Shown piece by piece: positions 1-64,000 of a DNA stretch of 64,000 nucleotides. The notes beneath the pieces were generated by a model, which searched no databases, was not told the DNA's origin, and worked only from the letters and a program-made list of their open reading frames with translations. Origin of the DNA: an uncultured Holophagales bacterium (GTDB taxonomy: Bacteria; Acidobacteriota; Thermoanaerobaculia; UBA2201); contig CAZRVT010000009.1 of assembly GCA_964603505.1 (NCBI GenBank), positions 309 through 64,308 on the forward strand. The letters are read 5' to 3'. Positions within the stretch are counted from its first letter, which is position 1, and the number at the start of each line of letters is the position of its first letter. The position numbers and the translations under genes were made by a program.

Positions 1-694
1 GATCGTAGGCGTAGTCCGTGGTCCCTTGTCCTTGGTCCGTTGTCCTAACAAGGTGGGAGTCATAGTTCCACTCGTAGGTGGTGGTGCCGGAGAGATCGTC
101 TTTCGTGAGCATGTTGCCGGCGTTATCCCAGGTGTAGCTCGTCGTTGTCGTGCCTCGGACTTCGCTCAGTAGGCGGTTGGCATCGTCGTAGCCGTACGTG
201 GTGATGCCGTCTTTGTCGGTGAGGGTCTGCCGGTTTCCAGCGACGTCGTAGGTGAATTGCTCGAAGTTCGCCCAAGGATACGTCGCCTTGGTTAGGCGGT
301 ACGTTGAATCGTACTCGTAACTCGTGACTTGGTTGTCGCGGAGGGAGGTCATGCTGGTGCGGTTCCCCACGGCGTCCATCAAGTAGGAGTAGCCGTCAAT
401 GATGTCCCCTTGGTTGTTTTTGGTGATAAGGGACTTCAGGCGATACGCGTTGTCGTAGTCGTAGTAGGTCGTGAGGTTATTGGGATATTGCAGCGTCATC
501 CGCCGGTCCAGGGCGTTGTAGGTCCACTCGAAGGTCCCCGCCACCGGATCGGTCTGCTTGCTCAAGCGGTTCTTGGCGTCATAGATATACCGCGTCTCGC
601 CCTTCGGGCCCGGAATAATAGGGTCAGCCACCGTTTCTCTTTTTCTATTGTGCACTTGTGCCAAGAAACAGCTACCTATTTGAAGAAGCCCCAT
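1..694 (-). CDS. RHS/YD-repeat family protein fragment (partial; 3' part runs off the window start)
   Basis: Reverse-strand translation gives consecutive YD repeats: RYIYDAKNRL, YYDYDNAYRL, YEYDSTYRL, FTYDVAGNR, YGYDDANRL, YTWDNAGNM, YEWNYDSHL. It is absent from the ORF track because there is no stop in the window. Local GC (about 52-55%) is well below the window average. Start is uncertain: a possible ATG at 694, or the frame continues upstream into the neighbouring gene's end. Confidence 0.8.
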   Translation of the reverse strand, partial: MGLLQIGSCFLAQVHNRKRETVADPIIPGPKGETRYIYDAKNRLSKQTDPVAGTFEWTYNALDRRMTLQYPNNLTTYYDYDNAYRLKSLITKNNQGDIIDGYSYLMDAVGNRTSMTSLRDNQVTSYEYDSTYRLTKATYPWANFEQFTYDVAGNRQTLTDKDGITTYGYDDANRLLSEVRGTTTTSYTWDNAGNMLTKDDLSGTTTYEWNYDSHLVRTTDQGQGTTDYAYD

Positions 695-726
695 GGGATG
701 CCCGTCCCGGTGCACGCTGGTTCCTG

Positions 727-3700
727 TCACGGTTTCGCAATCCCTAACTCGCGCATCTGGTATCCCAGCGCCTGGGGCGTGATGCCCAACAGGGTGGCGG
801 CCTTCGGCCGGTCCCAGCCGCTCCGCTCCAGGGCCTGGACGATGACCTTCCGACGGTACTCCCGGATCAGCGCCTGATAGTTCCCCTCGATCTTCAACTC
901 GTCCCCCGGCGCCGGGGTGGGAGCCGGAGCGTGCCGGATGGAGAGGGGCTCCCCCTTCTGCACGTGGACCAGGCAGGCCAGGAGGAAGTTCTCCAGTTCG
1001 CGGACGTTGCCGCGCCACTCCTGCTCCATGAGGTAGGTGAGATACAGGGGATGCAGGTCCACCGGGGGGAGGTCGAAGAGGTGGCGGTTCTTCTCCACCA
1101 GGGCGCGCGCGATGAAGGGGATGTCTTCCCGCCGTTCCCGCAGGGGCGGCAGGTCGAGGGTGGCGACGGCGAGGCGGTAGAAGAGGTCCTCGCGGAACCG
1201 TCCCTCCCTGACCATGTCCTTGAGCGAGCGGTTGGTGGCGGTGACGAGGCGGAAGTCCACCTCGAACGACCGGGCGTCGCCGAGCCGCTGGATCCGCCGG
1301 TCGTTGAGGACCCGCAGGAGCTTGGCCTGCAGGGCGGGGGGAAGCTCGCCCACCTCGTCGAGGAAGAGGGTTCCCCCATGGGCGGCCTCGATGACGCCGG
1401 GACGGTCCATGAGGGCCCCGGTGAAGGCCCCCTTGCGCCACCCGAAGATCTCCCCCTCGAAGAGCGATTCGGGGATGGAGGCGCAGTTGACGGCGACGAA
1501 CGGGCCGCCGCGGCGGGGGGAGGCGCGGTGGAGGGCCTGGGCCAGCACCTCCTTGCCGCTCCCCGTTTCGCCGGTGATGTGAACGGGAATGGCGGCGCGG
1601 GCCACCTTTTGCGCTTCGTACACGACGAGGGCGCTCTTGGGGCAGGCATAGACGAACCCGTGGAACACCTGCGGCTCGCTGTGGGTGAGGACCTCGGGCC
1701 GCCGCACCGGGGCCTCCCCGAGGCGCGCCTGCAGGGTGAGCCCCCACACCTTCCAGAACTCCTCGGGAAGGAGCGAATAATGGGGCGCGGAGAGCGTGAG
1801 GACGCCGCCGCCAGGCAGTTCGAGCGCGCGCTTCTCGGTCAGGGTCCCGGCGGCGTAGACCTTCCCGCTGGGGAGGGTGATCGCGAAGGGGACGGGGCCG
1901 GCGTCGGGGTCGAACTCCTCGCGGGTGAGGAACTCGAACGCCTGCACGACCCCGACGTCCACCCGCGGCTGGGCCACCGCCTCCCAGCCGAGGGCCCCCC
2001 GCTCCTTGAGCAGGTCGAGCGCGCGCCGCAGGCGCGCCTGGGGGACCTTTCCCGGGTGGAACCGGTCCCACTCCAGGGCGAGGACGGCCGCGGGGATGGG
2101 GTTGGGCTCCGCGGCGAGGCGCTCCCACGCGGTCCAGTCCATCCCCTTCTCCGCCGTCACGAGGGGAAGGGGCGGGACCGGGCCGGGGCAGGCCTTCCGC
2201 AGGGCCCCCTGGCCGAGCAGACGCTCCCGGTCCGCGCGGTCCTGGGGGATATCGGCCCTCCATCCTTTGAGGTCCCGGAGGGCGGCGCGGTAGTCCTCCC
2301 GGTCCCCCCACTTGGCCAGTTCCGTCCTCAGGATGGGGACCTTGACCCCCCACGGGTGTGCCGAAAGGGGGATGCCGAGGGCCTCGATCTCCTCCAGGCG
2401 GGCGCGCACCTCCCGGTGGCTGCCCAACCAGTAATGGACCCGCGCCAACTGGACCAGGTCGAAAAAGAGGGCGTGGCGGTCGTCCCGCTCTCGGTCGGCG
2501 GCCGCCGCGGCCGTGAAGATGCGCTCCGCCTCGGCCAGATCCCCCTCCTGGAGGGCGATCTCGCCGAGGTTGAAGTACACCAGGTTGAGCTTGCGCTCGC
2601 TCCCGAGGTGGCGGGCCAGGGCCGCGGCCGAGGCGAAGGCCATGCGGGCCTCCCCGGGCCGATCCGACTCGTTGAGGATGACGCCCAGGTCGTTGAGGGC
2701 GAGAGCCTCCTGCCACAGCCAGCCGCGCGAGACGGCCTCCGCCAGCCAGCGGTGGGCCGCCTCCGCCGCGTCCTTCAGGCGCCCCAGGGTGTAGAAGAAG
2801 TAAGACAGGTATCGGTAGTATTGGCCCGCCACCGCTGGCGGGAGGTGCGGGAGGGCCTCCTGGCAGCGCGCCAGGAGGGCCATGGCCTCTTCCCGGTCCC
2901 CCTCGCTGGCTCGCAGGTCGGCCAGGGCAAGGGCGGCGAGGGCGCCCCACGGGGACCGCAGGTCGCCGGCGGCCCCTTCCAGGACCTGCCGGGCCTCCGC
3001 CGGCCGCCCGTCCCTTCGCAACCGCCGCGCCTCCAGGAGGGGGGCCGCGTCGGGGGCTTCGGGGGTCCGGTCGTCCGGACCGGTCATGCCCTCCCAACGG
3101 AGGAGGAACGCGGGGAGGGCCAGGTCGGGGTCGCCGGGACGCTCCGCGCTCAGGGGGGAGAACTTCTCGGCATCCCCCTGCCAGGCGGCGACGAGCGCCT
3201 CGCACCGCTCCGGTTCCTCCGCCCGGTCGAGCCGTTCCAGGACGCCGAACACATTCCCTTCGCGGGCCGACACGGTCAGGGCGTCCCGCTCCCGGGCCGC
3301 CGCGGCGGCGGGGTCGAGGAGCGCCTCCAGGGCGCGCCGCACGGGACCCGGCGGGTCCCCCCGTTCCAGCACCTCCCGCGCGACGGCGGGATCGGGAGGG
3401 GCGTCCGGGAGGGGACGGGCGGGCCACCACCGCTCCTCCCGGAGGAACGCCCACCCTTCGGCCTCCAGCGCCTCTCCCATCGGCGGCGCCAGGGCGGCCG
3501 CGGGCAGGGGGACCCCGGCCTCCGCCAGAAGGGCCCACCCCTTGCGCGCGGCGGGGGAGGGCGGCGGTGGTTGGACCGGATCGGGGGCGAGGTCGGACAC
3601 CAGTTCGCCGGGGAGGAGGCCCCGCCTCCGGCCCAGGGCCTGGAGCCGCGCGATAGCCTGGGAAGGGCCGAGCCCGGGCAGGTGGACCGTCTTGAGGAAG

Positions 3701-4431
3701 TGCGGCACGGTCAGGACCGGAAGGGCGAGGGTCCGGAACCCCTCCAGCGGCTTGCCGGGCCATCCCGTGACCGCAGCCTCCATTCCGGTGTGGGGGGCCA
3801 GGATCAGGAACTGGAGGATCCGCTCGAAGGTAGCCGGCTCGCAGGCCGAGGCGTGGGCGACGATCAAACAGCGCGCGCCCCGGGCGAGCTCGCCCTCCAT
3901 AGCCGCCCAGGCGGCCCCGGGCGCCTGGGAGAGGAGGGCGCAATCGACCAGGACGGCGGCTTTCCCGGCGGCCAGGGCGGCAAGATAGAAATACCGGGCC
4001 GCCGCCCCATGGCCCCGTTCCCCGTGGCTCTCCACGAGCACGCGCAGGGGGCGGTCGGCCGGCGGGTCCCAGGAAGGGGGGAAGGCCTCCTCCCACGCCG
4101 GAAGAGCGTCGGGGCCGGGTTCCCATCCTCCGAGGGACCAGGGGCCCCCGGCGTCCTCCCCATTTTCCATCCTCTTCCACCCGTCCCCGTCGCGTGCCAA
4201 GTCGGGGAGGGGCCCCTGCGCCGCGGAGGCGGCCGACGAGAACCCGAAGCCGAAAAAGCCCCAGGTCACCGCCAGGGCTTCCGGACCGGGGGAGGGGGTG
4301 AGGGGCGGAAGGTAGTGGAGCTCACCCGCGCCCTCCGCCCACCGGCCCCAGGCGAGGCGCGGCAGGAAGGGGGCGCGCACGGCGGGGAGCCGGCGGAACC
4401 AGCGGGGGGCGGCGGCCGCGGCCCGGATCAC
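727..4431 (-). CDS. Sigma-54-dependent Fis-family transcriptional activator with a very large N-terminal TPR-like/sensory region
   Basis: The C-terminal third has AAA+ sigma-54 interaction motifs: GETGSGKE (Walker A), GAFTGA, ESLFEGEIFG, NVRELEN. A Fis-type HTH sits at the extreme C-terminus. The N-terminal ~800 aa is a continuous ORF of helical repeat-like sequence. Its stop overlaps the next gene's start. Confidence 0.85.
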   Translation of the reverse strand: MIRAAAAAPRWFRRLPAVRAPFLPRLAWGRWAEGAGELHYLPPLTPSPGPEALAVTWGFFGFGFSSAASAAQGPLPDLARDGDGWKRMENGEDAGGPWSLGGWEPGPDALPAWEEAFPPSWDPPADRPLRVLVESHGERGHGAAARYFYLAALAAGKAAVLVDCALLSQAPGAAWAAMEGELARGARCLIVAHASACEPATFERILQFLILAPHTGMEAAVTGWPGKPLEGFRTLALPVLTVPHFLKTVHLPGLGPSQAIARLQALGRRRGLLPGELVSDLAPDPVQPPPPSPAARKGWALLAEAGVPLPAAALAPPMGEALEAEGWAFLREERWWPARPLPDAPPDPAVAREVLERGDPPGPVRRALEALLDPAAAAARERDALTVSAREGNVFGVLERLDRAEEPERCEALVAAWQGDAEKFSPLSAERPGDPDLALPAFLLRWEGMTGPDDRTPEAPDAAPLLEARRLRRDGRPAEARQVLEGAAGDLRSPWGALAALALADLRASEGDREEAMALLARCQEALPHLPPAVAGQYYRYLSYFFYTLGRLKDAAEAAHRWLAEAVSRGWLWQEALALNDLGVILNESDRPGEARMAFASAAALARHLGSERKLNLVYFNLGEIALQEGDLAEAERIFTAAAAADRERDDRHALFFDLVQLARVHYWLGSHREVRARLEEIEALGIPLSAHPWGVKVPILRTELAKWGDREDYRAALRDLKGWRADIPQDRADRERLLGQGALRKACPGPVPPLPLVTAEKGMDWTAWERLAAEPNPIPAAVLALEWDRFHPGKVPQARLRRALDLLKERGALGWEAVAQPRVDVGVVQAFEFLTREEFDPDAGPVPFAITLPSGKVYAAGTLTEKRALELPGGGVLTLSAPHYSLLPEEFWKVWGLTLQARLGEAPVRRPEVLTHSEPQVFHGFVYACPKSALVVYEAQKVARAAIPVHITGETGSGKEVLAQALHRASPRRGGPFVAVNCASIPESLFEGEIFGWRKGAFTGALMDRPGVIEAAHGGTLFLDEVGELPPALQAKLLRVLNDRRIQRLGDARSFEVDFRLVTATNRSLKDMVREGRFREDLFYRLAVATLDLPPLRERREDIPFIARALVEKNRHLFDLPPVDLHPLYLTYLMEQEWRGNVRELENFLLACLVHVQKGEPLSIRHAPAPTPAPGDELKIEGNYQALIREYRRKVIVQALERSGWDRPKAATLLGITPQALGYQMRELGIAKP

Positions 4432-5105
4432 CGCCCCCCCTCGGCGAGGAAGGCCGCGCGCTCGGTGTCCTGGAAGGCGGCCAGGCCCGTCACGCCGACC
4501 GCGCCCGCCTGAAGCGTAAAAGGGGAGTGGAAGTGTCCGAGGACGAGGGTGTCCACATCCGCGAGGGTTGCGGCAAAGGCGAGGATGTCCCCTTCGGGGA
4601 TGCGCCGCCGATATTTAAAGTTGGTCGCCCGAAGCCGCCGCTCGGCCCACCGGTAGAGGGGAAGGAGAAGGGGGCGAGGCAGGAGACGGGTGGCGGCGCA
4701 GGCGGCGCCGGACTTGGACACGGCTCTCCAGAGGCGGTAATTGCGGTCGCGCCGGTTGAGGCCGTCGCCGTGGAGGAACAGGAACCGGCTCCCGTCGTCG
4801 ATCCGCAGACGGGTGCCCACGGCGTCGAAGGCCTCCGCCAGGGCGGGGTCGCGGAGGAAGAAGTCGCGGTTCCCCTCGATGTAGGCGGTCCGGACGCCCG
4901 CCGCCTTCAGGGCCCGCACGGCGGCCAGGACCTCCTCCTGATCGGGCGTCCGCCAGCCGGGAAGGCCGATGAAGAAGCGGAACAGATCCCCCAGCACGAC
5001 GAAGTGGGCGGCGCCCCGCTCCCGCGCCTGGGCGCAGGCGCCGAGGAACGCCGGGAGGGTCCCGGGGCGCTCCCCGATGTGGGCGTCCGCCACCACCGCG
5101 ATCAT
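4428..5105 (-). CDS. LpxH-like calcineurin-type metallophosphoesterase (UDP-2,3-diacylglucosamine pyrophosphatase family)
   Basis: IAVVADAHIGE, VVLGDLFRFFIG and IEGNRDFF resemble the LpxH motifs (DxH, GDLFxxWIG, HGNRDF). There is a 4-nt ATGA-type overlap with the sigma-54 regulator start. Confidence 0.65.
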   Translation of the reverse strand: MIAVVADAHIGERPGTLPAFLGACAQARERGAAHFVVLGDLFRFFIGLPGWRTPDQEEVLAAVRALKAAGVRTAYIEGNRDFFLRDPALAEAFDAVGTRLRIDDGSRFLFLHGDGLNRRDRNYRLWRAVSKSGAACAATRLLPRPLLLPLYRWAERRLRATNFKYRRRIPEGDILAFAATLADVDTLVLGHFHSPFTLQAGAVGVTGLAAFQDTERAAFLAEGGR

Positions 5106-5356
5106 AGTCCCGGGAGGATGATGGGGCTCGCCTCCCGCTCCACGAGTTCGCGGGGGATGCGGACGAGGAGGAACACGTCCCGCTTCGCCGGGTCGCCGCG
5201 CAGGTTCTTCACTACCGCGTCGGGCACCGTCAACTTCAGCGCGCCGGGACGGTCGGCGGTGCCTCGGGTGGAGTCGGTGACCATCGTTTCCAGCGGGACC
5301 ACCTCCACGGCGTTGGGGAACTTCTCCAGAAACTCCTTCAGTTTTTTCGCTTCCAT
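5102..5356 (-). CDS. Small hypothetical protein (84 aa), operonic with the PP-loop ATPase and the LpxH-like gene
   Basis: It is the C-terminal part of track ORF 5102..6103. MEAKKLKEFLEKFPNAVEVVPLE... has a protein-like charged/hydrophobic composition, unlike the G/P-rich spurious upstream part. It overlaps both neighbours. Confidence 0.45.
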   Translation of the reverse strand: MEAKKLKEFLEKFPNAVEVVPLETMVTDSTRGTADRPGALKLTVPDAVVKNLRGDPAKRDVFLLVRIPRELVEREASPIILPGL

Positions 5357-6399
5357 ACGGTCTCCTTGGCGATGCGAAACGCCTCGACGGCCTCCTCGGG
5401 CAGGGGCGGCGCCGCCACCGTTTCCCGTTCCCCGCCCGGCCGCTCGACGGCCACGGTCACGGCTGTTCCGGGGGCGCGGGTGCAATACGAGGCCAGGATC
5501 CCCGCCGCCGTCCCCAGCTCGGCCGGGCCGGCGCCCGGCTCCAGGAGGGCGAAGGGGCCGGTGTGGCTCTCGGGGCGCAGGAGGATGAACCCCTCCCCCC
5601 GCTCCATAAGGAACTCGTTCTCCGACTCCTCGCGCCCCACGATGAGCTTGACCGCGGGGGAGAGGCGGAAATGGCGGCCGAACTTGAGGAGGAAGAAGTC
5701 CCGGTAGGGGACGTCGTCGATGGGGCGGTGGCGCACCAAGTCCAGAAAGCGCCACTTCAGATGGGGGTCGGTGAGGAAACAGCACCCCCCCGAGGGGGTG
5801 GGGTAGTCGGTCAGTCCGAACCGGGCCGCCAGCTCCATCTGCCGGATCCGCCGTCGTCCGGAGATGTCCAGCAGGCGCTCGCGGTCCACCTTCCCCTCCA
5901 GCTCGGCTCGGGTGGGCGGGAGTTGTTTGGCGCAGAGGGGCCGGACGATGAGCCCCTCCAGCCCGGCGGCCCGCTCGATCAGCTTCAGGGGGCGCGGCAT
6001 CTGGGTCATGGGGCGCTGGCCTAAGACCTCGCCGGTGAAGATGAAGTCCCACCCCTCCCTCTCCATGATGGCCCGGGCCTTCTGGAGCATGAAGATGCGG
6101 CAATCGATGCAGGGGTTGAATCCGGAGCCGTAGCCGTGCTTGGGGTGGCGCAGGATGCGCAGGTACTCCTCGCGGATGTCCACGATCTCCATGGGGATCT
6201 CGAAGGTGGAGGTGAACTTCCGGCCGTGGTGCACGGCCCGCTTCGCCCCCCGGCGAGGGACCCGCTGGGCCGCCTCCACCAGGCAGAAGCCGGTGTTGAA
6301 ATACAGCCCCCTGACTTCGATCCCCTGCTCCATCAGCAGGAGGGCGGCAAGGGAGGAATCAAGCCCTCCGGACAGGAGCCCCAAGGCCCTGACTTTCAT
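5338..6399 (-). CDS. PP-loop superfamily ATPase, ThiI-like tRNA sulfurtransferase type without THUMP domain
   Basis: SGGLDSS PP-loop motif near the N-terminus (MKVRALGLLSGGLDSS). NPCIDCRIFM and a downstream CCFL motif are reminiscent of ThiI. Start set at the MKVRALG ATG (6399) rather than the track start 6471. A TTGCCG-17-TACAAT promoter-like element lies immediately upstream. Confidence 0.7.
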   Translation of the reverse strand: MKVRALGLLSGGLDSSLAALLLMEQGIEVRGLYFNTGFCLVEAAQRVPRRGAKRAVHHGRKFTSTFEIPMEIVDIREEYLRILRHPKHGYGSGFNPCIDCRIFMLQKARAIMEREGWDFIFTGEVLGQRPMTQMPRPLKLIERAAGLEGLIVRPLCAKQLPPTRAELEGKVDRERLLDISGRRRIRQMELAARFGLTDYPTPSGGCCFLTDPHLKWRFLDLVRHRPIDDVPYRDFFLLKFGRHFRLSPAVKLIVGREESENEFLMERGEGFILLRPESHTGPFALLEPGAGPAELGTAAGILASYCTRAPGTAVTVAVERPGGERETVAAPPLPEEAVEAFRIAKETVWKRKN

Positions 6400-6405
6400 G
6401 GAGTT

Positions 6406-6434
6406 ATTGTAACCTATTCCCCGGCGGGCGGCAA
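6406..6434 (-). promoter_or_regulatory. Sigma-70-like promoter (TTGCCG-17 nt-TACAAT) 6 nt upstream of the PP-loop ATPase ATG; the transcript would be leaderless or nearly so
   Basis: Read on the minus strand: -35 TTGCCG, 17-nt spacer, -10 TACAAT, then aactcc ATG. Confidence 0.4.
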
Positions 6435-6494
6435 AAAGCGCGGCGAACGGTCCGCCGCCCTTTCGGGCCATCTAATTATGGTAAAATTGCCGGA

Positions 6495-7193
6495 ATGCAA
6501 ATCCGCTGCATGGCGGTGGTATGCCTGATGGCGGCCACCCTGCTCCCCGGCTACGAGGACCGGGTCATCTCCAAAGCGTCGCAGTACGCCCCGCAGGATC
6601 TGAAGCTCCTTTTCCGAAGCTTCGAGGAGGACTTCCGCCGCGGCCTTACGAAGCCGCCGGCGGCCACACCGGAAGCCCTGGACCGTCAGATTGCGGGGCT
6701 GATCCAGCGGATCAAGCGGCAGGAGCCGATGGCGCTCGTGGTGGAGGACCTCTCGGCCGTGGCCCGGGGGACGGTGCGGCTGCTGGATCCCGCCCTCGAC
6801 GGCCGGGCGGACCCCCTCGCCTCCCACATCCGGAAGGACTTCCCCCGGTACATGGAGCGGCGGCTGACCCGGTTCCCCGTCGTTTTCTACGGCTTCGACG
6901 GCCGCCTCCTGCGAGGGGACGCCCTCGGCTTCCTCCAAGAGAATCGGCGCGAAGTCACGCCGCTGGCCCAGCTCCTGCGGCAGGACTACTCGCGGACGGG
7001 CCAGTGGGCCGACTTCACCGCCTTCGACGACCAGAGCACCGCCTTCGGCGTGGCCCAGGTCACCGCCAACCGCGCCTTCTCGGCCGTCCTCAACATCTGG
7101 TACTATGTCTGGACACGGGGAGGCGGGCGGTGGGGCCCCCTCAAACCGGCGCTCAATACAGAAAGGGTATGGCTCTTCGGCTATGGCTATTAA
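6495..7193 (+). CDS. Hypothetical protein with an N-terminal hydrophobic/signal-like segment
   Basis: MAVVCLMAATLLPG is followed by a protein-like sequence (RIKRQEPMALVVEDLSAVARG...). The antisense ORF 6414..7400 is G/P-rich junk. The end overlaps the purH start by 10 nt. Confidence 0.5.
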   Translation: MQIRCMAVVCLMAATLLPGYEDRVISKASQYAPQDLKLLFRSFEEDFRRGLTKPPAATPEALDRQIAGLIQRIKRQEPMALVVEDLSAVARGTVRLLDPALDGRADPLASHIRKDFPRYMERRLTRFPVVFYGFDGRLLRGDALGFLQENRREVTPLAQLLRQDYSRTGQWADFTAFDDQSTAFGVAQVTANRAFSAVLNIWYYVWTRGGGRWGPLKPALNTERVWLFGYGY

Positions 7194-8721
7194 GATCAGG
7201 ACCGCCCTCCTCTCCACCCACTCCAAGAACGGGCTCCCCGATTTCGCCAAGTTCCTCCACGAGCGGGGGGTTACCCTCATCTCCACCGGGGGGACGGCCG
7301 CCTTCATCGAGCGGCTGGGCATTCCGGTGCGGAAGGTCTCCGACCTAACCGGCTTTCCCGAGATCCTCGGAGGCCGGGTCAAGACCCTCCACCCGGCCAT
7401 TCACGGCGGCATCCTGGCGGACACCCGGAACGCCGGCCACCTGGAGGAGCTCAAGCGCCACGGCATCGACAAGATCGACCTCGTCGTGGTGAACCTCTAC
7501 CCCTTCAAGGACGTCATCGCCAGCCGGTGCACCTTGGCGGAGGCCATCGAAAACATCGACATCGGAGGCGTGGCCCTCCTGCGGGCGGCGGCTAAGAACT
7601 ACCACTCCACGGCGGTCATCGTGGAGACCGAGGACTACGGCGCCATTCTCAAGGCGATCGAGGAGGAGGGGGGTGTCCCGCCCGATCTCGCCCAGCGCCT
7701 CGCGGTGAAGGCCTTCACCCACACCAGCGCCTACGACGCCGCCATCGCCCGCTACCTCCGCTCCCAGATGGAGGGGGAGGCGTTCCCCGAGGTCCTCCAG
7801 TGGACCCTCGAACGGGCCATGACGCTCCGCTACGGCGAAAACCCGCACCAGCCGGCCGCCCTCTACCGCCTCGAGCAGGGACGCGGCGGGCTCCACATGC
7901 TCCACCAGCACCAGGGGAAGGAGCTCTCGTTCAACAACCTCCTCGACATCGACAGCGCCCTCCGCATCGTCTCCGCCTTCAAGCGCCCGGCCTGCGTCAT
8001 CGTCAAGCACAACAGCCCGTGCGGCGTCGCCGTCGGGGCGACGGCCGAGGAGGCCTTCGCCAAGGCGTGGGCCTGCGACCCCAAGAGCGCCTTCGGCGGC
8101 ATCATCGCCTTCAACGCCCGGGTCGAGGGCGCCGTGGCCGAGGCTATCGTCCCCAACTTCATCGAGGTGGTCGTGGCTCCCGAATACGATCGGGCCGCCC
8201 TCGAGATCTTCAAGCCCAAGAAGAACGTCCGCGTCGTCACCCTCCCCGTCGAGGGGCCCCGCGCCGGGTGGGACTTCAAGCGCGTCGACGGCGGCGTCCT
8301 GGTCCAGGAGTGGGACGCCCACGAGGAGAACCTCCGCGGCGCGACCGTGGTCACCCGTCGGGCGCCGACGGAGGCCGAATGGGCCGACCTGGAGTTCGCC
8401 TGGGAGGTGGTCAAGGGGGTCAAGTCGAACGCGGTCATTTACGCCCGCGGGGGACAAACGGTGGCCCTCGGGTGCGGCCAGACCTCGCGGGTGGACGCGG
8501 CGCTCAACGCCCCTCAGAAGGCGGTCCTGCCGTTGGAGGGGAGCGTGGTGGCCTCCGACGGCTTCTTCCCCTTCCCCGACAACATCGAGGCCATCGCGGC
8601 CGCCAAGGCCACCGCCGTCGTGCAGCCGGGCGGCAGCATCAAGGACAAGGCCGTCATCGCGGCCGCCGACCGTTTCGGCCTGGCCATGGTGTTTACCGGC
8701 TGCCGGCACTTCCGGCACTGA
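7184..8721 (+). CDS. purH: Bifunctional AICAR formyltransferase / IMP cyclohydrolase
   Basis: [18 protein letters not shown]...GGTAAFIE...[10 protein letters not shown] and the full-length match to the PurH architecture. Start taken at the [10 protein letters not shown] rather than track start 7105. Confidence 0.95.
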
Positions 8722-8728
8722 TCCTCCC

Positions 8729-9136
8729 ATGAAGGCCCGCCGCGTCCCCGTGGTTCTGCGCTTCGCCGACGGCCGGATGGAGAAGTGCTTCGTGAGCCCC
8801 TACTTCTCCCACAGCCTCCGGGTGGTCCAGGTCATCCGCGAGGACCGGTCGGTCGTCACCCATCCCATCGAGTCGCTCAAGGCGGTCTTCTTCGTCCGCG
8901 ACCTGGACGGCCGGGGCCACCCGCGAGGGCACTGGAAGGAGGAAGACCCCGAGGCCCTCAAGGCCGGTCGGGCGGTGGTGGTGCACTTCGCCGACGGCGA
9001 GCGCATCCGCGGGAGGGTGCTGGGCGACCCTGGGCAGGGGGCGGGCTTCTTTGTCTACCCCACCGAGCCCGGGTCCAATAACCTCAAGGTCTTCGTGGTC
9101 CGCGCCTCGACCACGGCCGTGGAAACCGAGGCATGA
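8729..9136 (+). CDS. Small protein with two tandem Sm-like strand motifs (paralog A of a three-member family in this window)
   Basis: Two repeats of the pattern V-x-V-x-F-x-DG-x-x-x-x-G/C-x-V: [15 protein letters not shown] and [17 protein letters not shown], plus GFFVYP and NNLKVFVV. It shares the motif architecture of the proteins at 40633..41058 and 39210..39590. Confidence 0.6.
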
Positions 9137-9642
9137 CCCTCCTCCTCCTGCTGGCGCTGACGCTTCACGACCTCGGGCGCACCCTGGCGGCCCACTCCGC
9201 TTTCACCGCCCGTTTCCGCCAGTCCGTGGCCCTCCCCTCCGGCGAGACCCTGGAGGAAAAAGGGACCGTGGCGTTCGTCTGGGGGAAAGGGCTGCGCTTC
9301 GATTACGCGGGAGGGGTGGGCAAGGCGTTCGTCTTCACCGCGGACGGCTGGTATTCGCGGGAAGGGGCCGCGGAGTGGAATTTCCAGCCCTGGGACGGCG
9401 CTTCTCCCCAGATGCATCCCTTCACCTTTCTCCTGGACGGCCGGGTGCCCGAAGGGGTCGCCTGGACCGTGACCGGCGCCGGAAACGCCGTGGAGGTCGC
9501 TTCAGCGAATCCCGTCTTCACCCTCACCCTCGACCGCCGCACCGGCTGGCCCCTCCGCTTCCAGGTGGATCAGGAGGACGGAAGCCGGAACACGCTGGAG
9601 TTCTCCGGCCACCGGGCCGAGGTGCGGGAGCTGATGCCTTGA
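9133..9642 (+). CDS. LolA-like outer-membrane lipoprotein carrier / LolA-fold protein
   Basis: N-terminal signal peptide [23 protein letters not shown] followed by FTARFRQ. Size (169 aa) and beta-rich composition fit a LolA/LppX fold. ATGA overlap with the upstream gene. Confidence 0.5.
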   Translation: MTLLLLLALTLHDLGRTLAAHSAFTARFRQSVALPSGETLEEKGTVAFVWGKGLRFDYAGGVGKAFVFTADGWYSREGAAEWNFQPWDGASPQMHPFTFLLDGRVPEGVAWTVTGAGNAVEVASANPVFTLTLDRRTGWPLRFQVDQEDGSRNTLEFSGHRAEVRELMP

Positions 9643-10613
9643 CCCTCGACGATTACGCCCTCCGCCTCAAGACCCAGATGGAAGCCATGGAGGCCCTCCT
9701 CCTGCGGGAACTGGAGCGCAGCCCGGAGGCCGTGGCGGCCGCCTCGCGCTACATCACCGACGCCGGGGGGAAGCGCCTCCGCCCCCTCCTCCTGCTGGCG
9801 TGCTCGGACCTGCTCGGGTACCGCCGGAAGGACCGGCTGGTCTTCGCGGCGGTGGTGGAGGCCCTCCACACCGCCACCCTCATCCACGACGACGTCATCG
9901 ACGAAGCCGATCTCCGCCGCGGCCGCCGGACTCTTCACCACGACCTGGGCAACCGTCTCTCCATCCTGGTGGGCGACTATCTCTACGCCCGGGTCATCCG
10001 CCTCGCCGTGGAGAAGGGGAACCTCGGGATCATCCAGCTCCTCTCCGACGCCACCCTGAAGATGACCGAGGGGGAGATCTGGGGCCTCACCCGGGCGGGC
10101 GATCCCCGGCTCACCATCGAGGAGTACTTCGCCCACATCGAGAACAAGACCGGCTACCTCTTCGCCGCGGCCGCCTCCATCCCCGCCCTGCTGGCCGGGC
10201 GGGAGCGTCTCGTCCGCCGGCTCCACGGGTTCGGCCTCCGGTTCGGGGTCTTCTTCCAGATCCTCGACGACCTGCAGGATTTTGCCGCCCGCGAGGAGGA
10301 GGCCGGCAAGCCGGTCATGCACGACCTCGAGGAGGGCAAGCTGGGGATCCCCATCCTGCTCCTGCTCCGGCGCCTCCGTGGGCGGGAGCGTCGGGAGGTC
10401 CTCGCCTGGCTGGAGGACGCCCCCCGCCGTCGTTACGACCTTCTGGACCGGCTGAAGGCGCACGGCACGCTCGTCGAGACCCGCGAGCTGGCCCGTGCCC
10501 ATGCCGCCGAAGCGTGTCGCGCCTTGTCGATTTTTCCGGCTTCCCCCGCTCTGGAGCTCCTTACCGCCCTTCCGGAGCGGCTCCTCTCCCTCCCCGCCTT
10601 TTCTCGTCTGTAG
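9639..10613 (+). CDS. Polyprenyl diphosphate synthase (IspB-type, trans-prenyltransferase)
   Basis: GGKRLRP, LIHDDVIDEADLRRG (first DDxxD) and FQILDDLQD (second DDxxD). Start uncertain: TTG at 9639 overlapping the LolA-like stop, or ATG at 9678. Confidence 0.85.
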   Translation: MTLDDYALRLKTQMEAMEALLLRELERSPEAVAAASRYITDAGGKRLRPLLLLACSDLLGYRRKDRLVFAAVVEALHTATLIHDDVIDEADLRRGRRTLHHDLGNRLSILVGDYLYARVIRLAVEKGNLGIIQLLSDATLKMTEGEIWGLTRAGDPRLTIEEYFAHIENKTGYLFAAAASIPALLAGRERLVRRLHGFGLRFGVFFQILDDLQDFAAREEEAGKPVMHDLEEGKLGIPILLLLRRLRGRERREVLAWLEDAPRRRYDLLDRLKAHGTLVETRELARAHAAEACRALSIFPASPALELLTALPERLLSLPAFSRL

Positions 10614-10685
10614 CCCTGCCCCATGGCCGGATCGGCGCAACGGCGCCGCGGCGCGTCTGCGCAGGCGTGGGGATGGGGGGGGCGG

Positions 10686-11603
10686 CTACCAGCGGCGCAG
10701 CCGCCACATTGCCAGGAAGGCGGCCACCGACACCCCCGCCAGCCCGATGATCCACCAGAAGGAGGAGGGGGCGTCGTGCGGCAGGGGGATGCGGACGTTC
10801 ATGGAGAAGATGGAAACCACGAGCGTGGGCACCATAATGCCGATGGTGATGATGTTGAGGGTCTTCATCAGCACGTTGAGGTTGTTGCTGACGATGGAGG
10901 CGCGGGCGTCCATGAGCGAGGCCAGGATGTTGGAATAGATCTCCGCCTGACGGTAGCACTGATTGTGCTCGATGGCGAGGTCGTCGAGGAGCTCCAGTTG
11001 CTCGGTGGTGAACCCCAGTTTGGACTGGTTGTGGCGCAGCCGCTCGATAAGGACGCCGTTGGAGGCGATGGAGTTGAGGTAGTAGACGAGGCTCTTCTCC
11101 AGGGTGAAGAGATTGATCAGGTACTTGTTCTCCATCGAAAGGTTGATCTTCTGCTCCAGTTCCTCGGAGAGCATGTTGATGATCTTGAGGTGCTCCAGGA
11201 AGTGGAAGATGGAGCGGTGGAGGAGCTTGAGCATCAGGTCGGGCAGGGTGGGGACCTTGAGGAAGATCTTCCCCTCGAAGAGCGGCGCGTCGGCCCCCGT
11301 CACCACGATGAGCCGGTCGCTGAAGAGAAAGGCGCCGATGGTGGAGGCCTTGAAAAGGAGCTGGTCGGACCCGGAGTAGTTCTTGGGGGTCTTGAAGATC
11401 ATGGCGGCGTGGCTGGGTTCGAACTCCAGGCGGGCCAGCTCCTCGGGGTCGAGGGCCGACTGGAGGGTGTGCTCGTCCACCGAATAAGCGTCGATCAGCG
11501 TGCGGCGCTCCGCCTCGTCGGGGCTGACGTAGATCAGGATGGGGGCGTCGTCGGCCTCGGAGGGGACGACACGGTCGTTGACCAGGGCGAACCGCTTGAG
11601 CAT
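10686..11603 (-). CDS. corA: CorA-family magnesium/cobalt transporter
   Basis: Cytoplasmic domain followed by two C-terminal TM helices. The loop motif SMNV (a GMN variant), YxxNxxxxxxS and the overall CorA architecture. Confidence 0.75.
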   Translation of the reverse strand: MLKRFALVNDRVVPSEADDAPILIYVSPDEAERRTLIDAYSVDEHTLQSALDPEELARLEFEPSHAAMIFKTPKNYSGSDQLLFKASTIGAFLFSDRLIVVTGADAPLFEGKIFLKVPTLPDLMLKLLHRSIFHFLEHLKIINMLSEELEQKINLSMENKYLINLFTLEKSLVYYLNSIASNGVLIERLRHNQSKLGFTTEQLELLDDLAIEHNQCYRQAEIYSNILASLMDARASIVSNNLNVLMKTLNIITIGIMVPTLVVSIFSMNVRIPLPHDAPSSFWWIIGLAGVSVAAFLAMWRLRRW

Positions 11604-11777
11604 CCCGTCGGACCTCCTTTCCGGCCGCGCGCACGGCCCGGGTTCCGTTAGGGCGCGCCATTATAGCACGGCTTCATCGGCGGGCACCGGTCCTCGGGCC
11701 GGTCCCGACGAATGAATGCTAACCGCCTGATAATTGCCGGCTTGCGAGGAGTATTCTGCGCGGCCTCTCCGGGTCGT

Positions 11778-12155
11778 TCAGGGGTTCCCGTGCAGGTCGG
11801 CCCAGGTCTTCCGGCCGAAACCGAAGAGGGGAAGGCAGAGGGGAAGGAGGAGGAGCGTCCAGGGGCTCAACGGCTCCTCTCCGGGGAGCACATCGCGCAC
11901 GACGAAAAATATCGCCGCGCAGGCGGCGCACAGGAAGAGAACAAATCCGAGATACGGCTTCCACAGCGGCGTGTGCCGGTATTTCCAAGGGGCGAACACG
12001 GCCAGATACGCGGCCCCTGCCGCGAAGAGCCCAAAGCACAGGAGGGCCTTGCCCGCGTGGCCGCGAACGGCCAACACCGCCCCCAGGATGAGGATCCACA
12101 GCAAGGAGCCGAGGCCCCCATACGTCCAACCGGCTCGCGGTCCGCGTTCGCTCAT
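11778..12155 (-). CDS. Hypothetical membrane protein (3-4 TM helices)
   Basis: The hydrophobic segments LLWILILGAVLAV, LLCFGLFAAGAAYLAVFAPW and VLFLCAACAAIFFVV read as genuine TM helices. The overlapping plus-strand ORFs are R/P-rich junk. Confidence 0.45.
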   Translation of the reverse strand: MSERGPRAGWTYGGLGSLLWILILGAVLAVRGHAGKALLCFGLFAAGAAYLAVFAPWKYRHTPLWKPYLGFVLFLCAACAAIFFVVRDVLPGEEPLSPWTLLLLPLCLPLFGFGRKTWADLHGNP

Positions 12156-12248
12156 GGCTGGCCTCCTCGATTGGGTCTCACGCCCATTATGGCATCCCCG
12201 GCCCCGCCTCGCAAGGCCTCCATGCTACAATGACCCCACGTCATACCC

Positions 12249-13022
12249 TTGGAGGCCTCCATGAGCCAACCCCCCATCCCTCCGCCCATCCCCGCCGGCC
12301 CGACGCCCAGGAAAAAGGGCCTGCCCGTCCTGGCCTGGGTGGCCATCGGCTGCGGCGCGCTCCTGCTGATCGCCGGCTTGGCCGTGGTGGCCGGGGGCTT
12401 TTTCGTGGCCCGCACCGTGGGCAAGGCGGCCCACAACCCCGAGATGGCCGCGGCCAAGTTGGTGGTGGCGGCCAACCCCGACCTGGAGATCGTCTCCACC
12501 GACGAGGGGGCCGGCACCCTCACGATTCGCAACAAGAAAACGGGGGAGGTGGTCACCATGGACCTTTCCCAGATCAAAAAGGGCAAACTCGATTTCACCG
12601 GCCCCAAGGGCGAGAAGCTCTCCATCGATGCCGAGGGGAAGGAGGGCCAGGGCACCCTGAACTTCCACTCCGACCAGGGAGACGTCACCTTCGGCGCCGG
12701 GACCGGGGACAAGCCGCCGGCCTGGATCCCCGAATACCCCGGATCCGCCCCCGAGGGCACCACCTCCATGACCGACAAAATGCGGACGGCCGGGGGGTTC
12801 ACGTTCAAGGTTCCCGACGCGCCCCAGGCCGTGCTCGACCGCTACGAGGCGGCGTTCAAGGCGGCGGGGTTCGAGACGGGGAAACAGACCTTCTCGGGCG
12901 GCGGCTCTACCGGCGGGGTGGTGAGCGCCAAAAGCGGCGGACGGTCCGCCGCCGTCTCGGTGGCCTCCGGCGACGACGGGACCACGGTGATGGTCAACTT
13001 CGAGGAGAAAAAGGCGGAGTAG
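12249..13022 (+). CDS. Hypothetical membrane-anchored protein, Lys/Gly-rich ectodomain
   Basis: A Pro-rich N-terminus and one TM helix (LAWVAIGCGALLLIAGLAVVAGGFFVA) followed by a soluble, protein-like domain. The antisense ORF 12152..12808 is junk. Confidence 0.55.
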   Translation: MEASMSQPPIPPPIPAGPTPRKKGLPVLAWVAIGCGALLLIAGLAVVAGGFFVARTVGKAAHNPEMAAAKLVVAANPDLEIVSTDEGAGTLTIRNKKTGEVVTMDLSQIKKGKLDFTGPKGEKLSIDAEGKEGQGTLNFHSDQGDVTFGAGTGDKPPAWIPEYPGSAPEGTTSMTDKMRTAGGFTFKVPDAPQAVLDRYEAAFKAAGFETGKQTFSGGGSTGGVVSAKSGGRSAAVSVASGDDGTTVMVNFEEKKAE

Positions 13023-13055
13023 GCCGGCGCCGCGGGGCCGGGCCCCAAGGGGCGG

Positions 13056-14084
13056 TCAGCGGCCGCGAAACCGGTAGTGGGCCACCATCCACTCCCGCCC
13101 GCCCCGGTAGCCGAACAACTCGGCGCAGGCCATGAAGAAGACCCGCCAGAGGCGGAGGCGCTTGAGCCCCTCGCCGGGGCCGTAGACCTCCTGCAGGGCC
13201 TTCAGAGCCGCGGCCCGGTGGCGGTCCAGGCGGGACAGCCACGCCTCGCAGGTGCGCTGATAGTGGGTCCCGTCCACGAGCCATCGCTCCTCGATCAACA
13301 AGTCCTTTAGGAAGTGGAGGAGGAGGTCGGCCGAGGGCATCGTCCCCCCGGTGAAGAAATACCGCGCCATCCAGTCGGAGGCGTCGCGCACCTCGAAGGG
13401 GTAGGCGGCGGTGCGGTGGCAGAAGATATGGACGAAGCAGCGTCCCCCGGGCCGCATCCACGAGGCGATGCGCTCCATGAGGCGGCCGTAGTTGCGGACA
13501 TGCTCAAACATCTCCACCGAGACCACGCGGTCGAAGGTCCCCGCCGGGGCGAAAGCGTTGATGTCGGCGGTGGCCACGGCGACGTTGGACAGCCCCCGCT
13601 CCCGGGCCCGCGCCTCGATGAAGGCCTTCTGCGACGCGGAGTTCGAGACGGCGGTGATCCGGCTCTTCGGGAACCGCTCGGCCACAAACAGCGTCAGCGA
13701 GCCCCAGCCGCACCCCAGCTCCAGCACCTCCTGCCCGTCCTGGAGCAGGGCCCGGCGGGCCGTGAGGTCCAGCATCGCCTCCTCGGAGGCGTCGAGGGTC
13801 GCGGTCCCCTCGGGCCAGAGGCCGCACGAATATTTCATGCGCCGGCCCATCACCTGCTCGAAGAAGGCGGCGGGGACCTCGTAGTGCTGGGCGTTGGCGT
13901 CCTCGACGCTCAGCGCAATGGGGGACTCGCGGAGGGTCCGGAGGAACGCCTGGAGCCGCTCCTCCTGCCGGGCGGGGTCGGCCGCGGCCTCCTCCCGGAG
14001 GCGGGCGGTGAGGAGTCGGCGGATGCCGAGGCGGATCAGGGGATCGGGCAGGAGGCCCTTTTCGATCAGGGGGCGGAAGTCCAT
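13056..14084 (-). CDS. Cyclopropane-fatty-acyl-phospholipid synthase family SAM-dependent methyltransferase (copy 2)
   Basis: VLELGCGWGSL (SAM motif I) and the CFA-synthase-type ends YSCGLWPEGT, FEHV, YFFTGG. It is the last gene of the fatty-acid-modification operon. Confidence 0.85.
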   Translation of the reverse strand: MDFRPLIEKGLLPDPLIRLGIRRLLTARLREEAAADPARQEERLQAFLRTLRESPIALSVEDANAQHYEVPAAFFEQVMGRRMKYSCGLWPEGTATLDASEEAMLDLTARRALLQDGQEVLELGCGWGSLTLFVAERFPKSRITAVSNSASQKAFIEARARERGLSNVAVATADINAFAPAGTFDRVVSVEMFEHVRNYGRLMERIASWMRPGGRCFVHIFCHRTAAYPFEVRDASDWMARYFFTGGTMPSADLLLHFLKDLLIEERWLVDGTHYQRTCEAWLSRLDRHRAAALKALQEVYGPGEGLKRLRLWRVFFMACAELFGYRGGREWMVAHYRFRGR

Positions 14085-14087
14085 GAC

Positions 14088-14882
14088 CTATCCTTTTTCG
14101 CGGCGCCTGGGGAACCAGGGAACGAAGGCGGAGGTGGTGCGGATGTAGTCGGCATAGTCCTCGCCCCGGGTGCGGAGGGCCTGGGCCTCGGTGGCGGGGA
14201 TGCCGGTGACGCGGAAGAGGAAATAGAGCAGCAGCGCCGGGACCAGCCAAGCCGAGACCCCAAAGGGAGAAGGGGTGGCCATCAGGGCGAATCCGCACCA
14301 CAGAAGGGCCTCGAAGAAGTAGTTAGGGTGGCGGGAGTACCGCCACAGGCCGGCCCGGCAGGTTTTGCCCCGGTTGGCGGGGGCCTGCTTGAACCGGTGG
14401 AGCTGGAGGTCGGCCGCCGCCTCTCCGATCCAACCCAGGAACCACACCGCCGCCCCCGCCCCCTCCAGTGGATGGAAGGCTGCGGCGGGATTGCGGCTCA
14501 TCAGGAGGAAGGGGAGGGCGAAGAAGAGGTCGAGGAGCCCCTGGAACTGGAAAAAGAAGAACAGCTTGATCTCCGCCCTTGTCCCCCACTCCTTCCTCAG
14601 CTGGACATAGCGTCCCTCCTCCGGATGGCCGAGGACGCGGGTGAAGAGGAGATAGAGCCCCAGCCGCAGCCCCCAGAGGGCAGCGGCGACGGCGGCCAGC
14701 CGGCGGCGCGGCCCCCAGCCCGGGAGGACGAGGGCGAAGAGGGTGGCGAGGATGGGGATGCCGAGGGTCCATCCGAAATCGACGATGCCGGCGTTGCTCA
14801 TCCGGCGGCCGACGGCATAGAGAGTCCCCATCCAGGCGGCCATGAGGAGCAGGCCGAGCGCGGCGGCGGTCCAGGCGCTCAT
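14088..14882 (-). CDS. DUF1295 / steroid 5-alpha-reductase-like membrane protein
   Basis: Starts MSAWTAAALGLLL. A multi-TM protein whose C-terminal region (RAGLWRYSRHPNYFFEALLWCGFAL) is typical of DUF1295/ICMT-like methyltransferase-fold membrane proteins. The N-terminal extension in the track ORF is spurious. ATGA overlap with the desaturase stop. Confidence 0.7.
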   Translation of the reverse strand: MSAWTAAALGLLLMAAWMGTLYAVGRRMSNAGIVDFGWTLGIPILATLFALVLPGWGPRRRLAAVAAALWGLRLGLYLLFTRVLGHPEEGRYVQLRKEWGTRAEIKLFFFFQFQGLLDLFFALPFLLMSRNPAAAFHPLEGAGAAVWFLGWIGEAAADLQLHRFKQAPANRGKTCRAGLWRYSRHPNYFFEALLWCGFALMATPSPFGVSAWLVPALLLYFLFRVTGIPATEAQALRTRGEDYADYIRTTSAFVPWFPRRREKG

Positions 14883-15751
14883 CGTCCCCCTCCCGTTCCC
14901 GCGGCCAGGACCGCCGGGGCGGGGCCGTGGAGCCCGCGCACCAACCCCATCCAGGAGGCGGCCCGGAGGAGATAATGGGTGGGGTCGAACTCCCACCAGA
15001 AGAACCCCTGCCGCTCGGAGATGGGGTAGTGGTGGTGGTTGTTGTGCCACCCCTCGCCCAGGGTCAGAAGCGCAATGAACGGATTGTTCCGGCTGGTGTC
15101 CTTCGTGGCGTAGCGGCGGCTGCCCCACACATGGGCCAGCGAGTTGACGGAGAAGGTGGCGTGGTAGAGCAGGACGGTGGAGAGGAAAAACCCCCACGCC
15201 AGCAGCTGCAGTCCGCCGGTCCCCAGGGCCGGGGCGCGGGCGGCCAGGACCTGCCCCGCGGCGAAGAGGGCGGCGGCCAGGCCGACGGGGACGAGGGCGT
15301 GGAAGCGGGTCAGGAAGACCAGCTCGGGGAAGGGCGTCCAGTCCTTCACCCGCGACGGGTCCCAGCTCTCGTTGGCCTTGCACAGGATCCATCCCATGTG
15401 CGCCCACCAAAACCCCTTGACCGAGGGGGAGTGGGGGTCGTTCTCGGTGTCGGTGGCCGCGTGGTGGCCCCGGTGGTGGGCGGCCCACCAGAGGGGGCCC
15501 ATCTGCCCCGCGGAGGTGCCGAGGAGGGCCAGGAGGAACTGGACCGCGCGGCCCGTCCGGTAGGAGCGGTGGGAAAAGTAACGGTGGAAGCCGGCCGTGA
15601 TGCCGAACATCCGGACGAGGTAGAGGCCGGCCGCGGCGCCCGCCGCGGTCCAGGAGAACTCCGCGAAGGGCAGGAGGAGGAGCCCCGCGTGGACCGAGAT
15701 GAACGGAAGGCTGCCGACGAGGTCCAGCCGCTCGTCCGGCCGGCGCGTCAC
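14879..15751 (-). CDS. Membrane fatty-acid desaturase, delta-9 (stearoyl-CoA/acyl-lipid desaturase) family
   Basis: Three histidine boxes: HRYFSH (HxxxxH), HHRGHH (HxxHH), HNNHHHYP (HxxHH). GTG start overlapping the upstream Cfa stop (GTGA). The rest of the 494-aa track ORF is a spurious in-frame extension. Confidence 0.8.
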   Translation of the reverse strand: MTRRPDERLDLVGSLPFISVHAGLLLLPFAEFSWTAAGAAAGLYLVRMFGITAGFHRYFSHRSYRTGRAVQFLLALLGTSAGQMGPLWWAAHHRGHHAATDTENDPHSPSVKGFWWAHMGWILCKANESWDPSRVKDWTPFPELVFLTRFHALVPVGLAAALFAAGQVLAARAPALGTGGLQLLAWGFFLSTVLLYHATFSVNSLAHVWGSRRYATKDTSRNNPFIALLTLGEGWHNNHHHYPISERQGFFWWEFDPTHYLLRAASWMGLVRGLHGPAPAVLAAGTGGGR

Positions 15752-17007
15752 GCGGCCCCTCCCCCGAGGGAGTGGTTGCCGGGGCGGGTCAGGACCAGCT
15801 GGAGGTCGTTGAGGTGTCGGGCCCGGAAGCCGGCTTCGCAATAAGCGAAATAGTATTCCCAGGCGCGCAGGAACCGCTCGTCCCGCCCCTGGGCGAGGGC
15901 CTCCTCCCGGTGGGCCAGGAGGGCCTCCCGCCAGGCCCGGAGGGTGGGGGGGTAGTGGGGGCCGATGTTCTCCAAATGCTCCACCGTCAGCGCGGAGTGG
16001 CGCGTCATGGCCGCCGACAGCGCCGTGAGGGAGGGGAGGAGAGCGCCGGGGAAGATCGCCCTCTGGATCCAATCGCCGGTCCGGCGATAGGCCTCGTACC
16101 GCTGGTCCGGGATGGTGATCACCTGCACCACCGCCAGTCCGTCGGGCTTCAGGAGGCGGTCGAGGGCCCGGAAGAAGGCGGGGAAATTCTCGTGCCCGAC
16201 CGCCTCCAGCATCTCGATGGAGACGATCCGGTCGAAGGCGCCCTCCAGCCGCCGGAAGTCGCGCAGGAGCACCTCCACCCGCCCTTCCAATCCGGCCTCT
16301 CGCACCCGCTCCCGGGCGAGGCGGTGTTGTTCCTCGGAGATGGTCACGGTCGTCACCCGGCAACCCGCGGAGGCCGCGGCCTCCAGGGCGAACGAGCCCC
16401 AGCCGGAGCCGATCTCGAGGAGGTGGTGTTCCGGCGCCAGTCGGGCCTTCTCCAGGACCGCCCGCAGTTTCCGGCGCTGGGCCTGTTCCAGCGTGTCCCC
16501 CTCACGCCAAAGGGCGCAGGAGTAGGTCATGGTGGGGTCGAGGAAGAGACGGAAGAAATCGTTGCCCAGGTCGTAGTGGCGGCGGATGTTGCGGCGGCTG
16601 CCCGGCACGGTGTTCCGGTTCAACCGGTGGCGGATCCGGTGGAGGAGGCGGCCGAGCGCCGCGGAGCCGATCCGGCGGTCGTCCACCGCGGCCGCGTTCC
16701 GGATCAGGAACTCGATCAGCCCGGGCAGGTCGGGGGTCTCCCAGTCGCCGTCCACGAAGGCGTCGCCGAAGCCGAGGTCCGCCTCCAGAAGGACGCGGCG
16801 GAAGAACCGTTCCCGGCGGACCCACAGGGCCGCCACCGGGCCCCCGGACGGGCCGAAGGCGAGCGAGGCGCCGTCGGGAAGAGACATCATCAGGCGCCCT
16901 TCCCGGATCCGCGCCAGCATCCCCAGCACGGGCCGGCGGGCGAGCCGGTCGAGCGGTCTGGGGCGGGCGGGGGGGGCGTCGAGGATCCATTCATCGGGTT
17001 CGGTCAT
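15748..17007 (-). CDS. Cyclopropane-fatty-acyl-phospholipid synthase family SAM-dependent methyltransferase (copy 1)
   Basis: LLEIGSGWGSFAL (motif I) and the Cfa-type MTYSCALW, IEMLEAVGHENF, YFAYCEAGF. Confidence 0.9.
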   Translation of the reverse strand: MTEPDEWILDAPPARPRPLDRLARRPVLGMLARIREGRLMMSLPDGASLAFGPSGGPVAALWVRRERFFRRVLLEADLGFGDAFVDGDWETPDLPGLIEFLIRNAAAVDDRRIGSAALGRLLHRIRHRLNRNTVPGSRRNIRRHYDLGNDFFRLFLDPTMTYSCALWREGDTLEQAQRRKLRAVLEKARLAPEHHLLEIGSGWGSFALEAAASAGCRVTTVTISEEQHRLARERVREAGLEGRVEVLLRDFRRLEGAFDRIVSIEMLEAVGHENFPAFFRALDRLLKPDGLAVVQVITIPDQRYEAYRRTGDWIQRAIFPGALLPSLTALSAAMTRHSALTVEHLENIGPHYPPTLRAWREALLAHREEALAQGRDERFLRAWEYYFAYCEAGFRARHLNDLQLVLTRPGNHSLGGGAA

Positions 17008-17857
17008 GGGGTTTACTCCGGTCGAACAGCGCCCCCGCGCGGGCCAAAAGCGGCGAGGTGGCGAGGCGCTGGAGCAGGGGCTCGCGTCCCTTGATGAACG
17101 TGTCGGGGGAGGCGGGCTCGGGCTTGGGATGAAAAGGGAGCTTCCGGCGGTAGTAAAGCTTGGACGCCTGCCACAGGATGCGCGGCATGGTCAAGGCGGC
17201 GGTCAGGGGATGGCGGAGGGCGGCGGACAGGAGGGTTCCGCCCCCCAGGGGCCGAAGGGGCCCCCACAGGCGGGCACGGAACGCCTCCTCGCCGTCGCGG
17301 AACAGCCGGGCGGTGACGTCGAGCCCCTCGCGGGGGTCGCCGAAGGTGAACGCGTAGGTGCCGGAGCGGTCGAAGAAGGGGGAGACGTGGAAGGCCTTGG
17401 CGAACTCGTACCGGACGGGCCAGGCGCCGTCGCCCGCGGGGGTATGGAGGACATAGAGGTGGGCCTCGCCGAAGGTGTTGGCCACCTCCGCCACCGTGGC
17501 GCGCAGGGTGCCGTCCCCCCGCAGGGCGAGGAAGAACGAGACGGGGTTGAAGACATACCCGAACCACCGCGCCGAGGTGATGAGGAGGGTGCGCTCCACG
17601 CCGTCGGCGCATCCGCGCTCCTTCAGCAGGGCCAGCAGGCGCTCTTTCATCGGGCCGGCGCCGCCGCGGAGGTAGTCCCGATCCCAAAGGGAGACGGGCC
17701 GGAACCGGTTGTAGCCGAATCCCCCCAGGGTTTGGTCCAAAACAGGCAGATCGTCCAGATCGAAGAGATAGGCCAGGACGGGATACTGGAAAGCGTGCCC
17801 GACCGGTCCCAGGCGAGCGTGCATCACCCGGCCCCGCACGAGGAAGGAGTTCACCAT
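16991..17857 (-). CDS. DUF1365 family protein
   Basis: Starts MVNSFLVRGRVMHARLGPVGHAFQYPVLAYLFDLDDL, characteristic of DUF1365 (commonly encoded between an amine-oxidase-like gene and cfa). The rest of the 625-aa track ORF is spurious. Confidence 0.7.
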   Translation of the reverse strand: MVNSFLVRGRVMHARLGPVGHAFQYPVLAYLFDLDDLPVLDQTLGGFGYNRFRPVSLWDRDYLRGGAGPMKERLLALLKERGCADGVERTLLITSARWFGYVFNPVSFFLALRGDGTLRATVAEVANTFGEAHLYVLHTPAGDGAWPVRYEFAKAFHVSPFFDRSGTYAFTFGDPREGLDVTARLFRDGEEAFRARLWGPLRPLGGGTLLSAALRHPLTAALTMPRILWQASKLYYRRKLPFHPKPEPASPDTFIKGREPLLQRLATSPLLARAGALFDRSKPHDRTR

Positions 17858-19146
17858 GCCGCTCCGAGACTCCGCGCGGCCTCGACCCCCGAACGGACGG
17901 CGTCCTCGTGGAAGCCGTTGTGGAAGTAGGCCCCGCAGAACCAGGTGCGCCGGGTCCCGTTGAGGCCGGGGAGGAGGGCCTGCGTGGCCACCGCCTCGCG
18001 CGTGTAGAGGGGATGGGCGAACTCCACCGATTCGATGACCCGATCCGGGGCGACGGCGGCGCGCCGATTGAGGGTGACGAGATACTCCTCCCGCGTCCGA
18101 AGCCCCTGCAGACGGTTCATGTGATAGGTCAACGAAACCGGGTCGCCGGGCGCGGCGCCGCGCTCCCGGGCGTAGTTCCACGAGGCCCACGCGCTCCGCG
18201 CCCGCGGAAGGACCGAGGCGTCGGTGTGGAGGATGGTGAGGTTGCGCGAATAGCGCCAGGCCCCCAGGAGGCGGCGCTCCTCCTCGGAAGGGTCGGCCAG
18301 GAGGGCCAGGGCCTCGTCGGCGTGGGTCGCCACGACGGCATGGTCGAACCGCTCCTCCGTCCCCCCGAAGCGGACGCGCACCCCCCCCTCCTCCCGGAGG
18401 AGGGCCTCCACGCGACAGGCCGTCCGCACCGTCCCGGCGAACCGCCGCAGGAACGCGTCCACATACGACCGGCTCCCCCCTGCGACGGTCTGCCAGCGGG
18501 GGCGGTCCCTCAGGGAGAGGAGCCCGTGGTTGCGGAAAAACCGCATGAAAGCGGCGGCGGGAAACTCCAGGATCCGGCCCGGGGCCGCCGACCAGATGGC
18601 CGCCCCCATCGGAAGGAGGTAACGCTCGCGGAACGGGGCCGAGTAGCCCCCCTCCTGGAGATACGCCCCCATCGTCACCGTCTCCAGGTCCCTCCGCCCC
18701 CGCAGGTCCTCCAGCGCCGAGCGGCTGAACCGCCGGATCTCCCACAGCATGCTCCAGAAGGCCGGGGAGAAGAGGTTCCGCCGCCGGGAAAAGAGGCCGT
18801 TGAGGGTCGTTCCGGCGTAGTGGAACCCGCTGGTCTCGTCGTGGTAGGCGAAGGACATGTCGCTCCACCGCCAGGCGACCCCGAGGTCGGCCAGCAACCG
18901 GTGGAGGGTGGGGTAGGTGCGGTCGTTGAGGACGATAAAGCCCATGTCCACCCGGGTCCCGGCGTCCGGCCCGGAAGGGACTTCGACCGTGTGGACATGT
19001 CCCCCCAGCCGGGGGCCCTTCTCGAAGAGGGTGACCCGGTGGCGCCCCTGGAGGAGGTGGGCGGCGGCGATCCCCGCCGCCCCCCCGCCGATGACGGCGA
19101 CGGTGCCGGGTGGCGGGGGGGGCATGGGCGTGGAGGGGGCGGGCAT
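17851..19146 (-). CDS. FAD/NAD(P)-binding amine-oxidase-family oxidoreductase (COG2907 type, UfaD-like)
   Basis: Dinucleotide-binding motif VAVIGGGAAGIAAAHLL and a flavin amine oxidase-like C-terminus (FCGAYFHNGFHEDAVRSG). Start set at MPAPSTP (19146) rather than track start 19230. Confidence 0.8.
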   Translation of the reverse strand: MPAPSTPMPPPPPGTVAVIGGGAAGIAAAHLLQGRHRVTLFEKGPRLGGHVHTVEVPSGPDAGTRVDMGFIVLNDRTYPTLHRLLADLGVAWRWSDMSFAYHDETSGFHYAGTTLNGLFSRRRNLFSPAFWSMLWEIRRFSRSALEDLRGRRDLETVTMGAYLQEGGYSAPFRERYLLPMGAAIWSAAPGRILEFPAAAFMRFFRNHGLLSLRDRPRWQTVAGGSRSYVDAFLRRFAGTVRTACRVEALLREEGGVRVRFGGTEERFDHAVVATHADEALALLADPSEEERRLLGAWRYSRNLTILHTDASVLPRARSAWASWNYARERGAAPGDPVSLTYHMNRLQGLRTREEYLVTLNRRAAVAPDRVIESVEFAHPLYTREAVATQALLPGLNGTRRTWFCGAYFHNGFHEDAVRSGVEAARSLGAAW

Positions 19147-19189
19147 GTTTGCGCTATAACAACGACGGAAGGGCTCCCCTTCCCATCGC

Positions 19190-20101
19190 TCAGGGCGCGG
19201 GGACCGGCACCCGGCGGGTTTGAGCCGCAATGGCCGAGCGGATCGCCGGCAGGGCCGCGCGGGCGGCCGCCATTCCCGCCTCGAAGAGACGCTTCTTCTG
19301 AGTAAAGTCGTCGTAGGCCACGCCGGCCACTTCGGGGGTGATCACCACATCCGCCCGTTGGAGGGTGCACCGCCCCACTTCGGAAGCCATGATCGCCGCC
19401 GCCTGGATGGCCACCTCGAAGGGGTTGGAGGGGGCGCGGGCCGGCACTCCCGCCGGGATGCTCACCGCGATGACCACTTCGGCGCCCATGGCGCGCACCG
19501 CGTCCACCGGGACGGGGGCGGTCACCCCCCCGTCGACGAAGACGCGCCCGTCGATGGAAACCGGGACGAAGACGCCCGGGATGGCCGCGGAGGCGTGGAC
19601 GGCCCTGGCGGCCGGGCCCTGCCGGAAGGCCACCGTCTCGCCCGTCCGGAGGTCCACGGCGACGGCGGCGTAGGGGACGGCAAACCCCTCGATGGTCTTG
19701 TGCTTGAGGCGGGCGTCGAGGAAGGCCTCGATCCGCTCGCCCTTGACGAACCCGCCCGAGAAAAAGGCCAGGGTGGAGCGGTCGAAGATGTCCTCGGCGG
19801 TCACCTGGACCGAGGTGAACTCCAGATCCACCACCGATCCCGAATCGGCGTAGAGGGCCCCGATGAGGGCCCCGACGGAGGTGCCGGCGACGCGGTCCAC
19901 CGGGATCCTCTCCTGCTCGAGCACCCGCAGGACGCCCACTTCGGCGAAGCCCCGAGCGCCGCCTCCGCCAAGGGCCACCCCGACCACGGGGGGGACCTCT
20001 TTCCATGCCGCCGGGGCGGGCGGCGGGGGAGAGGGCGGGGTGGCACAGGCGGCGAGCACGAGGCACAGTGACGGCAGGGTTCCGGCGAGGGTGCGTTTCA
20101 T
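19190..20101 (-). CDS. Patatin-like phospholipase, lipoprotein-type signal
   Basis: GGGARG oxyanion motif and GTSVG (GxSxG nucleophile elbow). DGGV (catalytic Asp) is present. Signal peptide MKRTLAGTLPSLCLVLAACA with a lipobox-like LAAC. Confidence 0.85.
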   Translation of the reverse strand: MKRTLAGTLPSLCLVLAACATPPSPPPPAPAAWKEVPPVVGVALGGGGARGFAEVGVLRVLEQERIPVDRVAGTSVGALIGALYADSGSVVDLEFTSVQVTAEDIFDRSTLAFFSGGFVKGERIEAFLDARLKHKTIEGFAVPYAAVAVDLRTGETVAFRQGPAARAVHASAAIPGVFVPVSIDGRVFVDGGVTAPVPVDAVRAMGAEVVIAVSIPAGVPARAPSNPFEVAIQAAAIMASEVGRCTLQRADVVITPEVAGVAYDDFTQKKRLFEAGMAAARAALPAIRSAIAAQTRRVPVPAP

Positions 20102-20165
20102 GAAAGGGTCCTTCGATGGAATGGCTCCACGATAGCCCAATGGGCGGGGAAAAGGCAAGGGGCGG

Positions 20166-20660
20166 TCACTCGCCGGGGATCGTTTCACGGCAGGGTTCGC
20201 CCGTTTGGCGGTCGGTGCCGTAGAGGTCGATGGAGAGCACCCTGGGGATGAGCGAGGTTCCCTCGCCGGCGATGTAGATGCGCTCCAGGGTGCAGAGCCG
20301 CTTTCCGATGGAGGTCTCGGCCCACACCGCGCCCCCCTCCTGCTTCACCCGCACCCTCCGCGTCTCGATGGCCTTCAGACGCAGGTCGTAACTCCGGCCG
20401 CCGTCGATCGGCGCTGTGGAGAAGCCGTAGGCCTTGGCCTTTTCAAGCAGCGTCAATTCCTCCCGGACGCCCCCCTTCTCCACCATCACCCAATAGGCGG
20501 AGACCGGCCGCTTGGCGTCCAGGCGCCCCTGGGCGTCCAGATTGGCCTCGTAGTGGAGGACGTTGCGGTTGAGGGAGCGCTCGATGACGAACAGGGGGAG
20601 GGCCTCGCCGGCGGCGAGGGTCGAGGCGAGGACCATCATGCAACAGAAGAAGCGTTTCAC
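20166..20660 (-). CDS. Hypothetical secreted protein
   Basis: Signal peptide MKRFFCCMMVLASTLAAGEA followed by a protein-like sequence. Operonic with the patatin gene. Confidence 0.5.
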   Translation of the reverse strand: MKRFFCCMMVLASTLAAGEALPLFVIERSLNRNVLHYEANLDAQGRLDAKRPVSAYWVMVEKGGVREELTLLEKAKAYGFSTAPIDGGRSYDLRLKAIETRRVRVKQEGGAVWAETSIGKRLCTLERIYIAGEGTSLIPRVLSIDLYGTDRQTGEPCRETIPGE

Positions 20661-21253
20661 AGGCCTATCCTTAGAAAGTTCGCCAGGAGTTGGAGTCCGC
20701 GCTCACCGGATTGCTCGGGATGGAACTGGACCCCGAAAAGAGGCTTGTCCCGGTGCCGGATCCCCTCCAATCCGCCCTCGGGCGACTCCGCGATTTCCTC
20801 GAAGATGGCGTGCAGGGCCTCGTCGCGCACGACGATTTCCTCGTGGCTCTCATGCATAGGAAATGATGCGGGGAAGCCCTCGAACAAGCCTCCGGGTTTG
20901 AGGAGCCGGACCTGTTCCTCTCCCTTGTGTTTCAGGCCGTCCCTTCGCACAGTGGCGCCGAAAGCGTGCGCGAGGAGCTGGTGCCCGTAGCAGATCCCCA
21001 GGAGGGGAACGGCGCAGGACCGCGCCAGCTCCACCAGGGCGGGCTCCACCTGGCCCTCCCCCACCATCTTCGGGGAGCCCGAAACGACCACGAGGTCGGA
21101 GGGGGCGCCGGAGAGGGTGGCATCGGGCTCCTCCCGCACCTCGATTGCAACGCCGGCGCGCTCGGCGGCCCTCCGAAGCGCGTCCCGGTAGCCGGCGATC
21201 TTCACCTCGGCATCCGTGGGATAACAGTTGACGAGCAGAACCCTGATCGGCAT
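20657..21253 (-). CDS. Class I glutamine amidotransferase-like protein
   Basis: GICYGHQLL (catalytic Cys) and GVQFHPE (His/Glu). Stand-alone GATase1 domain. Confidence 0.8.
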   Translation of the reverse strand: MPIRVLLVNCYPTDAEVKIAGYRDALRRAAERAGVAIEVREEPDATLSGAPSDLVVVSGSPKMVGEGQVEPALVELARSCAVPLLGICYGHQLLAHAFGATVRRDGLKHKGEEQVRLLKPGGLFEGFPASFPMHESHEEIVVRDEALHAIFEEIAESPEGGLEGIRHRDKPLFGVQFHPEQSGERGLQLLANFLRIGL

Positions 21254-21329
21254 GTCGCTTCCCCCGGCCGGACTCTGCCGGCCGCGTCCATTCTACCGGA
21301 AACGGCGCGGCGGCGGGGGGTGTTTCTCC

Positions 21330-21359
21330 TTGAAGGGCCCTTAGTATCTATGGTATGAT
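21330..21359 (+). promoter_or_regulatory. Candidate sigma-70-like promoter (TTGAAG-18-TATGAT) for the nfnAB-like operon
   Basis: A hexamer pair with an 18-nt spacer about 30 nt upstream of the AAGGAG RBS and ATG at 21388. Confidence 0.35.
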
Positions 21360-21387
21360 TTGCCGATTTTTCCGCCAAGGAGCCCCG

Positions 21388-22233
21388 ATGTACAAGATCC
21401 TGAAAAAGCAGGTCTTTTCGCCGGTCACCTACCTCTGGGAGGTGGAGGCGCCCGACCTTGCCCGGGCCGCCCGGCCCGGCCATTTCGTCATTGTCCGCCA
21501 CAAGGAGGGGGGGGAGCGCATCCCGCTCACCATCGCCGATTTCGACCCCGCCCGGGGCACCATCACCCTGGTCATCCAAGCGGTCGGGCAGAGCACGAAG
21601 GAGATGATGGCCTTCGAGGAGGGCGCGGCCCTGCTCAACCTCGTCGGTCCCCTGGGCATCGCAAGCCACATCCAGCACTACGGCACCGTGGTCATGGTGG
21701 GGGGCGGCCTCGGCGTGGCGCCCGTCTTCCCGCAGTTGCGGGCGCTCAAGGAGGCCGGCAATAAAACCATCTCCATCATCGGCTTCCGGTCGAAGGACCT
21801 GATCTTCTGGGAGGACAAGTTCCGGAAGTACTCCGACGAGCTCATCATCACCACGGACGACGGGTCGTTCGGCGAGAAGGGGCTGGTGGTCGGGCCGCTG
21901 AAGCGCCTCCTCGAGGAGCGTCCCGGCGGCATCCAGATGGTCACCGCCATCGGCCCCGGCATCATGATGAAGGCCTGCTGCGAGACCACCCGCCCCTTCG
22001 GGGTCAAGACCATCGTCTCCCTCAACACCATCATGGTGGACGGCACGGGGATGTGCGGTTCGTGCCGCGTGTCGCTCGGGAAGGATGTGAAGTTCGTTTG
22101 CGTGGACGGCCCCGACTTCGACGGCCACCAAGTCAACTGGGACGAGCTGATGCAGCGGCAGAACCGGTTCCGCCGCGAGGAACAGCACTCCCTGGAGCAC
22201 TGCAAGCTCAACGCCAAAGTGGAGGGAGCGTAA
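21388..22233 (+). CDS. NfnA/SudB-like FAD and [2Fe-2S] oxidoreductase subunit (PyrK-like ferredoxin-NADP reductase fold)
   Basis: Starts MYKILKKQ. Contains the FAD-binding RxYS-type region, MVGGGLGVAPV (NAD-binding) and a C-terminal cysteine cluster CGSCRVSLGKDVKFVCVDGP. AAGGAG RBS upstream. Confidence 0.8.
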   Translation: MYKILKKQVFSPVTYLWEVEAPDLARAARPGHFVIVRHKEGGERIPLTIADFDPARGTITLVIQAVGQSTKEMMAFEEGAALLNLVGPLGIASHIQHYGTVVMVGGGLGVAPVFPQLRALKEAGNKTISIIGFRSKDLIFWEDKFRKYSDELIITTDDGSFGEKGLVVGPLKRLLEERPGGIQMVTAIGPGIMMKACCETTRPFGVKTIVSLNTIMVDGTGMCGSCRVSLGKDVKFVCVDGPDFDGHQVNWDELMQRQNRFRREEQHSLEHCKLNAKVEGA

Positions 22234-22236
22234 GCC

Positions 22237-23655
22237 GTGAGTGAGACCAAGAGGAAGAACATCGCCACCATCCCGCCCGACCGAACCACGATGCCGGAGC
22301 AGCCTCCCGAGGTGCGCCGAAAGAATTTCAAGGAGGTGGCTCTCGGATACCGGGAGGAGCACGCCCTCCGTGAAGCCGAGCGCTGCATCCAGTGCAAGAA
22401 GCCCCTCTGCGTTCCCGGTTGCCCCGTCGGCATCGACATCCCCGGTTTCATCCGGGCCATCGCGGAGAAGGACTACCCGAGGGCTTACGAGATCCTCCTG
22501 GCCTCCGACCTCCTCCCCGCCGTCACCGGCCGCGTATGCCCGCAGGAAAGCCAGTGCGAGGCCACCTGCATCGTCGGCAAGAAGTTCGAGCCGGTGGCCA
22601 TCGGCCGTCTCGAGCGCTTCGCCGCCGACTATGCCCTGGCCCACCACCTGGCCAAGATCCCCGAGATCCGGAAGCGCTCCGAGAAGGTCGCCGTCATCGG
22701 GAGCGGCCCCGGCGGCCTCACCTGCGCCGCCGACTGCGCCCGCGCCGGCCTCCAAGTCACCATCTTCGAGGCCCTCCACGTCGCCGGCGGCGTCCTCAAG
22801 TACGGCATCCCCGAGTTCCGCCTCCCGAACGCCATTGTGGACCGGGAGATCGAGAACCTCCTCAAGATGGGGGTCGAGATCAAGGTGGACCACATCATCG
22901 GCAAGATCTTCACCATCCCCCAACTGATGAACGAGATGGGGTACCGGGCCGTGTTCATCGCCACGGGGGCCGGGTTCCCCAAGTTCATGGGGATCGACGG
23001 CGAGGGGCTCAACGGCGTGATGAGCGCCAACGAGTTCCTCACCCGCGTCAACCTCATGACCGGATTCGAGTTCCCCCGCTCCGGGACCCCGGTGGGGATG
23101 GGGAAGCGGGTGGCCACCATCGGCGCCGGCAACACCGCCATGGACTCCTCCCGCACCGCCCTGCGCCTGGGGGCGGAGAAGTCCTACATCGTCTACCGCC
23201 GCACGGAGCGCGAGAGCCCCGCCCGGAGGGAGGAGCTCCACCACGCCATGGAGGAAGGGGTGGAGTTCCTGTGGCTCAACAATCCCGTGGAGATCCTGGG
23301 GAAGGAGGGCTGGGTGAAGGGGATGAGGTGCATCAAGATGGAGCTCGGCGCCCCCGACGAGAGCGGCCGCCGCAGCCCCGTTCCGGTTCCGGGCTCGGAG
23401 TTCGAGCTGGACGTGGACACCGTCATCTACGCCCTCGGCACCAAGGCCAACCCCATCATTGCCTCTACCACTCCGGGCCTCAAGACCAACAAGTGGGGGT
23501 ACATCGAGGTGGACCCCGAGACGCAGGAAACCTCGATCCCCGGGGTCTTCGCCGGCGGCGACATCGTCACCGGCTCGGCCACCGTCATCCTGGCGATGGG
23601 GGCCGGCCGCAAGGCCGCCCGCGGGATCCTTAAACGCCTGGGGATCCATGGCTAA
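22237..23655 (+). CDS. Glutamate synthase small-subunit-like NADPH oxidoreductase (GltD/NfnB/SudA family)
   Basis: N-terminal Fe-S cysteines (CIQCKKPLCVPGCP, CPQESQCEATC), VAVIGSGPGGLTCA (FAD site) and a second dinucleotide site VATIGAGNTAMD. GTG start 4 nt after the upstream stop. Confidence 0.85.
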   Translation: MSETKRKNIATIPPDRTTMPEQPPEVRRKNFKEVALGYREEHALREAERCIQCKKPLCVPGCPVGIDIPGFIRAIAEKDYPRAYEILLASDLLPAVTGRVCPQESQCEATCIVGKKFEPVAIGRLERFAADYALAHHLAKIPEIRKRSEKVAVIGSGPGGLTCAADCARAGLQVTIFEALHVAGGVLKYGIPEFRLPNAIVDREIENLLKMGVEIKVDHIIGKIFTIPQLMNEMGYRAVFIATGAGFPKFMGIDGEGLNGVMSANEFLTRVNLMTGFEFPRSGTPVGMGKRVATIGAGNTAMDSSRTALRLGAEKSYIVYRRTERESPARREELHHAMEEGVEFLWLNNPVEILGKEGWVKGMRCIKMELGAPDESGRRSPVPVPGSEFELDVDTVIYALGTKANPIIASTTPGLKTNKWGYIEVDPETQETSIPGVFAGGDIVTGSATVILAMGAGRKAARGILKRLGIHG

Positions 23656-23818
23656 GCTGCGCCGGGACCGGCCCAGGAAGAAGCGCTCCGCGGTGGAGGT
23701 CCTGATGGCCCTCCTCGGCGTCTCCTTCATCCTCCTGGCCGTCCTCGTCGTTGTTCTGCTGTTCACCCACGGTTGTTCCGTCGTTCACTATCCCCTTGAC
23801 TTGGAACAGCGGATGTGA
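23648..23818 (+). CDS. Possible small membrane protein (56 aa), overlapping the gltD-like stop
   Basis: MAKLRRDRPRKKRSAVEVLMALLGVSFILLAVLVVVLLF has a positive-inside N-terminus followed by one TM helix. There is no homology evidence, and the ORF contains the downstream lipoprotein promoter. Confidence 0.3.
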   Translation: MAKLRRDRPRKKRSAVEVLMALLGVSFILLAVLVVVLLFTHGCSVVHYPLDLEQRM

Positions 23819-23824
23819 TAAGAT
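23796..23824 (+). promoter_or_regulatory. Sigma-70-like promoter TTGACT-17 nt-TAAGAT driving the Ala/Lys-rich lipoprotein gene with a ~117-nt leader
   Basis: Near-consensus -35 and a 17-nt spacer. The downstream leader is AT-rich, with GGGAGG 8 nt before the ATG at 23942. Confidence 0.5.
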
Positions 23825-23941
23825 GAAAACTCGAAGTAAGGCAAACGTGTAGAAAAACGGGAGGCAATCATTGGGCATCGTAGATGCACCGTTGCCACCG
23901 CTCTACACCATCAGTGTTAACCGTAATGGGAGGTTAGAAGT

Positions 23942-24541
23942 ATGAAGCTGTTCAAGGTTGCGGTGCTGTTCCTCGCTCTGCTGGGCCTGCTGGCCTGCGC
24001 GAAGCCCCCCCAGGCCGAGATCGAAGCCGCCAAGGCCGCTCTCGATGCCGCCAAGGCCGCCGAGGCCGACATCTACGCCCCTGAGGCGCTCCGCGCCGCC
24101 GAGGACGCCCTCAACGCCGTCCAGACCGAGGTGGATGCCCAGGCCGCCAAGTTCGCCCTCTTCCGCTCCTACGAGAAGACCAAGGAGCTCGTGGCCAGCG
24201 CCAAGGCCGCCGCGGACAAGACCAAGACCGACGCCGACACCATGAAGGAGCAGGTCAAGAACGAGGCGCTCGCCCTCTTCACCGAGGCGAAGGACGCCCT
24301 CGCCGCCGCTCAGGAACTGCTCGCCAAGGCCCCCAAGGGCAAGGGCACCAAGGCCGACCTCGAGGCCCTCAAGGGCGACCTCGACGCCATCCAGCCGATG
24401 ATTGACGGCGCCCAGGCCTCCTTCGACGCCGGCAAGTACATGGATGCCAAGAACGGCATCATGGCCGCCAAGGACAAGGCCGTCTATGTGAAGGACGCCA
24501 TCACCAACGCCATCGAGATGGCGAAGGGCAAGAAGAAGTAA
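23942..24541 (+). CDS. Ala/Lys-rich alpha-helical lipoprotein
   Basis: Lipoprotein signal MKLFKVAVLFLALLGLLACA. The mature part is low-complexity Ala/Lys/Glu/Asp helical repeats. Strong promoter upstream and strong terminator downstream. Confidence 0.75.
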   Translation: MKLFKVAVLFLALLGLLACAKPPQAEIEAAKAALDAAKAAEADIYAPEALRAAEDALNAVQTEVDAQAAKFALFRSYEKTKELVASAKAAADKTKTDADTMKEQVKNEALALFTEAKDALAAAQELLAKAPKGKGTKADLEALKGDLDAIQPMIDGAQASFDAGKYMDAKNGIMAAKDKAVYVKDAITNAIEMAKGKKK

Positions 24542-24563
24542 CCCCCAGAACCGTGAATGTCCA

Positions 24564-24601
24564 GGCAGGTCTTCCGGTGCGCCGGAAGGCCTGCCTTTTT
24601 T
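24564..24601 (+). terminator. Rho-independent terminator (13/14-bp GC-rich stem, 4-nt loop, T6)
   Basis: GGCAGGTCTTCCGG tgcg CCGGAAGGCCTGCC followed by TTTTTT, immediately after the lipoprotein stop. Confidence 0.85.
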
Positions 24602-24613
24602 AATGCCCTGTCC

Positions 24614-25771
24614 ATGAAGACCGTCCTCAAGGCCGCCCTTGGCCTCCTGGTCCTGTTCCTCGGGGCCCGGGGGATTCTGCTTTACCGGGAATTGGAGCGG
24701 GCGAGCCGGGACCCGTGGCGCGAGCAGCGCCTCGCCGAGCGGATGGTCCAGACGGCCCGGGAATCGGCGGGGGCCCGCTACCACCCCCGCGAGGTGGAGG
24801 AGGCCTACCGGCTCTACTGGCGGGCCCGCCGCATCCACGCCATTCAGGATTCCAAGCCGTTCATTCTCAAGGATTTCGATTATACCCGCGACCTCTATTC
24901 TCAGGCCTTCCGTCTGGGGCTTGAGGCATGGAGGACGGGGACGGCCACCGACGCCCGACTCCGGGAAGAGGCCCAGGCGGCGGTCGCCCAGGCGGAGCAC
25001 CTCACCCGGTTCGCCCGGGAGATTTACAAGAAGGCCCAGATGGGGACGCTGCTGGTCCCCGCGATCGCGCAGGCCGAGATGGCCTGCGCGGAGGCCAAGG
25101 GCTTCTTCAAGATGCGGGAGTACCGGAAGGCCTCCGAGAAGGCCGGGCAATCGATCCGCACGGCCGAGACGGCCCTCGAGTCCATCGGCGGCGTCCTCGA
25201 GAAGTTTTACGACCCCGACCGGCTGAGGCACTGGCGCGGCCTCCTGGCCGGGGCGGTGGACTATTCGCGCTCCACCGGCCGCGTGGTCCTCGTCACCATC
25301 AAGGACCAGCGCATCCTCCGCGTCTACCGCCACGGAAAAATCGTCCGGACCTACGATGTCGAGCTCGGCAAAAACCCCCTAGAGCGGAAACTGCGGAGCG
25401 GCGACCTGGCGACCCCCGAGGGGCGCTATATCGTCTCCGCCAAGAAGAGCGGGCGTCAGACGAAATACTACCTCGCCCTCCTCATCAACTACCCCAACGA
25501 CGAGGACAAAAGCCGGTTTGCCGAGGCCAAGCGGTTGGGGCGCATTCCGGCCCGGTCGCACATCGGCGGACTCATCGAGATCCACGGGGACGGAGGGAAG
25601 GGGGGCGACTGGACCGAGGGGTGCGTCGCTCTGAAGAACGAGGACATGAAAGAGGTGTTCAACCAGGTCGAGGTGGGGACCCCCGTGGTCATCATCGGCT
25701 CCGAGGGGTACACCCAGACCTACAGCGAGCTGAGGGCCAGCCGGCCGTGGAAAAACGGAAAAGCCTCATAG
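24614..25771 (+). CDS. L,D-transpeptidase (YkuD domain) with N-terminal membrane anchor
   Basis: C-terminal catalytic-domain motifs GRYIVSAKK, IHGDGG and TEGCVAL (catalytic Cys). Start set at MKTVLKAALGLLVLFLG (24614) after the terminator, not at the track start. Confidence 0.8.
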   Translation: MKTVLKAALGLLVLFLGARGILLYRELERASRDPWREQRLAERMVQTARESAGARYHPREVEEAYRLYWRARRIHAIQDSKPFILKDFDYTRDLYSQAFRLGLEAWRTGTATDARLREEAQAAVAQAEHLTRFAREIYKKAQMGTLLVPAIAQAEMACAEAKGFFKMREYRKASEKAGQSIRTAETALESIGGVLEKFYDPDRLRHWRGLLAGAVDYSRSTGRVVLVTIKDQRILRVYRHGKIVRTYDVELGKNPLERKLRSGDLATPEGRYIVSAKKSGRQTKYYLALLINYPNDEDKSRFAEAKRLGRIPARSHIGGLIEIHGDGGKGGDWTEGCVALKNEDMKEVFNQVEVGTPVVIIGSEGYTQTYSELRASRPWKNGKAS

Positions 25772-26493
25772 GGCTGGATCTCGCCGAGCCGCCGTCCGCC
25801 GGGGAGGCCGCCCCGCCGGGAGACGCGCCGCCGCCGGGACCCCGGGGGCTTCGCGGCCGCTGGGCCGCCCGGCCCCGGTGGGTGGACCACGTCCTCGCCG
25901 CTTCCGGGACCCTCCTGCTGGCCATCCTCTTCTTCCTCTCCACCGGCGTCACCCGGGCGGCCCTCCCCCTCGACCGAATGACCACCGATCCCCAAGCCCC
26001 CATCCCTCTGGAGAAGGGGGAGGAGAAGAAGATCCGCTCCGGCCTGCCCAACCGCCCCTACCTTGCCGTGGACCGGGCCAACAACATTATGTGGCTGCGG
26101 CAGGGAGACGGCACCCTCCTCCGGAGGATGGTCGTCTCGGCGGGCTCCGGCGGGGTGCTGAAGGAGCCCAACGGAAAGCGGACCTGGGTCTTCGATACGC
26201 CGTTGGGGGTATTCACCATCAAGGGGAAACAGGAGGACCCGGTCTGGGTCAAACCCGACTGGGCCTTCATTGAGGAGGGGGAGCCGATCCCCAAGGACTA
26301 CTCCGAGCGGTTCGAATCGGGCATGCTCGGAGAGTACGCCATGTCCCTCGGGGGCGGCTATCTCATTCACGGGACCCTCTACGAACGCCTCCTGGGAAGG
26401 AATGTCACGCATGGGTGCATCCGCGTCGGCCGCGACGACCTGCGGGTCGTGGTCAAGACCGTTCGCGTCGGCGATCGCGTTTATATTTTTTAG
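25747..26493 (+). CDS. L,D-transpeptidase (YkuD domain), second copy, membrane-anchored
   Basis: IHGTLYERLLGRNVTHGCIRV (catalytic His/Cys), preceded by a TM anchor VLAASGTLLLAILFFLSTGV. Start uncertain (GTG 25747 chosen); the long upstream part of track ORF 24928..26493 is spurious. Confidence 0.65.
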   Translation: MEKRKSLIGLDLAEPPSAGEAAPPGDAPPPGPRGLRGRWAARPRWVDHVLAASGTLLLAILFFLSTGVTRAALPLDRMTTDPQAPIPLEKGEEKKIRSGLPNRPYLAVDRANNIMWLRQGDGTLLRRMVVSAGSGGVLKEPNGKRTWVFDTPLGVFTIKGKQEDPVWVKPDWAFIEEGEPIPKDYSERFESGMLGEYAMSLGGGYLIHGTLYERLLGRNVTHGCIRVGRDDLRVVVKTVRVGDRVYIF

Positions 26494-27115
26494 CCTCGCC
26501 CTGTTCCCCCAGGCGCAGGCGCTCACCGCCCACGAGAAGTCGCTGGCGGCGAAGGACGCGTTTTACTTCCTCGTCGACCTTCCCGCCAAGCGGATGATCC
26601 TCAAGTACCACGGCGCCCACCTGGCCGACTGGCCCATCCAGGCGGTCGAGACCATCGCGGCCCGCTTCCTCTTCTTCAAGCGGGTGCCCCACAAATTTCC
26701 CGAGGTCTTCTACATTCACGACGCCCTCATCGACCCCCCCGTGGAAATCCCCCGTCCGGAGATCATCCCCCCCGACCCCAACGCGCCGGAGGAGACCGGA
26801 TCCTCCGCCATCCCCCCCACGATGGAGGAGCTCATCAAGGCGCCGCAGGACTACACCTTCCGGGGCGACGCCCCGTGGCTGGTCCGCGTCCACATGCCGG
26901 AGGTCCCCAAGAACGGCATTCCGCCGCCCGAGCTGGCGGAGTCGTTCCGCACCCGCTTCGGCGACTTCATCAAGGGGATCACCGGCGATATTCCCCCCGT
27001 CCTCATCCTGACCCTGGCGAACGAGGACGGCGAGAAGATCTATCGCGCCTTTCCCGAGAAGGTCAACCTCCTCGTCTATTTCACCCCCCCGGTGCCGGAG
27101 AGCAGCGACCGGTAA
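26411..27115 (+). CDS. Hypothetical secreted protein
   Basis: Signal peptide ...RPFASAIAFIFFSLALFPQAQA|LTAHEKS. The mature region is protein-like and Pro-rich. Start uncertain (ATG 26402 or 26411); it overlaps the preceding gene's end. Confidence 0.45.
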   Translation: MGASASAATTCGSWSRPFASAIAFIFFSLALFPQAQALTAHEKSLAAKDAFYFLVDLPAKRMILKYHGAHLADWPIQAVETIAARFLFFKRVPHKFPEVFYIHDALIDPPVEIPRPEIIPPDPNAPEETGSSAIPPTMEELIKAPQDYTFRGDAPWLVRVHMPEVPKNGIPPPELAESFRTRFGDFIKGITGDIPPVLILTLANEDGEKIYRAFPEKVNLLVYFTPPVPESSDR

Positions 27116-27300
27116 TGGCATGATCCTCCCGATCTCTCGCACCGTTTCCCTGTCGGCTGGCGCAGTCTGGGCCTCCTCCTTTGGGGCACAAAGAAAGGGA
27201 TAGGGATCCTGCCATCCGTTGTAGCTTTCGGGGTTCGGCAGTCTCCTGGCCCTTCCCCGGATTCATCAACTCAACGATGGAGCAAACCCGAGCGTTTCCA

Positions 27301-28422
27301 TCACCGATCCCCTCCGACCTGTTGCCTCGCGGTCAGGCCTTCCCGATTGTTGATCCTGAACACCGGGATCTCCGAGCCCACGAACAAGCGCATGGGCGGG
27401 CCCCAGGTGCCGGCGCCCGAGGTGGTGTAGAGGTAGGCGTCCCCCTCGCGGTAGAGCCCGTAGGGGTATTCGAAAAAAGCGAAGATGATGGCGTCCAGCG
27501 GGGGGATCTGCCCCGCGTGCAGGTGGCCCGAGAGCTGGAGCTTCACGCCCGCCGCGCGGGCCAGGTCGAAGGCCCGCGGCGGGTGGTACAGGAAGAGAAC
27601 GGGGCGATCCGGCGGGAGGCCGGCGAAGAACGCCTTCGGCGTGACCGCCGGCTTCATCCCCATCCCCCGCCCCGCCGGATCGTCGAGCCCCGCCACGGTC
27701 CAGCCGTTGGGCAGGTCCGCGCGCTCGTTCCTCATCCAACGGAACCCCGCCCGGGTCACCAGGTCGCCGGCTCGGTCCAGCCCGGTGTAGAACTCGTGGT
27801 TGCCCGGCACGGCCCAAACGCCCAGGGGGGCCCGCAGGCGCCGGAGGGAGGGGATCAGGAATTCCAGCCCGCCGTTCCGCTCGTCCACCAGGTCCCCCGT
27901 GATGGCGATCAGGTCGGGTTTCGCGGCCAGCGTCCGATCGGCCAGACGCTCCACCTGCTTCGGCGAGGTCCAGCGGTTGAGGTGGACGTCGGAGAGATGG
28001 GCCACCGTCATCGGGGGCGCCCCGGGGATGGCGAGGTCGACGACCTTCACCTGGGGCGGAAGGGCGTTGTGGACCAGCGACACCGCCGCCGCGATGGCCG
28101 TCAGGGCCAGCGCCGCGATGTCGAAGGCGCGGGCGTGGGGCCTCCAGAGGAGCGTCGGGACGAGGAAGAGGAGCCAGAAGGTGAAGGCGATGAACACGGT
28201 GCCGAACCAGACATCGGCCCACACGGCCAACGGCTTCCAAGCCAGCGGCGTGACCCGAACGACGAGGAAGAGCAGGCCGGAGGCGGCGAAGAACGCTCGC
28301 AGGGTCCACAGCCAGGGCGCCGAGGGGGCGAACGCCCGGACGGCGAAATGGTAGAGGGGGAGGTGGGCCGAGCCGTACACGGCCGCGAGGACGACGACGA
28401 AGAGAAGGAGACCGAGACGCAT
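27301..28422 (-). CDS. Membrane-anchored calcineurin-like metallophosphoesterase (YkuE-like)
   Basis: Four N-terminal TM helices, then the phosphoesterase motifs HLSDVH, GDLVD, GNHE and GHLH. Confidence 0.8.
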   Translation of the reverse strand: MRLGLLLFVVVLAAVYGSAHLPLYHFAVRAFAPSAPWLWTLRAFFAASGLLFLVVRVTPLAWKPLAVWADVWFGTVFIAFTFWLLFLVPTLLWRPHARAFDIAALALTAIAAAVSLVHNALPPQVKVVDLAIPGAPPMTVAHLSDVHLNRWTSPKQVERLADRTLAAKPDLIAITGDLVDERNGGLEFLIPSLRRLRAPLGVWAVPGNHEFYTGLDRAGDLVTRAGFRWMRNERADLPNGWTVAGLDDPAGRGMGMKPAVTPKAFFAGLPPDRPVLFLYHPPRAFDLARAAGVKLQLSGHLHAGQIPPLDAIIFAFFEYPYGLYREGDAYLYTTSGAGTWGPPMRLFVGSEIPVFRINNREGLTARQQVGGDR

Positions 28423-28489
28423 GGGGGCGGGTCCTTTCGCGGGGGGCCTAAGGGAGAAGGGGCGCAGCCGCGCGATTATTCCCCGCGGC

Positions 28490-29164
28490 TCACACGTGGC
28501 GCGGCGGAAGCGGCGGGGTCCCTCCGGGTCCGGGCGGGGCGTCGGTGCGCATCTCCACCCGCCCCGGATCCATCCCCTCGGGGAATTGGATGAAGGCCCC
28601 GTTGATCAAAACGATGTCCGCGTCGAAGCCCCGGGTCGTCCCCTCGGGCGTGTCCACGAGGTCCCATCGCTCCCATGCGCCGTCCTTCCCCGCGCTTCCG
28701 AGGGCGTAGAGGGTGGGGGCCTCGTCCGCCTCGTCCTGAAGCCACGACTCGTACTTCAGCGCCCGGCCCCAACCGTCGGTCCGGGGCATTGCCTGGATAT
28801 AAGCGGGCTCCAGCAGGGCGGCCAGTTCTTCGATGGTGCCGGCGTCGGGGTAGGCCTGGGCGTCGGTCGCGTAGGCCTCCACCGCCGCGGCGATCCGCCG
28901 CATGTCGGCGATGGTGCGCAGTTGTTTATGGCGTTCCGCGGCGTTCAGCAAGCGGGGGATAGCGACGAAGGCGGCGACGCCGCCGACCGCCAGGAGAAGG
29001 AGCATCCCGCCGGCGGCGAAGAGGGCGATATTGGCGGCGGCGGTCCCGCTGGAGGGGGCGGCCGGCGGGGCGGGGGCCTCTCCCCCGAACCCCGTGGCGG
29101 TCCCGCACCACCGGCAAAACCGGTCGGTGTCGCCGACGGAGGTGCCGCACCGGGGGCAGAACAT
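28490..29164 (-). CDS. Zinc-ribbon / TM / pseudopilin-like (GspG-type fold) fusion protein lacking a prepilin leader
   Basis: N-terminal CPRCG...CRWCG zinc ribbon, then a TM helix ending in the pilin-like AIP (VAAFVAIPRLLNAAERHKQLRTIADMRRIAAAVEAYATDAQAYPDAGTIEELAALL). The C-terminal WGRALKYES...LGSAGKDGAW resembles the GspG DPWGxxY...LGxDGxxGG core. There is no G-F/M-T-L-I-E prepilin peptidase site. Confidence 0.6.
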   Translation of the reverse strand: MFCPRCGTSVGDTDRFCRWCGTATGFGGEAPAPPAAPSSGTAAANIALFAAGGMLLLLAVGGVAAFVAIPRLLNAAERHKQLRTIADMRRIAAAVEAYATDAQAYPDAGTIEELAALLEPAYIQAMPRTDGWGRALKYESWLQDEADEAPTLYALGSAGKDGAWERWDLVDTPEGTTRGFDADIVLINGAFIQFPEGMDPGRVEMRTDAPPGPGGTPPLPPRHV

Positions 29165-29189
29165 TTATGCCCGCCCCCTCCGGCCAGCT

Positions 29190-29219
29190 GAAGGCGGAAG
29201 GCGGAAGGCGGAAGGGCGG
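29190..29219. repeat. Heptamer tandem array (GAAGGCG)x3-4 in the intergenic spacer, followed by two copies of AACTCTGA
   Basis: gaaggcg gaaggcg gaaggcg gaagggcgg, lying between the zinc-ribbon pseudopilin-like gene start and the next gene's stop. Confidence 0.8.
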
Positions 29220-29274
29220 CCCAGGCGGGACTCCGAACTCTGAGCTCCCAACTCTGAACTGGAGCGAAGCGACT

Positions 29275-29634
29275 TCACCACTTCGGCGCCTCCTCCATCT
29301 GGTAGGTGGAACCGCAGTAGGGGCATCGCACGGAGATGCCCCCCTCGGCGACGGTGATGTTGTCCTTGCCCAGGGTGCCCGAGCACTGCCGGCACCGCAT
29401 CTCTTGGAGCTTCAGCTCGCCGGGGGCGTCGAGGGTGTGCTTGATCTCCACCTTCTGGATGACGGGCCGGGCGAAGGTCCAGCGGACGACGAGCCATCCC
29501 AGGGCGAACAGCACCGCGGCCACCGCGAGCCGGCCCGGGGAGAACGGATGCGGGCCGCTGGGGAAGGCGGCGATGAGGAACAGCAGCCCCAGCCCGAAAC
29601 AGGCGGCCGAAGCGAGGTAGGCGAGGATCTTCAT
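29275..29634 (-). CDS. Membrane protein with C-terminal zinc-ribbon (CxxC...CxxC)
   Basis: Two TM helices (ILAYLASAACFGLGLLFLIAAF, LAVAAVLFALGWLVV), then CRQCSG...CPYCGS. Likely co-transcribed with the downstream zinc-ribbon pseudopilin-like gene. Confidence 0.5.
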   Translation of the reverse strand: MKILAYLASAACFGLGLLFLIAAFPSGPHPFSPGRLAVAAVLFALGWLVVRWTFARPVIQKVEIKHTLDAPGELKLQEMRCRQCSGTLGKDNITVAEGGISVRCPYCGSTYQMEEAPKW

Positions 29635-29723
29635 GGCGTCATTTTACCATTTCCAATCGGGGTCGGAATGGGGTAAAATCGATCAACGCTTTGATGAGCA
29701 AGCCAACTACACGAGGAGGGACT

Positions 29724-32435
<2,712 letters not shown>

Positions 32436-32511
32436 TCGGAGGCCACGGGAGCCCCCCATAAAACGGTGCCTCGCCCGCGCCCCGTAGCGCCCGCGTCCCA
32501 CCCGTCCCCCA

Positions 32512-32541
32512 ACGCCCCCGACCGCCCGGGGGCGTTTTTTT
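32512..32541 (+). terminator. Rho-independent terminator after acnA (GCCCCCG-accgcc-CGGGGGC then GTTTTTTT)
   Basis: A GC stem followed by a 7-T run, about 75 nt after the acnA stop. Confidence 0.8.
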
Positions 32542-32839
32542 CCCGCAAGGCCGTCCCTGGCGTTGCCGGGAGGGCGGAGCCGGGGAGGGCCTCCATTCTC
32601 TCCTGCATCAACGCCGTTGGGGCGGCGCCGGAACACATGATCGCGTTGCGCTGCAGGCCGATAGGACAGCCCTGCCCCTCCGTGGCCATCATGAAGAGGT
32701 CGGCGTTCTCGGGGTCCGCCGCCAGGAGCGCGGGCTTCATGGGGCCGAGGGGGGCGGATCGATGCGCCGGCGGTGGCGCCGCAGGCCTGGCCTGGCCTAT
32801 AATGGAAGCGTGACCCATCTCATCCTGGCGGTGATCCTT

Positions 32840-34291
32840 ATGACGACCCAACTCTCCGTCCGCGAACCGGTGGTGGTGGGGCGGTTCTATCCCGGGGACC
32901 GCGCCGCTCTGCAGAAGGAAGTGAAGGGATACCTGGAAGCCGCCCCCGACCCCAAGATCGAGGGGCCGGTTCTGGCCCTCGTCTCGCCCCACGCGGGGTA
33001 CTCGTTCTCCGGGCCGACGGCGGGCCGGGCGATGAAGGCCCTGGCGGGGAGTGGGGTGAAGCGGGTTCTTTTGATCGGGACGGGGCACGCGGCCTACTAC
33101 GAGCGCGGGGCGGTGCTGGCCGATTACGACGCTTTCGCCACGCCGCTCGGGCCGGTCCCGGTGGACCGCGCGGCCGTGGCCGGGTTGGCGAAACAGGCCG
33201 GCTTCAAGGTGGCCAACCACCTCCATGCGCGGGAGCATTCACTGGAAGTGCAGCTTCCGTTCCTCCAGGAGGTCCTTCGGGAGTTCTCCATCGTTCCGAT
33301 GGTGATGGGGGGGCAGACGACGCCCGAGGACGCCGACGCCGTGGCCCGGGGCCTGCGGCCCCTGCTGGGCGAAAAGACGATCCTGGTCCTCTCCACCGAC
33401 TTCACCCATTACGGCCCCAACTACGACTACGTGCCGTTCCGCGAGGAGGTCTCCGCGCGGATGCGCGCCCTCGATTGGGGGGCGTGGGAGCTGGTGCGCC
33501 CGGGGTTCCAGGAGCGGTTCGCCGCCTACATCGAGACCACCGGAGCGACGGTGTGCGGCGAAAAGGGGCTGATGGTCCTCTGCGCCCTCCTGCCGTCCGG
33601 CGCGAAAAAAACGACGCTTCAATACACCTCCAGCGGCGAGGTCCTCCAGGACTACGACAACGCCGTGGGGTACCTGGCGGGGGCGTTCACCGGGCAGTGG
33701 AACGGCCCGACGCCGACGCCCGCGCGGAAGCCCCATTCCGGCAACCTGGCGGCGGCGGAGAAGAAGGCCCTGGTGCGCCTGGCCCGCGGGGCCCTCGTCT
33801 CGCATGTCGCCGGCGCCGACGACCTCTCCCGCGTCCTGCGGGACCTGGACCTGACTCCGGGCCTGACGGGCGTGGCCGGCGCCTTCGTCACGCTGAAGGT
33901 GGGGGAGGACCTGCGGGGGTGCATCGGCTCCATCGAGGGGCGGGAGCCGCTGTGGCTTTCGGTGGTCCACAACGCCGCCAACGCCGCCACGCGCGATCCC
34001 CGGTTCCGCCCCGTTCGGCCGGAGGAGCTGACGCTTCTTTCGGTCGAGGTCTCGGCCCTCTCCCCCATGAAACCGGTCGCCTCCTACAAGGATATCGTTC
34101 TGGGGACCCATGGGGTCGTGCTGGAGAAACGGGGGCGTAGCGCCGTCTTCCTCCCGCAGGTGGCCACCGAGACGGGGTGGACGCTCGACCAATTCCTCTC
34201 CCACCTGGCGCAGAAGGCGGGGCTGGCGGCTTCGGATTGGAAGGACGGGGCCTCATTCCGCGTTTTCACCGCCGAGGTGATCCATGAATGA
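32840..34291 (+). CDS. Fused AmmeMemoRadiSam system protein B (Memo-like) and protein A (AMMECR1 domain)
   Basis: N-terminal half is Memo-like (VVVGRFYPGD, SPHAGYSFSG, STDFTHYGPNYDY). C-terminal half is AMMECR1-like (GAFVTLKVGEDLRGCIGS, AVFLPQVATETGWTLDQFLSHLAQKAGL). Start set at MTTQLSV (32840). Confidence 0.8.
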   Translation: MTTQLSVREPVVVGRFYPGDRAALQKEVKGYLEAAPDPKIEGPVLALVSPHAGYSFSGPTAGRAMKALAGSGVKRVLLIGTGHAAYYERGAVLADYDAFATPLGPVPVDRAAVAGLAKQAGFKVANHLHAREHSLEVQLPFLQEVLREFSIVPMVMGGQTTPEDADAVARGLRPLLGEKTILVLSTDFTHYGPNYDYVPFREEVSARMRALDWGAWELVRPGFQERFAAYIETTGATVCGEKGLMVLCALLPSGAKKTTLQYTSSGEVLQDYDNAVGYLAGAFTGQWNGPTPTPARKPHSGNLAAAEKKALVRLARGALVSHVAGADDLSRVLRDLDLTPGLTGVAGAFVTLKVGEDLRGCIGSIEGREPLWLSVVHNAANAATRDPRFRPVRPEELTLLSVEVSALSPMKPVASYKDIVLGTHGVVLEKRGRSAVFLPQVATETGWTLDQFLSHLAQKAGLAASDWKDGASFRVFTAEVIHE

Positions 34292-35210
34292 CTGGGACCG
34301 GAGGGAGGTGCTGGCGGGAGTCGTCGGCCTCCTGGCGATGAATCTGCCCGCGGGGACCCCGGCGGCCGCCGATGTCGGCGTGGCCTTCGGGGGAAGTGTT
34401 GAAGAGAAGGCCGCCAAGGCCATCCTCTACTCGACGGGACGGGAGCCGACGGCTTTTTTCCGGTCGGTCCTTTCGCAGAAGGATGTCGTCGGCCTGAAAC
34501 TGAATTGCCTCGCCGGGCGGCCGCTTGCGCCGCGGGTGGAACTGGTGGAGGCGCTGGTGCGGTTCCTCGTCCGGGCCGGGGTGCCCGAGGAGCAGGTGAT
34601 CGTGTGGGAGCGCTCCGACCGCGAGCTCCAGCGGGCCGGGTTCGACCTCCGGACCGAAGGGAAACGGTACCGCTGTTACGGCACCAACGGGCAGTACGAC
34701 AAGGAGGTTTCCGAGAGCCGATCCGTCGGGACCTGCTTCTCGTCTATCCTGTCGCAGCAAATCACCAAACTCATCAATGTGGGGGTCCTCAAGGACCACG
34801 ACCTCGCGGGGGTCTCCGTGGGGCTGAAGAACTACTACGGCGTCATCCACAACCCCAACAAGTACCACGGCAACAACTGCACCCCCGGCGTGGCCCACCT
34901 GGCGAACCATCCCCTCATCCAGGGCAAGCACATTCTGACGGTGATTGACGCCGAGGTGTGCCAATACCACGGCGGCCCGGCCTACCGCGCCGACGCCGTC
35001 GTCCCCTTCGGGGCCGTGGCCGCCTCGGCCGACCTCGTCGCCTGCGATTTCTGGGGCCTGCGCGAAATCGAGCGGATCCGCAAGGAGAAGGGGAAAGGGA
35101 CCCTGGAGGCCGAGAAGCGTGCCCCGCAGTGGCTGAAGGTCGCGGCGGAGATCGGGCTGACGAGGGTTCGCCCCGAGACGCTGAAGGTGGCCACGGACGC
35201 CTCATCGTAG
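34284..35210 (+). CDS. Tat-signal protein, possibly DUF362 family, inserted inside the AmmeMemoRadiSam operon
   Basis: Twin-arginine signal MNDWDRREVLAGVVGLLAMNLPAGTPAAA. The family assignment (DUF362-like) is from memory of motifs and is uncertain. 8-nt ATGAATGA overlap with the upstream gene and 3 nt before the radical SAM gene. Confidence 0.55.
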   Translation: MNDWDRREVLAGVVGLLAMNLPAGTPAAADVGVAFGGSVEEKAAKAILYSTGREPTAFFRSVLSQKDVVGLKLNCLAGRPLAPRVELVEALVRFLVRAGVPEEQVIVWERSDRELQRAGFDLRTEGKRYRCYGTNGQYDKEVSESRSVGTCFSSILSQQITKLINVGVLKDHDLAGVSVGLKNYYGVIHNPNKYHGNNCTPGVAHLANHPLIQGKHILTVIDAEVCQYHGGPAYRADAVVPFGAVAASADLVACDFWGLREIERIRKEKGKGTLEAEKRAPQWLKVAAEIGLTRVRPETLKVATDASS

Positions 35211-35213
35211 CCC

Positions 35214-36287
35214 ATGCCCGAGCCGACGCTCCCTCCCGCCCTCCCCGAGCCCCTGACGGAGGCCGACCGGCAGTTCCCCCCGGTGGAGGCGAAGTACTGG
35301 AAGAAGCTGGACGGCGGACGGGTGGAGTGCGTCCTCTGCCCCGCCCAATGCCGGGTGGCCGACCGGGAGCGGGGGGCCTGCGGCGTGCGGGAGAATCGGG
35401 GCGGCGTCTATTACACGCTCGTCCATTCGCGGGTCTGCTCCGCCCATGTGGACCCCATCGAAAAGAAGCCCCTCTTCCACGTTCTCCCCGGCACCACCGC
35501 CTTCTCCCTGGCCACCCCCGGCTGCAACATGGCCTGCTCCTTCTGCCAGAACTGGGAGATCAGCCAGTTCCGTCCGGAGCAGATCGATTGCCAGAAGCTC
35601 CCGCCGGACCGGGTGCCGCCGCGCGCGAAGCGCTGGGGGGCCCCCACGGTCGCCTTCACCTACACCGAGCCGGTGGTCTTCACCGAGTACCTGCTCGACG
35701 TTGCCGCCGCGAACCGGAAGGAGGGCCTGCGCTCGGTCGTCATCACCAACGGCTGGATCCAGGAGGAACCCCTCAAGGACTGGCTGAAGGCCCTGGATGC
35801 CGTGAAGGTGGACCTCAAGGCCTTCACGCAGAAGTTCTACGAGGAGCAAACCGGCGGGCGGCTCATCGACGTCCTCGACACGCTGATCCGCGTCCGGAAG
35901 GCCGGGGTGTGGCTGGAGATCGTCACTCTCTTGATCCCCACCCTCAACGATTCCGCGAAGGAGGCGGCCTCCCTCGCCCGCTGGGTGGCGAGGAATCTCG
36001 GCCCCGAAGTGCCCCTTCACTTCACCCGGTTCCACCCGGAATACCGCCTCCGCAACCTCCCCGCGACGCCGGTTCGCACCCTCGAGAGGGCCCGCGATGC
36101 CGCCCTGGCCGAGGGGCTGAAGTTCGTCTACCTCGGCAACGTCCCCGGCCATCCCGCCGAGAACACCGCCTGCCCACAGTGCGGCAACGTCATTCTCAAA
36201 CGCTACGCGTTGAGCCTGACCGAGAACCATGTCGTCAAGGGCGCATGCGAATATTGCAAGGCGAAGATTCCGGGGGTGTGGGCCTAA
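35214..36287 (+). CDS. AmmeMemoRadiSam system radical SAM enzyme
   Basis: CNMACSFCQNW (CxxxCxxC radical SAM cluster), N-terminal cysteines (CVLCPAQC...C) and C-terminal CPQCG...CEYC. The architecture matches the radical SAM partner of Memo/AMMECR1. Confidence 0.8.
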   Translation: MPEPTLPPALPEPLTEADRQFPPVEAKYWKKLDGGRVECVLCPAQCRVADRERGACGVRENRGGVYYTLVHSRVCSAHVDPIEKKPLFHVLPGTTAFSLATPGCNMACSFCQNWEISQFRPEQIDCQKLPPDRVPPRAKRWGAPTVAFTYTEPVVFTEYLLDVAAANRKEGLRSVVITNGWIQEEPLKDWLKALDAVKVDLKAFTQKFYEEQTGGRLIDVLDTLIRVRKAGVWLEIVTLLIPTLNDSAKEAASLARWVARNLGPEVPLHFTRFHPEYRLRNLPATPVRTLERARDAALAEGLKFVYLGNVPGHPAENTACPQCGNVILKRYALSLTENHVVKGACEYCKAKIPGVWA

Positions 36288-36384
36288 GATCAGGCGACAG
36301 GGCGCCGGCGGCGGCTAACAAAAAGCGGGCCGCAGGGCCGTAGAGACACCCGTCGCAGGGGCACAGCGGGCGGTGCCCGGCCGC

Positions 36385-36414
36385 TTTACATATTCGCCCA
36401 TCGTCGCTTATAAT
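36385..36414 (+). promoter_or_regulatory. Sigma-70-like promoter TTTACA-17 nt-TATAAT ending 11 nt before the kinase ATG (near-leaderless)
   Basis: Near-consensus hexamers with a 17-nt spacer, then cagatttcact ATG. Confidence 0.55.
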
Positions 36415-36425
36415 CAGATTTCACT

Positions 36426-38957
36426 ATGGAAGGGGATCGGACCGGGAAAAGCACCACGCCGATGCCGCCGCCGGGCATCCATGAATACGCCTTCGAGCGC
36501 GGGCAGCTTCTCCTGGACCGGTTCGAGGTCCTGGAGCCGCTCGGTGTTGGGGGCGTCGGCGAGGTGTATCGGGTCCGGGACCATTGGCTCGGCGAAGAGG
36601 TCGCCCTCAAGATCGTCTTGCGCGGTTCCTTGCGCGCGGTCGATCTGGAGCGGGTCCGGCGCGAAGTCGCCATCGCGAGGAAGCTGAGTCATCCCAACAT
36701 CCTGAAGTATTACGATCTTCATGAATTCGATCGCGGCCTGGCCCTCGGCATGGAGTGGGTCCGGGGCAGCACCCTTCAGGACCTTCTCGACCGTGGGGGG
36801 CCGCTCGACGAGAACACCATCCGGGCCATCCTGCCGCAGATCGTCGAGGCGATGGAGCACCTTCACGCGAACGAGATCGTCCACCGCGACATCAAACCTT
36901 CGAACCTCTTCATCGGCGACGACGGGACGGTCAAGCTGGGGGACTTCGGCATCGTCCACACCGAAGGGGCGGAGGGGCTGACCCTGACGGGGGAGGCGAT
37001 CGGGACTCCCACCTACATGTCCCCGGAGCAGATCCAGGGCAAAAACCTCACGCCCGCCGCGGACTACTATTCTCTGGGGATCACGCTTTACGAACTGGCG
37101 TCCGGCCGGGTCCCCTTCGAGGGGACCTACGGCGAGGTGGCTTCGGCGCACCTTCACCAGCCGCTGTCCGGTGTGTGCGGCTTGCCGCTCTCGGCCCCCC
37201 TGAAGCGGCTCATCCTGGGGCTCCTTGATAAGCGACCGGAACGGCGCTGGGGCGCAATCGAGGCCCGGCATTACTGCACCCGGCGCCGCCTGCCCCTCTT
37301 GCCGCAGCAGCGGCGTCGGGCAGTGATTGCGGCCGCCATCATCTGCCTCGCGGGCGGCGCGGCATTCTTGGCGCCCCGCAGCTTGGCCCGCACCCGGCCA
37401 TTGGAGGTGACCATCGAGGGCCGAACGGTCTCCTGCGCGCAAGCTGGACGGTTGCGATGGCAAAAGAAATTCGATTCCGCCGTCCTCGGACACGTCCTCA
37501 TGGATGTGGACGGCGATGAGGCGGACGAGGTCATTCTCGGATTGCGTCTTCGGGTGTCCTCTGGTTCATCCCCCTCGGCCTTCCCGACATGGAAAGCTTC
37601 CGGGGACCCGGGTCCACCCCTGTTCTTAAATACAGGGCATCTGCTTGATTCCTTTGGCGCCCATTCTCCGAATTATCGGGCGATCATCAAGCGTCAAAAG
37701 TTGTTTTCCAAGAGCCAGGATGATCTCGTCATCTCTTTGCAGCACGAAACCTTTTATCCATTCTATCTCGCTATTTGGAGCGCGGAGCAGAGAAAAGAGA
37801 TCCTTTCGTTGGAGCATCCCGGCTGGATCAATCAAATCGAGCGATGGAAGGACGGCTTAGCCATTTGGGGGGGGAATGCCCGTCTGCTCCATTTGACCTG
37901 CTTGGCCCTCACGGGGCCCGTGGGGAGGGAGGGGACGGCAGATGGATTGGGCCTGGGGGGGGCCCAACCCAATGTTTCAAATCTGCGCGCTTATTATCTG
38001 CTGGAGAATTTCAACACGGGCAGCCAGGTGGCCGAGATGAGCCCGGAGGGCAGCATTCAAGTGCCCTCGTCCAAAGGCGATCTGGTTCTGCGAGACGATA
38101 ATACTCTGGAGGGAATGGGGCCGGGGGCCTCCAACCGCTCTCTTCATTGCTTGCACGCGGTCCTCCAGGTGCGTGAGCAGATGAACATCGGGCGTTGGCC
38201 GGAGGCGGCGAGTTTGATTGAAGAGACACGCAGGATCGCCGAGGAAAGCGGCCTCCAGGGGTGGGAGCTGGTGATGAAATGGCTGGATGCGGAACGCCTC
38301 GCCCGGGAAGGTGATATCGAAGGCGCCGTGAAGAAATGCTTTTCCCTAGTTAAGGAGCACCCCACCCGCGCCCAGGAACTCCCGGTTTGGGCGGGTTATT
38401 ACCGCTATCTCGCGGGGGATTTCGCCGGCGCCCGGACCACCTGGCTGGGACACCCTTCCGCCGCCCTCGTGGGAGGGGGAAAGGAGTGGGAGCTGTATCC
38501 CGCCTGCGTGTTCGCCTCCCTCCTGGAGGGTGTCCCGGACGACCGCCTCCGCGCCATGATCGAGGAATATTCGGCTGGCATGGAACAGGGGTATTACTGG
38601 CGGCGGTTCCTGGCGATGCAGAGAGGGTGGATCCCGCTCCTTCGAGGCGACCCGGCCGCGGCCATCCCGGTGCTTAAGGGCGCCCTGACCGAACCGAGCT
38701 TCGAGCCGCACGCTGCCGGCTACTTCCTGGCCCGCATCCTGACCGGGACCTACGATCCGGCCGAGATGGAGGCCTACGCCGGAAAACAGGGCGGCAACCC
38801 CCTCTACCTCCAGTGGATCGCCGCCGTCGGCGTGGGGGACCGGGACCGTGCCAAGCAGTGTTGGCGGGCGATCGAGTTGGAGGCCTGGGAGTCCCAGGAC
38901 ACGGCGCTGATGGTGCCGGTGATCAACCGCCTGCGGGGCCGCCTGAAGCGCCATTGA
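36426..38957 (+). CDS. Hanks-type Ser/Thr protein kinase with one TM helix and a large unusual C-terminal region
   Basis: LGVGGVGEVY (Gly loop), VALK (lysine), HRDIKPSN (catalytic loop), DFG, GTPTYMSPE. A TM segment AVIAAAIICLAGGAAFLA is followed by ~500 aa with no recognisable domain, including a low-GC stretch (~37560-38120). Confidence 0.9.
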   Translation: MEGDRTGKSTTPMPPPGIHEYAFERGQLLLDRFEVLEPLGVGGVGEVYRVRDHWLGEEVALKIVLRGSLRAVDLERVRREVAIARKLSHPNILKYYDLHEFDRGLALGMEWVRGSTLQDLLDRGGPLDENTIRAILPQIVEAMEHLHANEIVHRDIKPSNLFIGDDGTVKLGDFGIVHTEGAEGLTLTGEAIGTPTYMSPEQIQGKNLTPAADYYSLGITLYELASGRVPFEGTYGEVASAHLHQPLSGVCGLPLSAPLKRLILGLLDKRPERRWGAIEARHYCTRRRLPLLPQQRRRAVIAAAIICLAGGAAFLAPRSLARTRPLEVTIEGRTVSCAQAGRLRWQKKFDSAVLGHVLMDVDGDEADEVILGLRLRVSSGSSPSAFPTWKASGDPGPPLFLNTGHLLDSFGAHSPNYRAIIKRQKLFSKSQDDLVISLQHETFYPFYLAIWSAEQRKEILSLEHPGWINQIERWKDGLAIWGGNARLLHLTCLALTGPVGREGTADGLGLGGAQPNVSNLRAYYLLENFNTGSQVAEMSPEGSIQVPSSKGDLVLRDDNTLEGMGPGASNRSLHCLHAVLQVREQMNIGRWPEAASLIEETRRIAEESGLQGWELVMKWLDAERLAREGDIEGAVKKCFSLVKEHPTRAQELPVWAGYYRYLAGDFAGARTTWLGHPSAALVGGGKEWELYPACVFASLLEGVPDDRLRAMIEEYSAGMEQGYYWRRFLAMQRGWIPLLRGDPAAAIPVLKGALTEPSFEPHAAGYFLARILTGTYDPAEMEAYAGKQGGNPLYLQWIAAVGVGDRDRAKQCWRAIELEAWESQDTALMVPVINRLRGRLKRH

Positions 38958-39074
38958 GCCCACCCCCAGCCGATCCTGCCCGTAGGAACCGATGTCGTTT
39001 TTCGTGCGCTTGTCAAGCCCCGATGAAGCCCATTTTTATGTTGCGAGATCCGGAGAGAGCCAGTTTTTCCAGGG

Positions 39075-39585
39075 CGGGGGGACCCCGCAACGTTCAGCGC
39101 GGAACTGGGAATTGCCTTGGAGGGGCGGCGGGATCGCCGCCGTCGGCCTGCTCCCGGCAAGACGAGTTTCCGAAGCCTCAAGTCCGAACGGCCTCGACCC
39201 CCGCCGGGGTCAGATGATTTTTTTCTCGTCCAACGGATGGATGAGATGGTGCACGCTCCGCACCGCCTCGCGGTTGACCCAGACGCGGATGTTGTTGGTG
39301 ACGGGGTCGGCGGGGACCACATAGAAGCCGACGGCCTGGGGGAGACGGGCGACGTCGTTGACGAACCCCTCCATCATCTCCCCGTCCTTGAAGACGACCC
39401 GCACCTTCTGCCCGGAGCTGAGGGTGAAGGTCTGCCGGCCGGCCTGGGCCTTCACCCCCGTCCCCTCGAACGACTTCACGTAAAAGGCGCCCTTGACCTT
39501 CTTCAGGTCCACCCAGTGGATCTTCTCCTCCAGGTCCTTGAACTCCAGGACGGTCTCCCCGGGGGCGATGACGGAGCCGAACCCC
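39075..39585. repeat. Direct repeat copy 1 (511 bp, identical to 40498..41008)
   Basis: A base-for-base identical sequence appears twice. The six-frame track shows identical peptides from both copies (e.g. GGGTPQRSARNWELPWRGGGIAAVGLLPARR... and MWSPPTPSPTTSASGSTARRCGACTISS...). Confidence 0.95.
39196..39224 (+). terminator. Possible intrinsic terminator (plus-strand orientation) inside repeat copy 1: GACCCC-cgcc-GGGGTC then agatga TTTTTTT
   Basis: A 6-bp GC stem with a 7-T run 6 nt downstream. It could terminate the kinase transcript. The identical element in copy 2 (40619..40647) follows hepT. Confidence 0.4.
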
Positions 39586-39590
39586 CGCAA
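39210..39590 (-). pseudogene. 5'-truncated copy of the tandem Sm-like-motif small protein (lacks the first ~16 codons; TTG is the only available start)
   Basis: Residues 2-126 are identical to residues 17-141 of the 40633..41058 product. The repeat boundary falls inside the coding sequence. The frame is open upstream to a TAA with no ATG. Confidence 0.5.
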
Positions 39591-39600
39591 CGATGGTTCC

Positions 39601-39629
39601 TTGTAAATGGACGGAATCTTTGGGATAAT
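39601..39629 (+). promoter_or_regulatory. Sigma-70-like promoter TTGTAA-17 nt-GATAAT ending 6 nt before the MNT GTG start (leaderless transcript)
   Basis: Hexamers with a 17-nt spacer. A start codon directly at the expected +1 is typical of toxin-antitoxin operons. Confidence 0.5.
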
Positions 39630-39635
39630 GGAATC

Positions 39636-40052
39636 GTGCAGAGCGATCAGGAGCGTATCGTCCAGACGGTTTTAGCGCTCCACCCACGAGCGGAGGCCGT
39701 CTATCTCTTCGGGTCCTTCGGGACCGAGGGAGAGTTGCCGGGCAGCGACGCCGACATCGCCATCCTACTTCCTGCCGGAGAGGCCGCGGCTGGCGGTGCT
39801 CTGGGGTTGATCGAGACGCGGTTCGCCCTGGAGAAGGTCTTGGGAAGGGGGGTGGACCTGCTGAATCTGCGGTGCGTGCCCACCGTCCTCCAGAAGGAAG
39901 TGATTCTGGCGGAGAGGCGTATCTACTGCGGGGATCCCTTCGCCGCCGACACTTTTGAAATGCTTGTGCTCTCCCTTTATCAGAAGTTGAACGAGGAACG
40001 GCGGGGCATCCTGGAAGAGGGGTTGAGAAGCGGGAGGTTCTTCGCCGGATGA
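39636..40052 (+). CDS. mntA: MNT-type nucleotidyltransferase antitoxin of a HepT/MNT toxin-antitoxin pair
   Basis: LFGSFGTEGELPGSDADIAIL (GSx9-13DxD nucleotidyltransferase motif). Start set at the GTG giving MQSDQERIVQTV. ATGA overlap with hepT. Confidence 0.8.
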   Translation: MQSDQERIVQTVLALHPRAEAVYLFGSFGTEGELPGSDADIAILLPAGEAAAGGALGLIETRFALEKVLGRGVDLLNLRCVPTVLQKEVILAERRIYCGDPFAADTFEMLVLSLYQKLNEERRGILEEGLRSGRFFAG

Positions 40053-40468
40053 ACGACGTCCTGATCAATAAAAGGGAAAGCATCGAGCGGTGCATTCGCC
40101 AGGCCCGGGAATACTACCGGCGGGAAAGCGGGGTCCCGTTCAGCGAGGATTTTCTGAAACAGGATGCCATCGCCATCAATATCCAGCGGGCATGCGAACA
40201 GGCCATTGACCTTGCCAATCATCTCATCCGAACGCACAAACTCGGGCTTCCCAAGGAGAGCCGGGAAAGCTTTATCATCCTGGCGCGCTTCGGACTCATT
40301 CCCGCGGACCTGTCGGAACGGCTGCAACGGATGGTGGGCTTCCGGAACATTTTGATTCATCAGTACCAGGTCCTGGATCTGGGCATCCTCGTGGATATCG
40401 TCCAAAACCGCCTGCAGGACCTTCTGGATTTTGCCGACCGAGTTTGCACGGAAGCCGGGATCGAGTAG
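40049..40468 (+). CDS. hepT: HepT (DUF86) RNase toxin
   Basis: RNILIHQY (Rx4HxY catalytic motif) and the ~139-aa size typical of HepT. Confidence 0.8.
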   Translation: MNDVLINKRESIERCIRQAREYYRRESGVPFSEDFLKQDAIAINIQRACEQAIDLANHLIRTHKLGLPKESRESFIILARFGLIPADLSERLQRMVGFRNILIHQYQVLDLGILVDIVQNRLQDLLDFADRVCTEAGIE

Positions 40469-40497
40469 GTTTCCCGAGTTCTTGGATTGTTCCCAGG

Positions 40498-41008
40498 CGG
40501 GGGGACCCCGCAACGTTCAGCGCGGAACTGGGAATTGCCTTGGAGGGGCGGCGGGATCGCCGCCGTCGGCCTGCTCCCGGCAAGACGAGTTTCCGAAGCC
40601 TCAAGTCCGAACGGCCTCGACCCCCGCCGGGGTCAGATGATTTTTTTCTCGTCCAACGGATGGATGAGATGGTGCACGCTCCGCACCGCCTCGCGGTTGA
40701 CCCAGACGCGGATGTTGTTGGTGACGGGGTCGGCGGGGACCACATAGAAGCCGACGGCCTGGGGGAGACGGGCGACGTCGTTGACGAACCCCTCCATCAT
40801 CTCCCCGTCCTTGAAGACGACCCGCACCTTCTGCCCGGAGCTGAGGGTGAAGGTCTGCCGGCCGGCCTGGGCCTTCACCCCCGTCCCCTCGAACGACTTC
40901 ACGTAAAAGGCGCCCTTGACCTTCTTCAGGTCCACCCAGTGGATCTTCTCCTCCAGGTCCTTGAACTCCAGGACGGTCTCCCCGGGGGCGATGACGGAGC
41001 CGAACCCC
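40498..41008. repeat. Direct repeat copy 2 (511 bp, identical to 39075..39585)
   Basis: See copy 1. In this copy the repeat ends inside the intact small gene (codon ~17). Confidence 0.95.
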
Positions 41009-41058
41009 TTCATCAACGAGCCGTCCAAGAACTTCAGCACCATGATGCTGTCGAACAT
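40633..41058 (-). CDS. Small protein with two tandem Sm-like strand motifs (paralog B, intact copy)
   Basis: VLKFLDGSLMKGFGSV and VRVVFKDGEMMEGFVNDV, then GFYVVPADPVTNNIRVWVN. Same motif architecture as 8729..9136 ([15 protein letters not shown] / [15 protein letters not shown] / GFFVYP...NNLKVFVV). Confidence 0.6.
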   Translation of the reverse strand: MFDSIMVLKFLDGSLMKGFGSVIAPGETVLEFKDLEEKIHWVDLKKVKGAFYVKSFEGTGVKAQAGRQTFTLSSGQKVRVVFKDGEMMEGFVNDVARLPQAVGFYVVPADPVTNNIRVWVNREAVRSVHHLIHPLDEKKII

Positions 41059-41213
41059 ACGGCCTTATTCTACAACAAATTGCATGCGGAAAGGGCGGAG
41101 CCCCCTTCCGCCCCGGGAAGTGAATTCCCGAAAATCCGCTCTCTCCCCGCGAGGAACCCACCCCGTCCGGCCCGAAGCGCAGGCCGGCCCGATATCCCAA
41201 GGAGGGGGCGGAT

Positions 41214-41646
41214 CTAAGAGATCGGCCGGTCCAGGAGGGGGAGGAACGGGGCCAACAGGGGCTCCACGGCCGCCGGGGGCCGCCCCATGATCGTGACGGT
41301 CACCTGCCGGCCGCCGAAGGAAACGCGGATGGAGGTGGAGTTCCCCCTCATGTCCAGGTCCTTGCTCGTGTAGAGCGGCTTGAAGGCCGCGAAGTCCAGC
41401 GCCCGGACCCGCTCCACGAGGCGCCTGTACGCCTCCTTGTCCAGCGTCCCGGAGGCCGTCCGCACCTGGGGCCGCTTGTCCATCCCTATCGAGGTGAGGG
41501 TGAGGGTGTAGTCGCGCCCGTTCAGTTCCAGGGCGCGCTTGCTCTGAAGGGTGCCGATGACCACCGTGGCCGTCAGGGGCGGCTCCGGGGCCGTAACGCA
41601 GGCGAGGGCAAGGACGCTAACGCAGGCGATCAGCCACGGCTTCCAC
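41214..41646 (-). CDS. Hypothetical lipoprotein
   Basis: GTG start giving VRWKPWLIACVSVLALACVTAPEPP (lipobox LALAC), then a protein-like mature region. 30-nt overlap with the proS end. Confidence 0.5.
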
Positions 41647-43320
41647 CGCACGGGCCACCTCCACGTCGGATTTTTCGCCGCTCCTGCGGTCGGCCAGCTC
41701 CACTTTTCCCTCCTTGACCTTTTTCGACCCGGCGACCACCTGGAGCGGGAAGCCGATAAGCTCGGCATCCTTGAACTTGACGCCGGCCCGCTCTCCGCGG
41801 TCGTCGTAGATGGCCTCGATGCCCCGCTCCATCAGCCCCGCGTACACCGCTTCCGCGGCGGCGCGGACGGCGGCGTCGTCGGGGTTCGTGGCGATGACGT
41901 CCACGAGATAGGGGGCCAGCGGCTTGGGCCACACGATCCCCATGTCGTCGTGGTTCTGCTCGATGGCGGCCGCCACCGTGCGCCCCATCCCCAGGCCGTA
42001 GCAGCCCATAATCATGGGGTGCGCGGCCCCCTTCTCGTCGAGGAAGACGCACTTCATCGGCTCGCTGTACTTGGTGCCCAGCTTGAAAATGTGCCCCACC
42101 TCGATGCCCCGGTACTGGGAGAGGGGCTGGCCGCAGGTGGCGCACGGCTCGCCGTCCCGGGCCAGGCGGAGGTCGGCGAAGGGGGGGAGCTCGAAGTCGC
42201 GCCCCGGATTGACGCCGACGAAGTGGGCGTCGGCGGCGTTGGCCCCGCACACGGCGTTCGCCATCCCGCGGACCGACTCGTCGGCCAGCAGGCGGACGCC
42301 CTTCAGCCCCACGGGCCCCGCGAACCCCTGCGGCGCGCCGGTGAGCTTCTCGATCTTGGCCTCGGAGGCCAGCGCCAGGTGCTGGGCGTCGAGGGCGTTC
42401 TTGAGCTTGACCTCGTTGACCTCCAGGTCGCCGCGGATGAGGACGGCGGCGAATTCGCGATCGGTCTCGTAGAGGAGGGTCTTGAGGATGCGGCGCGGCT
42501 CGACGCCCAGGAACGCGGCCACCTCCTCCACCGTCCGGGCGCCGGGGGTGGCGACGCGCTCCAGCGCCTTGGGCTTTTCGTCGGCGATCGTCGGAACGGC
42601 CGGGACCGACACCGCCTTCTCCGCGTTGGCCCCGTAGCCGCAGCCGGCGCAGCGGAAGACGACATCTTCGCCCGTGGAGGCCAGGACCATGAACTCGTGG
42701 GATTGCGAACCGCCGATGTTGCCGGTGTCGGCCTCCACGAGGGTGTACTGGAGCTGGCACCGCTCGAAGATGCGGCAGTAGGCGCCGTGGATCTTCCAGT
42801 AGACCTCGTCGAGCGACTCCGGGGTGGCGTGAAAGGAGTAAGCGTCCTTCATCGAAAATTCCCGCCCCCGCATGAGACCGAACCGGGGACGGATCTCGTC
42901 GCGGAACTTGGTCTGGATCTGGTAGAGGGTGAAGGGCAACTGCCGGTACGACTTCACGTGGTGGCGGACGATGTCGGTCACCACCTCCTCGTGGGTGGGG
43001 CCGAAGCAGAAGTCGCGGTCGTTGCGGTCCTTGATGCGGAGCAACTCCTTCCCGTATTTCTGCCAGCGGCCCGACTCCATCCAGAGCTCGGCGGGCTGGA
43101 CGGCGGGCATGTGGATCTCGATGCAGCCGATGCGGTCCAACTCCTCCCGCACGATGGCCTCCAGCTTCCGGAGGGACCGCAGCCCCAGGGGGAGCATGGA
43201 ATAGATGCCCGAGGCGGCCTTCTGGATCATGCCGCCCTTGAGCATCAGGCGGTGGGAGACCACCTCCGCGTCGGAGGGGACCTCCTTCAGGGTGGGGATG
43301 AAGCAGCCGGACCAGCGCAT
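41617..43320 (-). CDS. proS: Prolyl-tRNA synthetase (bacterial type with editing domain)
   Basis: Starts MRWSGCFIPTLKEVPSDAEVVSHRLMLKGGMIQK (compare E. coli [34 protein letters not shown]). Class II motifs 2 and 3 are present. AAGGAG lies 9 nt before the second ATG. The rest of the 1150-aa track ORF is an in-frame extension through the upstream gene. Confidence 0.9.
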   Translation of the reverse strand: MRWSGCFIPTLKEVPSDAEVVSHRLMLKGGMIQKAASGIYSMLPLGLRSLRKLEAIVREELDRIGCIEIHMPAVQPAELWMESGRWQKYGKELLRIKDRNDRDFCFGPTHEEVVTDIVRHHVKSYRQLPFTLYQIQTKFRDEIRPRFGLMRGREFSMKDAYSFHATPESLDEVYWKIHGAYCRIFERCQLQYTLVEADTGNIGGSQSHEFMVLASTGEDVVFRCAGCGYGANAEKAVSVPAVPTIADEKPKALERVATPGARTVEEVAAFLGVEPRRILKTLLYETDREFAAVLIRGDLEVNEVKLKNALDAQHLALASEAKIEKLTGAPQGFAGPVGLKGVRLLADESVRGMANAVCGANAADAHFVGVNPGRDFELPPFADLRLARDGEPCATCGQPLSQYRGIEVGHIFKLGTKYSEPMKCVFLDEKGAAHPMIMGCYGLGMGRTVAAAIEQNHDDMGIVWPKPLAPYLVDVIATNPDDAAVRAAAEAVYAGLMERGIEAIYDDRGERAGVKFKDAELIGFPLQVVAGSKKVKEGKVELADRRSGEKSDVEVARAVEAVADRLR

Positions 43321-45149
43321 GGCCATTTTCTCCTTGTCTCGAGTTTTACCGCATGCCACAATCTCCAGGGGATCCCGCCGGGGGCGGGAGGAAGCCGCCG
43401 GGCGCTCCGCCGGGCCTCCCGGGCCTCGGCGAGGCGGCCGAGAGCCCGCTCGGCCCCGGCCAGGGCCTCCAGAAGGGCGGCCGAGGGGTCGGTCCGCGCG
43501 GCCTCCCGCAGGTCCCGGGCCCCCTCCTCGATGCGCCCCAGGGCGCACAGCACGCGGCCGCGGGCTTCCAGGGCCGCCGCGGCGAGCTCCTCCGGGGCGA
43601 AATGAAGGGCGGTGCGGGCCAGGTCGAGGGCCTCTTCGAGGTGTCGCCCCTGCCGAACGAGGGCGCCGGCCCAGGCGGCGCAGGCCAGCGACTTTCCGTA
43701 GGGGGAGCGGATGCGCGCCGCCATCCGCTGGGCCTCCCGCTGGCAGGCAGCGTCCCGCCCCGCCTCGGCCAAAGAGGCCAGGGCGGCGGCCCACGCCGGC
43801 ACCAGCACCACTTCGGGGGCGCCGGTGCGCTCCAGGGCCCGGCTGGCGCGGAGGCAGGTCTCGCGCCGGCCGGTGCGGTGGGCCAGGACCGCCCACCCCA
43901 GGAGGGCCAGGGGGTGGCGGGGGAGGGGACGGGAGGCGGCCGCGTAGGCCTCCCGGGCCTCCTCCAACCGGCCGTCGGCCAGGGCCGCCTCGGCGGCGCG
44001 CAGGGCGTCCGCGGCGGTGGGGGGGACGGGGGCGATGGCGTTCCACCCCTCGGCCAAGGCCAGGGCTTGTTGGTATTTCCAGCGGGCGGGGCCGGTGCGG
44101 GAGAGCTCTTTGAGGACGCGTCGGGCCTTGCCCGGGCGGTCCCGGTCCAGGTAGCAGAGCCCGAGGAGAAACAGGGCCTCGGGGTCCGCCTGCCGCTCCC
44201 CGTAAAGGGCCTCCAGCAGAGGCAAGGCCTCGGGGGAGCGGCCCCGAGCGTAGAGGACCGAGGCAAGGGCGGCCCGCGCCGCGGGCTGGGGCTCGGCCGC
44301 CACCGCCGCCCGCAGCTCCGCCTCGGCCCGGTCGTTGCGCCGGAGCGAGGCGTAGAGGGTGCCGAGGGTGTAGCGCACCAGGAACGGCTGGGGCGCCTCC
44401 CCCTTGACCGACTCCAGAAGGCGGACCGCCTCGCCGGTGTCCCCGCGGAGGGCCTTGAGGAGCCCCAGGAGGAACCGCGCCTCGGGATGCCGCGGCTCCC
44501 GGGCAAGGGCCTTCGCCAGACAGCGGGCGGCCGGGGCCAGCTCGTCCCCCTGCAGATGGAACCCGGCGAGGAAGGTGAGGAGCTCGACGTTGCGTCCGTC
44601 CAGGGCCAGGGCCGCGCTCAAGGCGTCGAGGGCGGCGCCCCGCCCCTGGGCGGTGAGGTGGAAGAGGGCGCTGTCGAGGGCCCGGGTGAACCCCTTCAGG
44701 TCGTGCCCGCGGAAGGCCCCCAGGATGGCGTCGCGCTTTTGCATCAGCTTGTTGCGCTGCTCCATGAGGAAGAACTGGTCGGCCAGCACCTGCTCCCAGC
44801 GGTCGGTCCACTCCTGTTCTTCGAAGAGCCCTTTGTCGCGCAGGAGATCCCGCAGGGCCGCCACGCCGCCCTGCAGAATGGAGATCCCCCGGCCCTGGTT
44901 CTCCAGCTCGGCGACGGTCCGCTCCAGGAGGCGGCGAAGCTCGCGCTCCCGCTCCTCCAGGAGGCGGAGGCGGTCCTCCCACTCGGCTGCGGGGGGGACG
45001 GCCTCGAAGAAGTCCTCGCCGCGGTCGGTTCCCGAGACGATGTAGAGGGGGGCCCCGCAGGCCCGGCACTGGTCCGCCTCCTCGGGGTTGGAGCCCCCGC
45101 AGACCTGGCAGAGGACTTCAGGCCGTGTAAGTGTAGAATCCCTTCCCAC
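43287..45149 (-). CDS. Zinc-ribbon, coiled-coil and TPR-repeat protein
   Basis: CQVCGG...CRACG zinc ribbon at the N-terminus, a coiled-coil (LEERERELRRLLERTVAELEN), then multiple TPR-like Ala/Leu repeats. Start uncertain: a GTG (45149) overlaps the hbd end by ~30 nt, and there is no ATG downstream of the hbd stop until far inside. Confidence 0.6.
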   Translation of the reverse strand: MGRDSTLTRPEVLCQVCGGSNPEEADQCRACGAPLYIVSGTDRGEDFFEAVPPAAEWEDRLRLLEERERELRRLLERTVAELENQGRGISILQGGVAALRDLLRDKGLFEEQEWTDRWEQVLADQFFLMEQRNKLMQKRDAILGAFRGHDLKGFTRALDSALFHLTAQGRGAALDALSAALALDGRNVELLTFLAGFHLQGDELAPAARCLAKALAREPRHPEARFLLGLLKALRGDTGEAVRLLESVKGEAPQPFLVRYTLGTLYASLRRNDRAEAELRAAVAAEPQPAARAALASVLYARGRSPEALPLLEALYGERQADPEALFLLGLCYLDRDRPGKARRVLKELSRTGPARWKYQQALALAEGWNAIAPVPPTAADALRAAEAALADGRLEEAREAYAAASRPLPRHPLALLGWAVLAHRTGRRETCLRASRALERTGAPEVVLVPAWAAALASLAEAGRDAACQREAQRMAARIRSPYGKSLACAAWAGALVRQGRHLEEALDLARTALHFAPEELAAAALEARGRVLCALGRIEEGARDLREAARTDPSAALLEALAGAERALGRLAEAREARRSARRLPPAPGGIPWRLWHAVKLETRRKWPCAGPAASSPP

Positions 45150-45972
45150 TCTTCTTCCCCAAGAAGCCGCCGTCCACCATCTTGACCAGGAGCGGGCACG
45201 GGCGGTACTTGGGGTCCTTGAAGCCGTCGTGGAGGACATTGAGGATGTCGAGGCAGACGTCGAGGCCGATGAGGTCGGCCAGGGCCAGGGGGCCCATGGG
45301 GTGGTTCATCCCCAGCTTCATGACGGAATCGATCGCCTCGGCGGTGCCGACCCCCTCGTAGAGGCAGAAGACGGCCTCGTTGATCATGGGCATGAGCACC
45401 CGGTTGGAGACGAAACCGGGGCTGTCCTGCGCCTCGACGGGGGTCTTTCCCATCTTCTTGCAGGTCTCCATGACCGCCTGGACGGTGGCGGCGTCGGTGG
45501 CGAGGCCGCGGATGACCTCCACGAGCGGCATCAAGGGGACGGGGTTCATGAAGTGCATGCCGATGACCTGGGCGGGGCGCTTCGTCCCGGCGGCCAGGAG
45601 GGTGATGCTGATGGAGGAGGTGTTGGAAGCCAAGACGGCGCCGGGCTTCATCAACCCGTCCAAGGCAGCGAAGAGGGCTTGCTTGGCCTCGCGCTTCTCG
45701 ACGATGGCTTCGACGACGAGGTCGGCGTCCGCGGCGTCGGAGAGCTCCGTCGAGAACGCGATGGAGGCCCGCGCGGCGGCGGCGGCCTCGGGGGTGAGCT
45801 TCCCCTTCTCGGCCCACTTGTCCAGCCCCTTCTGAATGGAGGCCCGGGCCCCCTCGATGGCCTTGGGCAACGAATCGACGGCGGCGACCTTGTACCCTGA
45901 GGCGGCGGCCACTTGGATGATCCCCCGGCCCATGGTCCCGCACCCGACGACGGCGATCTTGGCAACGTCCAT
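45118..45972 (-). CDS. hbd: 3-hydroxybutyryl-CoA / 3-hydroxyacyl-CoA dehydrogenase
   Basis: IAVVGCGTMGRGIIQVAA (NAD-binding motif), NTSS and the full-length Hbd/FadB-C architecture. Confidence 0.9.
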   Translation of the reverse strand: MDVAKIAVVGCGTMGRGIIQVAAASGYKVAAVDSLPKAIEGARASIQKGLDKWAEKGKLTPEAAAAARASIAFSTELSDAADADLVVEAIVEKREAKQALFAALDGLMKPGAVLASNTSSISITLLAAGTKRPAQVIGMHFMNPVPLMPLVEVIRGLATDAATVQAVMETCKKMGKTPVEAQDSPGFVSNRVLMPMINEAVFCLYEGVGTAEAIDSVMKLGMNHPMGPLALADLIGLDVCLDILNVLHDGFKDPKYRPCPLLVKMVDGGFLGKKSGKGFYTYTA

Positions 45973-46102
45973 GCTCTCGCTCCTTAATTAGGTATTCAAG
46001 GGTGGTATCTTTTCACACTTCCCCCCTTTTTGCAAGGGCCGGGAATAGGGGTCGGAGGCGGGGCGATTATCAGGAAGATGCGTATGAAAAGGAGATATGT
46101 CC

Positions 46103-46711
46103 ATGGAGAAATATAGCACCAGGGTGGGGCTCGCCTGGCCGGCCGTGGTCGTCCTCTTGCTGATCGTGGCCTTCGGCGTCTGGTTCTTCTTCCACAGTTT
46201 GGCCGAGATGCGGGAGATGGAGCGCGAGGCCCTGGCGCCCGTCCCGGCGCCGGGCGGGGCCCCGCCCGAGGGGGCCCACCTGATGCCCGGCTCCGAAGCC
46301 GGAGCCGCCTACGCCCTCGCCCTGCGGGACCTGGAGGGAGAGCGCCTCGACATGGCTGCGTTCACGGGCAAGCCGGTCTTCATCACCTTTTGGGCCACCT
46401 GGTGCCGGTTTTGTGTCAGTGAGCTCCCCTCCATTCAGAAGCTGTACGACTCCATGGAAGGGGAGAATGTGGCTTTCCTGATGATCTCCAGCGAGAAGGG
46501 GCGCGAGGTGAAACCCTTCCTGGAGAAGCACGGCTACTCCTTCCCCGTGGCGGTCTTGGACGGGGCCCTTCCGGCTTTGTACCGGACGCAGGGGATCCCG
46601 GCGACTTTCATCCTGGACAAGGAGGGCAACATCGCCCGCAAGCAGGTGGGGGCGGCGGACTGGGACGACGATTCGGTTCGGAAACTGCTGAAAGATCTGG
46701 CAAAATCGTAG
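46103..46711 (+). CDS. TlpA/ResA-like membrane-anchored thiol-disulfide oxidoreductase
   Basis: TM anchor, then the thioredoxin fold with WATWCRFC (CxxC). AAGGAG lies 8 nt before the ATG at 46103. Confidence 0.8.
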   Translation: MEKYSTRVGLAWPAVVVLLLIVAFGVWFFFHSLAEMREMEREALAPVPAPGGAPPEGAHLMPGSEAGAAYALALRDLEGERLDMAAFTGKPVFITFWATWCRFCVSELPSIQKLYDSMEGENVAFLMISSEKGREVKPFLEKHGYSFPVAVLDGALPALYRTQGIPATFILDKEGNIARKQVGAADWDDDSVRKLLKDLAKS

Positions 46712-46720
46712 GGAACAGGA

Positions 46721-46990
46721 CTACGGGACCGACTCTTTCAGACAGTCGGAATACCAGGCGCAGCCGGTCTGGTCGCAGTATCCGGACGTGGCCGTGCCGT
46801 AGCAGTCGAAATTGCCCTCCGCGCGCTGAATGGCCCGGATGAGTTCCTTCTTGGTCTTCCCGAAGGACGGGATGCCCAGGGCCTTGGCGGCGGCCCGGAT
46901 GGTGGCCATTGTCGCGCCGGCGGCCGGGGCGGCTTTTTTCGCGGCGGGGCTCTTCTTCTTGGCGGTGCTCTTCTTGCCGGTGATGGTCAT
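46721..46990 (-). CDS. Small basic protein with a Rho-N/SAP-like helix-hairpin and a C-terminal Cys-rich motif
   Basis: MTITGKKSTAKKKSPAAKKAAPAAG is a Lys-rich tail. MATIRAAAKALGIPSFGKTKKELIRAIQ resembles a Rho_N/SAP motif. FDCYGTATSGYCDQTGCAWYSDC carries 5 Cys. Confidence 0.5.
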   Translation of the reverse strand: MTITGKKSTAKKKSPAAKKAAPAAGATMATIRAAAKALGIPSFGKTKKELIRAIQRAEGNFDCYGTATSGYCDQTGCAWYSDCLKESVP

Positions 46991-47051
46991 GGCGGCCTCC
47001 CGATTTACATTATAGGCAAGGGAAACCCCGGTTGGGGGGCGAATGTGAAAG

Positions 47052-48071
47052 TTAGAGGATGAGCGTGGCATCCCCGTAACTTAAAAAGCGGTAGCCCGCT
47101 GAAATCGCATGATTATACCATGACAGAACCCGCTCCCGGCCCCCAAAGGCGCAGGTGAGGACTAGGGGGGTGGAGCGGGGCTGATGGAAATTGGTCATCA
47201 GGCCGTCCAGGACCCGAAACTCGAACCCGGGAGCGATGAACAGCCCCGTCTCCCCCTCCCCGGCCGTCACGCTCCCATGCTCCAAGGCGGAGGCCTCGAG
47301 GGTGCGCGTGACGGTGGTTCCCACGGCGACGACCCGGCGCCCCTCGCTCTTGGCCCGGTTCACCGCCTCGGCGGTGGCGGTCGGAATGCGGAACCGCTCC
47401 GGATCCATGCGGTGCCCATCCAGGGTTTCCCCCGTGATGGGACGGAAGGTCCCCGTTCCCACATGGAGGGTCAGGCGCGCCACCTCCACCCCCGCCGCCC
47501 CGAGGGCCGAAAGGAGGGAGGGGGTGAAATGGAGGCCGGCGGTGGGGGCGGCCACGGAGCCCTCCTCTCGGGCATAGACGGTCTGGTACCACTCCCGGTC
47601 CTCGGGGCCGTCGGGGCGCCGGATGTAGGGGGGGAGGGGGATCCGTCCCCGGATGTCCAGGTGGGGCCGCGGGTCCTCCGAGAACCGCAGCCGCCGCTCC
47701 CCGCGCCCGCCCGAAGCCCGCACCTCGGCCTCCAGGCCCTCCCCGAAACGGATCCGCGTGCCCGGCCTCAGCTTTCGTCCGGGCCGGGCCAGGGCCAGGT
47801 ATTCGAGCGCATCGAGGCGCAAGGTCAAGAGCACCTCCACCGTCCCTCCGCTCGCCAACGCGCCATGGAGCCGGGCGGGGAAGACGCGGGTGTCGTTGAG
47901 GACCAGGACGGTTCCCGGAGGGAGGTAAGTTGGCAGGTCTGCCACGGTGGCGTCCCGGCACCGGCCGGAGGCGCGCTCGCCAATCAGGAGGCGCGAGGTC
48001 CCCCGGGGAAGGGGCGCCTGGGCGATAGCGCTCTGGGGCAGCGGGTAATCGAAGAGGTCGAGGCGCAACAT
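47052..48071 (-). CDS. queA: S-adenosylmethionine:tRNA ribosyltransferase-isomerase
   Basis: Collinear with E. coli QueA, including PLPPYI, TAGLHF and VGTTxxR(T/S)LE. Confidence 0.9.
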   Translation of the reverse strand: MLRLDLFDYPLPQSAIAQAPLPRGTSRLLIGERASGRCRDATVADLPTYLPPGTVLVLNDTRVFPARLHGALASGGTVEVLLTLRLDALEYLALARPGRKLRPGTRIRFGEGLEAEVRASGGRGERRLRFSEDPRPHLDIRGRIPLPPYIRRPDGPEDREWYQTVYAREEGSVAAPTAGLHFTPSLLSALGAAGVEVARLTLHVGTGTFRPITGETLDGHRMDPERFRIPTATAEAVNRAKSEGRRVVAVGTTVTRTLEASALEHGSVTAGEGETGLFIAPGFEFRVLDGLMTNFHQPRSTPLVLTCAFGGRERVLSWYNHAISAGYRFLSYGDATLIL

Positions 48072-48152
48072 CGTCAACGGGCTACGGACCGCAGGCAACA
48101 GGGGAAAAACGGCTGTATTCTGTTGGCCGGAGCCTGTTGCCTGGTTCTCGCT

Positions 48153-49070
48153 TCACTTCCGAAAGTAGTTCTTCAGGATGAAGAAGAGGTTTGCCGGCCG
48201 TTCGGCAAGACGGCGCATGAAATAGGGGTACCACTGATCGCCGTAGGGGACATAGACGCGGACGTTGTGCCCCTCCCGGACCAACCCCTCCTGCAGGTCG
48301 CGCCGGATACCGAAGAGCATCTGGAACTCGAAGGCCCCGGGGGTGATCCCCTTCTGGGCGGCGTAGTCCCGGGTGGCGCGGATCATGGCTTCGTCGTGGG
48401 TGGCGATGCCGTGGTAGAGGCCCGAATCCAGCATCCTCTGCATGACCTTGACGAAATTGGCGTTGACGTCCTTCTTCTTGGGGAAGGCGACGGAGGCGGG
48501 CTCCTTGTAGGCCCCCTTGCACAGCCGGATGCGGGCGCCCCGCGCCATCACGGCGGCCGCGTCATTTTCCGTCCGGTAGAGGTAGGACTGCAGGACGATG
48601 CCCACATGCTCCGGGCCGACGCGGTCCAGCATGGCGTTGAAAATGTCCAGAGTGCGGTCGGTGGCGGCGCTGTCCTCCATGTCGATGCGGACGAAGTTGC
48701 CGAGGGCCTTGGCCCGGTCCACGATGCGCGCCACGTTGCCGCGGCAGAACTCCTGCCCGAGCTCCAGCCCCAGTTGAGTGAGCTTGATGGAAACGTTCCC
48801 CTGGATGTTCCGGGCGGCGATGAACTCCAGGATGCGGATGGCCTCGTCGGCGGAGGCGAGGGCCTCCGGTTTGGTGGTGACGCTCTCCCCCAGGAAGTCC
48901 ATCGTGACAAGGATGCCCTTGGCGTTGAGGTCCCGGACGGGGGCCAGGGCCTGGTCGAGGGTGATGCCGGAGACGAACCGCCCGGAGGCCCTTTGGGCCA
49001 GGCGGTTCTTCATGGCGAAGGAGCGGAGGGCGCTGGACTTGGAGAGGGAGATGAACAGGGAGCGGAGCAT
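48153..49070 (-). CDS. Proline dehydrogenase (monofunctional PRODH domain)
   Basis: The PutA PRODH-domain motifs MDFLGE, IKLTQLG, GAYKEP and YVPYG. 1-nt TGATG overlap with the queD stop. Confidence 0.8.
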   Translation of the reverse strand: MLRSLFISLSKSSALRSFAMKNRLAQRASGRFVSGITLDQALAPVRDLNAKGILVTMDFLGESVTTKPEALASADEAIRILEFIAARNIQGNVSIKLTQLGLELGQEFCRGNVARIVDRAKALGNFVRIDMEDSAATDRTLDIFNAMLDRVGPEHVGIVLQSYLYRTENDAAAVMARGARIRLCKGAYKEPASVAFPKKKDVNANFVKVMQRMLDSGLYHGIATHDEAMIRATRDYAAQKGITPGAFEFQMLFGIRRDLQEGLVREGHNVRVYVPYGDQWYPYFMRRLAERPANLFFILKNYFRK

Positions 49071-49453
49071 CAGAGGGCCTCCTGGGGGGGGGGTTCGTAA
49101 ACGGCGCAAGAGGTGGGGGTTTCCCACACTTCCACCCGGTGCACCGCGGGGCCGGGGGGGAGGCGCCGGGCCACCTCCGCGGCGATGTGGCGGGCCAGGT
49201 TTTCGGCCGTGCTGTTGACGGTGTCGAAGGGGGGGACCGCGGCGAGGTCGGCGTGGTCCATCGGGGCGGTCGCTTCGCGCAGGATGCGCTTGAACTCGGT
49301 GAAGTCGAGGACCATGCCCAAGGGGTCGAGGGCCGCGGCGCGCAGGAACACGCGGGCCCGGTAGTTGTGCCCGTGCACCTTCTCGCAGGGCCCCTGGTAG
49401 CCCCGGAGGCGGTGGGCGGCGGAGAACTCTATTTCCTTGCTGACGAAGTACAT
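49070..49453 (-). CDS. queD: 6-carboxy-5,6,7,8-tetrahydropterin synthase (PTPS family)
   Basis: FSAAHRL...GHNY...CxxxHGH-type PTPS motifs (EIEFSAAHRLRGYQGPCEKVHGHNY) in a 127-aa protein. Confidence 0.85.
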   Translation of the reverse strand: MYFVSKEIEFSAAHRLRGYQGPCEKVHGHNYRARVFLRAAALDPLGMVLDFTEFKRILREATAPMDHADLAAVPPFDTVNSTAENLARHIAAEVARRLPPGPAVHRVEVWETPTSCAVYEPPPQEAL

Positions 49454-50022
49454 GACGCGACCCGGGCCTCCAAGTCCCGAAGGGCCGCCTCGACGCGGTC
49501 CAGCCGGTCCAGGATCCTCCGCAGGGCCTCCACCGGGTCCAGGTCCTCCACCAGGGATCCGAGCTCCTTGAGGGAGGGGAGGGTGTCCTCCGGGTCCTTC
49601 TGCTCGTAGTGCTTCTGGATGACCTTGTCGATGGACGACTGGGGAGCGATGAGGGGGGTGACCGAGCAGCCGGTGTGGGCCTCGATCTCGGTCACGGCAT
49701 TGATGTCGGTGGGGTCGGTCATGGCCACATAGAGCGTCCCCTCCTCCAATTTAAACGGCACGGCGTTGTGCCGGCGGGCCATCTCCGCCGGCACCGTGGC
49801 CAGGACCCGGGGGGGGATGGCGATGTTGAGGAGCGAGACGCAGGGGATGTCCACCTGCTTGCTCAGGAAGGCGGCCAGGACGTTTTCGTCGATGAACTTC
49901 AGGTCCACGAGGGTGGACCCGAACCGTTTCCCCGTTTTCCGCTGGACTTCCAGGGCGATCTGCATCTGGATTTCGTCGATGAGATTGGCCTCCAGAAGCA
50001 TGTGCCCTAAATTTTTCTTCAT
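49429..50022 (-). CDS. Stand-alone type II secretion GspE N-terminal (T2SSE_N) domain protein
   Basis: Two repeats of the GspE_N signature (LGHMLLEANLIDEIQMQIALEVQRKTGKRFGSTLVDLKFIDENVL...). No ATPase domain follows. 25-nt overlap with queD. Confidence 0.6.
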   Translation of the reverse strand: MKKNLGHMLLEANLIDEIQMQIALEVQRKTGKRFGSTLVDLKFIDENVLAAFLSKQVDIPCVSLLNIAIPPRVLATVPAEMARRHNAVPFKLEEGTLYVAMTDPTDINAVTEIEAHTGCSVTPLIAPQSSIDKVIQKHYEQKDPEDTLPSLKELGSLVEDLDPVEALRRILDRLDRVEAALRDLEARVASCTSSARK

Positions 50023-50107
50023 CGGCCTCCGTATATTACAAAGACCTTCCCTTGAATGTCAAGGTAAGGTTGTATTACAATATCAGCGAACCGCAAGGAG
50101 GTTCCTT

Positions 50108-51112
50108 ATGAAGAAGTGCGTCTGGCTCGTGGCATTCCTTTGTGCCGCGGCCCTGTTCGCCCAGAACGCCCCCAAACTGGTCCTCGAGGACGCCATCCAC
50201 GACTTCGGCGTCGTGGTGAAAGGCGATGTGGTGGAGTGGGCCTACTCCCTCAAGAACGCCGGCACGGCCGACCTGACCATCACCGATGCCCGCCCCAGCT
50301 GCGGCTGCACCGTGGCCCAGTGGGACAAGGTCATCAAGCCCGGAGAGACGGGCAAGGTCACGGCGAAGCTGGAAACCAAGGACTTCAAAGGGCCCATCAA
50401 CAAGACCATCACGATCGTCTCCAACGACCCGGAGACGCCCCAGGCCCGGCTCTTCCTCAAGGCCACCGTCAAGGCCGTGGTCGACCTGGTCCCGGACGTC
50501 AACTTCCGGTTCAACAAGTTGAAGCGCGAGTCCGGCCAAGTCAAGCGGCTCCTGGTGACCGAGGAGGACGGGTTCGAATTCAAGGTGACCAAGACCGAGG
50601 CCTCCCAACCTTGGATCAAGTTCGACGTCGCCCCCGCGCCGCAGGAGGTCCGGCAGGCCAACTACCCCAACGCGCAGTACGAGGTCACCGCCATCATCGG
50701 TCCCGAGGCCCCGGTGGGGATGGTCAACGAGTCGGGCACCCTCTACACCACCAGCCCCAAGATGCCGGCCCTGAAAGTGAAGATCATGGGGCTCGTCCGG
50801 CCCGACGTCATGGCCTCCCCCCCCCGGCTGGAGATGGGGACGGTCGAGGCGGCCCCCGACTTCTCCCGCATGCTGAAGGTGCGGGACAACACCAAGTCGG
50901 GCACCTTCGAGCTCACCGCGGTGACCTGCACGGTCCCCTTCCTGACGGTGGCGCAGGAGGTGGTGAACAAGAACGAGGAGTATAACCTCGTCGTCAAGTT
51001 CAGCACCACCCCCCCCAAGGGCGACTTCTCCGGCAAGGTGGTGGTCAAGACCAACGCTGCGGCCGAGGAGTTCAAGACCATCGAGATCCCGGTCTCCGGG
51101 ACGGTGAAATAA
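50108..51112 (+). CDS. Secreted DUF1573 domain protein (tandem Ig-like domains)
   Basis: Signal peptide MKKCVWLVAFLCAAALFA. DUF1573 signature FGVVVKGDVVEWAYSLKNAGTADLTITDARPSCGCT. AAGGAGG RBS 6 nt upstream. The N-terminal part of track ORF 49766..51112 is spurious. Confidence 0.75.
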   Translation: MKKCVWLVAFLCAAALFAQNAPKLVLEDAIHDFGVVVKGDVVEWAYSLKNAGTADLTITDARPSCGCTVAQWDKVIKPGETGKVTAKLETKDFKGPINKTITIVSNDPETPQARLFLKATVKAVVDLVPDVNFRFNKLKRESGQVKRLLVTEEDGFEFKVTKTEASQPWIKFDVAPAPQEVRQANYPNAQYEVTAIIGPEAPVGMVNESGTLYTTSPKMPALKVKIMGLVRPDVMASPPRLEMGTVEAAPDFSRMLKVRDNTKSGTFELTAVTCTVPFLTVAQEVVNKNEEYNLVVKFSTTPPKGDFSGKVVVKTNAAAEEFKTIEIPVSGTVK

Positions 51113-51122
51113 AGGGGGCCCC

Positions 51123-52550
51123 TTGGCCAAGCCCCCGCGTCAGGCCGGCGCAGATCTGGATTGGTACCTCATCCAGGTCTCCACGCTCAAGAAGATCGGG
51201 CTCATCCTCCTGGTCGGACTGGTCGTGGCCGGCCTGGGCTACGTGGCTTACAACCACCTCACCTCCGACCGTTCGCGCGCCCAGAGCCGGCTGAAGGAGG
51301 CGGTCAACCTGGTGGAGCAGATCCCGAAGCTCCCCGACTTCGCCTCCCTCCGGCCGGTGTACATCCAGCTCCAGGAGCTTCTCCAGGGAGCCCAGAAGGC
51401 CTTCATGGCCAAGGACTACGCCGCCGCCCTCTCATCCGCCACCCAGGCGGCCCAGCGCGCCCAGGACGTCCTTTCCGGCGCCCAGACCTCCAAAGGCAAG
51501 GGGGTCGAGGAGATTCTCGACCTGGAGGGCAAGGTGCAGGTCCAGCGGAAAGAGCAGGGGACCTGGGAGGACGCCAAGCCCCGCATGCCCCTCTATGCGG
51601 GGGATTTCGTCAAGACGGGGTCCGGCGGGAGCGCGCGCCTCATCACCGACAGCAACGTCATCATCTTCCTGCCCCCCGACTCGCTTCACGAGGTGGCCCA
51701 GCCGGCCACCACCTCTTCCGGCGAGCGACAGCACAAGGTCAAGCTCATCTACGGGCAGGCCGACATCATCACTCAGAGCCAGAAGGCCCAGATCGTCACC
51801 GTGGCCGCCACCGGCGAGGTGGATCTCAACTCCCAGACCTATGTCTCCGTCCGGGAGAACCGCACCGAGATCCGTAACGACCGCGGTCTCACCACCGTCA
51901 GCACCCAGGACGGGCAGACCATCGCCCTCAACCCCCTGCAGAAGGTCAACATCGCCGGGGGGAAGGCGGGCGAGGTGGTGCAGGTGCTCCCCCGGCCGCG
52001 CCTGATGGAGCCCGTCAACAACAAGACGATTGTCTTCACCCACAACCTCGCGGTCAAGCTGCAGTGGGAAAAGGTCCCGGGCGCCGTCCAGTACATCGTC
52101 CAGGTCTCGTACTCCTCCTTCTTCGTGGAGTTGCAGGAGAAGCGGAAGGCCGAGAACTATCTGAGCGTCCGGATCCCGGCCCCGGCCGACTACTACTGGC
52201 GCGTCGCCGCCCTCGACGCCAACGGGAACCAGAGCCCCTGGAGCACTCCCGACCCTTGCAAGTTCCGGATCATCCCCCCCGGCGAAGCCGCCAACCTCGA
52301 CCGGACCCCACCCCCCCTGGAGGTCGCTCCGGAGAACCCCATGGGCAACTCCTGCATCGTCCGGGGCGTCACCGAGCCCGGCGCCACCGTCACCATCAAC
52401 GGCGACCAGGCCTTCACCAAGGAGGACGGGTCCTTCTACGCCAATATCACCCTCAAGCAAGTGGGGATCAACCAGGTCGTGGTCAAGGCCGTGGACCCCT
52501 TCGGCAACGAGACCGTCAAGAAGGTCAACGTCACCGTGCAGGATTATTGA
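51123..52550 (+). CDS. Hypothetical membrane-anchored protein with FecR-like and Ig/FN3-like regions
   Basis: TTG start, a TM anchor (LILLVGLVVAGLGYVAY), a helical region, then beta-rich repeats (a FecR-like stretch LEGKVQVQRKEQGTWEDAKPRMPLYAGDFVKTG). Sits upstream of mreB. Confidence 0.6.
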   Translation: MAKPPRQAGADLDWYLIQVSTLKKIGLILLVGLVVAGLGYVAYNHLTSDRSRAQSRLKEAVNLVEQIPKLPDFASLRPVYIQLQELLQGAQKAFMAKDYAAALSSATQAAQRAQDVLSGAQTSKGKGVEEILDLEGKVQVQRKEQGTWEDAKPRMPLYAGDFVKTGSGGSARLITDSNVIIFLPPDSLHEVAQPATTSSGERQHKVKLIYGQADIITQSQKAQIVTVAATGEVDLNSQTYVSVRENRTEIRNDRGLTTVSTQDGQTIALNPLQKVNIAGGKAGEVVQVLPRPRLMEPVNNKTIVFTHNLAVKLQWEKVPGAVQYIVQVSYSSFFVELQEKRKAENYLSVRIPAPADYYWRVAALDANGNQSPWSTPDPCKFRIIPPGEAANLDRTPPPLEVAPENPMGNSCIVRGVTEPGATVTINGDQAFTKEDGSFYANITLKQVGINQVVVKAVDPFGNETVKKVNVTVQDY

Positions 52551-52554
52551 CGCC

Positions 52555-53577
<1,023 letters not shown>

Positions 53578-53618
53578 GCCGAACCGCCCGTTGCGCCGCC
53601 GTTGATCGGGAGCGAACC

Positions 53619-54410
53619 ATGCGGGTGAAACGCAGCCTCGAGTTCCATCTGCTCGCCCTGGTCCTCCTGAACCTCGTCCTCCTGACGTTCCAGAGCCAAG
53701 CGGACCTCTGGGTGCGCGGCTTCTCCGCGGTCCTGGGGCCCCCCGTCATCCTCGTCCACCGCGCCCTCGACCGCGTGGCGGAGAGGTGGGAGCGTTTGGT
53801 GTCTCTCGGTCGGGCCCAGGAGGAGAACCGCACCCTCCGGGACCGCCTCTTCTGGGCCCGCCTCGACAACGACCGCCTGCGGATGGAGAACCTCTACCTG
53901 CAGGGGTTCCGCCGCTTGGCCGAACACCCCTCCCTGGAGGCGTCGGGCGGGAGGACCGTCGCCGTGGTTCGGCGGCGCAGCGCCAGCTACTCCGCGGAGC
54001 TCCTGGTGGACGCCGGCGCCCTCCGCGGCGTGAAAGCGGGCCAGATCGCCCTCGCTCCCGAGGGGGTCGTGGGGTTGGTGGTCGGCGTGGATGCCCTCAG
54101 CGCTACGATCCGCCCGGTCGTCCACCCCGACAGCGTGGTCTCGGTGGTGGACCTGCGCACCGGGACCCATGCCGTGGCCAAGGGGGACGGCACCGGCTTC
54201 CTGGAGCTCAAGTATCTCCCCCCCTATGCCGACGTGGCGCCGGGGGATCGGTTCGTCACCGACTGCTGGGACTTCCAGTACCACCCGGGGCTCCCGCTGG
54301 GCACCGCCGTGGAGGTGGGAGCCGACGAATCGCAGCTGAGGGTGCGGCTGCGGCCCCAGGCGGACCTTTCCTCGCTCCATTGGCTGACGCTCGTGAAGGA
54401 GGCCTCGTAG
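53619..54410 (+). CDS. mreC: Rod shape-determining protein MreC
   Basis: N-terminal TM, a coiled-coil (ENRTLRDRLFWARLDNDRLRMENLYLQ), then a beta-rich C-terminal domain. Position is immediately after mreB. Confidence 0.8.
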   Translation: MRVKRSLEFHLLALVLLNLVLLTFQSQADLWVRGFSAVLGPPVILVHRALDRVAERWERLVSLGRAQEENRTLRDRLFWARLDNDRLRMENLYLQGFRRLAEHPSLEASGGRTVAVVRRRSASYSAELLVDAGALRGVKAGQIALAPEGVVGLVVGVDALSATIRPVVHPDSVVSVVDLRTGTHAVAKGDGTGFLELKYLPPYADVAPGDRFVTDCWDFQYHPGLPLGTAVEVGADESQLRVRLRPQADLSSLHWLTLVKEAS

Positions 54411-54412
54411 CC

Positions 54413-54874
54413 GTGGGCCGCGCCCTGGCGGTCGCCGTGCTCTGTCTGTTGGCCCTCCGGGTCCAGTTCGGGCTCCTGCGCGATGCCGCCGTCCTGGACC
54501 CGCTCTTCGTGGGGGCGGTCTACGCCGCCCTGGTCCTGCGCGGGGCCGGGGCCCTTTGGCTGGCCGCCGCCCTTGGACTGGCCGGCGACTGGGTGAGCGG
54601 GACCCCTCTCGGGTTCGAGGGGGCCGCCCTGACGGCCACCGCCTACCTGGCGTTCCGCGCTGCCCGGCACCTCCTGGTCTCCTCGCGGGGCCCCCTGTTC
54701 CTGCTGGCCCTCCTCCTCTTCGTCGTCCACGAGGCGCTCCGCCGCCTCCTCGACCTCGCCCTCGGCCTGGGGCTGGGCCTCCCGTTCTCTCCCCCGCTGG
54801 CCGCCTCCGCCCTCCTCTCCGCGTTGGCGGCGGCCGCCCTCGGGTTCCGCCATGAAGAAAGAACGCCTGTTTGA
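54413..54874 (+). CDS. mreD: Rod shape-determining protein MreD
   Basis: A ~153-aa polytopic membrane protein with a GTG start 2 nt after the mreC stop. Assigned mainly by its position between mreC and mrdA. Confidence 0.55.
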   Translation: MGRALAVAVLCLLALRVQFGLLRDAAVLDPLFVGAVYAALVLRGAGALWLAAALGLAGDWVSGTPLGFEGAALTATAYLAFRAARHLLVSSRGPLFLLALLLFVVHEALRRLLDLALGLGLGLPFSPPLAASALLSALAAAALGFRHEERTPV

Positions 54875-56561
54875 AACGGCGGTGGTCCTCGGTTTCGCCG
54901 TCCTCCTCCTGCGCCTCTTCTCCATCCAGGTGCGTCACGGGGCCGAGTACGAGCAGATGGCGCTGCGCAACCACTTCCGCTACATCCCCATCCCCGCTCC
55001 GCGGGGAACCATCTGGTCGGCCGACGGCACCACGCTGGCCAGCAACCACGCCTCCACCGACCTGGTGGTCTACCGGGAGGAGATGGGGGACGCCGAGGCC
55101 CTGAAGCGGCGCCTCTGCCAGCTCCTGCCTTACCGCGCGGAGGAGGTGCAGGCGCGGTGGCGGCAGATGGCCCATACCCCCGCCTATATTCCCCACCCCG
55201 TCCTGTCCGACCTCCGGGACGACGAAATCCCGATTATCGAGCTGGAAAAGGTGCGGTTCCCCGAGTTGGCGGTGGTCAAGCCCATGCGCCGCCTCTATCC
55301 CACCGCCGATCTCTTCTCGCACGCCCTCGGCTACATCGCAGAACTCTCCCCCGAGGACGAGGGGGCGGCGGGCGGGCGGGTGGGCGATTGGGTGGGCAAG
55401 GCGGGGCTGGAGCGCTCCTACAACGACCGGCTCCGAGGGGCCGACGGCCGGTGGGCCGTGGTTGTGGACAGCCGTGAACGCGAGGTGGCCCGGTACCTGG
55501 TGGCGCGGGCCCAGGACGGCAACCCGCTTTCCACCGGCCTCCGTATCGGCCTCCACCAGGTGGCCCGCGAGATGTTCGGGGAAGACAGCGGCGCGGCGGT
55601 GGTGATGGACGTCCAGACCGGGCAGGTACTCTGCTATTATTCCTCCCCCAGCTACCCGGCCGTTCCCCCTACCTCCAGCCTGGCGCAGGCGGTCTGGAAG
55701 CAGGTCTTCGCCGACCCGCGCAAGCCGATGCTGGATCGGGTCTCCCAGGGGACCTACGCCCCGGGCTCGGTCTTCAAGGTGATTCTGGCCGCGGCGGCGC
55801 TGGAGGAGGGGATCTGGGGGCCCGCACGGGGGGTCTCCTGCAACGGGGCGTTCCAGTTCGGCAACAAGGTGTTCCGGTGCTGGAACCGGGGCGGGCACGG
55901 CTGGGTGGATCTGCGCCGGGCGCTCATTGTCTCGTGCGACGTTTACTTCTACCAGCTCGGCCTTGCCCTGGGGGTGGACCGCATCCAGGCCTGGGCGCAG
56001 CGGTTCGGGATGGGGACCCGCACGGGGGTGGACCTCCCCTTCGAGAAGCCGGGGCTGGTCCCCTCCGAGGAGTGGAGCCGGCGGGTGCGGGGGGTCCCAT
56101 GGTTCCCCGGCGAGACGGTGTCGCTGGCCATCGGCCAGGGGCCGGTGCTCGTCACGGCGATGCAGGTGTGTCAGATCTATGGCGCCATCGCCAACGGCGG
56201 CGCCCTTCTGACCCCCCGGCTCGCCGCCGGGGGGGCGCCGCAGCGGCGGGCCGTCGAGGTCTCCCCCTCCACCCTGGCCTTCCTCCGCCAGGCCCTCGGC
56301 GATGTCGTGGCGGAGCCCGGAGGGACCGCCCACCGGCAGGAGCAGGACGGGCTCCCCACGATCGCGGGCAAGACCGGTACATCCCAGGTGATGTCCGAGG
56401 TGGACGGGAAACCCTACCTCAAGGAGCACGCGTGGTTCGCCGGGTTCGCCCCCCGCGGGAACCCCCGGGTGGCGTGCGCCGTGCTGGTGGAGCACGGGGG
56501 CCACGGCTCGGAGGCCGCGGCCCCGCTGGCCGCCGCGCTCATGCGGGAGGCGCTCAAATGA
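54852..56561 (+). CDS. mrdA: Penicillin-binding protein 2 (elongasome transpeptidase)
   Basis: SVFK (SxxK), SCN (SxN) and KTGTS (KTG) active-site motifs. N-terminal TM and dimerisation domain. Lies between mreD and rodA. Confidence 0.9.
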   Translation: MKKERLFETAVVLGFAVLLLRLFSIQVRHGAEYEQMALRNHFRYIPIPAPRGTIWSADGTTLASNHASTDLVVYREEMGDAEALKRRLCQLLPYRAEEVQARWRQMAHTPAYIPHPVLSDLRDDEIPIIELEKVRFPELAVVKPMRRLYPTADLFSHALGYIAELSPEDEGAAGGRVGDWVGKAGLERSYNDRLRGADGRWAVVVDSREREVARYLVARAQDGNPLSTGLRIGLHQVAREMFGEDSGAAVVMDVQTGQVLCYYSSPSYPAVPPTSSLAQAVWKQVFADPRKPMLDRVSQGTYAPGSVFKVILAAAALEEGIWGPARGVSCNGAFQFGNKVFRCWNRGGHGWVDLRRALIVSCDVYFYQLGLALGVDRIQAWAQRFGMGTRTGVDLPFEKPGLVPSEEWSRRVRGVPWFPGETVSLAIGQGPVLVTAMQVCQIYGAIANGGALLTPRLAAGGAPQRRAVEVSPSTLAFLRQALGDVVAEPGGTAHRQEQDGLPTIAGKTGTSQVMSEVDGKPYLKEHAWFAGFAPRGNPRVACAVLVEHGGHGSEAAAPLAAALMREALK

Positions 56562-56612
56562 ACCTCCGCCACTGCTGGTTCCAAGTTCAGAGAATGCCGG
56601 GACGGGGTGGAC

Positions 56613-56646
56613 AACCCGGAACCCGGAACCCGGAACCTGGAACCGG
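56613..56646. repeat. Heptamer tandem array (CCCGGAA)x3 + CCTGGAA in the mrdA-rodA spacer
   Basis: aa cccggaa cccggaa cccggaa cctggaa ccgg. Its reverse complement is the GTTCCGG-type unit seen in other intergenic arrays in this window. Confidence 0.85.
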
Positions 56647-56661
56647 CAGGGGAGGGCGGGC

Positions 56662-57756
56662 GTGAGCGCGCGCGCCACCGGCCCGGTCTTCCGCCGGCCC
56701 CTCCGGCTCCGGCACTGGGACCCTGTCTTCTCCCTGGTGCCCCTCTTCTTCACCCTGGCGGGCCTCTACCTCATCGCGGTCACCGTGCCGAGGGCCCTCC
56801 CCGCCCAGGCGGCATACGCCGCCGCCGGCGTCGCCCTCTTCCTGGCGGTCACCGTCCTGGGGCACGGCCTCTTCGTCCGGTTCTCCCGGGTCCTCTACGG
56901 ACTGTTCGTCCTCCTCCTCCTCGCGACCCTCTTTTTCGCCCCCCCCATCGCCGGGAGCCGCGCGTGGCTGGTCCTGGGGCCCCTCCACTTCCAGCCGGCG
57001 GAGTGGATGAAGCCGGTCCTGGCGCTGGCCCTGGCCGAGCTCTACATGCGCCCCCCCGCCCGCCTCTCCCGCCTCCTGGTCCTCGGGACGGTCCCCCTGG
57101 CCCTGGTGCTGGCCCAGCCCGACCTGGGGACCGCCGTCGCGCTGGGGACGGTGACGGCGGTGGCCCTCTACTTCCAGCGGTTCTCCCTCCGGATGGTGGT
57201 CACCGTGGCCGTGGCGGGCGCCGTCGTCTTCCTCGCCGCCTGGCTCTTCCTGTTCAAGCCGTACCAGAAACAGCGCATTCTCACCTTCCTGTTCCCCTCC
57301 TACGCCACCTCCCACTCGGGCTACCAGGCGAAGCAGTCGCTCATCGCCGTGGGGTCGGGGCGCCTGCTGGGGCGCGGGATGTCCCTCTCGACCCAGACCC
57401 AGCTCCGGTTCCTCCCGGCGCAACACACCGACTTCATCTTCGCCACCCTGGCCGAGCGCCGGGGCTTCCTGGGCGCGTCCATCGCCCTGGGGCTCTTCGC
57501 CCTCCTCATCCTCCGGATGACCGCGGCGGGGCGGGCCTCGCCGGAGCCCGACGCGAGGATGCTGGCCTTCATGATCGCGGGGTTCTTCTCGTTCCACGTG
57601 ATGTACAATATCGCGATGGTCGTGGCGCTCGTTCCCATCACCGGGATCCCCCTGCCCTTCCTCTCCTACGGGGGCTCGTTCCTGACGGCCTGCTGGTTCT
57701 CCGCGGGGCTCCTCCATTCGGTCTCCATCCGGCGGTACGGGCAGTATGAAAGTTGA
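56662..57756 (+). CDS. rodA: SEDS-family peptidoglycan glycosyltransferase RodA
   Basis: FtsW/RodA/SpoVE family multi-TM protein (QPAEWMKP, PDLGTA, FIFA..E.GF). Sits immediately after mrdA. Confidence 0.9.
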   Translation: MSARATGPVFRRPLRLRHWDPVFSLVPLFFTLAGLYLIAVTVPRALPAQAAYAAAGVALFLAVTVLGHGLFVRFSRVLYGLFVLLLLATLFFAPPIAGSRAWLVLGPLHFQPAEWMKPVLALALAELYMRPPARLSRLLVLGTVPLALVLAQPDLGTAVALGTVTAVALYFQRFSLRMVVTVAVAGAVVFLAAWLFLFKPYQKQRILTFLFPSYATSHSGYQAKQSLIAVGSGRLLGRGMSLSTQTQLRFLPAQHTDFIFATLAERRGFLGASIALGLFALLILRMTAAGRASPEPDARMLAFMIAGFFSFHVMYNIAMVVALVPITGIPLPFLSYGGSFLTACWFSAGLLHSVSIRRYGQYES

Positions 57757-59218
57757 CCTCGTCGTCGCCGCGCGGGGCCTCCTCGACCGGGTGGTCCTGC
57801 TGGAGGACGACCAACCCCAGGAGTTCTACCTCGAGTCGAAGGCCGAGCCCTCCCTGGTCGGGAACATCTACAAGGGGATCGTCCAGAAGGTCCTGCCCGG
57901 GATGGAGGCCGCCTTCGTGGACCTGGGGCTCCCGAAGAACGCCTTCCTCTACAAGCGCGACGTCCTCGACGAGTGGCAGGAGTACGCCGACCTGTTCGGC
58001 CCCGCGCCCGCCGCGCCGCCGCGGCGGGCCGCCATCGACGAGATCCTCCGCGAGGGGCAGACGGTCCTGGTGCGGGTGCGCCGGGGGGAGCGGGCCTCCA
58101 AGGGGGCGCGCGTCACCACCGTGGTCACCCTGGCGGGGCGCACCCTCGTCTACCTCCCCTTCAACGAGTTCTCCGGCGTCTCCCGCCGCATCGAGGGCGA
58201 CGCAGAGCGCCAGCGCCTGCGCGACGCCTTGGAGTCGCTGGGCCCTCCGCCGGCGGGGGGCTTCATCGTCCGCACCGCGGCCCAGGGGCTCCCCGCGGAG
58301 GCGCTCGCCCTCGACCGGGACGCCCTCCTGCGGCGCTGGGAGGCCATCCTGCGCCGGGCCGATGCCGTGAAGGCCCCCGCGCTGCTGGAGGAGGAGCTGC
58401 CCCTCTACCTCCGGGTCCTGCGCGACCGGATGGGGACGGAGATCCGCTCCATCACCGTGGACGACCGCGCCGCCCTCGACCGCCTGGCCGCCTTCCTGGA
58501 GGACCCGCCCCACGACCTGCGGCGCCGCCTCCGCCTCTACGAGGGGGCCGTCCCGCTCCTGGAGGACCTGGGGCTCCGGAAGGACCTGGACCGCGCCCTG
58601 GGGCGCCGGGTGTGGCTCAAGAGCGGCGGCACCCTGGTGGTGGACCAGACCGAGGCCCTGACGGCCATCGACGTCAACAGCGGCAAGTACGTGGGGAAGC
58701 GCGGGCTCAACGAAACGGCCCTCAAGATCAACCTCCAGGCGGTCAAGGAGGTGGTGCGTCAGATCCGCCTCCGCGACCTGGGGGGCATCATCGTCGTGGA
58801 CTTCATCGACATGGGCCCGGAGCGCCTGCGGCGCGAGCTGATGGAGGCGTTTCACACCGAGATGAAGCGGGACCGCTCCCGCTCCCGCGTCGAGGCGCTG
58901 TCGGCCTTCGGCCTCCTGCAGCTCACCCGCAAGCGCCTGTACGGCTCCCCCGAACAGACGGCCCTGCGGGAGTGCCCCTGCTGCGGGGGCGCCGGGCGCG
59001 TCCGGTCGGCCGCCCTGCTCGCGCAGGAGGTCTTCGACCACATCGTCCAGGTCCGGGCCTCCGCACCGGGCCGGCCGCTGGTCGTGCGGTGCCATCCCGA
59101 GGTGGTCCGGGAGCTGGAAACGGAGCCCTGGCGCGAGCGGCTGGCCGCCCTCGGGCTCGAGTGGACCGTCCAGCCCACGGAAGGAGAAGAGCGTGAACGC
59201 CACGAGATCATCGCCTGA
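57746..59218 (+). CDS. rng: Ribonuclease G (RNase E/G family)
   Basis: N-terminal S1 domain (GNIYKGIVQKVLPGMEAAFVDLG) and the DNase I-like catalytic region with LTAIDVNSG and IIVVDFIDM. Zn-link CPCCGG. Length 490 aa. Confidence 0.9.
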   Translation: MKVDLVVAARGLLDRVVLLEDDQPQEFYLESKAEPSLVGNIYKGIVQKVLPGMEAAFVDLGLPKNAFLYKRDVLDEWQEYADLFGPAPAAPPRRAAIDEILREGQTVLVRVRRGERASKGARVTTVVTLAGRTLVYLPFNEFSGVSRRIEGDAERQRLRDALESLGPPPAGGFIVRTAAQGLPAEALALDRDALLRRWEAILRRADAVKAPALLEEELPLYLRVLRDRMGTEIRSITVDDRAALDRLAAFLEDPPHDLRRRLRLYEGAVPLLEDLGLRKDLDRALGRRVWLKSGGTLVVDQTEALTAIDVNSGKYVGKRGLNETALKINLQAVKEVVRQIRLRDLGGIIVVDFIDMGPERLRRELMEAFHTEMKRDRSRSRVEALSAFGLLQLTRKRLYGSPEQTALRECPCCGGAGRVRSAALLAQEVFDHIVQVRASAPGRPLVVRCHPEVVRELETEPWRERLAALGLEWTVQPTEGEERERHEIIA

Positions 59219-60191
59219 GCCGGGGCGGCCGACGAAGGCCGAACTCTTGGAGATGCTCCGCGCCTTTGTCGGGCGGCGGGTGGTGGTGTGGGCCGACCTG
59301 GGGGTGGACCGCTACCTCTGGGGCGCCCCCAAGCGGGTCTCCCGCGAGGCCCCCGTCCTCATCCTGGGGGTCCGCCGGGAGTGGTGGGTCCCCGGGGGCG
59401 GCGCCAACGCCGTCATGAACCTCCGCGCCTTGGGGGGGGAACCCGTCCCCGTCGGCGCGGTGGGGGGGGACGAGGACGGCGCCCGCCTCCTGGAGTGCTT
59501 CCGCCGGCGGGGCATCCCCATCCGGCACATCCGGACCGTGCGGGGCTATCGGACCGTCTCCAAAACCCGCGTCCTGGCCGGCCCCGACACCGGCGTGAAG
59601 CAGCAAGTGGTCCGGTACGACCGGGAGGAACCCCTCCCCGAAGGGATGCGCATCGTCCCCGACGGGGCGCTCCGGGCCGACGCCCTCGTCGTCTCCGACT
59701 ACGGTTACCGCGCCGTCGATCCCGCCGCCCTGGGGCGGCTGCGTCCCGGCGTCCCCGTGGTGGTGGACAGCCGGTTCCGCCTTCTGGAGTTCCCCCGCGT
59801 CGCGGCGGTGACTCCCAACGAGGAGGAGGCGGCCCGGGCCGCGGGGCTGGCCATCGCCTCCGACGCCGACGCGGAAGCCGCCGGCCGCCGCATCCTCCGG
59901 GCGCTGAAGGCCGGCACCCTCCTCATGACGCGCGGCTCGCGGGGCGTCCTCCTTATGGAGCCCCGAAAGCGTCCCCACGCCATTCCCGCCCACGGCGACG
60001 GCGAGGTGGCCGACACCACCGGCGCGGGCGACACCGTCCTGGCCGCCTTCACCCTAGGGCTGGCCGCCGGGTTTTCCCCGGGCCATGCCGCGTTCCTGGC
60101 CAATATCGCCGGGGCGCTGAAGGTGCGCAAGCTGGGCACCGCGACGGTGTCGGCCGAGGAACTGCGGCGTGAGATCGACGCGTCCCTCTAA
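59193..60191 (+). CDS. hldE: D-glycero-beta-D-manno-heptose-7-phosphate kinase (HldE domain I / RfaE1, PfkB family)
   Basis: VVVWADLGVDRY, GGGANAVMN and DTTGAGDTV (PfkB signature). Collinear with the E. coli HldE N-terminal domain. An alternative start is MLRAFVG at 59253. Confidence 0.8.
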   Translation: MNATRSSPEPGRPTKAELLEMLRAFVGRRVVVWADLGVDRYLWGAPKRVSREAPVLILGVRREWWVPGGGANAVMNLRALGGEPVPVGAVGGDEDGARLLECFRRRGIPIRHIRTVRGYRTVSKTRVLAGPDTGVKQQVVRYDREEPLPEGMRIVPDGALRADALVVSDYGYRAVDPAALGRLRPGVPVVVDSRFRLLEFPRVAAVTPNEEEAARAAGLAIASDADAEAAGRRILRALKAGTLLMTRGSRGVLLMEPRKRPHAIPAHGDGEVADTTGAGDTVLAAFTLGLAAGFSPGHAAFLANIAGALKVRKLGTATVSAEELRREIDASL

Positions 60192-60651
60192 GATCCTCGC
60201 CCTTGCCGACCTCCCCGCCCTGCGCGAGCGGGCGGAGCGCGAGGGGCGGACCATCGCCTTCGCCAACGGATGTTTCGATCTCCTCCATGTGGGACATGTC
60301 CGCTACCTTGAGGCGTCCGCCCGTGAGGCCGACCTGCTCGTGGTGGCGGTCAACGACGACGACTCCGTCCGCCTCCTCAAGGGGGCCGGACGGCCGCTGA
60401 TGCCGGTGGGGGAGCGGATGGAGATCCTGGCCGCCCTCGCGTGCGTGGATTTCCTGGTGCCGTTTCCCGGTCGGCAGCCCCTGGCCGTCATAAAGGCTCT
60501 CCGTCCCCACGTCCAGTGCAAGGGCACCGATTACACCGTCGAGGCCGTTCCGGAGCGGGAGCTCGTGGAGCGCCTCGGCGGCCGCGTGGCCATCGTGGGG
60601 GACCCCAAGGACCATTCCACGACCGCCCTCTTGAAGAAGATGGGGAAGTGA
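60169..60651 (+). CDS. D-glycero-beta-D-manno-heptose-1-phosphate adenylyltransferase (HldE domain II / RfaE2)
   Basis: FANGCFDLLHVGHVRYLE is the cytidylyltransferase HxGH motif. A ~160-aa separate ORF overlapping the kinase gene's end. Confidence 0.85.
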   Translation: MRSTRPSKILALADLPALRERAEREGRTIAFANGCFDLLHVGHVRYLEASAREADLLVVAVNDDDSVRLLKGAGRPLMPVGERMEILAALACVDFLVPFPGRQPLAVIKALRPHVQCKGTDYTVEAVPERELVERLGGRVAIVGDPKDHSTTALLKKMGK

Positions 60652-60660
60652 TGCACCAGC

Positions 60661-60697
60661 CGTTCGGGGTCCGGCGTTCCGCGTTCCGCGTTCCGCG
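60661..60697. repeat. Heptamer tandem array (CGTTCCG)x3 preceded by a degenerate unit
   Basis: cgttcgg ggtccgg cgttccg cgttccg cgttccg cg, located between the hldE adenylyltransferase and the heptosyltransferase. Confidence 0.85.
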
Positions 60698-60763
60698 CAA
60701 GGGGGGGCGGGACGCTGGACCCCATGCGCCGTGCACGGTACGGCTCTTTATGGGAGGGCGGGG

Positions 60764-61684
60764 GTGAAAGTGGCCGTCCTGCGGCTTTCCGCGTTTGGGG
60801 ACGTCGTCCATGTCCTTCCGCTCTGCTTCGTCCTCAAGCGGGGCCTGCCGAACACCGAGGTCCTTCTGGCCACCGCGGAGCGTAACGCCGTCTGGACGAT
60901 GGACCTCCCCTTCCTCGACCGCGTCCTCGCCCTCCCCGCCGCGCCGGGCGCCACCGCGAAGGTTCTTCGAGCGGAGATTTTGGACGCCCTGCTTGACGCG
61001 CAGGGGCTCTATAAATCGGCCCTCGTCGCCTTCCGATCCGGCGCTTGCCTCCGCGGCGGGTTTGGGTTCGGGGCGTGCCGGGAGCCCCTAGCCGCCCTGG
61101 CCTACCACCGCCACGCCGCGCCGCCGTGTCGGGCGCACATCATCGACAAGAACCTGGCCCTGGCGGCCTTGGCGGGGGTTTCCGACCGTTCGCTGAACGG
61201 CTATTCCCTCGCGGCCGTCGCCGCCGATCCGCGGGGGACGGTGGAGTCATTCCTCCGTTCCCTCCACGGCCGCCGTCCCGCCGTCCTCCACCCCTTCTCG
61301 AGCCGGCGGGACAAGGATTTTCCCCTCGACCCGTTGAAGGCGCTGATACCCTCCCTTCGGGCGAGGGGCTGGGAACCGGTCCTCTCCTCCGGTCCCGGGC
61401 AGGAGCCGATGGCGGAGCAGGCCGCGGCGCACCTCGGTTGCCGCCGGATGCCGCCCCTCGATGTGCGGGAGACCGCCGCCCTGTTGTCCGTTGCCGCCTG
61501 CCTCGCCGCCCCCGACACCGGGTTCCTCCATCTGGCCGACGCTCTGGGGGTCCCCACCCTTTCCTGGTTTACGCGCCTCCCCGCGTGGCGCAACGGGCCG
61601 CGGTTCTCCCGGCACCTCGTCTTCGACCGGATTCCACCGGACCCCCGGACGATGGGGGAGTTCGTGGAGGCGTTGTCGGCATGA
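60764..61684 (+). CDS. Glycosyltransferase family 9 (ADP-heptose:LPS heptosyltransferase-like)
   Basis: GTG start giving VKVAVLRLSAFGDVVHVLP (typical GT9 N-terminus). GGGAGGG RBS 5 nt upstream. C-terminal APDTGFLHLADALGVPTLSWF. Confidence 0.75.
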   Translation: MKVAVLRLSAFGDVVHVLPLCFVLKRGLPNTEVLLATAERNAVWTMDLPFLDRVLALPAAPGATAKVLRAEILDALLDAQGLYKSALVAFRSGACLRGGFGFGACREPLAALAYHRHAAPPCRAHIIDKNLALAALAGVSDRSLNGYSLAAVAADPRGTVESFLRSLHGRRPAVLHPFSSRRDKDFPLDPLKALIPSLRARGWEPVLSSGPGQEPMAEQAAAHLGCRRMPPLDVRETAALLSVAACLAAPDTGFLHLADALGVPTLSWFTRLPAWRNGPRFSRHLVFDRIPPDPRTMGEFVEALSA

Positions 61685-61688
61685 CGAA

Positions 61689-61785
61689 GTTCCTGGTTCC
61701 GAGTTCCGAGTTCCGAGTTCCCCCCGCCCGGGCCGGCTTGGTAGGGTGTTTTGCCCGGAACCAGGAACCAGGAACCCGTAACCGG
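61689..61785. repeat. Inverted pair of heptamer arrays, (GTTCCGA)x3-4 and (GGAACCA)x3, flanking a 35-nt GC-rich spacer; potential long stem-loop
   Basis: Left arm gttcctg gttccga gttccga gttccga gttcc. Right arm ggaacca ggaacca ggaaccc gtaacc is its approximate reverse complement. Lies directly after the heptosyltransferase stop. Confidence 0.8.
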
Positions 61786-61799
61786 CGGGTGGTTGCGGG

Positions 61800-62486
61800 G
61801 TGATCCTTCCCCTGCTCCTCGCCGCCACTGCCGCCGCCCCCTGGGCCGGCGGGGAGCGGCTGGACTACACCCTCCACTGGATGGGGATGCGGGTGGGGAC
61901 GATGACGCTGACGGCCCGGGATGCCGGAGAGAACTGGGCGTTCTTCCTTGCCACCCAAACCGAGGGGGCGGGGGCGAAGATCTACCCGGTCGAGCAGGAG
62001 CTGGAGTCCCTCGTCCGCAAGGCCGATTTCCAGACCCTCTATTTCCGCAAATGGGAGCACAAGCCCGGAAAACCCGAGAAAGAGGGGGAGACCCTCCTGG
62101 ACCTCGAGGGCGGCTGGCTCTACTACCGCGACTTCAAACCCCTCCCCTGGCCGTGCGTGGACACCCTTTCGTTCATCCACCTCCTCCGCCTCTCCCCCGC
62201 GGTCCCCCGCGCCCCGCCCCGGGCCTACGACCGCGGCAAGTTCTACCGCCTCACCCTGCAGGACCAGGGGGAGCGGGAGATCACGGTCGCCGGGCGGCGG
62301 GTCCGGGCCCGCAAGGTGGTCCCGAAGATGGTGGAGGAGGGGGGGAAGAAGCCCCGGAAGGGGAGCATGGTCCTCTGGCTCGGCCCCGGCCCGTCCCGCC
62401 TCCCCCTGCGCATAGATTTTTCCATCCCCCTGGGGACCCTCCGGGCCGAGCTGGCCTGCGAGCCACAGGAGGCCCGGCCTAATTAG
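61800..62486 (+). CDS. Secreted hypothetical protein, DUF3108-like
   Basis: GTG start. Signal MILPLLLAATAAAPWAGG, then a beta-rich region with Trp/Tyr motifs (LDYTLHWMGMRVGTMTLTA...). The family assignment is tentative. Confidence 0.5.
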   Translation: MILPLLLAATAAAPWAGGERLDYTLHWMGMRVGTMTLTARDAGENWAFFLATQTEGAGAKIYPVEQELESLVRKADFQTLYFRKWEHKPGKPEKEGETLLDLEGGWLYYRDFKPLPWPCVDTLSFIHLLRLSPAVPRAPPRAYDRGKFYRLTLQDQGEREITVAGRRVRARKVVPKMVEEGGKKPRKGSMVLWLGPGPSRLPLRIDFSIPLGTLRAELACEPQEARPN

Positions 62487-62677
62487 CGATGGTCTGCTAT
62501 AATGAATGCTGATAGCCTCCAGGAGATATCAATTGTCGAACAATAGGCCACTGACCCCGAATCGTCTTGCGGCCCGTTTGAGTGCCAGTGGCTCGGCCCG
62601 AGGCACCAGTTCCGATGGGGTTGCGCATGGAGCCGCCTGCGGCTACAGGTGTCGAATCAGTTGAAGGGAAACGCTCG

Positions 62678-64000
62678 ATGAACTCGATAAGATCAAGAAT
62701 CCTGTTTATCAGCATCGCCATGTTGTTCACTGAGATATTCCTCATCCGCTGGATATCAACGGAAATCCGTGTTTTCGCTTATGTCAGCAACCTGGTGTTG
62801 TTGGCTTGTTTTATTGGCATCGGGGTTGGTTGCTGCTTCGCGGATCGAAAAGGGTCTTTGCTTTGGAGCTATGGCTTTATAGGCGTATTGGTTTTAGCGG
62901 TCCGATCAAAGGTCTTTGTCAAGATCACCGATTACATTGCCCATTTCTCCGATTCTGTCATTTGGCAGCAAACCAAACCGGAAGACGTCCTTTTGCCCTC
63001 CGTCCTGGGTTTCTTGCTCACGTTAATCATGTTCGGCATAATTGTGGCGGTATTCATCCCCATGGGGCAGATTCTTGGGAGTCTTTTCAATCGCAGCCAT
63101 GAAGCGATCATTGCCTATTCGGTCAACATCGTGGGGAGCATCGCGGGCACATGGCTGTTCGCCCTTGTCGCATACTTCAACGCTCCACCGTGGGTCTGGC
63201 TGGTTCTCGCATTGTTGCTGGGGGCACCGTTGATTTCATGGAGCCGCATCAATGGCTTGGTATTCGCCGGAATTGCGATATCTTCCATCACCGTCATGCT
63301 CGCGCCAACGGTCAGCCGCGTCCTCACCATATGGAGTTCCTATCAGAAATTGGAAGTATACGAAAATACTCTTCCGGGAAGTAAAACGAAAAACGGATAT
63401 GGCGTTCTGGTCAATTCTATAGGCTACATGTGGCTGATTGATCTCTCCCGTACCTTTATGGAGCAACACCTCGGGCGGTATTCACCCGGCGTCAAGGCGC
63501 TATACGAGGTGAATCAGTACGAATTGCCCTTCCTTCTTCATCCTTCGCCTTCCGAAGTGTTGATTCTCGGAGCGGGGGGGGGAATGATGTGGCGGGCGCG
63601 CTCCGGCGGCAAGTCCCTCGGATCGATGCCGTGGAGATTGATGCCGCCATTTATAGGATTGGCCGCCTCTATCATCCGGAAAGGCCGTATCAGCAGCCCA
63701 ATGTGACGGTTCACATTGAGGACGCCCGCACCTTTCTACAGCGGTGCGACCGTCGATACGACGTCATCAGTTTCGGATTGCTGGACTCGCACACACAGGG
63801 ATCAAGCTATAACAACATCCGCCTCGATCATTATGTTTACACGATCGAGGGGCTCCAGAGTGCCAAAGCCCGGCTGAAGCCGAATGGGATCCTGTGTCTG
63901 CTATTCATGGCGGAGCGCGATTGGATCACCCAGCGCCTCTACGGTATGCTGGAAGGTGTGTTTCATAAGCCACCTTTGGTCCTTAGCCTGCCGTCCACCA
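62678..64000 (+). CDS. Polytopic-membrane-domain / spermidine-synthase-like fusion protein, interrupted by a +1 frameshift at a G10 tract (possible pseudogene, phase-variable gene or homopolymer sequencing error); runs off window end
   Basis: The N-terminal ~300 aa is multi-TM. The frame then reads VLILGAGGG (a SAM glycine motif) into a stop at 63706. The +1 frame continues NDVAGALRRQVPRIDAVEIDAAIYRIGRLY...VTVHIEDARTFL...YDVISFGLLDS, which are spermidine-synthase motifs. One extra G in the G10 run would fuse the frames. GC is ~47-50%, far below the window average. Confidence 0.7.
63574..63583 (+). repeat. Homopolymeric G10 tract at the frameshift point of the spermidine-synthase-like gene
   Basis: agcgggggggggg aatgatg. 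11 G would restore a continuous ORF. Confidence 0.9.

Follow-up and report, generated by a model that had tools for sequence, protein, structure and literature searches.

Paired heptanucleotide arrays as predicted arms of intercistronic stem-loops in a bacterial cell-envelope operon

The question raised by this locus is why short tandem arrays of a heptamer recur in the spacers of a cell-envelope operon. Within the stretch of 64,000 nucleotides analyzed as a whole (the window), the co-directional gene string mreB-mreC-mreD-mrdA, rodA-rng-hldE kinase-hldE adenylyltransferase, GT9 heptosyltransferase, and DUF3108 bears arrays at three junctions, namely mrdA-rodA (spacer A), hldE-GT9 (spacer B), and GT9-DUF3108 (spacer C), whereas other junctions of the operon are overlapping stop/start pairs. 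PBP2 (mrdA; 54852-56561, + strand) and FtsW/RodA (rodA; 56662-57756, + strand, with a GTG start at 56662) were assigned by Pfam, and the starts of GT9 and DUF3108 lie at 60764 and 61800 (GTG), respectively. We suggest, with about an even chance of being right, that the arrays form the arms of stem-loops which lie between cistrons, are built of heptanucleotide SSRs, and would act as REP-like structural punctuation of the polycistronic mRNA.

A lag scan of the window identified five period-7 tandem arrays, every one of them in non-coding spacers, while periods 4, 5, 6, 8, 9, 10, 11, and 12 gave 0, 0, 1, 0, 0, 0, 0, and 1 arrays, respectively. As 20 block shuffles yielded only 0-1 period-7 arrays (mean 0.2), the arrays exceed chance. 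Six recurrences of GTTCC and five of GGAAC had a spacing of 7, compared with 0-1 at spacings of 5, 6, 8, 9, and 10, and all four array-bearing loci fell inside the 9.8% of the window without cover by long GC3-biased ORFs (chance approximately 9e-5). TRF recovered every array reported in the original prediction at its position, including the exact gap of 35 nt between the two arrays 3' of the heptosyltransferase gene, and the proposal that the units represent a single core in different orientations (GTTCC followed by two variable bases) was supported. The Logan assembly of SRR12686701 was 100% identical across 58785-64000, indicating that the arrays do not stem from misassembly. A candidate sixth array of the family, GTCCNNN x5 at 14-46, was excluded as coding sequence of an RHS/YD-repeat gene.

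All three operon spacers share a common layout, in which a 5' arm of (GTTCCNN)n is followed by a G+C-rich loop and a 3' arm of (NNGGAAC)n. The predicted folds are long and imperfect (dG -51 to -60 kcal/mol, z -2.9 to -3.5), and the array-to-array helices are predicted to span 12+4 bp, 17 bp, and 10+5 bp in spacers A, B, and C, respectively. Since the 5-nt cores pair and the 2-nt linkers are often unpaired, the helix consists of blocks of 4-6 bp split by small mismatches. The hairpins begin 4-14 nt past the upstream stop codon and end 12-24 nt ahead of the next start in spacers A and C, where the 3' arm adjoins the Shine-Dalgarno (SD) sequence of the next gene, and approximately 40 nt ahead of it in spacer B. 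The inverted pair at 61689-61785, previously proposed to form a long stem-loop, is real and agrees with the predicted fold, but it is not the single case that it was taken for, as inverted pairs occupy 3/3 operon spacers; the partner arms at 56572-56588 (mrdA-rodA) and 60707-60723 (hldE-GT9) had been overlooked. The hairpin model leaves the period of seven unexplained.

Spacer A (56562..56661, + strand), which extends from the mrdA stop to the rodA GTG, is nearly all one hairpin (dG -54.2, z -3.35). Its 5' arm (56572..56588, +; CTGCTGGTTCCAAGTTC) contains two GTTCN heptamer units, GGTTCCA and AGTTCAG, and its 3' arm (56611..56649, +) consists of (GGAACCN) x5 and a closing GGCAG, with a period of 7 that is exact over 56613-56644 (TRF, 4.6 copies, 96%). 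The predicted helices are 12 bp (56572-56583 with 56638-56649) and 4 bp (56585-56588 with 56633-56636) long. The SD GGGGAGGG and then the start codon (GTG, 56662) follow the 3' arm. Immediately 3' of the mrdA stop, UCCGCC (56565-56570) is paired in the MFE fold with GGCGGG (56655-56660).

In spacer B, the 5' arm array (60661..60697, +) reads GTTCGGG, GTCCGGC, and GTTCCGC x3; TRF delimits GCGTTCC x3.4 (100%) at 60674-60697, with degenerate copies from 60661, and the lag scan delimits 60662-60702. A helix of 17 bp is predicted between 60666-60682 and the 3' arm (60707..60723, +), which is made of the degenerate inverted heptamers GCGGGAC and GCTGGAC and a final CCC. The predicted fold of this hairpin has a dG of -59.8 and a z of -3.47, and the full spacer folds at -69.7 on the sense strand compared with -47.1 on the antisense strand. 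In spacer C, the 5' arm array (61689..61721, +; GTTCCTG, GTTCCGA x3, GTTCC) begins 4 nt past the GT9 stop (TRF 61688-61721, AGTTCCG x4.9, 88%), and the 3' arm array (61757..61783, +; GGAACCA x2, GGAACCC, GTAACCG) ends 16 nt ahead of the DUF3108 GTG (TRF 61757-61776, GGAACCA x2.9, 100%). In the corresponding inverted repeat, I4, the two 20-nt arms show 90% complementarity, and the hairpin is predicted to fold with a dG of -51.4 and a z of -2.94.

A G+C-rich stem-loop after a stop codon resembles an intrinsic terminator, as had been offered in the original prediction. However, the U tract is missing after every array hairpin, the stems far exceed those of terminators in length and are interrupted, and the SD of the next gene follows directly. 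The sole terminator-like site, found by consensus scan, is a small separate hairpin followed by TCTTTAT (60728..60744, +) between hairpin B and the GT9 start, and this site is weak because the region holds just as many terminator-like sites as shuffling predicts.

Among the options offered earlier, the REP-like structural element fits best, and REP-like structural punctuation is the most likely role of the hairpins. The enterobacterial REP/BIME elements are imperfect palindromes in the intercistronic and 3' regions of operons, which are transcribed and stabilize the upstream mRNA. Liang, Rudd and Deutscher reportedly found in 2015 that a REP within approximately 15 nt of a stop codon affects the translation of the upstream gene, and the hairpins described here share this stop-proximal geometry. 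In contrast, REPs have a conserved 20-40-nt consensus and the RAYT transposase, whereas in the present elements a 5-nt core is all that is common, the sequence is internally periodic, and no RAYT was seen. Acting as punctuation, the hairpins might confer differing stabilities on the flanking mRNA segments; folding of the untranslated spacer of approximately 100 nt could block the loading of Rho or RNase E, and downstream initiation could depend on the opening of the hairpin, for example by a ribosome terminating just upstream.

Relatives with the same gene order (GT9 identity 49-81%) carry inverted arrays at the same spacers. The array positions were conserved in every relative with available sequence, and at the GT9-DUF3108 junction this extended to a GT9 identity of 49%; arrays in spacer C occurred in 8/8 lineages with sequence (the window, L002, L008/L010, L133/L138, L134/L139, L135, L141, and L012, the last counted by its left arm). 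The complementarity of the arms persisted while the 5-nt core turned over, from GTTCC/GGAAC (window, L133) to GTTTC/GAAAC (L002, L008), GTCTC/GAGAC (L134), and CGAGTT/AACTCG (L141), and 9/21 adjacent array pairs were 6/7 complementary, compared with 4.6% of random array pairs (p = 1.6e-7). The earlier idea of a DNA site for a repeat-recognising regulator does not suit elements whose sequence is not conserved while their arm complementarity is. A CsrA-site reading was likewise rejected, as GGA is lost in relatives. On the sense strand, the spacers of relatives folded with z <= -3 in 5/10 cases and with z near 0 in 4/10. Spacer B is missing in L134, L135, L143, and L145 and is therefore dispensable; it holds one hairpin in the window versus 4-5 arrays over 235 nt in L137/L141, and period-8 arrays instead of period-7 arrays in L012 and L133/L138. 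Between two conspecific contigs, 3/7 SNPs fell inside the 124-nt spacer C, indicating that constraint there is not strong.

Slipped-strand duplication of 7-nt units, acting within each arm, may have given rise to the arrays and altered their length; arm complementarity might then be maintained by pairing selection or by template switching inside the hairpin. Template switching within a hairpin could imitate compensatory evolution with no need for selection.

Tandem repeats in regulatory positions, whose copy number differs between relatives, could also be phase-variable contingency repeats that switch the neighboring gene, in keeping with the slippage-prone tracts of the original prediction. 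Nevertheless, no copy-number change was found among ten contigs (five each of two relatives, from different samples), a weak test because these contigs are 99.8-100% identical (0-0.2% diverged). As 3-5 copies of a 7-mer are also few for a high slippage rate and the flanking genes are housekeeping genes, we regard phase variation as exceedingly improbable.

The elements are not confined to this operon. Arrays with a GTTYC core, often as inverted pairs, were found in Acidobacteriota, Bacteroidota, PVC phyla, Desulfobacterota, Cyanobacteria, and viral contigs. The core recurs in genomes whose GC content spans 31-71%. In the relative L002, elements of this type occupy a spacer of an ABC-transporter operon and flank a hypothetical ORF of low GC as mirrored multi-unit arrays. 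In the trpE-G-D-C operon of Flavobacterium reichenbachii, three spacers contain elements in the order stop, (GTTTCAR)n, short loop, (YTGAAAC)n, A-rich leader, and ATG, with fold z values of -7.7 (trpG/GNAT), -4.35 (GNAT/trpD), and -3.85 (trpD/trpC). The concentration around elongasome and LPS genes noted earlier is real within the window (3/3 string spacers vs 1/19 elsewhere, p = 0.003) and positionally conserved, but it carries no functional link, since the same elements in the ABC-transporter and trp operons show that they are not specific to envelope genes.

The occurrence in a trp operon also speaks against DNA-level sites, whether -35-like boxes (GGAAC/GAAAC) in tandem, read by an ECF sigma factor, or operators of the direct-repeat kind, bound by an envelope-stress regulator. 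GGAAC and TGAAAC do resemble ECF -35 elements, and the array-flanking genes of the window are envelope genes. However, with the final GGAAC unit a mere 15-24 nt ahead of the start codon, a -10, a transcription start, and an SD could not all fit; the -10 is not conserved in relatives (CGT in the window vs CAT in L007), and a sigma-70 scan found no promoter-like site. This explanation therefore appears extremely unlikely. An insertion into the spacers of palindromic elements that are, or once were, mobile (REP/RAYT-like or MITE-like) is very unlikely as well. It would suit palindromic, intergenic elements that occur in several copies per genome and are widely distributed, viral contigs included, and the low-GC ORF between the mirrored arrays of L002, but the three window elements have no common consensus, loop, or termini beyond the 5-nt core; no target-site duplications, transposase, or RAYT were seen nearby, and orthologous positions across deep divergence argue against recent insertion.

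Two orientation biases accompany the arrays. An ORF start lay within 30 nt downstream of 42/122 arrays on the GRAAC-reading strand compared with 18/124 on the other strand, an enrichment that includes partnerless arrays, and the order GTTYC arm then GRAAC arm exceeded the reverse order by 21:7. The folding itself points elsewhere: the recurring mismatch of the GTTYCAA/CCTGRAA type takes the form of A.C in sense and G.U in antisense, and several spacers are less stable in sense than in antisense (-30.7 vs -47.9, -38.5 vs -53.3, and -76.1 vs -97.5), indicating that the strand asymmetry does not favor the sense RNA.

This lack of a consistent folding advantage on the sense strand would be expected if the arrays were a non-functional by-product of heptamer-biased slippage in tolerated spacers together with template switching, persisting by regeneration rather than by selection. 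According to Mrazek 2007, as cited in PMC4692102, heptameric SSRs are over-represented in many bacterial genomes, and polymerase-footprint slippage has been proposed to explain this. The free turnover of units, copy numbers, and module numbers among relatives, the loss of spacer B in four lineages, and the concentration of SNPs in spacer C also agree with a by-product. Against it, relatives with as little as 49% protein identity retain spacers of approximately 100 nt at these junctions while other junctions of the operon overlap, both orientation biases are not expected from strand-blind mutation, and the GTTYC core is common to genomes of widely differing GC content. We consider a by-product possible, though somewhat doubtful.

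The enrichment of GRAAC-reading arrays just upstream of starts, partnerless ones included, could instead reflect a platform for a 7-nt single-stranded RNA binder (a cold-shock domain, S1 domain, or RRM), bound one per heptamer, which would melt or lock the hairpin and thereby set the translation or stability of the next cistron. Such a binder would account for the strict period of 7 and the imperfect, meltable helix. In Bacillus subtilis, one heptanucleotide with the consensus GTCTTTG/T is bound per CspB protein (PMC1904285), and the 5'-arm units GTTCCGA, GTTTCAA, and GTCTCGA share G-T-Y-Y with it; a similar idea was raised for the TAACTGA repeats just upstream of start codons (PMC4679880). 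Nonetheless, a unit that varies within the lineage (GTTCC, GTTTC, GTCTC, CTGCGAG, and CCTTCCG) is ill-suited to a sequence-specific binder, and period 7 gives way to period 8 in spacer B of some relatives; we regard this explanation as unlikely.

Whatever their role, the elements belong to the known class of intergenic heptameric repeats, which comprises STRR, the Xanthomonas GGGAATC pairs, and TAACTGA. The cyanobacterial STRR were reportedly described by Mazel and colleagues in 1990 as intergenic tandem heptanucleotides with several unit families per genome; they are also mentioned in PMC4692102 and referenced in PMC7593598. Our scan matched long GTTCCCT arrays in Trichormus, Fischerella, Dolichospermum, and others. 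Both are intergenic, tandemly amplified heptanucleotide units; however, STRR are usually long (up to 59 copies among the matches) and mostly unpaired, whereas the window arrays have 3-5 copies paired as hairpins, in a host that is not cyanobacterial by gene content (ADP-heptose LPS genes). The Xanthomonas GGGAATC repeats form arrays of 2-18 units, mostly about 4, mainly between co-oriented ORFs, with 70-75 convergent inverted pairs per genome as potential stem-loops; their gene context is kept for 83% between two species, and length and sequence vary while the single or paired type is preserved (Rehm et al. 2015, PMC4692102). The arrays described here are alike in lying between co-oriented genes, in their inverted pairs, and in their kept gene context, but they occur in a different lineage with much deeper conservation (49% protein identity) and a core that turns over, and their GTTCC/GGAAC units lack the G tracts of the G-rich Xanthomonas unit, which was studied as a G-quadruplex former. 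The TAACTGA repeats of Beggiatoaceae, Cyanobacteria, and Bacteroidetes are intergenic, have 2-6 copies, and for the most part share a single orientation immediately 5' of start codons, with one inverted set among 170 and a proposed post-transcriptional action (MacGregor 2015, PMC4679880). They are similar in being intergenic heptamer direct repeats scattered over distant phyla, whereas the unit differs and the paired form dominates here.

The fourth array-bearing locus lies outside the string. Its (CCTTCCG) x4 array (29187..29215, - strand; TRF 29190-29215, GAAGGCG x3.7, 100%) had been described as a different heptamer; read in sense (-), however, it is CTTCCGC, one base off GTTCCGC. An inverted partner is absent at this array and its fold is not significant (z +1.06). 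Approximately 10 nt downstream in sense (-) are the SD GGAGGGGG and the ATG (29164) of a zinc-ribbon/T2SS-G-like gene. The two copies of AACTCTGA reported beside it are present, but they are part of a larger degenerate heptamer array, GTTCNGA x5 (29227..29261, -), which reads GTTCAGA, GTTGGGA, GCTCAGA, GTTCGGA, and GTCCC... in the sequence and within which TRF reports a period of 14 at 29231-29257. The GTTCAGA/GTTCGGA unit of this array also builds the spacer C arrays of the relatives L138 and L135.

This study provided evidence that the heptamer arrays in the window are real and more regular than first described. The array sequences listed in the original prediction agreed with the window sequence and with Tandem Repeats Finder, which, together with exact-period scans, gave five period-7 arrays of 2.9–4.9 copies each with 88–100% matches: GAAGGCG in 3.7 copies (29190–29215), an array of 4.6 copies (56613–56644), GCGTTCC in 3.4 copies (60674–60697), an array of 4.9 copies (61688–61721), and GGAACCA in 2.9 copies (61757–61776). 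A lag-identity scan of the window detected five arrays at period 7 versus 0, 0, 1, 0, 0, 0, 0, and 1 at periods 4, 5, 6, 8, 9, 10, 11, and 12, respectively, and local shuffles (n = 20) yielded a mean of 0.2 period-7 arrays. In this window of 68.1% G+C, a spacing of exactly 7 was counted six times for GTTCC and five times for GGAAC, while the other short spacings occurred 0–1 times. Long GC3-biased ORFs leave 9.8% of the window uncovered, and all four array loci lie in this fraction (chance approximately 9e-5), each flanked by genes on the same strand. The arrays are not assembly errors, since an independent Logan assembly of SRR12686701 was completely identical to the window over 58785–64000.

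In terms of the DNA sampled, four loci were found in the 64-kb window and six arrays in the 21 kb of L002 (contig DCUZ01000068.1 of GCA_002327305.1, the public genome nearest to the window), and a protein-ascertained 254-kb sample contained 15 arrays at period 7, 0 at 6, 2 at 8, and 0 at 9–12. A run of five GTCCNNN units at 14–46 was considered as a sixth family member and rejected, since it lies in the coding sequence of an RHS/YD-repeat gene with lower G+C; this protein fragment (1–650, minus strand; …TTDQGQGTTDYAYD) has 56% G+C and adjoins a region of 73% G+C. A protein of 1295 aa that combines TPR repeats with a sigma-54 activator domain is encoded on the minus strand at 727–4614.

Pfam placement showed a co-directional gene string consisting of MreB (52555–53577), MreC and MreD, PBP2 (54852–56561), RodA (56662–57756), an RNase E/G family protein (57746–59218), a PfkB-type kinase as the N-terminal half of HldE (59193–60191), a cytidylyltransferase-like protein as its C-terminal half (60169–60651), a GT9 heptosyltransferase (60764–61684), and DUF3108 (61800–62486). 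Stop and start codons overlap at most of its junctions; three others are spacers of 100–115 nt, namely mrdA–rodA (A), hldE–GT9 (B), and GT9–DUF3108 (C), and all three carry arrays. The A+T-richer spacer 3' of DUF3108 (62487–63706) has no array, and the gene that follows it has a GC3 of 0.63 versus approximately 0.9 and no Pfam match; this stretch is probably the operon end or foreign DNA.

The inverted pair originally noticed in spacer C was recovered, whereas its position as the only such case was not, because folding gave inverted pairs in all three spacers, with GTTCCNN units in the 5' arm and NNGGAAC units in the 3' arm. Hairpin A is predicted to pair CUGCUGGUUCCA (56572–56583) with UGGAACCGGCAG (56638–56649) and GUUC with GAAC (dG −54.2 kcal/mol, z −3.35); hairpin B contains a predicted 17-bp helix of GGGGUCCGGCGUUCCGC (60666–60682) with GCGGGACGCUGGACCCC (60707–60723) (dG −59.8 kcal/mol, z −3.47); and hairpin C is predicted to pair UCCUGGUUCC (61691–61700) with GGAACCAGGA (61764–61773) and GUUCC with GGAAC (dG −51.4 kcal/mol, z −2.94). 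Each hairpin begins 4–14 nt after the upstream stop codon. The 3' ends of A and C are 12–24 nt from the next start codon and adjoin the Shine–Dalgarno (SD) sequence, and that of B is approximately 40 nt ahead of the GT9 start. In the minimum free energy fold of A, UCCGCC immediately after the mrdA stop also pairs with GGCGGG between the SD sequence and the rodA GTG. The two arms usually carry unequal numbers of units (2 versus 5 in A, 5 versus 3–4 in C), which suggests that each arm expanded independently.

Concerning the minus-strand locus near 29190, its array had been taken for a different heptamer. The sense-strand unit CTTCCGC differs by one base from GTTCCGC of spacer B, and the array therefore belongs to the same family. 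Between the two flanking minus-strand genes, the sense strand reads, in order, five degenerate GTTCNGA units (29261–29227), CCTTCCG in four copies (29215–29187), an SD sequence, and the ATG of a gene (28490–29164) for a small protein with a zinc ribbon and a T2SS-G pseudopilin-like domain. No inverted partner was detected at this locus, and its predicted fold was not significant (z about +1).

Several known elements were compared with the arrays. The original prediction had offered terminators as one option; an intrinsic terminator was rejected, since the sequences right behind the array hairpins (GGCAGGGGAGGG, ATGCGCC, and GCGGGUGG) contain no U tract. A terminator scan of the window region returned as many sites as expected from shuffles, the sole one lying at 60728–60744, apart from the array hairpins. 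This site, in the stretch from hairpin B to the GT9 start, is a small G+C-rich hairpin with TCTTTAT behind it; it is terminator-like and within chance expectation. The scan for sigma-70-like promoters found no sites, and arrays acting as ECF sigma −35 elements were rejected because the last GGAAC is only 15–24 nt from the start codon and a conserved −10 element is missing. CsrA/RsmA sites, which are conserved GGA motifs usually exposed in hairpin loops, were likewise rejected: GGA is replaced in relatives (L002, L007/L008, and L134 have GAAAC units), and the GGA motifs of the arrays are in stems, not loops. Integron attC sites have the order RYYYAAC ... GTTRRRY and close mobile promoterless cassettes at their 3' end. 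They were rejected because the cores here have the opposite order, with GTTYC preceding GRAAC, because the units depart from GTTRRRY, and because the arrays are flanked by syntenic housekeeping genes. An origin as MITEs or REP–RAYT elements was not supported, as the copies lack a common consensus and occupy orthologous positions; no RAYT (IS200/IS605-like) transposase was detected among the scanned window proteins. Rfam 15 gave no match at the gathering score across the window, and at E ≤ 1 over 54000–64000 its sole match was a sub-threshold CRISPR-DR20 inside the rng gene. ARAGORN detected no tRNA.

Among heptamer repeats, the cyanobacterial STRR sequences were the earliest described; over-representation of such repeats in bacterial intergenic DNA has been noted since 1990, and we know of no accepted function for them or reason for the 7-nt period. 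A genome-wide survey of 2007, as summarized by Rehm et al. (PMC4692102), found heptameric SSRs over-represented in many bacterial genomes, and the same authors described the detailed literature on them as nonexistent. The GGGAATC arrays of Xanthomonas occur mainly between co-oriented ORFs, with 70–75 convergent inverted pairs per genome; 83% have the same gene context in two species, with length varying and the single-or-paired type preserved, and their function was left unresolved (PMC4692102). In Beggiatoaceae, Cyanobacteria, and Bacteroidetes, MacGregor reported direct repeats of TAACTGA positioned immediately before start codons, and proposed S1, Csp, or CsrA-like binders (PMC4679880). Our full-text literature search for the array sequences returned nothing relevant, only unrelated primer matches. 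The window arrays are tandem copies with a period-7 excess in non-coding DNA between co-oriented genes, as intergenic heptameric SSR arrays are, and they constitute a new unit family, in a G+C-rich lineage, of this known and unexplained class. To this class the locus adds deep positional conservation, turnover of the core with complementary arms, and a fixed order of stop codon, hairpin, ribosome-binding site, and start codon.

The conservation was revealed by relatives of GT9, which were few among 5.8 billion proteins (five at 76–81% identity and five at 49–53%); their contigs have the gene order of the window, and a metagenome scan yielded further contigs. An inverted heptamer-array pair is present in spacer C of every lineage with sequence beyond GT9. 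Its 5' and 3' units are GTTCCGA and GGAACCA in the window, GTTTCAA and CCTGAAA in L002, GTTTCAA and CCAGAAA in the relatives L008 and L010, GTTCCAA (x4) and CCTGGAA (x4) around a 130-nt loop in L133, GTTCGGA (x4) and CCTGGAA (x4) in L135, AGTCTCG and GAGACTC in L134 and L139, AGTTCAG (x4, two modules) and CTCTCAA (x5) in L138, and AGTTTCG (x4) and CAACTCG (x3, two modules) in L141. Spacer A is conserved likewise in L002 and L007–L009. Spacer B is the most variable of the three, with CGTACCG/CGCGGAA in L007, CTGCGAG x7 in L002, 4–5 arrays across 235 nt in L137 and L141, and a period-8 arm in L012, L133, and L138; the period-8 arrays AGCGTCGC and CTTCCGGC (L012, 1918–1952; L133, about 640–680; L138, upstream of 1501) replace the heptamer arrays there and are sometimes paired with a period-7 arm. 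In L134, L135, L143, and L145, a stop/start overlap takes the place of spacer B. Phase-variable contingency repeats, which would differ in copy number between closely related genomes, were also considered. The copy number was the same among L002–L006 and among L007–L011, a comparison of ten contigs 99.8–100% identical that has little power against phase variation.

The core sequence changes between relatives, with double changes among them (for example, GTTTC:GAAAC to GTCTC:GAGAC), and the complementarity of the arms within one spacer is kept despite these changes. A complementarity of 6/7 was observed in 9 of 21 adjacent array pairs versus 4.6% of random pairs from the same data (p = 1.6e-7). 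The arrays probably originated by slipped-strand duplication within each arm, judging from their sequence organization, because the arms differ in unit number, the linkers are homogeneous per arm, and L137, L138, and L141 contain duplicates of whole modules.

Sense-strand folds of the relatives' spacers had z ≤ −3 in 5 of 10 and near 0 in 4 of 10. Several points argue against a simple RNA-hairpin reading. The arms in the window lineage are 6/7 complementary, never 7/7. In the GTTYCAA/CCTGRAA type, each unit contributes one mismatch, which is A.C in the sense strand and G.U in the antisense strand; as a result, the antisense strand often folds better, by 7–21 kcal/mol in spacers A and C of L002, L007, L010, and L133. 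We had considered a sense-strand G.U asymmetry as evidence of RNA function and rejected it, since the result was mixed and ran in the opposite direction for this type. Spacer B is dispensable, and of the seven SNPs that distinguish two conspecific contigs, three are in spacer C. Because of these points, the main rival explanation is that the arrays are a non-functional by-product of heptamer-biased slippage, in which template switching inside the hairpin can hold the arms complementary without selection. We regard this explanation as rather unlikely; if it is correct, the arrays would cleanly illustrate how a mutational process specific to one period shapes bacterial spacers.

The reading that we prefer is that the elements act as REP-like structural punctuation on polycistronic mRNA. 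REP and BIME elements share a conserved palindromic consensus of 20–40 nt, whereas hairpins A, B, and C have only GTTCC/GGAAC in common and differ in loops, linkers, and lengths. A strong hairpin that starts 4–14 nt past the stop codon lies close enough for the terminating ribosome to reach part of it, and in A and C, where it ends at the next SD sequence, downstream initiation could hinge on upstream translation. A folded long untranslated spacer could also deny loading to Rho or RNase E, and as a barrier or processing site the hairpin could give operon segments unequal stabilities. The arrays, predicted folds, stop-to-ribosome-binding-site geometry, conserved positions, arm complementarity, and orientation biases are shown by the present data. 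We consider the structural description and the proposed punctuation role, taken as one statement, about evenly poised between right and wrong; within it, the description is much more certain than the function. If functional, the elements would represent a widespread unannotated control layer inside operons.

A hairpin model gives no reason for a period of 7, a further point against the simple RNA-hairpin reading. The period would be accounted for if the arrays served as a platform for a protein that covers 7 nt, for instance one with a cold-shock domain, and CspB binds one heptamer per protein with the consensus GTCTTTG/T (PMC1904285); we consider such a platform improbable as the main role of the arrays. 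A broader proposal, which we regard as similarly doubtful, is that GTTYC/GRAAC array hairpins form a cross-phylum class of intercistronic RNA, in which one conserved OB-fold/RRM chaperone per heptamer might open or lock the hairpin, thereby imposing the period and setting cistron translation and stability. Such hairpins were seen in the uncultured GC-rich lineage of the window, in Flavobacterium, Acidobacteriota, PVC phyla, Desulfobacterota, and phage-like contigs.

The wider distribution was examined by a scan for GTTYCNN x4 with one genome per species, which gave at least 120 stretches (L013–L132). Among the matches listed, Acidobacteriota was the most frequent phylum; Bacteroidota, with many Flavobacterium, was also represented, as were Cyanobacteria, Planctomycetota, Verrucomicrobiota, Desulfobacterota, Gemmatimonadota, Chloroflexota, and others, and the arrays were frequent in IMG/VR viral contigs (L217 onward). 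The commonest units among these matches were GTTTCAG, GTTCCCT, GTTTCAA, and GTTTCGA, and GTTCCCT occurred in cyanobacteria and other phyla as long STRR-like arrays with as many as 59 copies. In the loci selected for GTTYCNN x4 arrays, period 7 was at least 9-fold above every other period. Again among the matches listed, 28 arrays had an inverted partner at most 150 nt away, with the order GTTYC then GRAAC versus the reverse at 21:7. Crude classing of arrays in other phyla as inside an ORF was unreliable, as heptamer arrays free of stop codons extend spurious ORFs, and an orientation test was used in its place, in which a start codon counted if its ORF had 100 aa or more. Such a start followed within 30 nt downstream in 42 of 122 listed arrays on the GRAAC-reading strand, compared with 18 of 124 on the other strand.

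The same architecture was found in the trpE-trpG-GNAT-trpD-trpC operon of Flavobacterium reichenbachii DSM 21791 (L034 4849–6503, NZ_MUHF01000017.1), where three consecutive intercistronic spacers, trpG/GNAT, GNAT/trpD, and trpD/trpC, carry array hairpins with sense-strand z values of −7.7, −4.35, and −3.85, respectively. Each spacer reads stop, (GTTTCAR)3-4, a 4–7-nt loop, (YTGAAAC)3-4, an A-rich leader, and ATG. The concentration around envelope genes emphasized by the original prediction thus does not extend to the element itself: given its spread across phyla, the window architecture is one instance of a widespread type, not tied to these genes. As Flavobacterium strains are cultivable, this operon makes the question testable by experiment, and deep conservation with core turnover together with an identical architecture in a cultivable genus renders the function of heptamer repeats experimentally approachable.

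Within the window lineage, arrays also occur in the ftsX/ABC-transporter spacer of L002 and in the spacer upstream of hldE in L134. At 18163–19018 of L002, a low-GC ORF (about 18328–18743) lies between arrays on both flanks. Its upstream flank carries three purine-rich heptamer arrays, GGAAGNN, GAGAGAC, and GTAGATG, of approximately four copies each, and its downstream flank carries their complements CCTCTCT, CATCTAC, and CCTTCCG/CCTTCAG, in an order that is not mirrored; the flanked ORF may be an inserted gene or reflect a 5'/3' UTR pairing arrangement.

Follow-up and report, generated by a model that had tools for sequence, protein, structure and literature searches.

Spermidine synthases are represented structurally by SpeE of Thermus thermophilus (PDB 1UIR and 3ANX), in which the acidic residues of a D-x-x-D-P pattern form a substrate-site motif. 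Two groups of membrane-fused SpeE-type proteins, NF002956/PRK03612 (522 aa) and NF037959 (MFS/spermidine synthase), share a plan in which an N-terminal polytopic membrane domain is followed by a synthase-like domain. A different kind of precedent comes from homopolymer contingency loci, the poly-G/C phase-variable genes of Neisseria, Campylobacter, and Helicobacter. Finally, the IS630 family is represented here by an intact element (L092; 1472 nt) that carries an HTH ORF and a DDE ORF and has the same 26-nt terminal inverted repeat (TIR), TATTGAGCTTTGCGTAAGTAATAGAA, at both ends, with TA flanks. Each of these systems resembles some part of a locus at the right-hand end of a 64,000-nucleotide stretch of DNA from an uncultured Holophagales bacterium (the window), where a gene for a membrane protein with a spermidine-synthase-like domain is interrupted at a run of G. 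An initial annotation of the locus had left three explanations side by side: a sequencing error in the homopolymer, a genuine pseudogene, and a slipped-strand phase-variation switch. We conclude, with a probability of roughly 85%, that the locus is the decaying remnant of a horizontally acquired gene, and neither a switch nor an assembly error.

The gene had been described as a fusion of a membrane domain with a spermidine synthase, and this description proved sound. With its frame repaired by a single G, the protein combines a polytopic N-terminal domain with a match to PF01564 (Spermine_synth; E=1.4e-12, 48 bits against a gathering threshold of 22.9). It missed the NCBIfam cut-offs of TIGR00417 (44 against 249.55 bits), NF002010 (50.2 against 260), and NF002956 (33.6 against 472), and full-length members of its family likewise score below all spermidine-synthase equivalog cut-offs. 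The resemblance to NF002956 and NF037959 lies in the shared plan, whereas the matches themselves are weak and partial (33.6 against 472 bits and 14.7 against 40 bits, respectively), and full-length family members are matched by these models in the central synthase-like domain only.

A search of 5.8 billion proteins returned hundreds of homologues of ∼700 aa with 40 to 52% identity, from Omnitrophota, Desulfobacterota, Zixibacteria, Acidobacteriota, Planctomycetota, and other groups; the best of them, no more than 52% identical, came from other phyla. When GTDB representative genomes were scanned with the family alignment, 80 relatives were recovered at no more than 48% identity, and 73 of these 80 loci encode a full-length protein of ∼700 aa in a single frame. 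Members are annotated variously as "spermidine synthase," "SAM-dependent methyltransferase," or "hypothetical," and a literature search found no paper on the ∼700-aa family and no characterised member of it. In architecture, they begin with a membrane domain at the N terminus, which is followed by a PF01564-like core, a conserved TTDDWPYLYLEKP motif (DDWPYLYLE), and a second, strongly conserved membrane domain. In two of the three genomic contexts that we examined, the family gene lies beside type IV pilus or T2SS-like genes.

Set against this family (P0002 to P0120), the present copy is 45 to 52% identical over residues 1 to 485 and retains all of the invariant residues. It has the same N-terminal domain, with the signature LIRW.STE.R..AY..NLVLL.C found by alignment in its first reading frame, and the same core, GAGGGNDVAGALR...IDAVEID...DDAR...FGLLDSHT...YNN.RLDHYVYT, although here the core sequence through FGLLDSHT is off-frame relative to the N-terminal domain (−1 after the G run). 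The copy differs from the family in a 1-nt deletion and in having neither DDWPYLYLE nor the C-terminal membrane domain. Among the copies examined, it alone has a long run of G at the codons for GAGGGN.

Among solved structures, SpeE is the best relative of the family. It is matched with E=1.8e-12, and its glycine-rich loop, EID acidic residue, and DDAR all align; the segment IIDLTDPV of 3ANX, however, is aligned by HMMER to SFGLLDSH, which places a Gly in the family at the first Asp of DLTDP. The family also differs from SpeE in that its PF01564-like domain is embedded between two membrane domains. Given the low equivalog scores, the Asp-to-Gly difference, and this embedding, we regard aminopropyltransferase activity as putative, and we describe the family as spermidine-synthase-like.

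We then located the break itself. The G tract had been reported as ten residues (63574 to 63583) with an in-frame state of eleven; a script count gave nine, and it is ten that restores the frame. The other half of that claim, that the frame is broken at the homopolymer and repaired by one extra G, was confirmed by insertion, which fused both frames as ...VLILGAGGGNDVAGALRRQVPRIDAVEID. Starting from its ATG at 62678, the upstream frame (frame A) encodes a hydrophobic polytopic membrane domain up to VLILGAGGG and then runs off-frame to a TGA; its product, called through to 63706, is a protein of 342 aa (P0001). The −1 frame (frame B) reads NDVAGALRRQVPRIDAVEIDAAIY...VTVHIEDARTFL...YDVISFGLLDS, includes IDAVEIDAAIY, and remains open to the end of the window. 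In its in-frame form the tract would be GCG GGG GGG GGG, coding for the A-G-G-G of GAGGGN, a SAM-binding-type motif. A family HMM built without the query gene matched frame A over positions 4 to 302 (E=5e-111) and frame B over positions 299 to 477 (E=7e-76), spans that place the frame switch inside the G run, in the GGG codons. The match in frame A stops at GAGGG, and similarity to the family is absent from the off-frame tail. The features of the locus are collected in Table 1.

Table 1. Features of the locus. Coordinates above 64000 ("extended") continue the numbering of the window along JGI contig L082.
Feature	Coordinates	Strand	Basis or remarks
Host DUF3108 gene	61800..62486	+	PF11306, E=5e-18; synteny with the sister genome ends with this gene
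Left junction and upstream spacer of the probable foreign low-GC segment	62465..62677	+	Sister-genome homology ends at 62464
Probable pseudogene, 5' part (frame A)	62678..63582	+	Membrane domain and start of the PF01564-like domain, up to VLILGAGGG
G9 homopolymer, 1 nt shorter than the in-frame tract	63574..63582	+	Run counted by script
Out-of-frame tail of frame A	63583..63706	+	MMWRARSGG...SSPM; TGA at 63704..63706
Probable pseudogene, 3' part (frame B, NDVAGALRRQVPRIDAVEID...)	63583..64000, on to extended 64132	+	Rest of the PF01564-like domain
IS630-family fragment	extended 64133..64579	transposase on minus strand	DDE_3 and NF033545 matches
End of a probable second mobile element	extended 64580..64690 (end of contig L082)		Sequence change at 64580

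The same split gene, with identical products, was present in the NCBI contig (64926 nt), in two JGI contigs (65070 and 64638 nt), and in a Logan contig of SRR12686701, and the tract was G9 in all four assemblies, which represent at least three data sets. This constancy holds at the level of the four consensus sequences rather than of reads; the assemblies differ in assembler and library, but they come from related samples that are identical over 11 kb and are probably not separate populations. The Logan contig shares 5216 nt with the window without a difference, G9 included, and adds 161 nt beyond it; exact copies of P0001 are on record from the NCBI contig and from this Logan assembly. JGI contig Ga0394875_0000599 (L082) overlaps the window by 11386 nt with 0 mismatches, again with G9, and adds 690 nt beyond it. 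Scans of a further set of metagenome contigs with the flanks of the G tract (allowing a variable gap) and with a 24-mer from the IS630 end gave no match; that collection does not contain this locus.

Other homopolymers in the window served as a control for the assembly. Nine of the 10 other G/C runs of 8 to 10 nt are in-frame within long open frames of high GC3, among them C9 at 50817..50825 and G10 at 49084..49093, the latter coding for PPP close to the end of a PTPS/QueD-like gene. The remaining run, G8 at 10675, could not be placed in a frame.

A second lesion became apparent beyond the right-hand edge of the window. At codon 485 the gene meets the TIR of an IS630-family element (extended 64132/64133). 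The sequence of the gene running up to this point is ...CCCGGGCTA (also given as ...GATTCCCGGGCTA), and the junction reads ...CCCGGGC followed directly by TATTGAGC.... The 26-nt TIR, TATTGAGCTTTGCGTAAGTAATGGAA (extended 64133..64158), begins right after codon 485, is flanked by TA, and is common to both ends of L092, the 80%-identical intact element by comparison with which we defined the IS end. A TIR with TA flanks at codon 485 indicates that a TA within the gene was the target of an IS630-family insertion. Translation of the repaired frame runs into the TIR and terminates at codon 490 (...KKLIPGLLSFA*), ∼220 residues short of the family; the last five codons and the stop codon of this frame are IS end sequence. 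Neither HMM positions 478 to 704, sought in all six frames over the 558 nt 3' of the junction (to extended 64690), nor the DDWPYLYLE motif and the C-terminal membrane domain (HFFFLGAAFLLLEFQNISK...GSNLLGAA.GG..E), sought up to the same point, were found. The 3' remainder of the gene could sit past the IS nest on another contig.

The element itself is damaged. It resembles the IS630 family in its DDE_3 transposase fragment, its 26-nt TIR, and its TA flanks, as in L092, and differs in consisting of the terminal 447 nt only. The C-terminal part of the transposase matches PF13358 (DDE_3; E=2e-14) and NF033545 (E=5e-17, positions 201 to 291 of 299); homologues of this ORF are 169 aa long, and a 99%-identical transposase copy (P0245) occurs on another contig. 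Different sequence, which begins GTGTAAAAATGTACCAAAAATGATCATGAAAAGTGTACCACC... and within which contig L082 ends, has taken the place of the HTH ORF and of ∼30 codons at the start of the DDE ORF. This sequence probably represents one end of another mobile element; its 111 nt contain repeated TGTACCA motifs and an ORF start, MITMEVF, which we take to recall the ends of IS21-family elements. The Logan contig breaks off within the IS fragment, at 64161 and 3 nt beyond the TIR, as expected at a multicopy repeat. Comparison of the island with the rest of the window by blastn and tblastx revealed no second IS copy and no shared repeat, and blastn of the island against plasmids gave no match.

The composition of the locus and its absence from a relative both point to a foreign origin. 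GC content falls from ∼0.70-0.76 to 0.47-0.57 past ∼62500 in the GC profile of the window; by segment it is 0.685 in the host sequence, 0.571 in the spacer (62487..62677), 0.50 in the N-terminal part of the gene, and 0.555 in the C-terminal part. GC3 of the gene is 0.64, compared to ∼0.8-0.95 in candidate host reading frames. The drop in GC reported by the initial annotation is thus real, but its start at 62678 is not: composition and homology break at about 62465, in the last codons of the DUF3108 gene. This position was fixed with a sister MAG (GCA_002327305.1; L083), which was found through RNase G, encoded 5 kb upstream and 79% identical (aa) to its orthologue there; the nearest named relatives of this RNase G are from Thermoanaerobaculia at ∼43%. 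The sister contig is syntenic gene for gene through QueA, Pro_dh, PTPS, MshEN, MreBCD, PBP2, RodA, RNase G, a PfkB-type kinase, CTP_transf_like, GT9, and DUF3108, after which it continues with a MacB/FtsX ABC operon. Its nucleotide homology to the window extends over 61702..62464 and ends 4 nt before its own DUF3108 stop codon, which suggests that the foreign segment starts at ∼62465 and contributes the last 7 DUF3108 codons and the stop codon.

The sister contig contains no spermidine-synthase-like gene, and the whole low-GC segment is absent from it. Considering the low GC and GC3, the homologues of no more than 52% identity from other phyla, the flanking IS debris, and this absence, horizontal acquisition is the best reading of the segment, in line with what had been suspected from the sequence of the window. 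We infer that the direction of transfer was a gain here rather than a loss in the sister lineage. The sister genome is itself distant (71% nucleotide identity in DUF3108), and its lack of the segment might in principle be due to loss.

The region upstream of the gene had been considered a possible structured leader on account of a TATAAT box and a pairing of GCCACTG with CAGTGGC. Both are present in the spacer (TATAAT at 62498..62503; the 7-bp inverted repeat at 62548..62554 and 62586..62592), and both are unremarkable. An Rfam scan of 62300..62900 with E values up to 10 gave no match in the spacer; its five matches were at chance level, all upstream of 62469 and far below the gathering score. 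The spacer folds no more stably than shuffled sequence (z=+0.94; 168 of 200 shuffles were equally stable), and no sigma-70-type promoter with two hexamers was found in it. A structured leader is thus unsupported, and the spacer amounts to the foreign sequence that precedes the pseudogene.

How might the G9 tract be explained if the gene were not simply decaying? One rival reading is slipped-strand phase variation, in which G9 (OFF) and G10 (ON) would alternate at replication and switch a recently acquired envelope-modifying enzyme within the population. In its favour, nine G within a coding sequence suffice for slippage, one G restores the frame, and the reading frame is otherwise undamaged over 1.43 kb. 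The likeness to contingency loci extends to the probable association of the gene with the envelope. The tract is, moreover, specific to this lineage, and a run of at least 10 arises in 1.3% of synonymous-codon shuffles of the repaired gene; a G10 tract is uncommon under the gene's codon usage, yet it needs no selection. In contrast to contingency loci, the tract is constant at G9 across the four consensus assemblies, homologues have only 2 to 6 G at the GAGGGN codons and never more than 6 (39 loci), and long G runs are not enriched in the window but depleted (4 G9 runs against 15.3 expected from shuffles), while 9 of the 10 control runs described above sit in-frame in ordinary open frames. The weightiest point is that the ON product would still be truncated, since the IS630 element deprives it of ∼220 conserved C-terminal residues. 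A switch of this kind is therefore very unlikely. A variant would rescue it by supposing that, in this deep-branching, uncultured high-GC lineage, G9/G10 is a working switch on a newly gained envelope-modifying enzyme and that the IS is present in part of the population, so that a fraction of the cells would produce the complete protein of 700 aa. The pilus and T2SS-like neighbours seen in two of three contexts suggest that the family may modify a surface structure, which, if true, would make on/off switching meaningful, but we consider this variant highly improbable. An error of sequencing or assembly, with a true tract of G10 and the gene in frame at that point, would account for the perfect fusion of the two frames by one G, and homopolymers are a classic site of such errors. 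Yet the same G9 was recovered across pipelines and libraries (the NCBI MAG, Logan, and two JGI metagenome assemblies), and 9 of the 10 control runs are in-frame, which makes this unlikely; the IS truncation would remain regardless. We give it very little credence.

Two further readings leave the G9 tract as it is. Recoding, by a programmed −1 ribosomal frameshift or by transcriptional slippage, could in principle produce the fused protein from G9, since the frame read after the tract is −1 and a run of G might cause tRNA-Gly or RNA polymerase to slip; recoding of this kind is known in IS630-type and other genes. The two-frame layout is not conserved, however, as the single-frame GTDB loci and the short G runs of the 39 homologue loci attest. 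The 98 nt 3' of the tract (63583..63680; −41.6 kcal/mol) fold with z=−1.46, a stability equalled in 17 of 200 shuffles. The recoded product would, again, be truncated, and this reading is barely credible. Alternatively, the contig could be chimeric, with a low-GC end from a different organism mis-joined to the high-GC genome. The sharp GC step close to the contig end beside repeated elements fits such a join, as do closest homologues from other phyla, but the junction is identical in separate assemblies that differ in pipeline and library, and no repeat at the junction is shared with the rest of the window, both of which argue against a mis-join. The IS elements, moreover, occupy the end of the segment remote from the junction, over which the DUF3108 ORF continues smoothly. 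A chimera is extremely unlikely.

Of the three options originally offered, the genuine pseudogene is thus the one that we favour, on the strength of G9 in four assemblies and the IS630 truncation at codon 485, whereas the sequencing error and the phase-variation switch are set aside. The following course of events would explain the locus. A low-GC segment would have entered a genome of ∼69% GC immediately after DUF3108, with its junction at ∼62465, bringing with it a gene of the widespread membrane/PF01564/membrane family of ∼700 aa. One G would then have been lost from a tract that was presumably G10 ancestrally, leaving G9, a loss after which translation ends following a nonsense tail of 40 residues. 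An IS630-family element would have inserted into a TA after codon 485, removing the conserved C-terminal ∼220 residues, and would later have been cut by a second mobile element. The two lesions are independent, and the locus presumably yields no functional enzyme.

Elsewhere, over 1.43 kb, the reading frame is free of further stops and frameshifts, and all of the residues invariant in the family are in place, which suggests that inactivation was recent. A gene that is nearly intact apart from two lesions would also fit use in some cells, and the population may include minor alleles with another tract length or without the IS. The initial annotation had considered the case in which the tract is fixed and the downstream region is degraded by further stops, and in substance this is what we observed, except that the degradation came through IS630 and not through stops; the pseudogene is apparently fixed.

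The decaying remnant, at the IS-rich end of a contig, represents ordinary biology of little wider significance: it is a clean case of the decay of foreign DNA, through the loss of a homopolymer base and through IS insertions nested at an island's edge. It also illustrates that a repairable homopolymer frameshift should not be called phase variation before the rest of the gene has been checked, as the decisive evidence here sat 130 nt outside the window. Its wider interest is incidental and lies in the ∼700-aa family itself, which is found in large numbers in many phyla and, at one residue of the substrate site, departs from true spermidine synthases.

The host belongs to a deep, poorly sampled lineage. 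Relatives of its RNase G fall at three levels of identity (99%, 76-79% and 58-59%), beyond which the next matches reach at most about 43%, and among these more distant matches only Thermoanaerobaculia MAGs bear a taxon name. With the sister genome, MAG GCA_002327305.1, gene order is wholly conserved from QueA to the DUF3108 gene (window 52615..62486 compared with L083, the matching contig of that MAG). The native stop codon of the host DUF3108 gene has been replaced by the low-GC foreign segment (window 62465..62486). The reading frame now closes with seven foreign codons (..QEARPN*); its counterpart in the sister genome ends in ..EP*.

Past the pseudogene that this segment carries, the remains of two mobile elements were found (see table). 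In the IS630-family element type, the transposase is split into two ORFs, HTH (167 aa) and DDE_3 (169 aa), with 10 nt between them, and the majority of database copies lie on contigs of 0.6-1.5 kb, a pattern typical of multi-copy insertion sequences. The second element end, which may resemble IS21-family left ends, contains repeated TGTACCA motifs and an ORF beginning MITMEVF at the contig end.

Coordinates of the homopolymer tract and mobile-element features (extended coordinates continue the window numbering along JGI contig L082)
Feature	Coordinates	Strand	Remark
G10 run	window 49084..49093	gene on minus strand	longest homopolymer in the window; coding, in frame
IS630-family element type	L092 (intact relative) 1..1472; extended 64133..64579
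Second mobile-element end	extended 64580..64690 = L082 11966..12076		breaks into the IS630 fragment

At the opposite end of the window, positions 1..640 encode RHS/YD repeats on the minus strand (PF05593, E=1e-19, 4 repeats), in a gene that continues past the window start. GC is lower here too, at 0.594 for the first kb, and the window is therefore flanked on both sides by lower-GC sequence, the border being an RHS-repeat gene at the start versus mobile-element debris at the far end.

Across the whole window, only 4 matches to a G/C run of at least 9 nt were counted, whereas dinucleotide-preserving shuffles average 15.3, an approximately 4-fold difference; 99 of the 100 shuffled sequences contained four or more. 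This deficit suggests that long G/C runs are selected against in this high-GC genome. The G10 run lies in a PTPS/QueD-like gene, where, read as C10, it encodes PPP eight codons upstream of the stop. It would be a suitable control tract for read-level tests.

Among 80 related loci of the 700-aa family to which the pseudogene belongs, a two-frame split near the C-terminal domain was seen in three (L022, L052 and L070). Tandem paralogues occur in L075 (7809..12121), and L069 holds a second, degenerate copy (4735..6769). In two of the three contexts examined (L089 and L090, surrounding intact members P0045 and P0012), the family gene adjoins type IV pilus/T2SS-like genes encoding an MshEN-T2SSE ATPase, T2SSF, N_methyl prepilins and a secretin, with a YfhO-type membrane protein or a TPR protein as further neighbors. 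This neighborhood is a possible functional lead for a very widespread, uncharacterized family.
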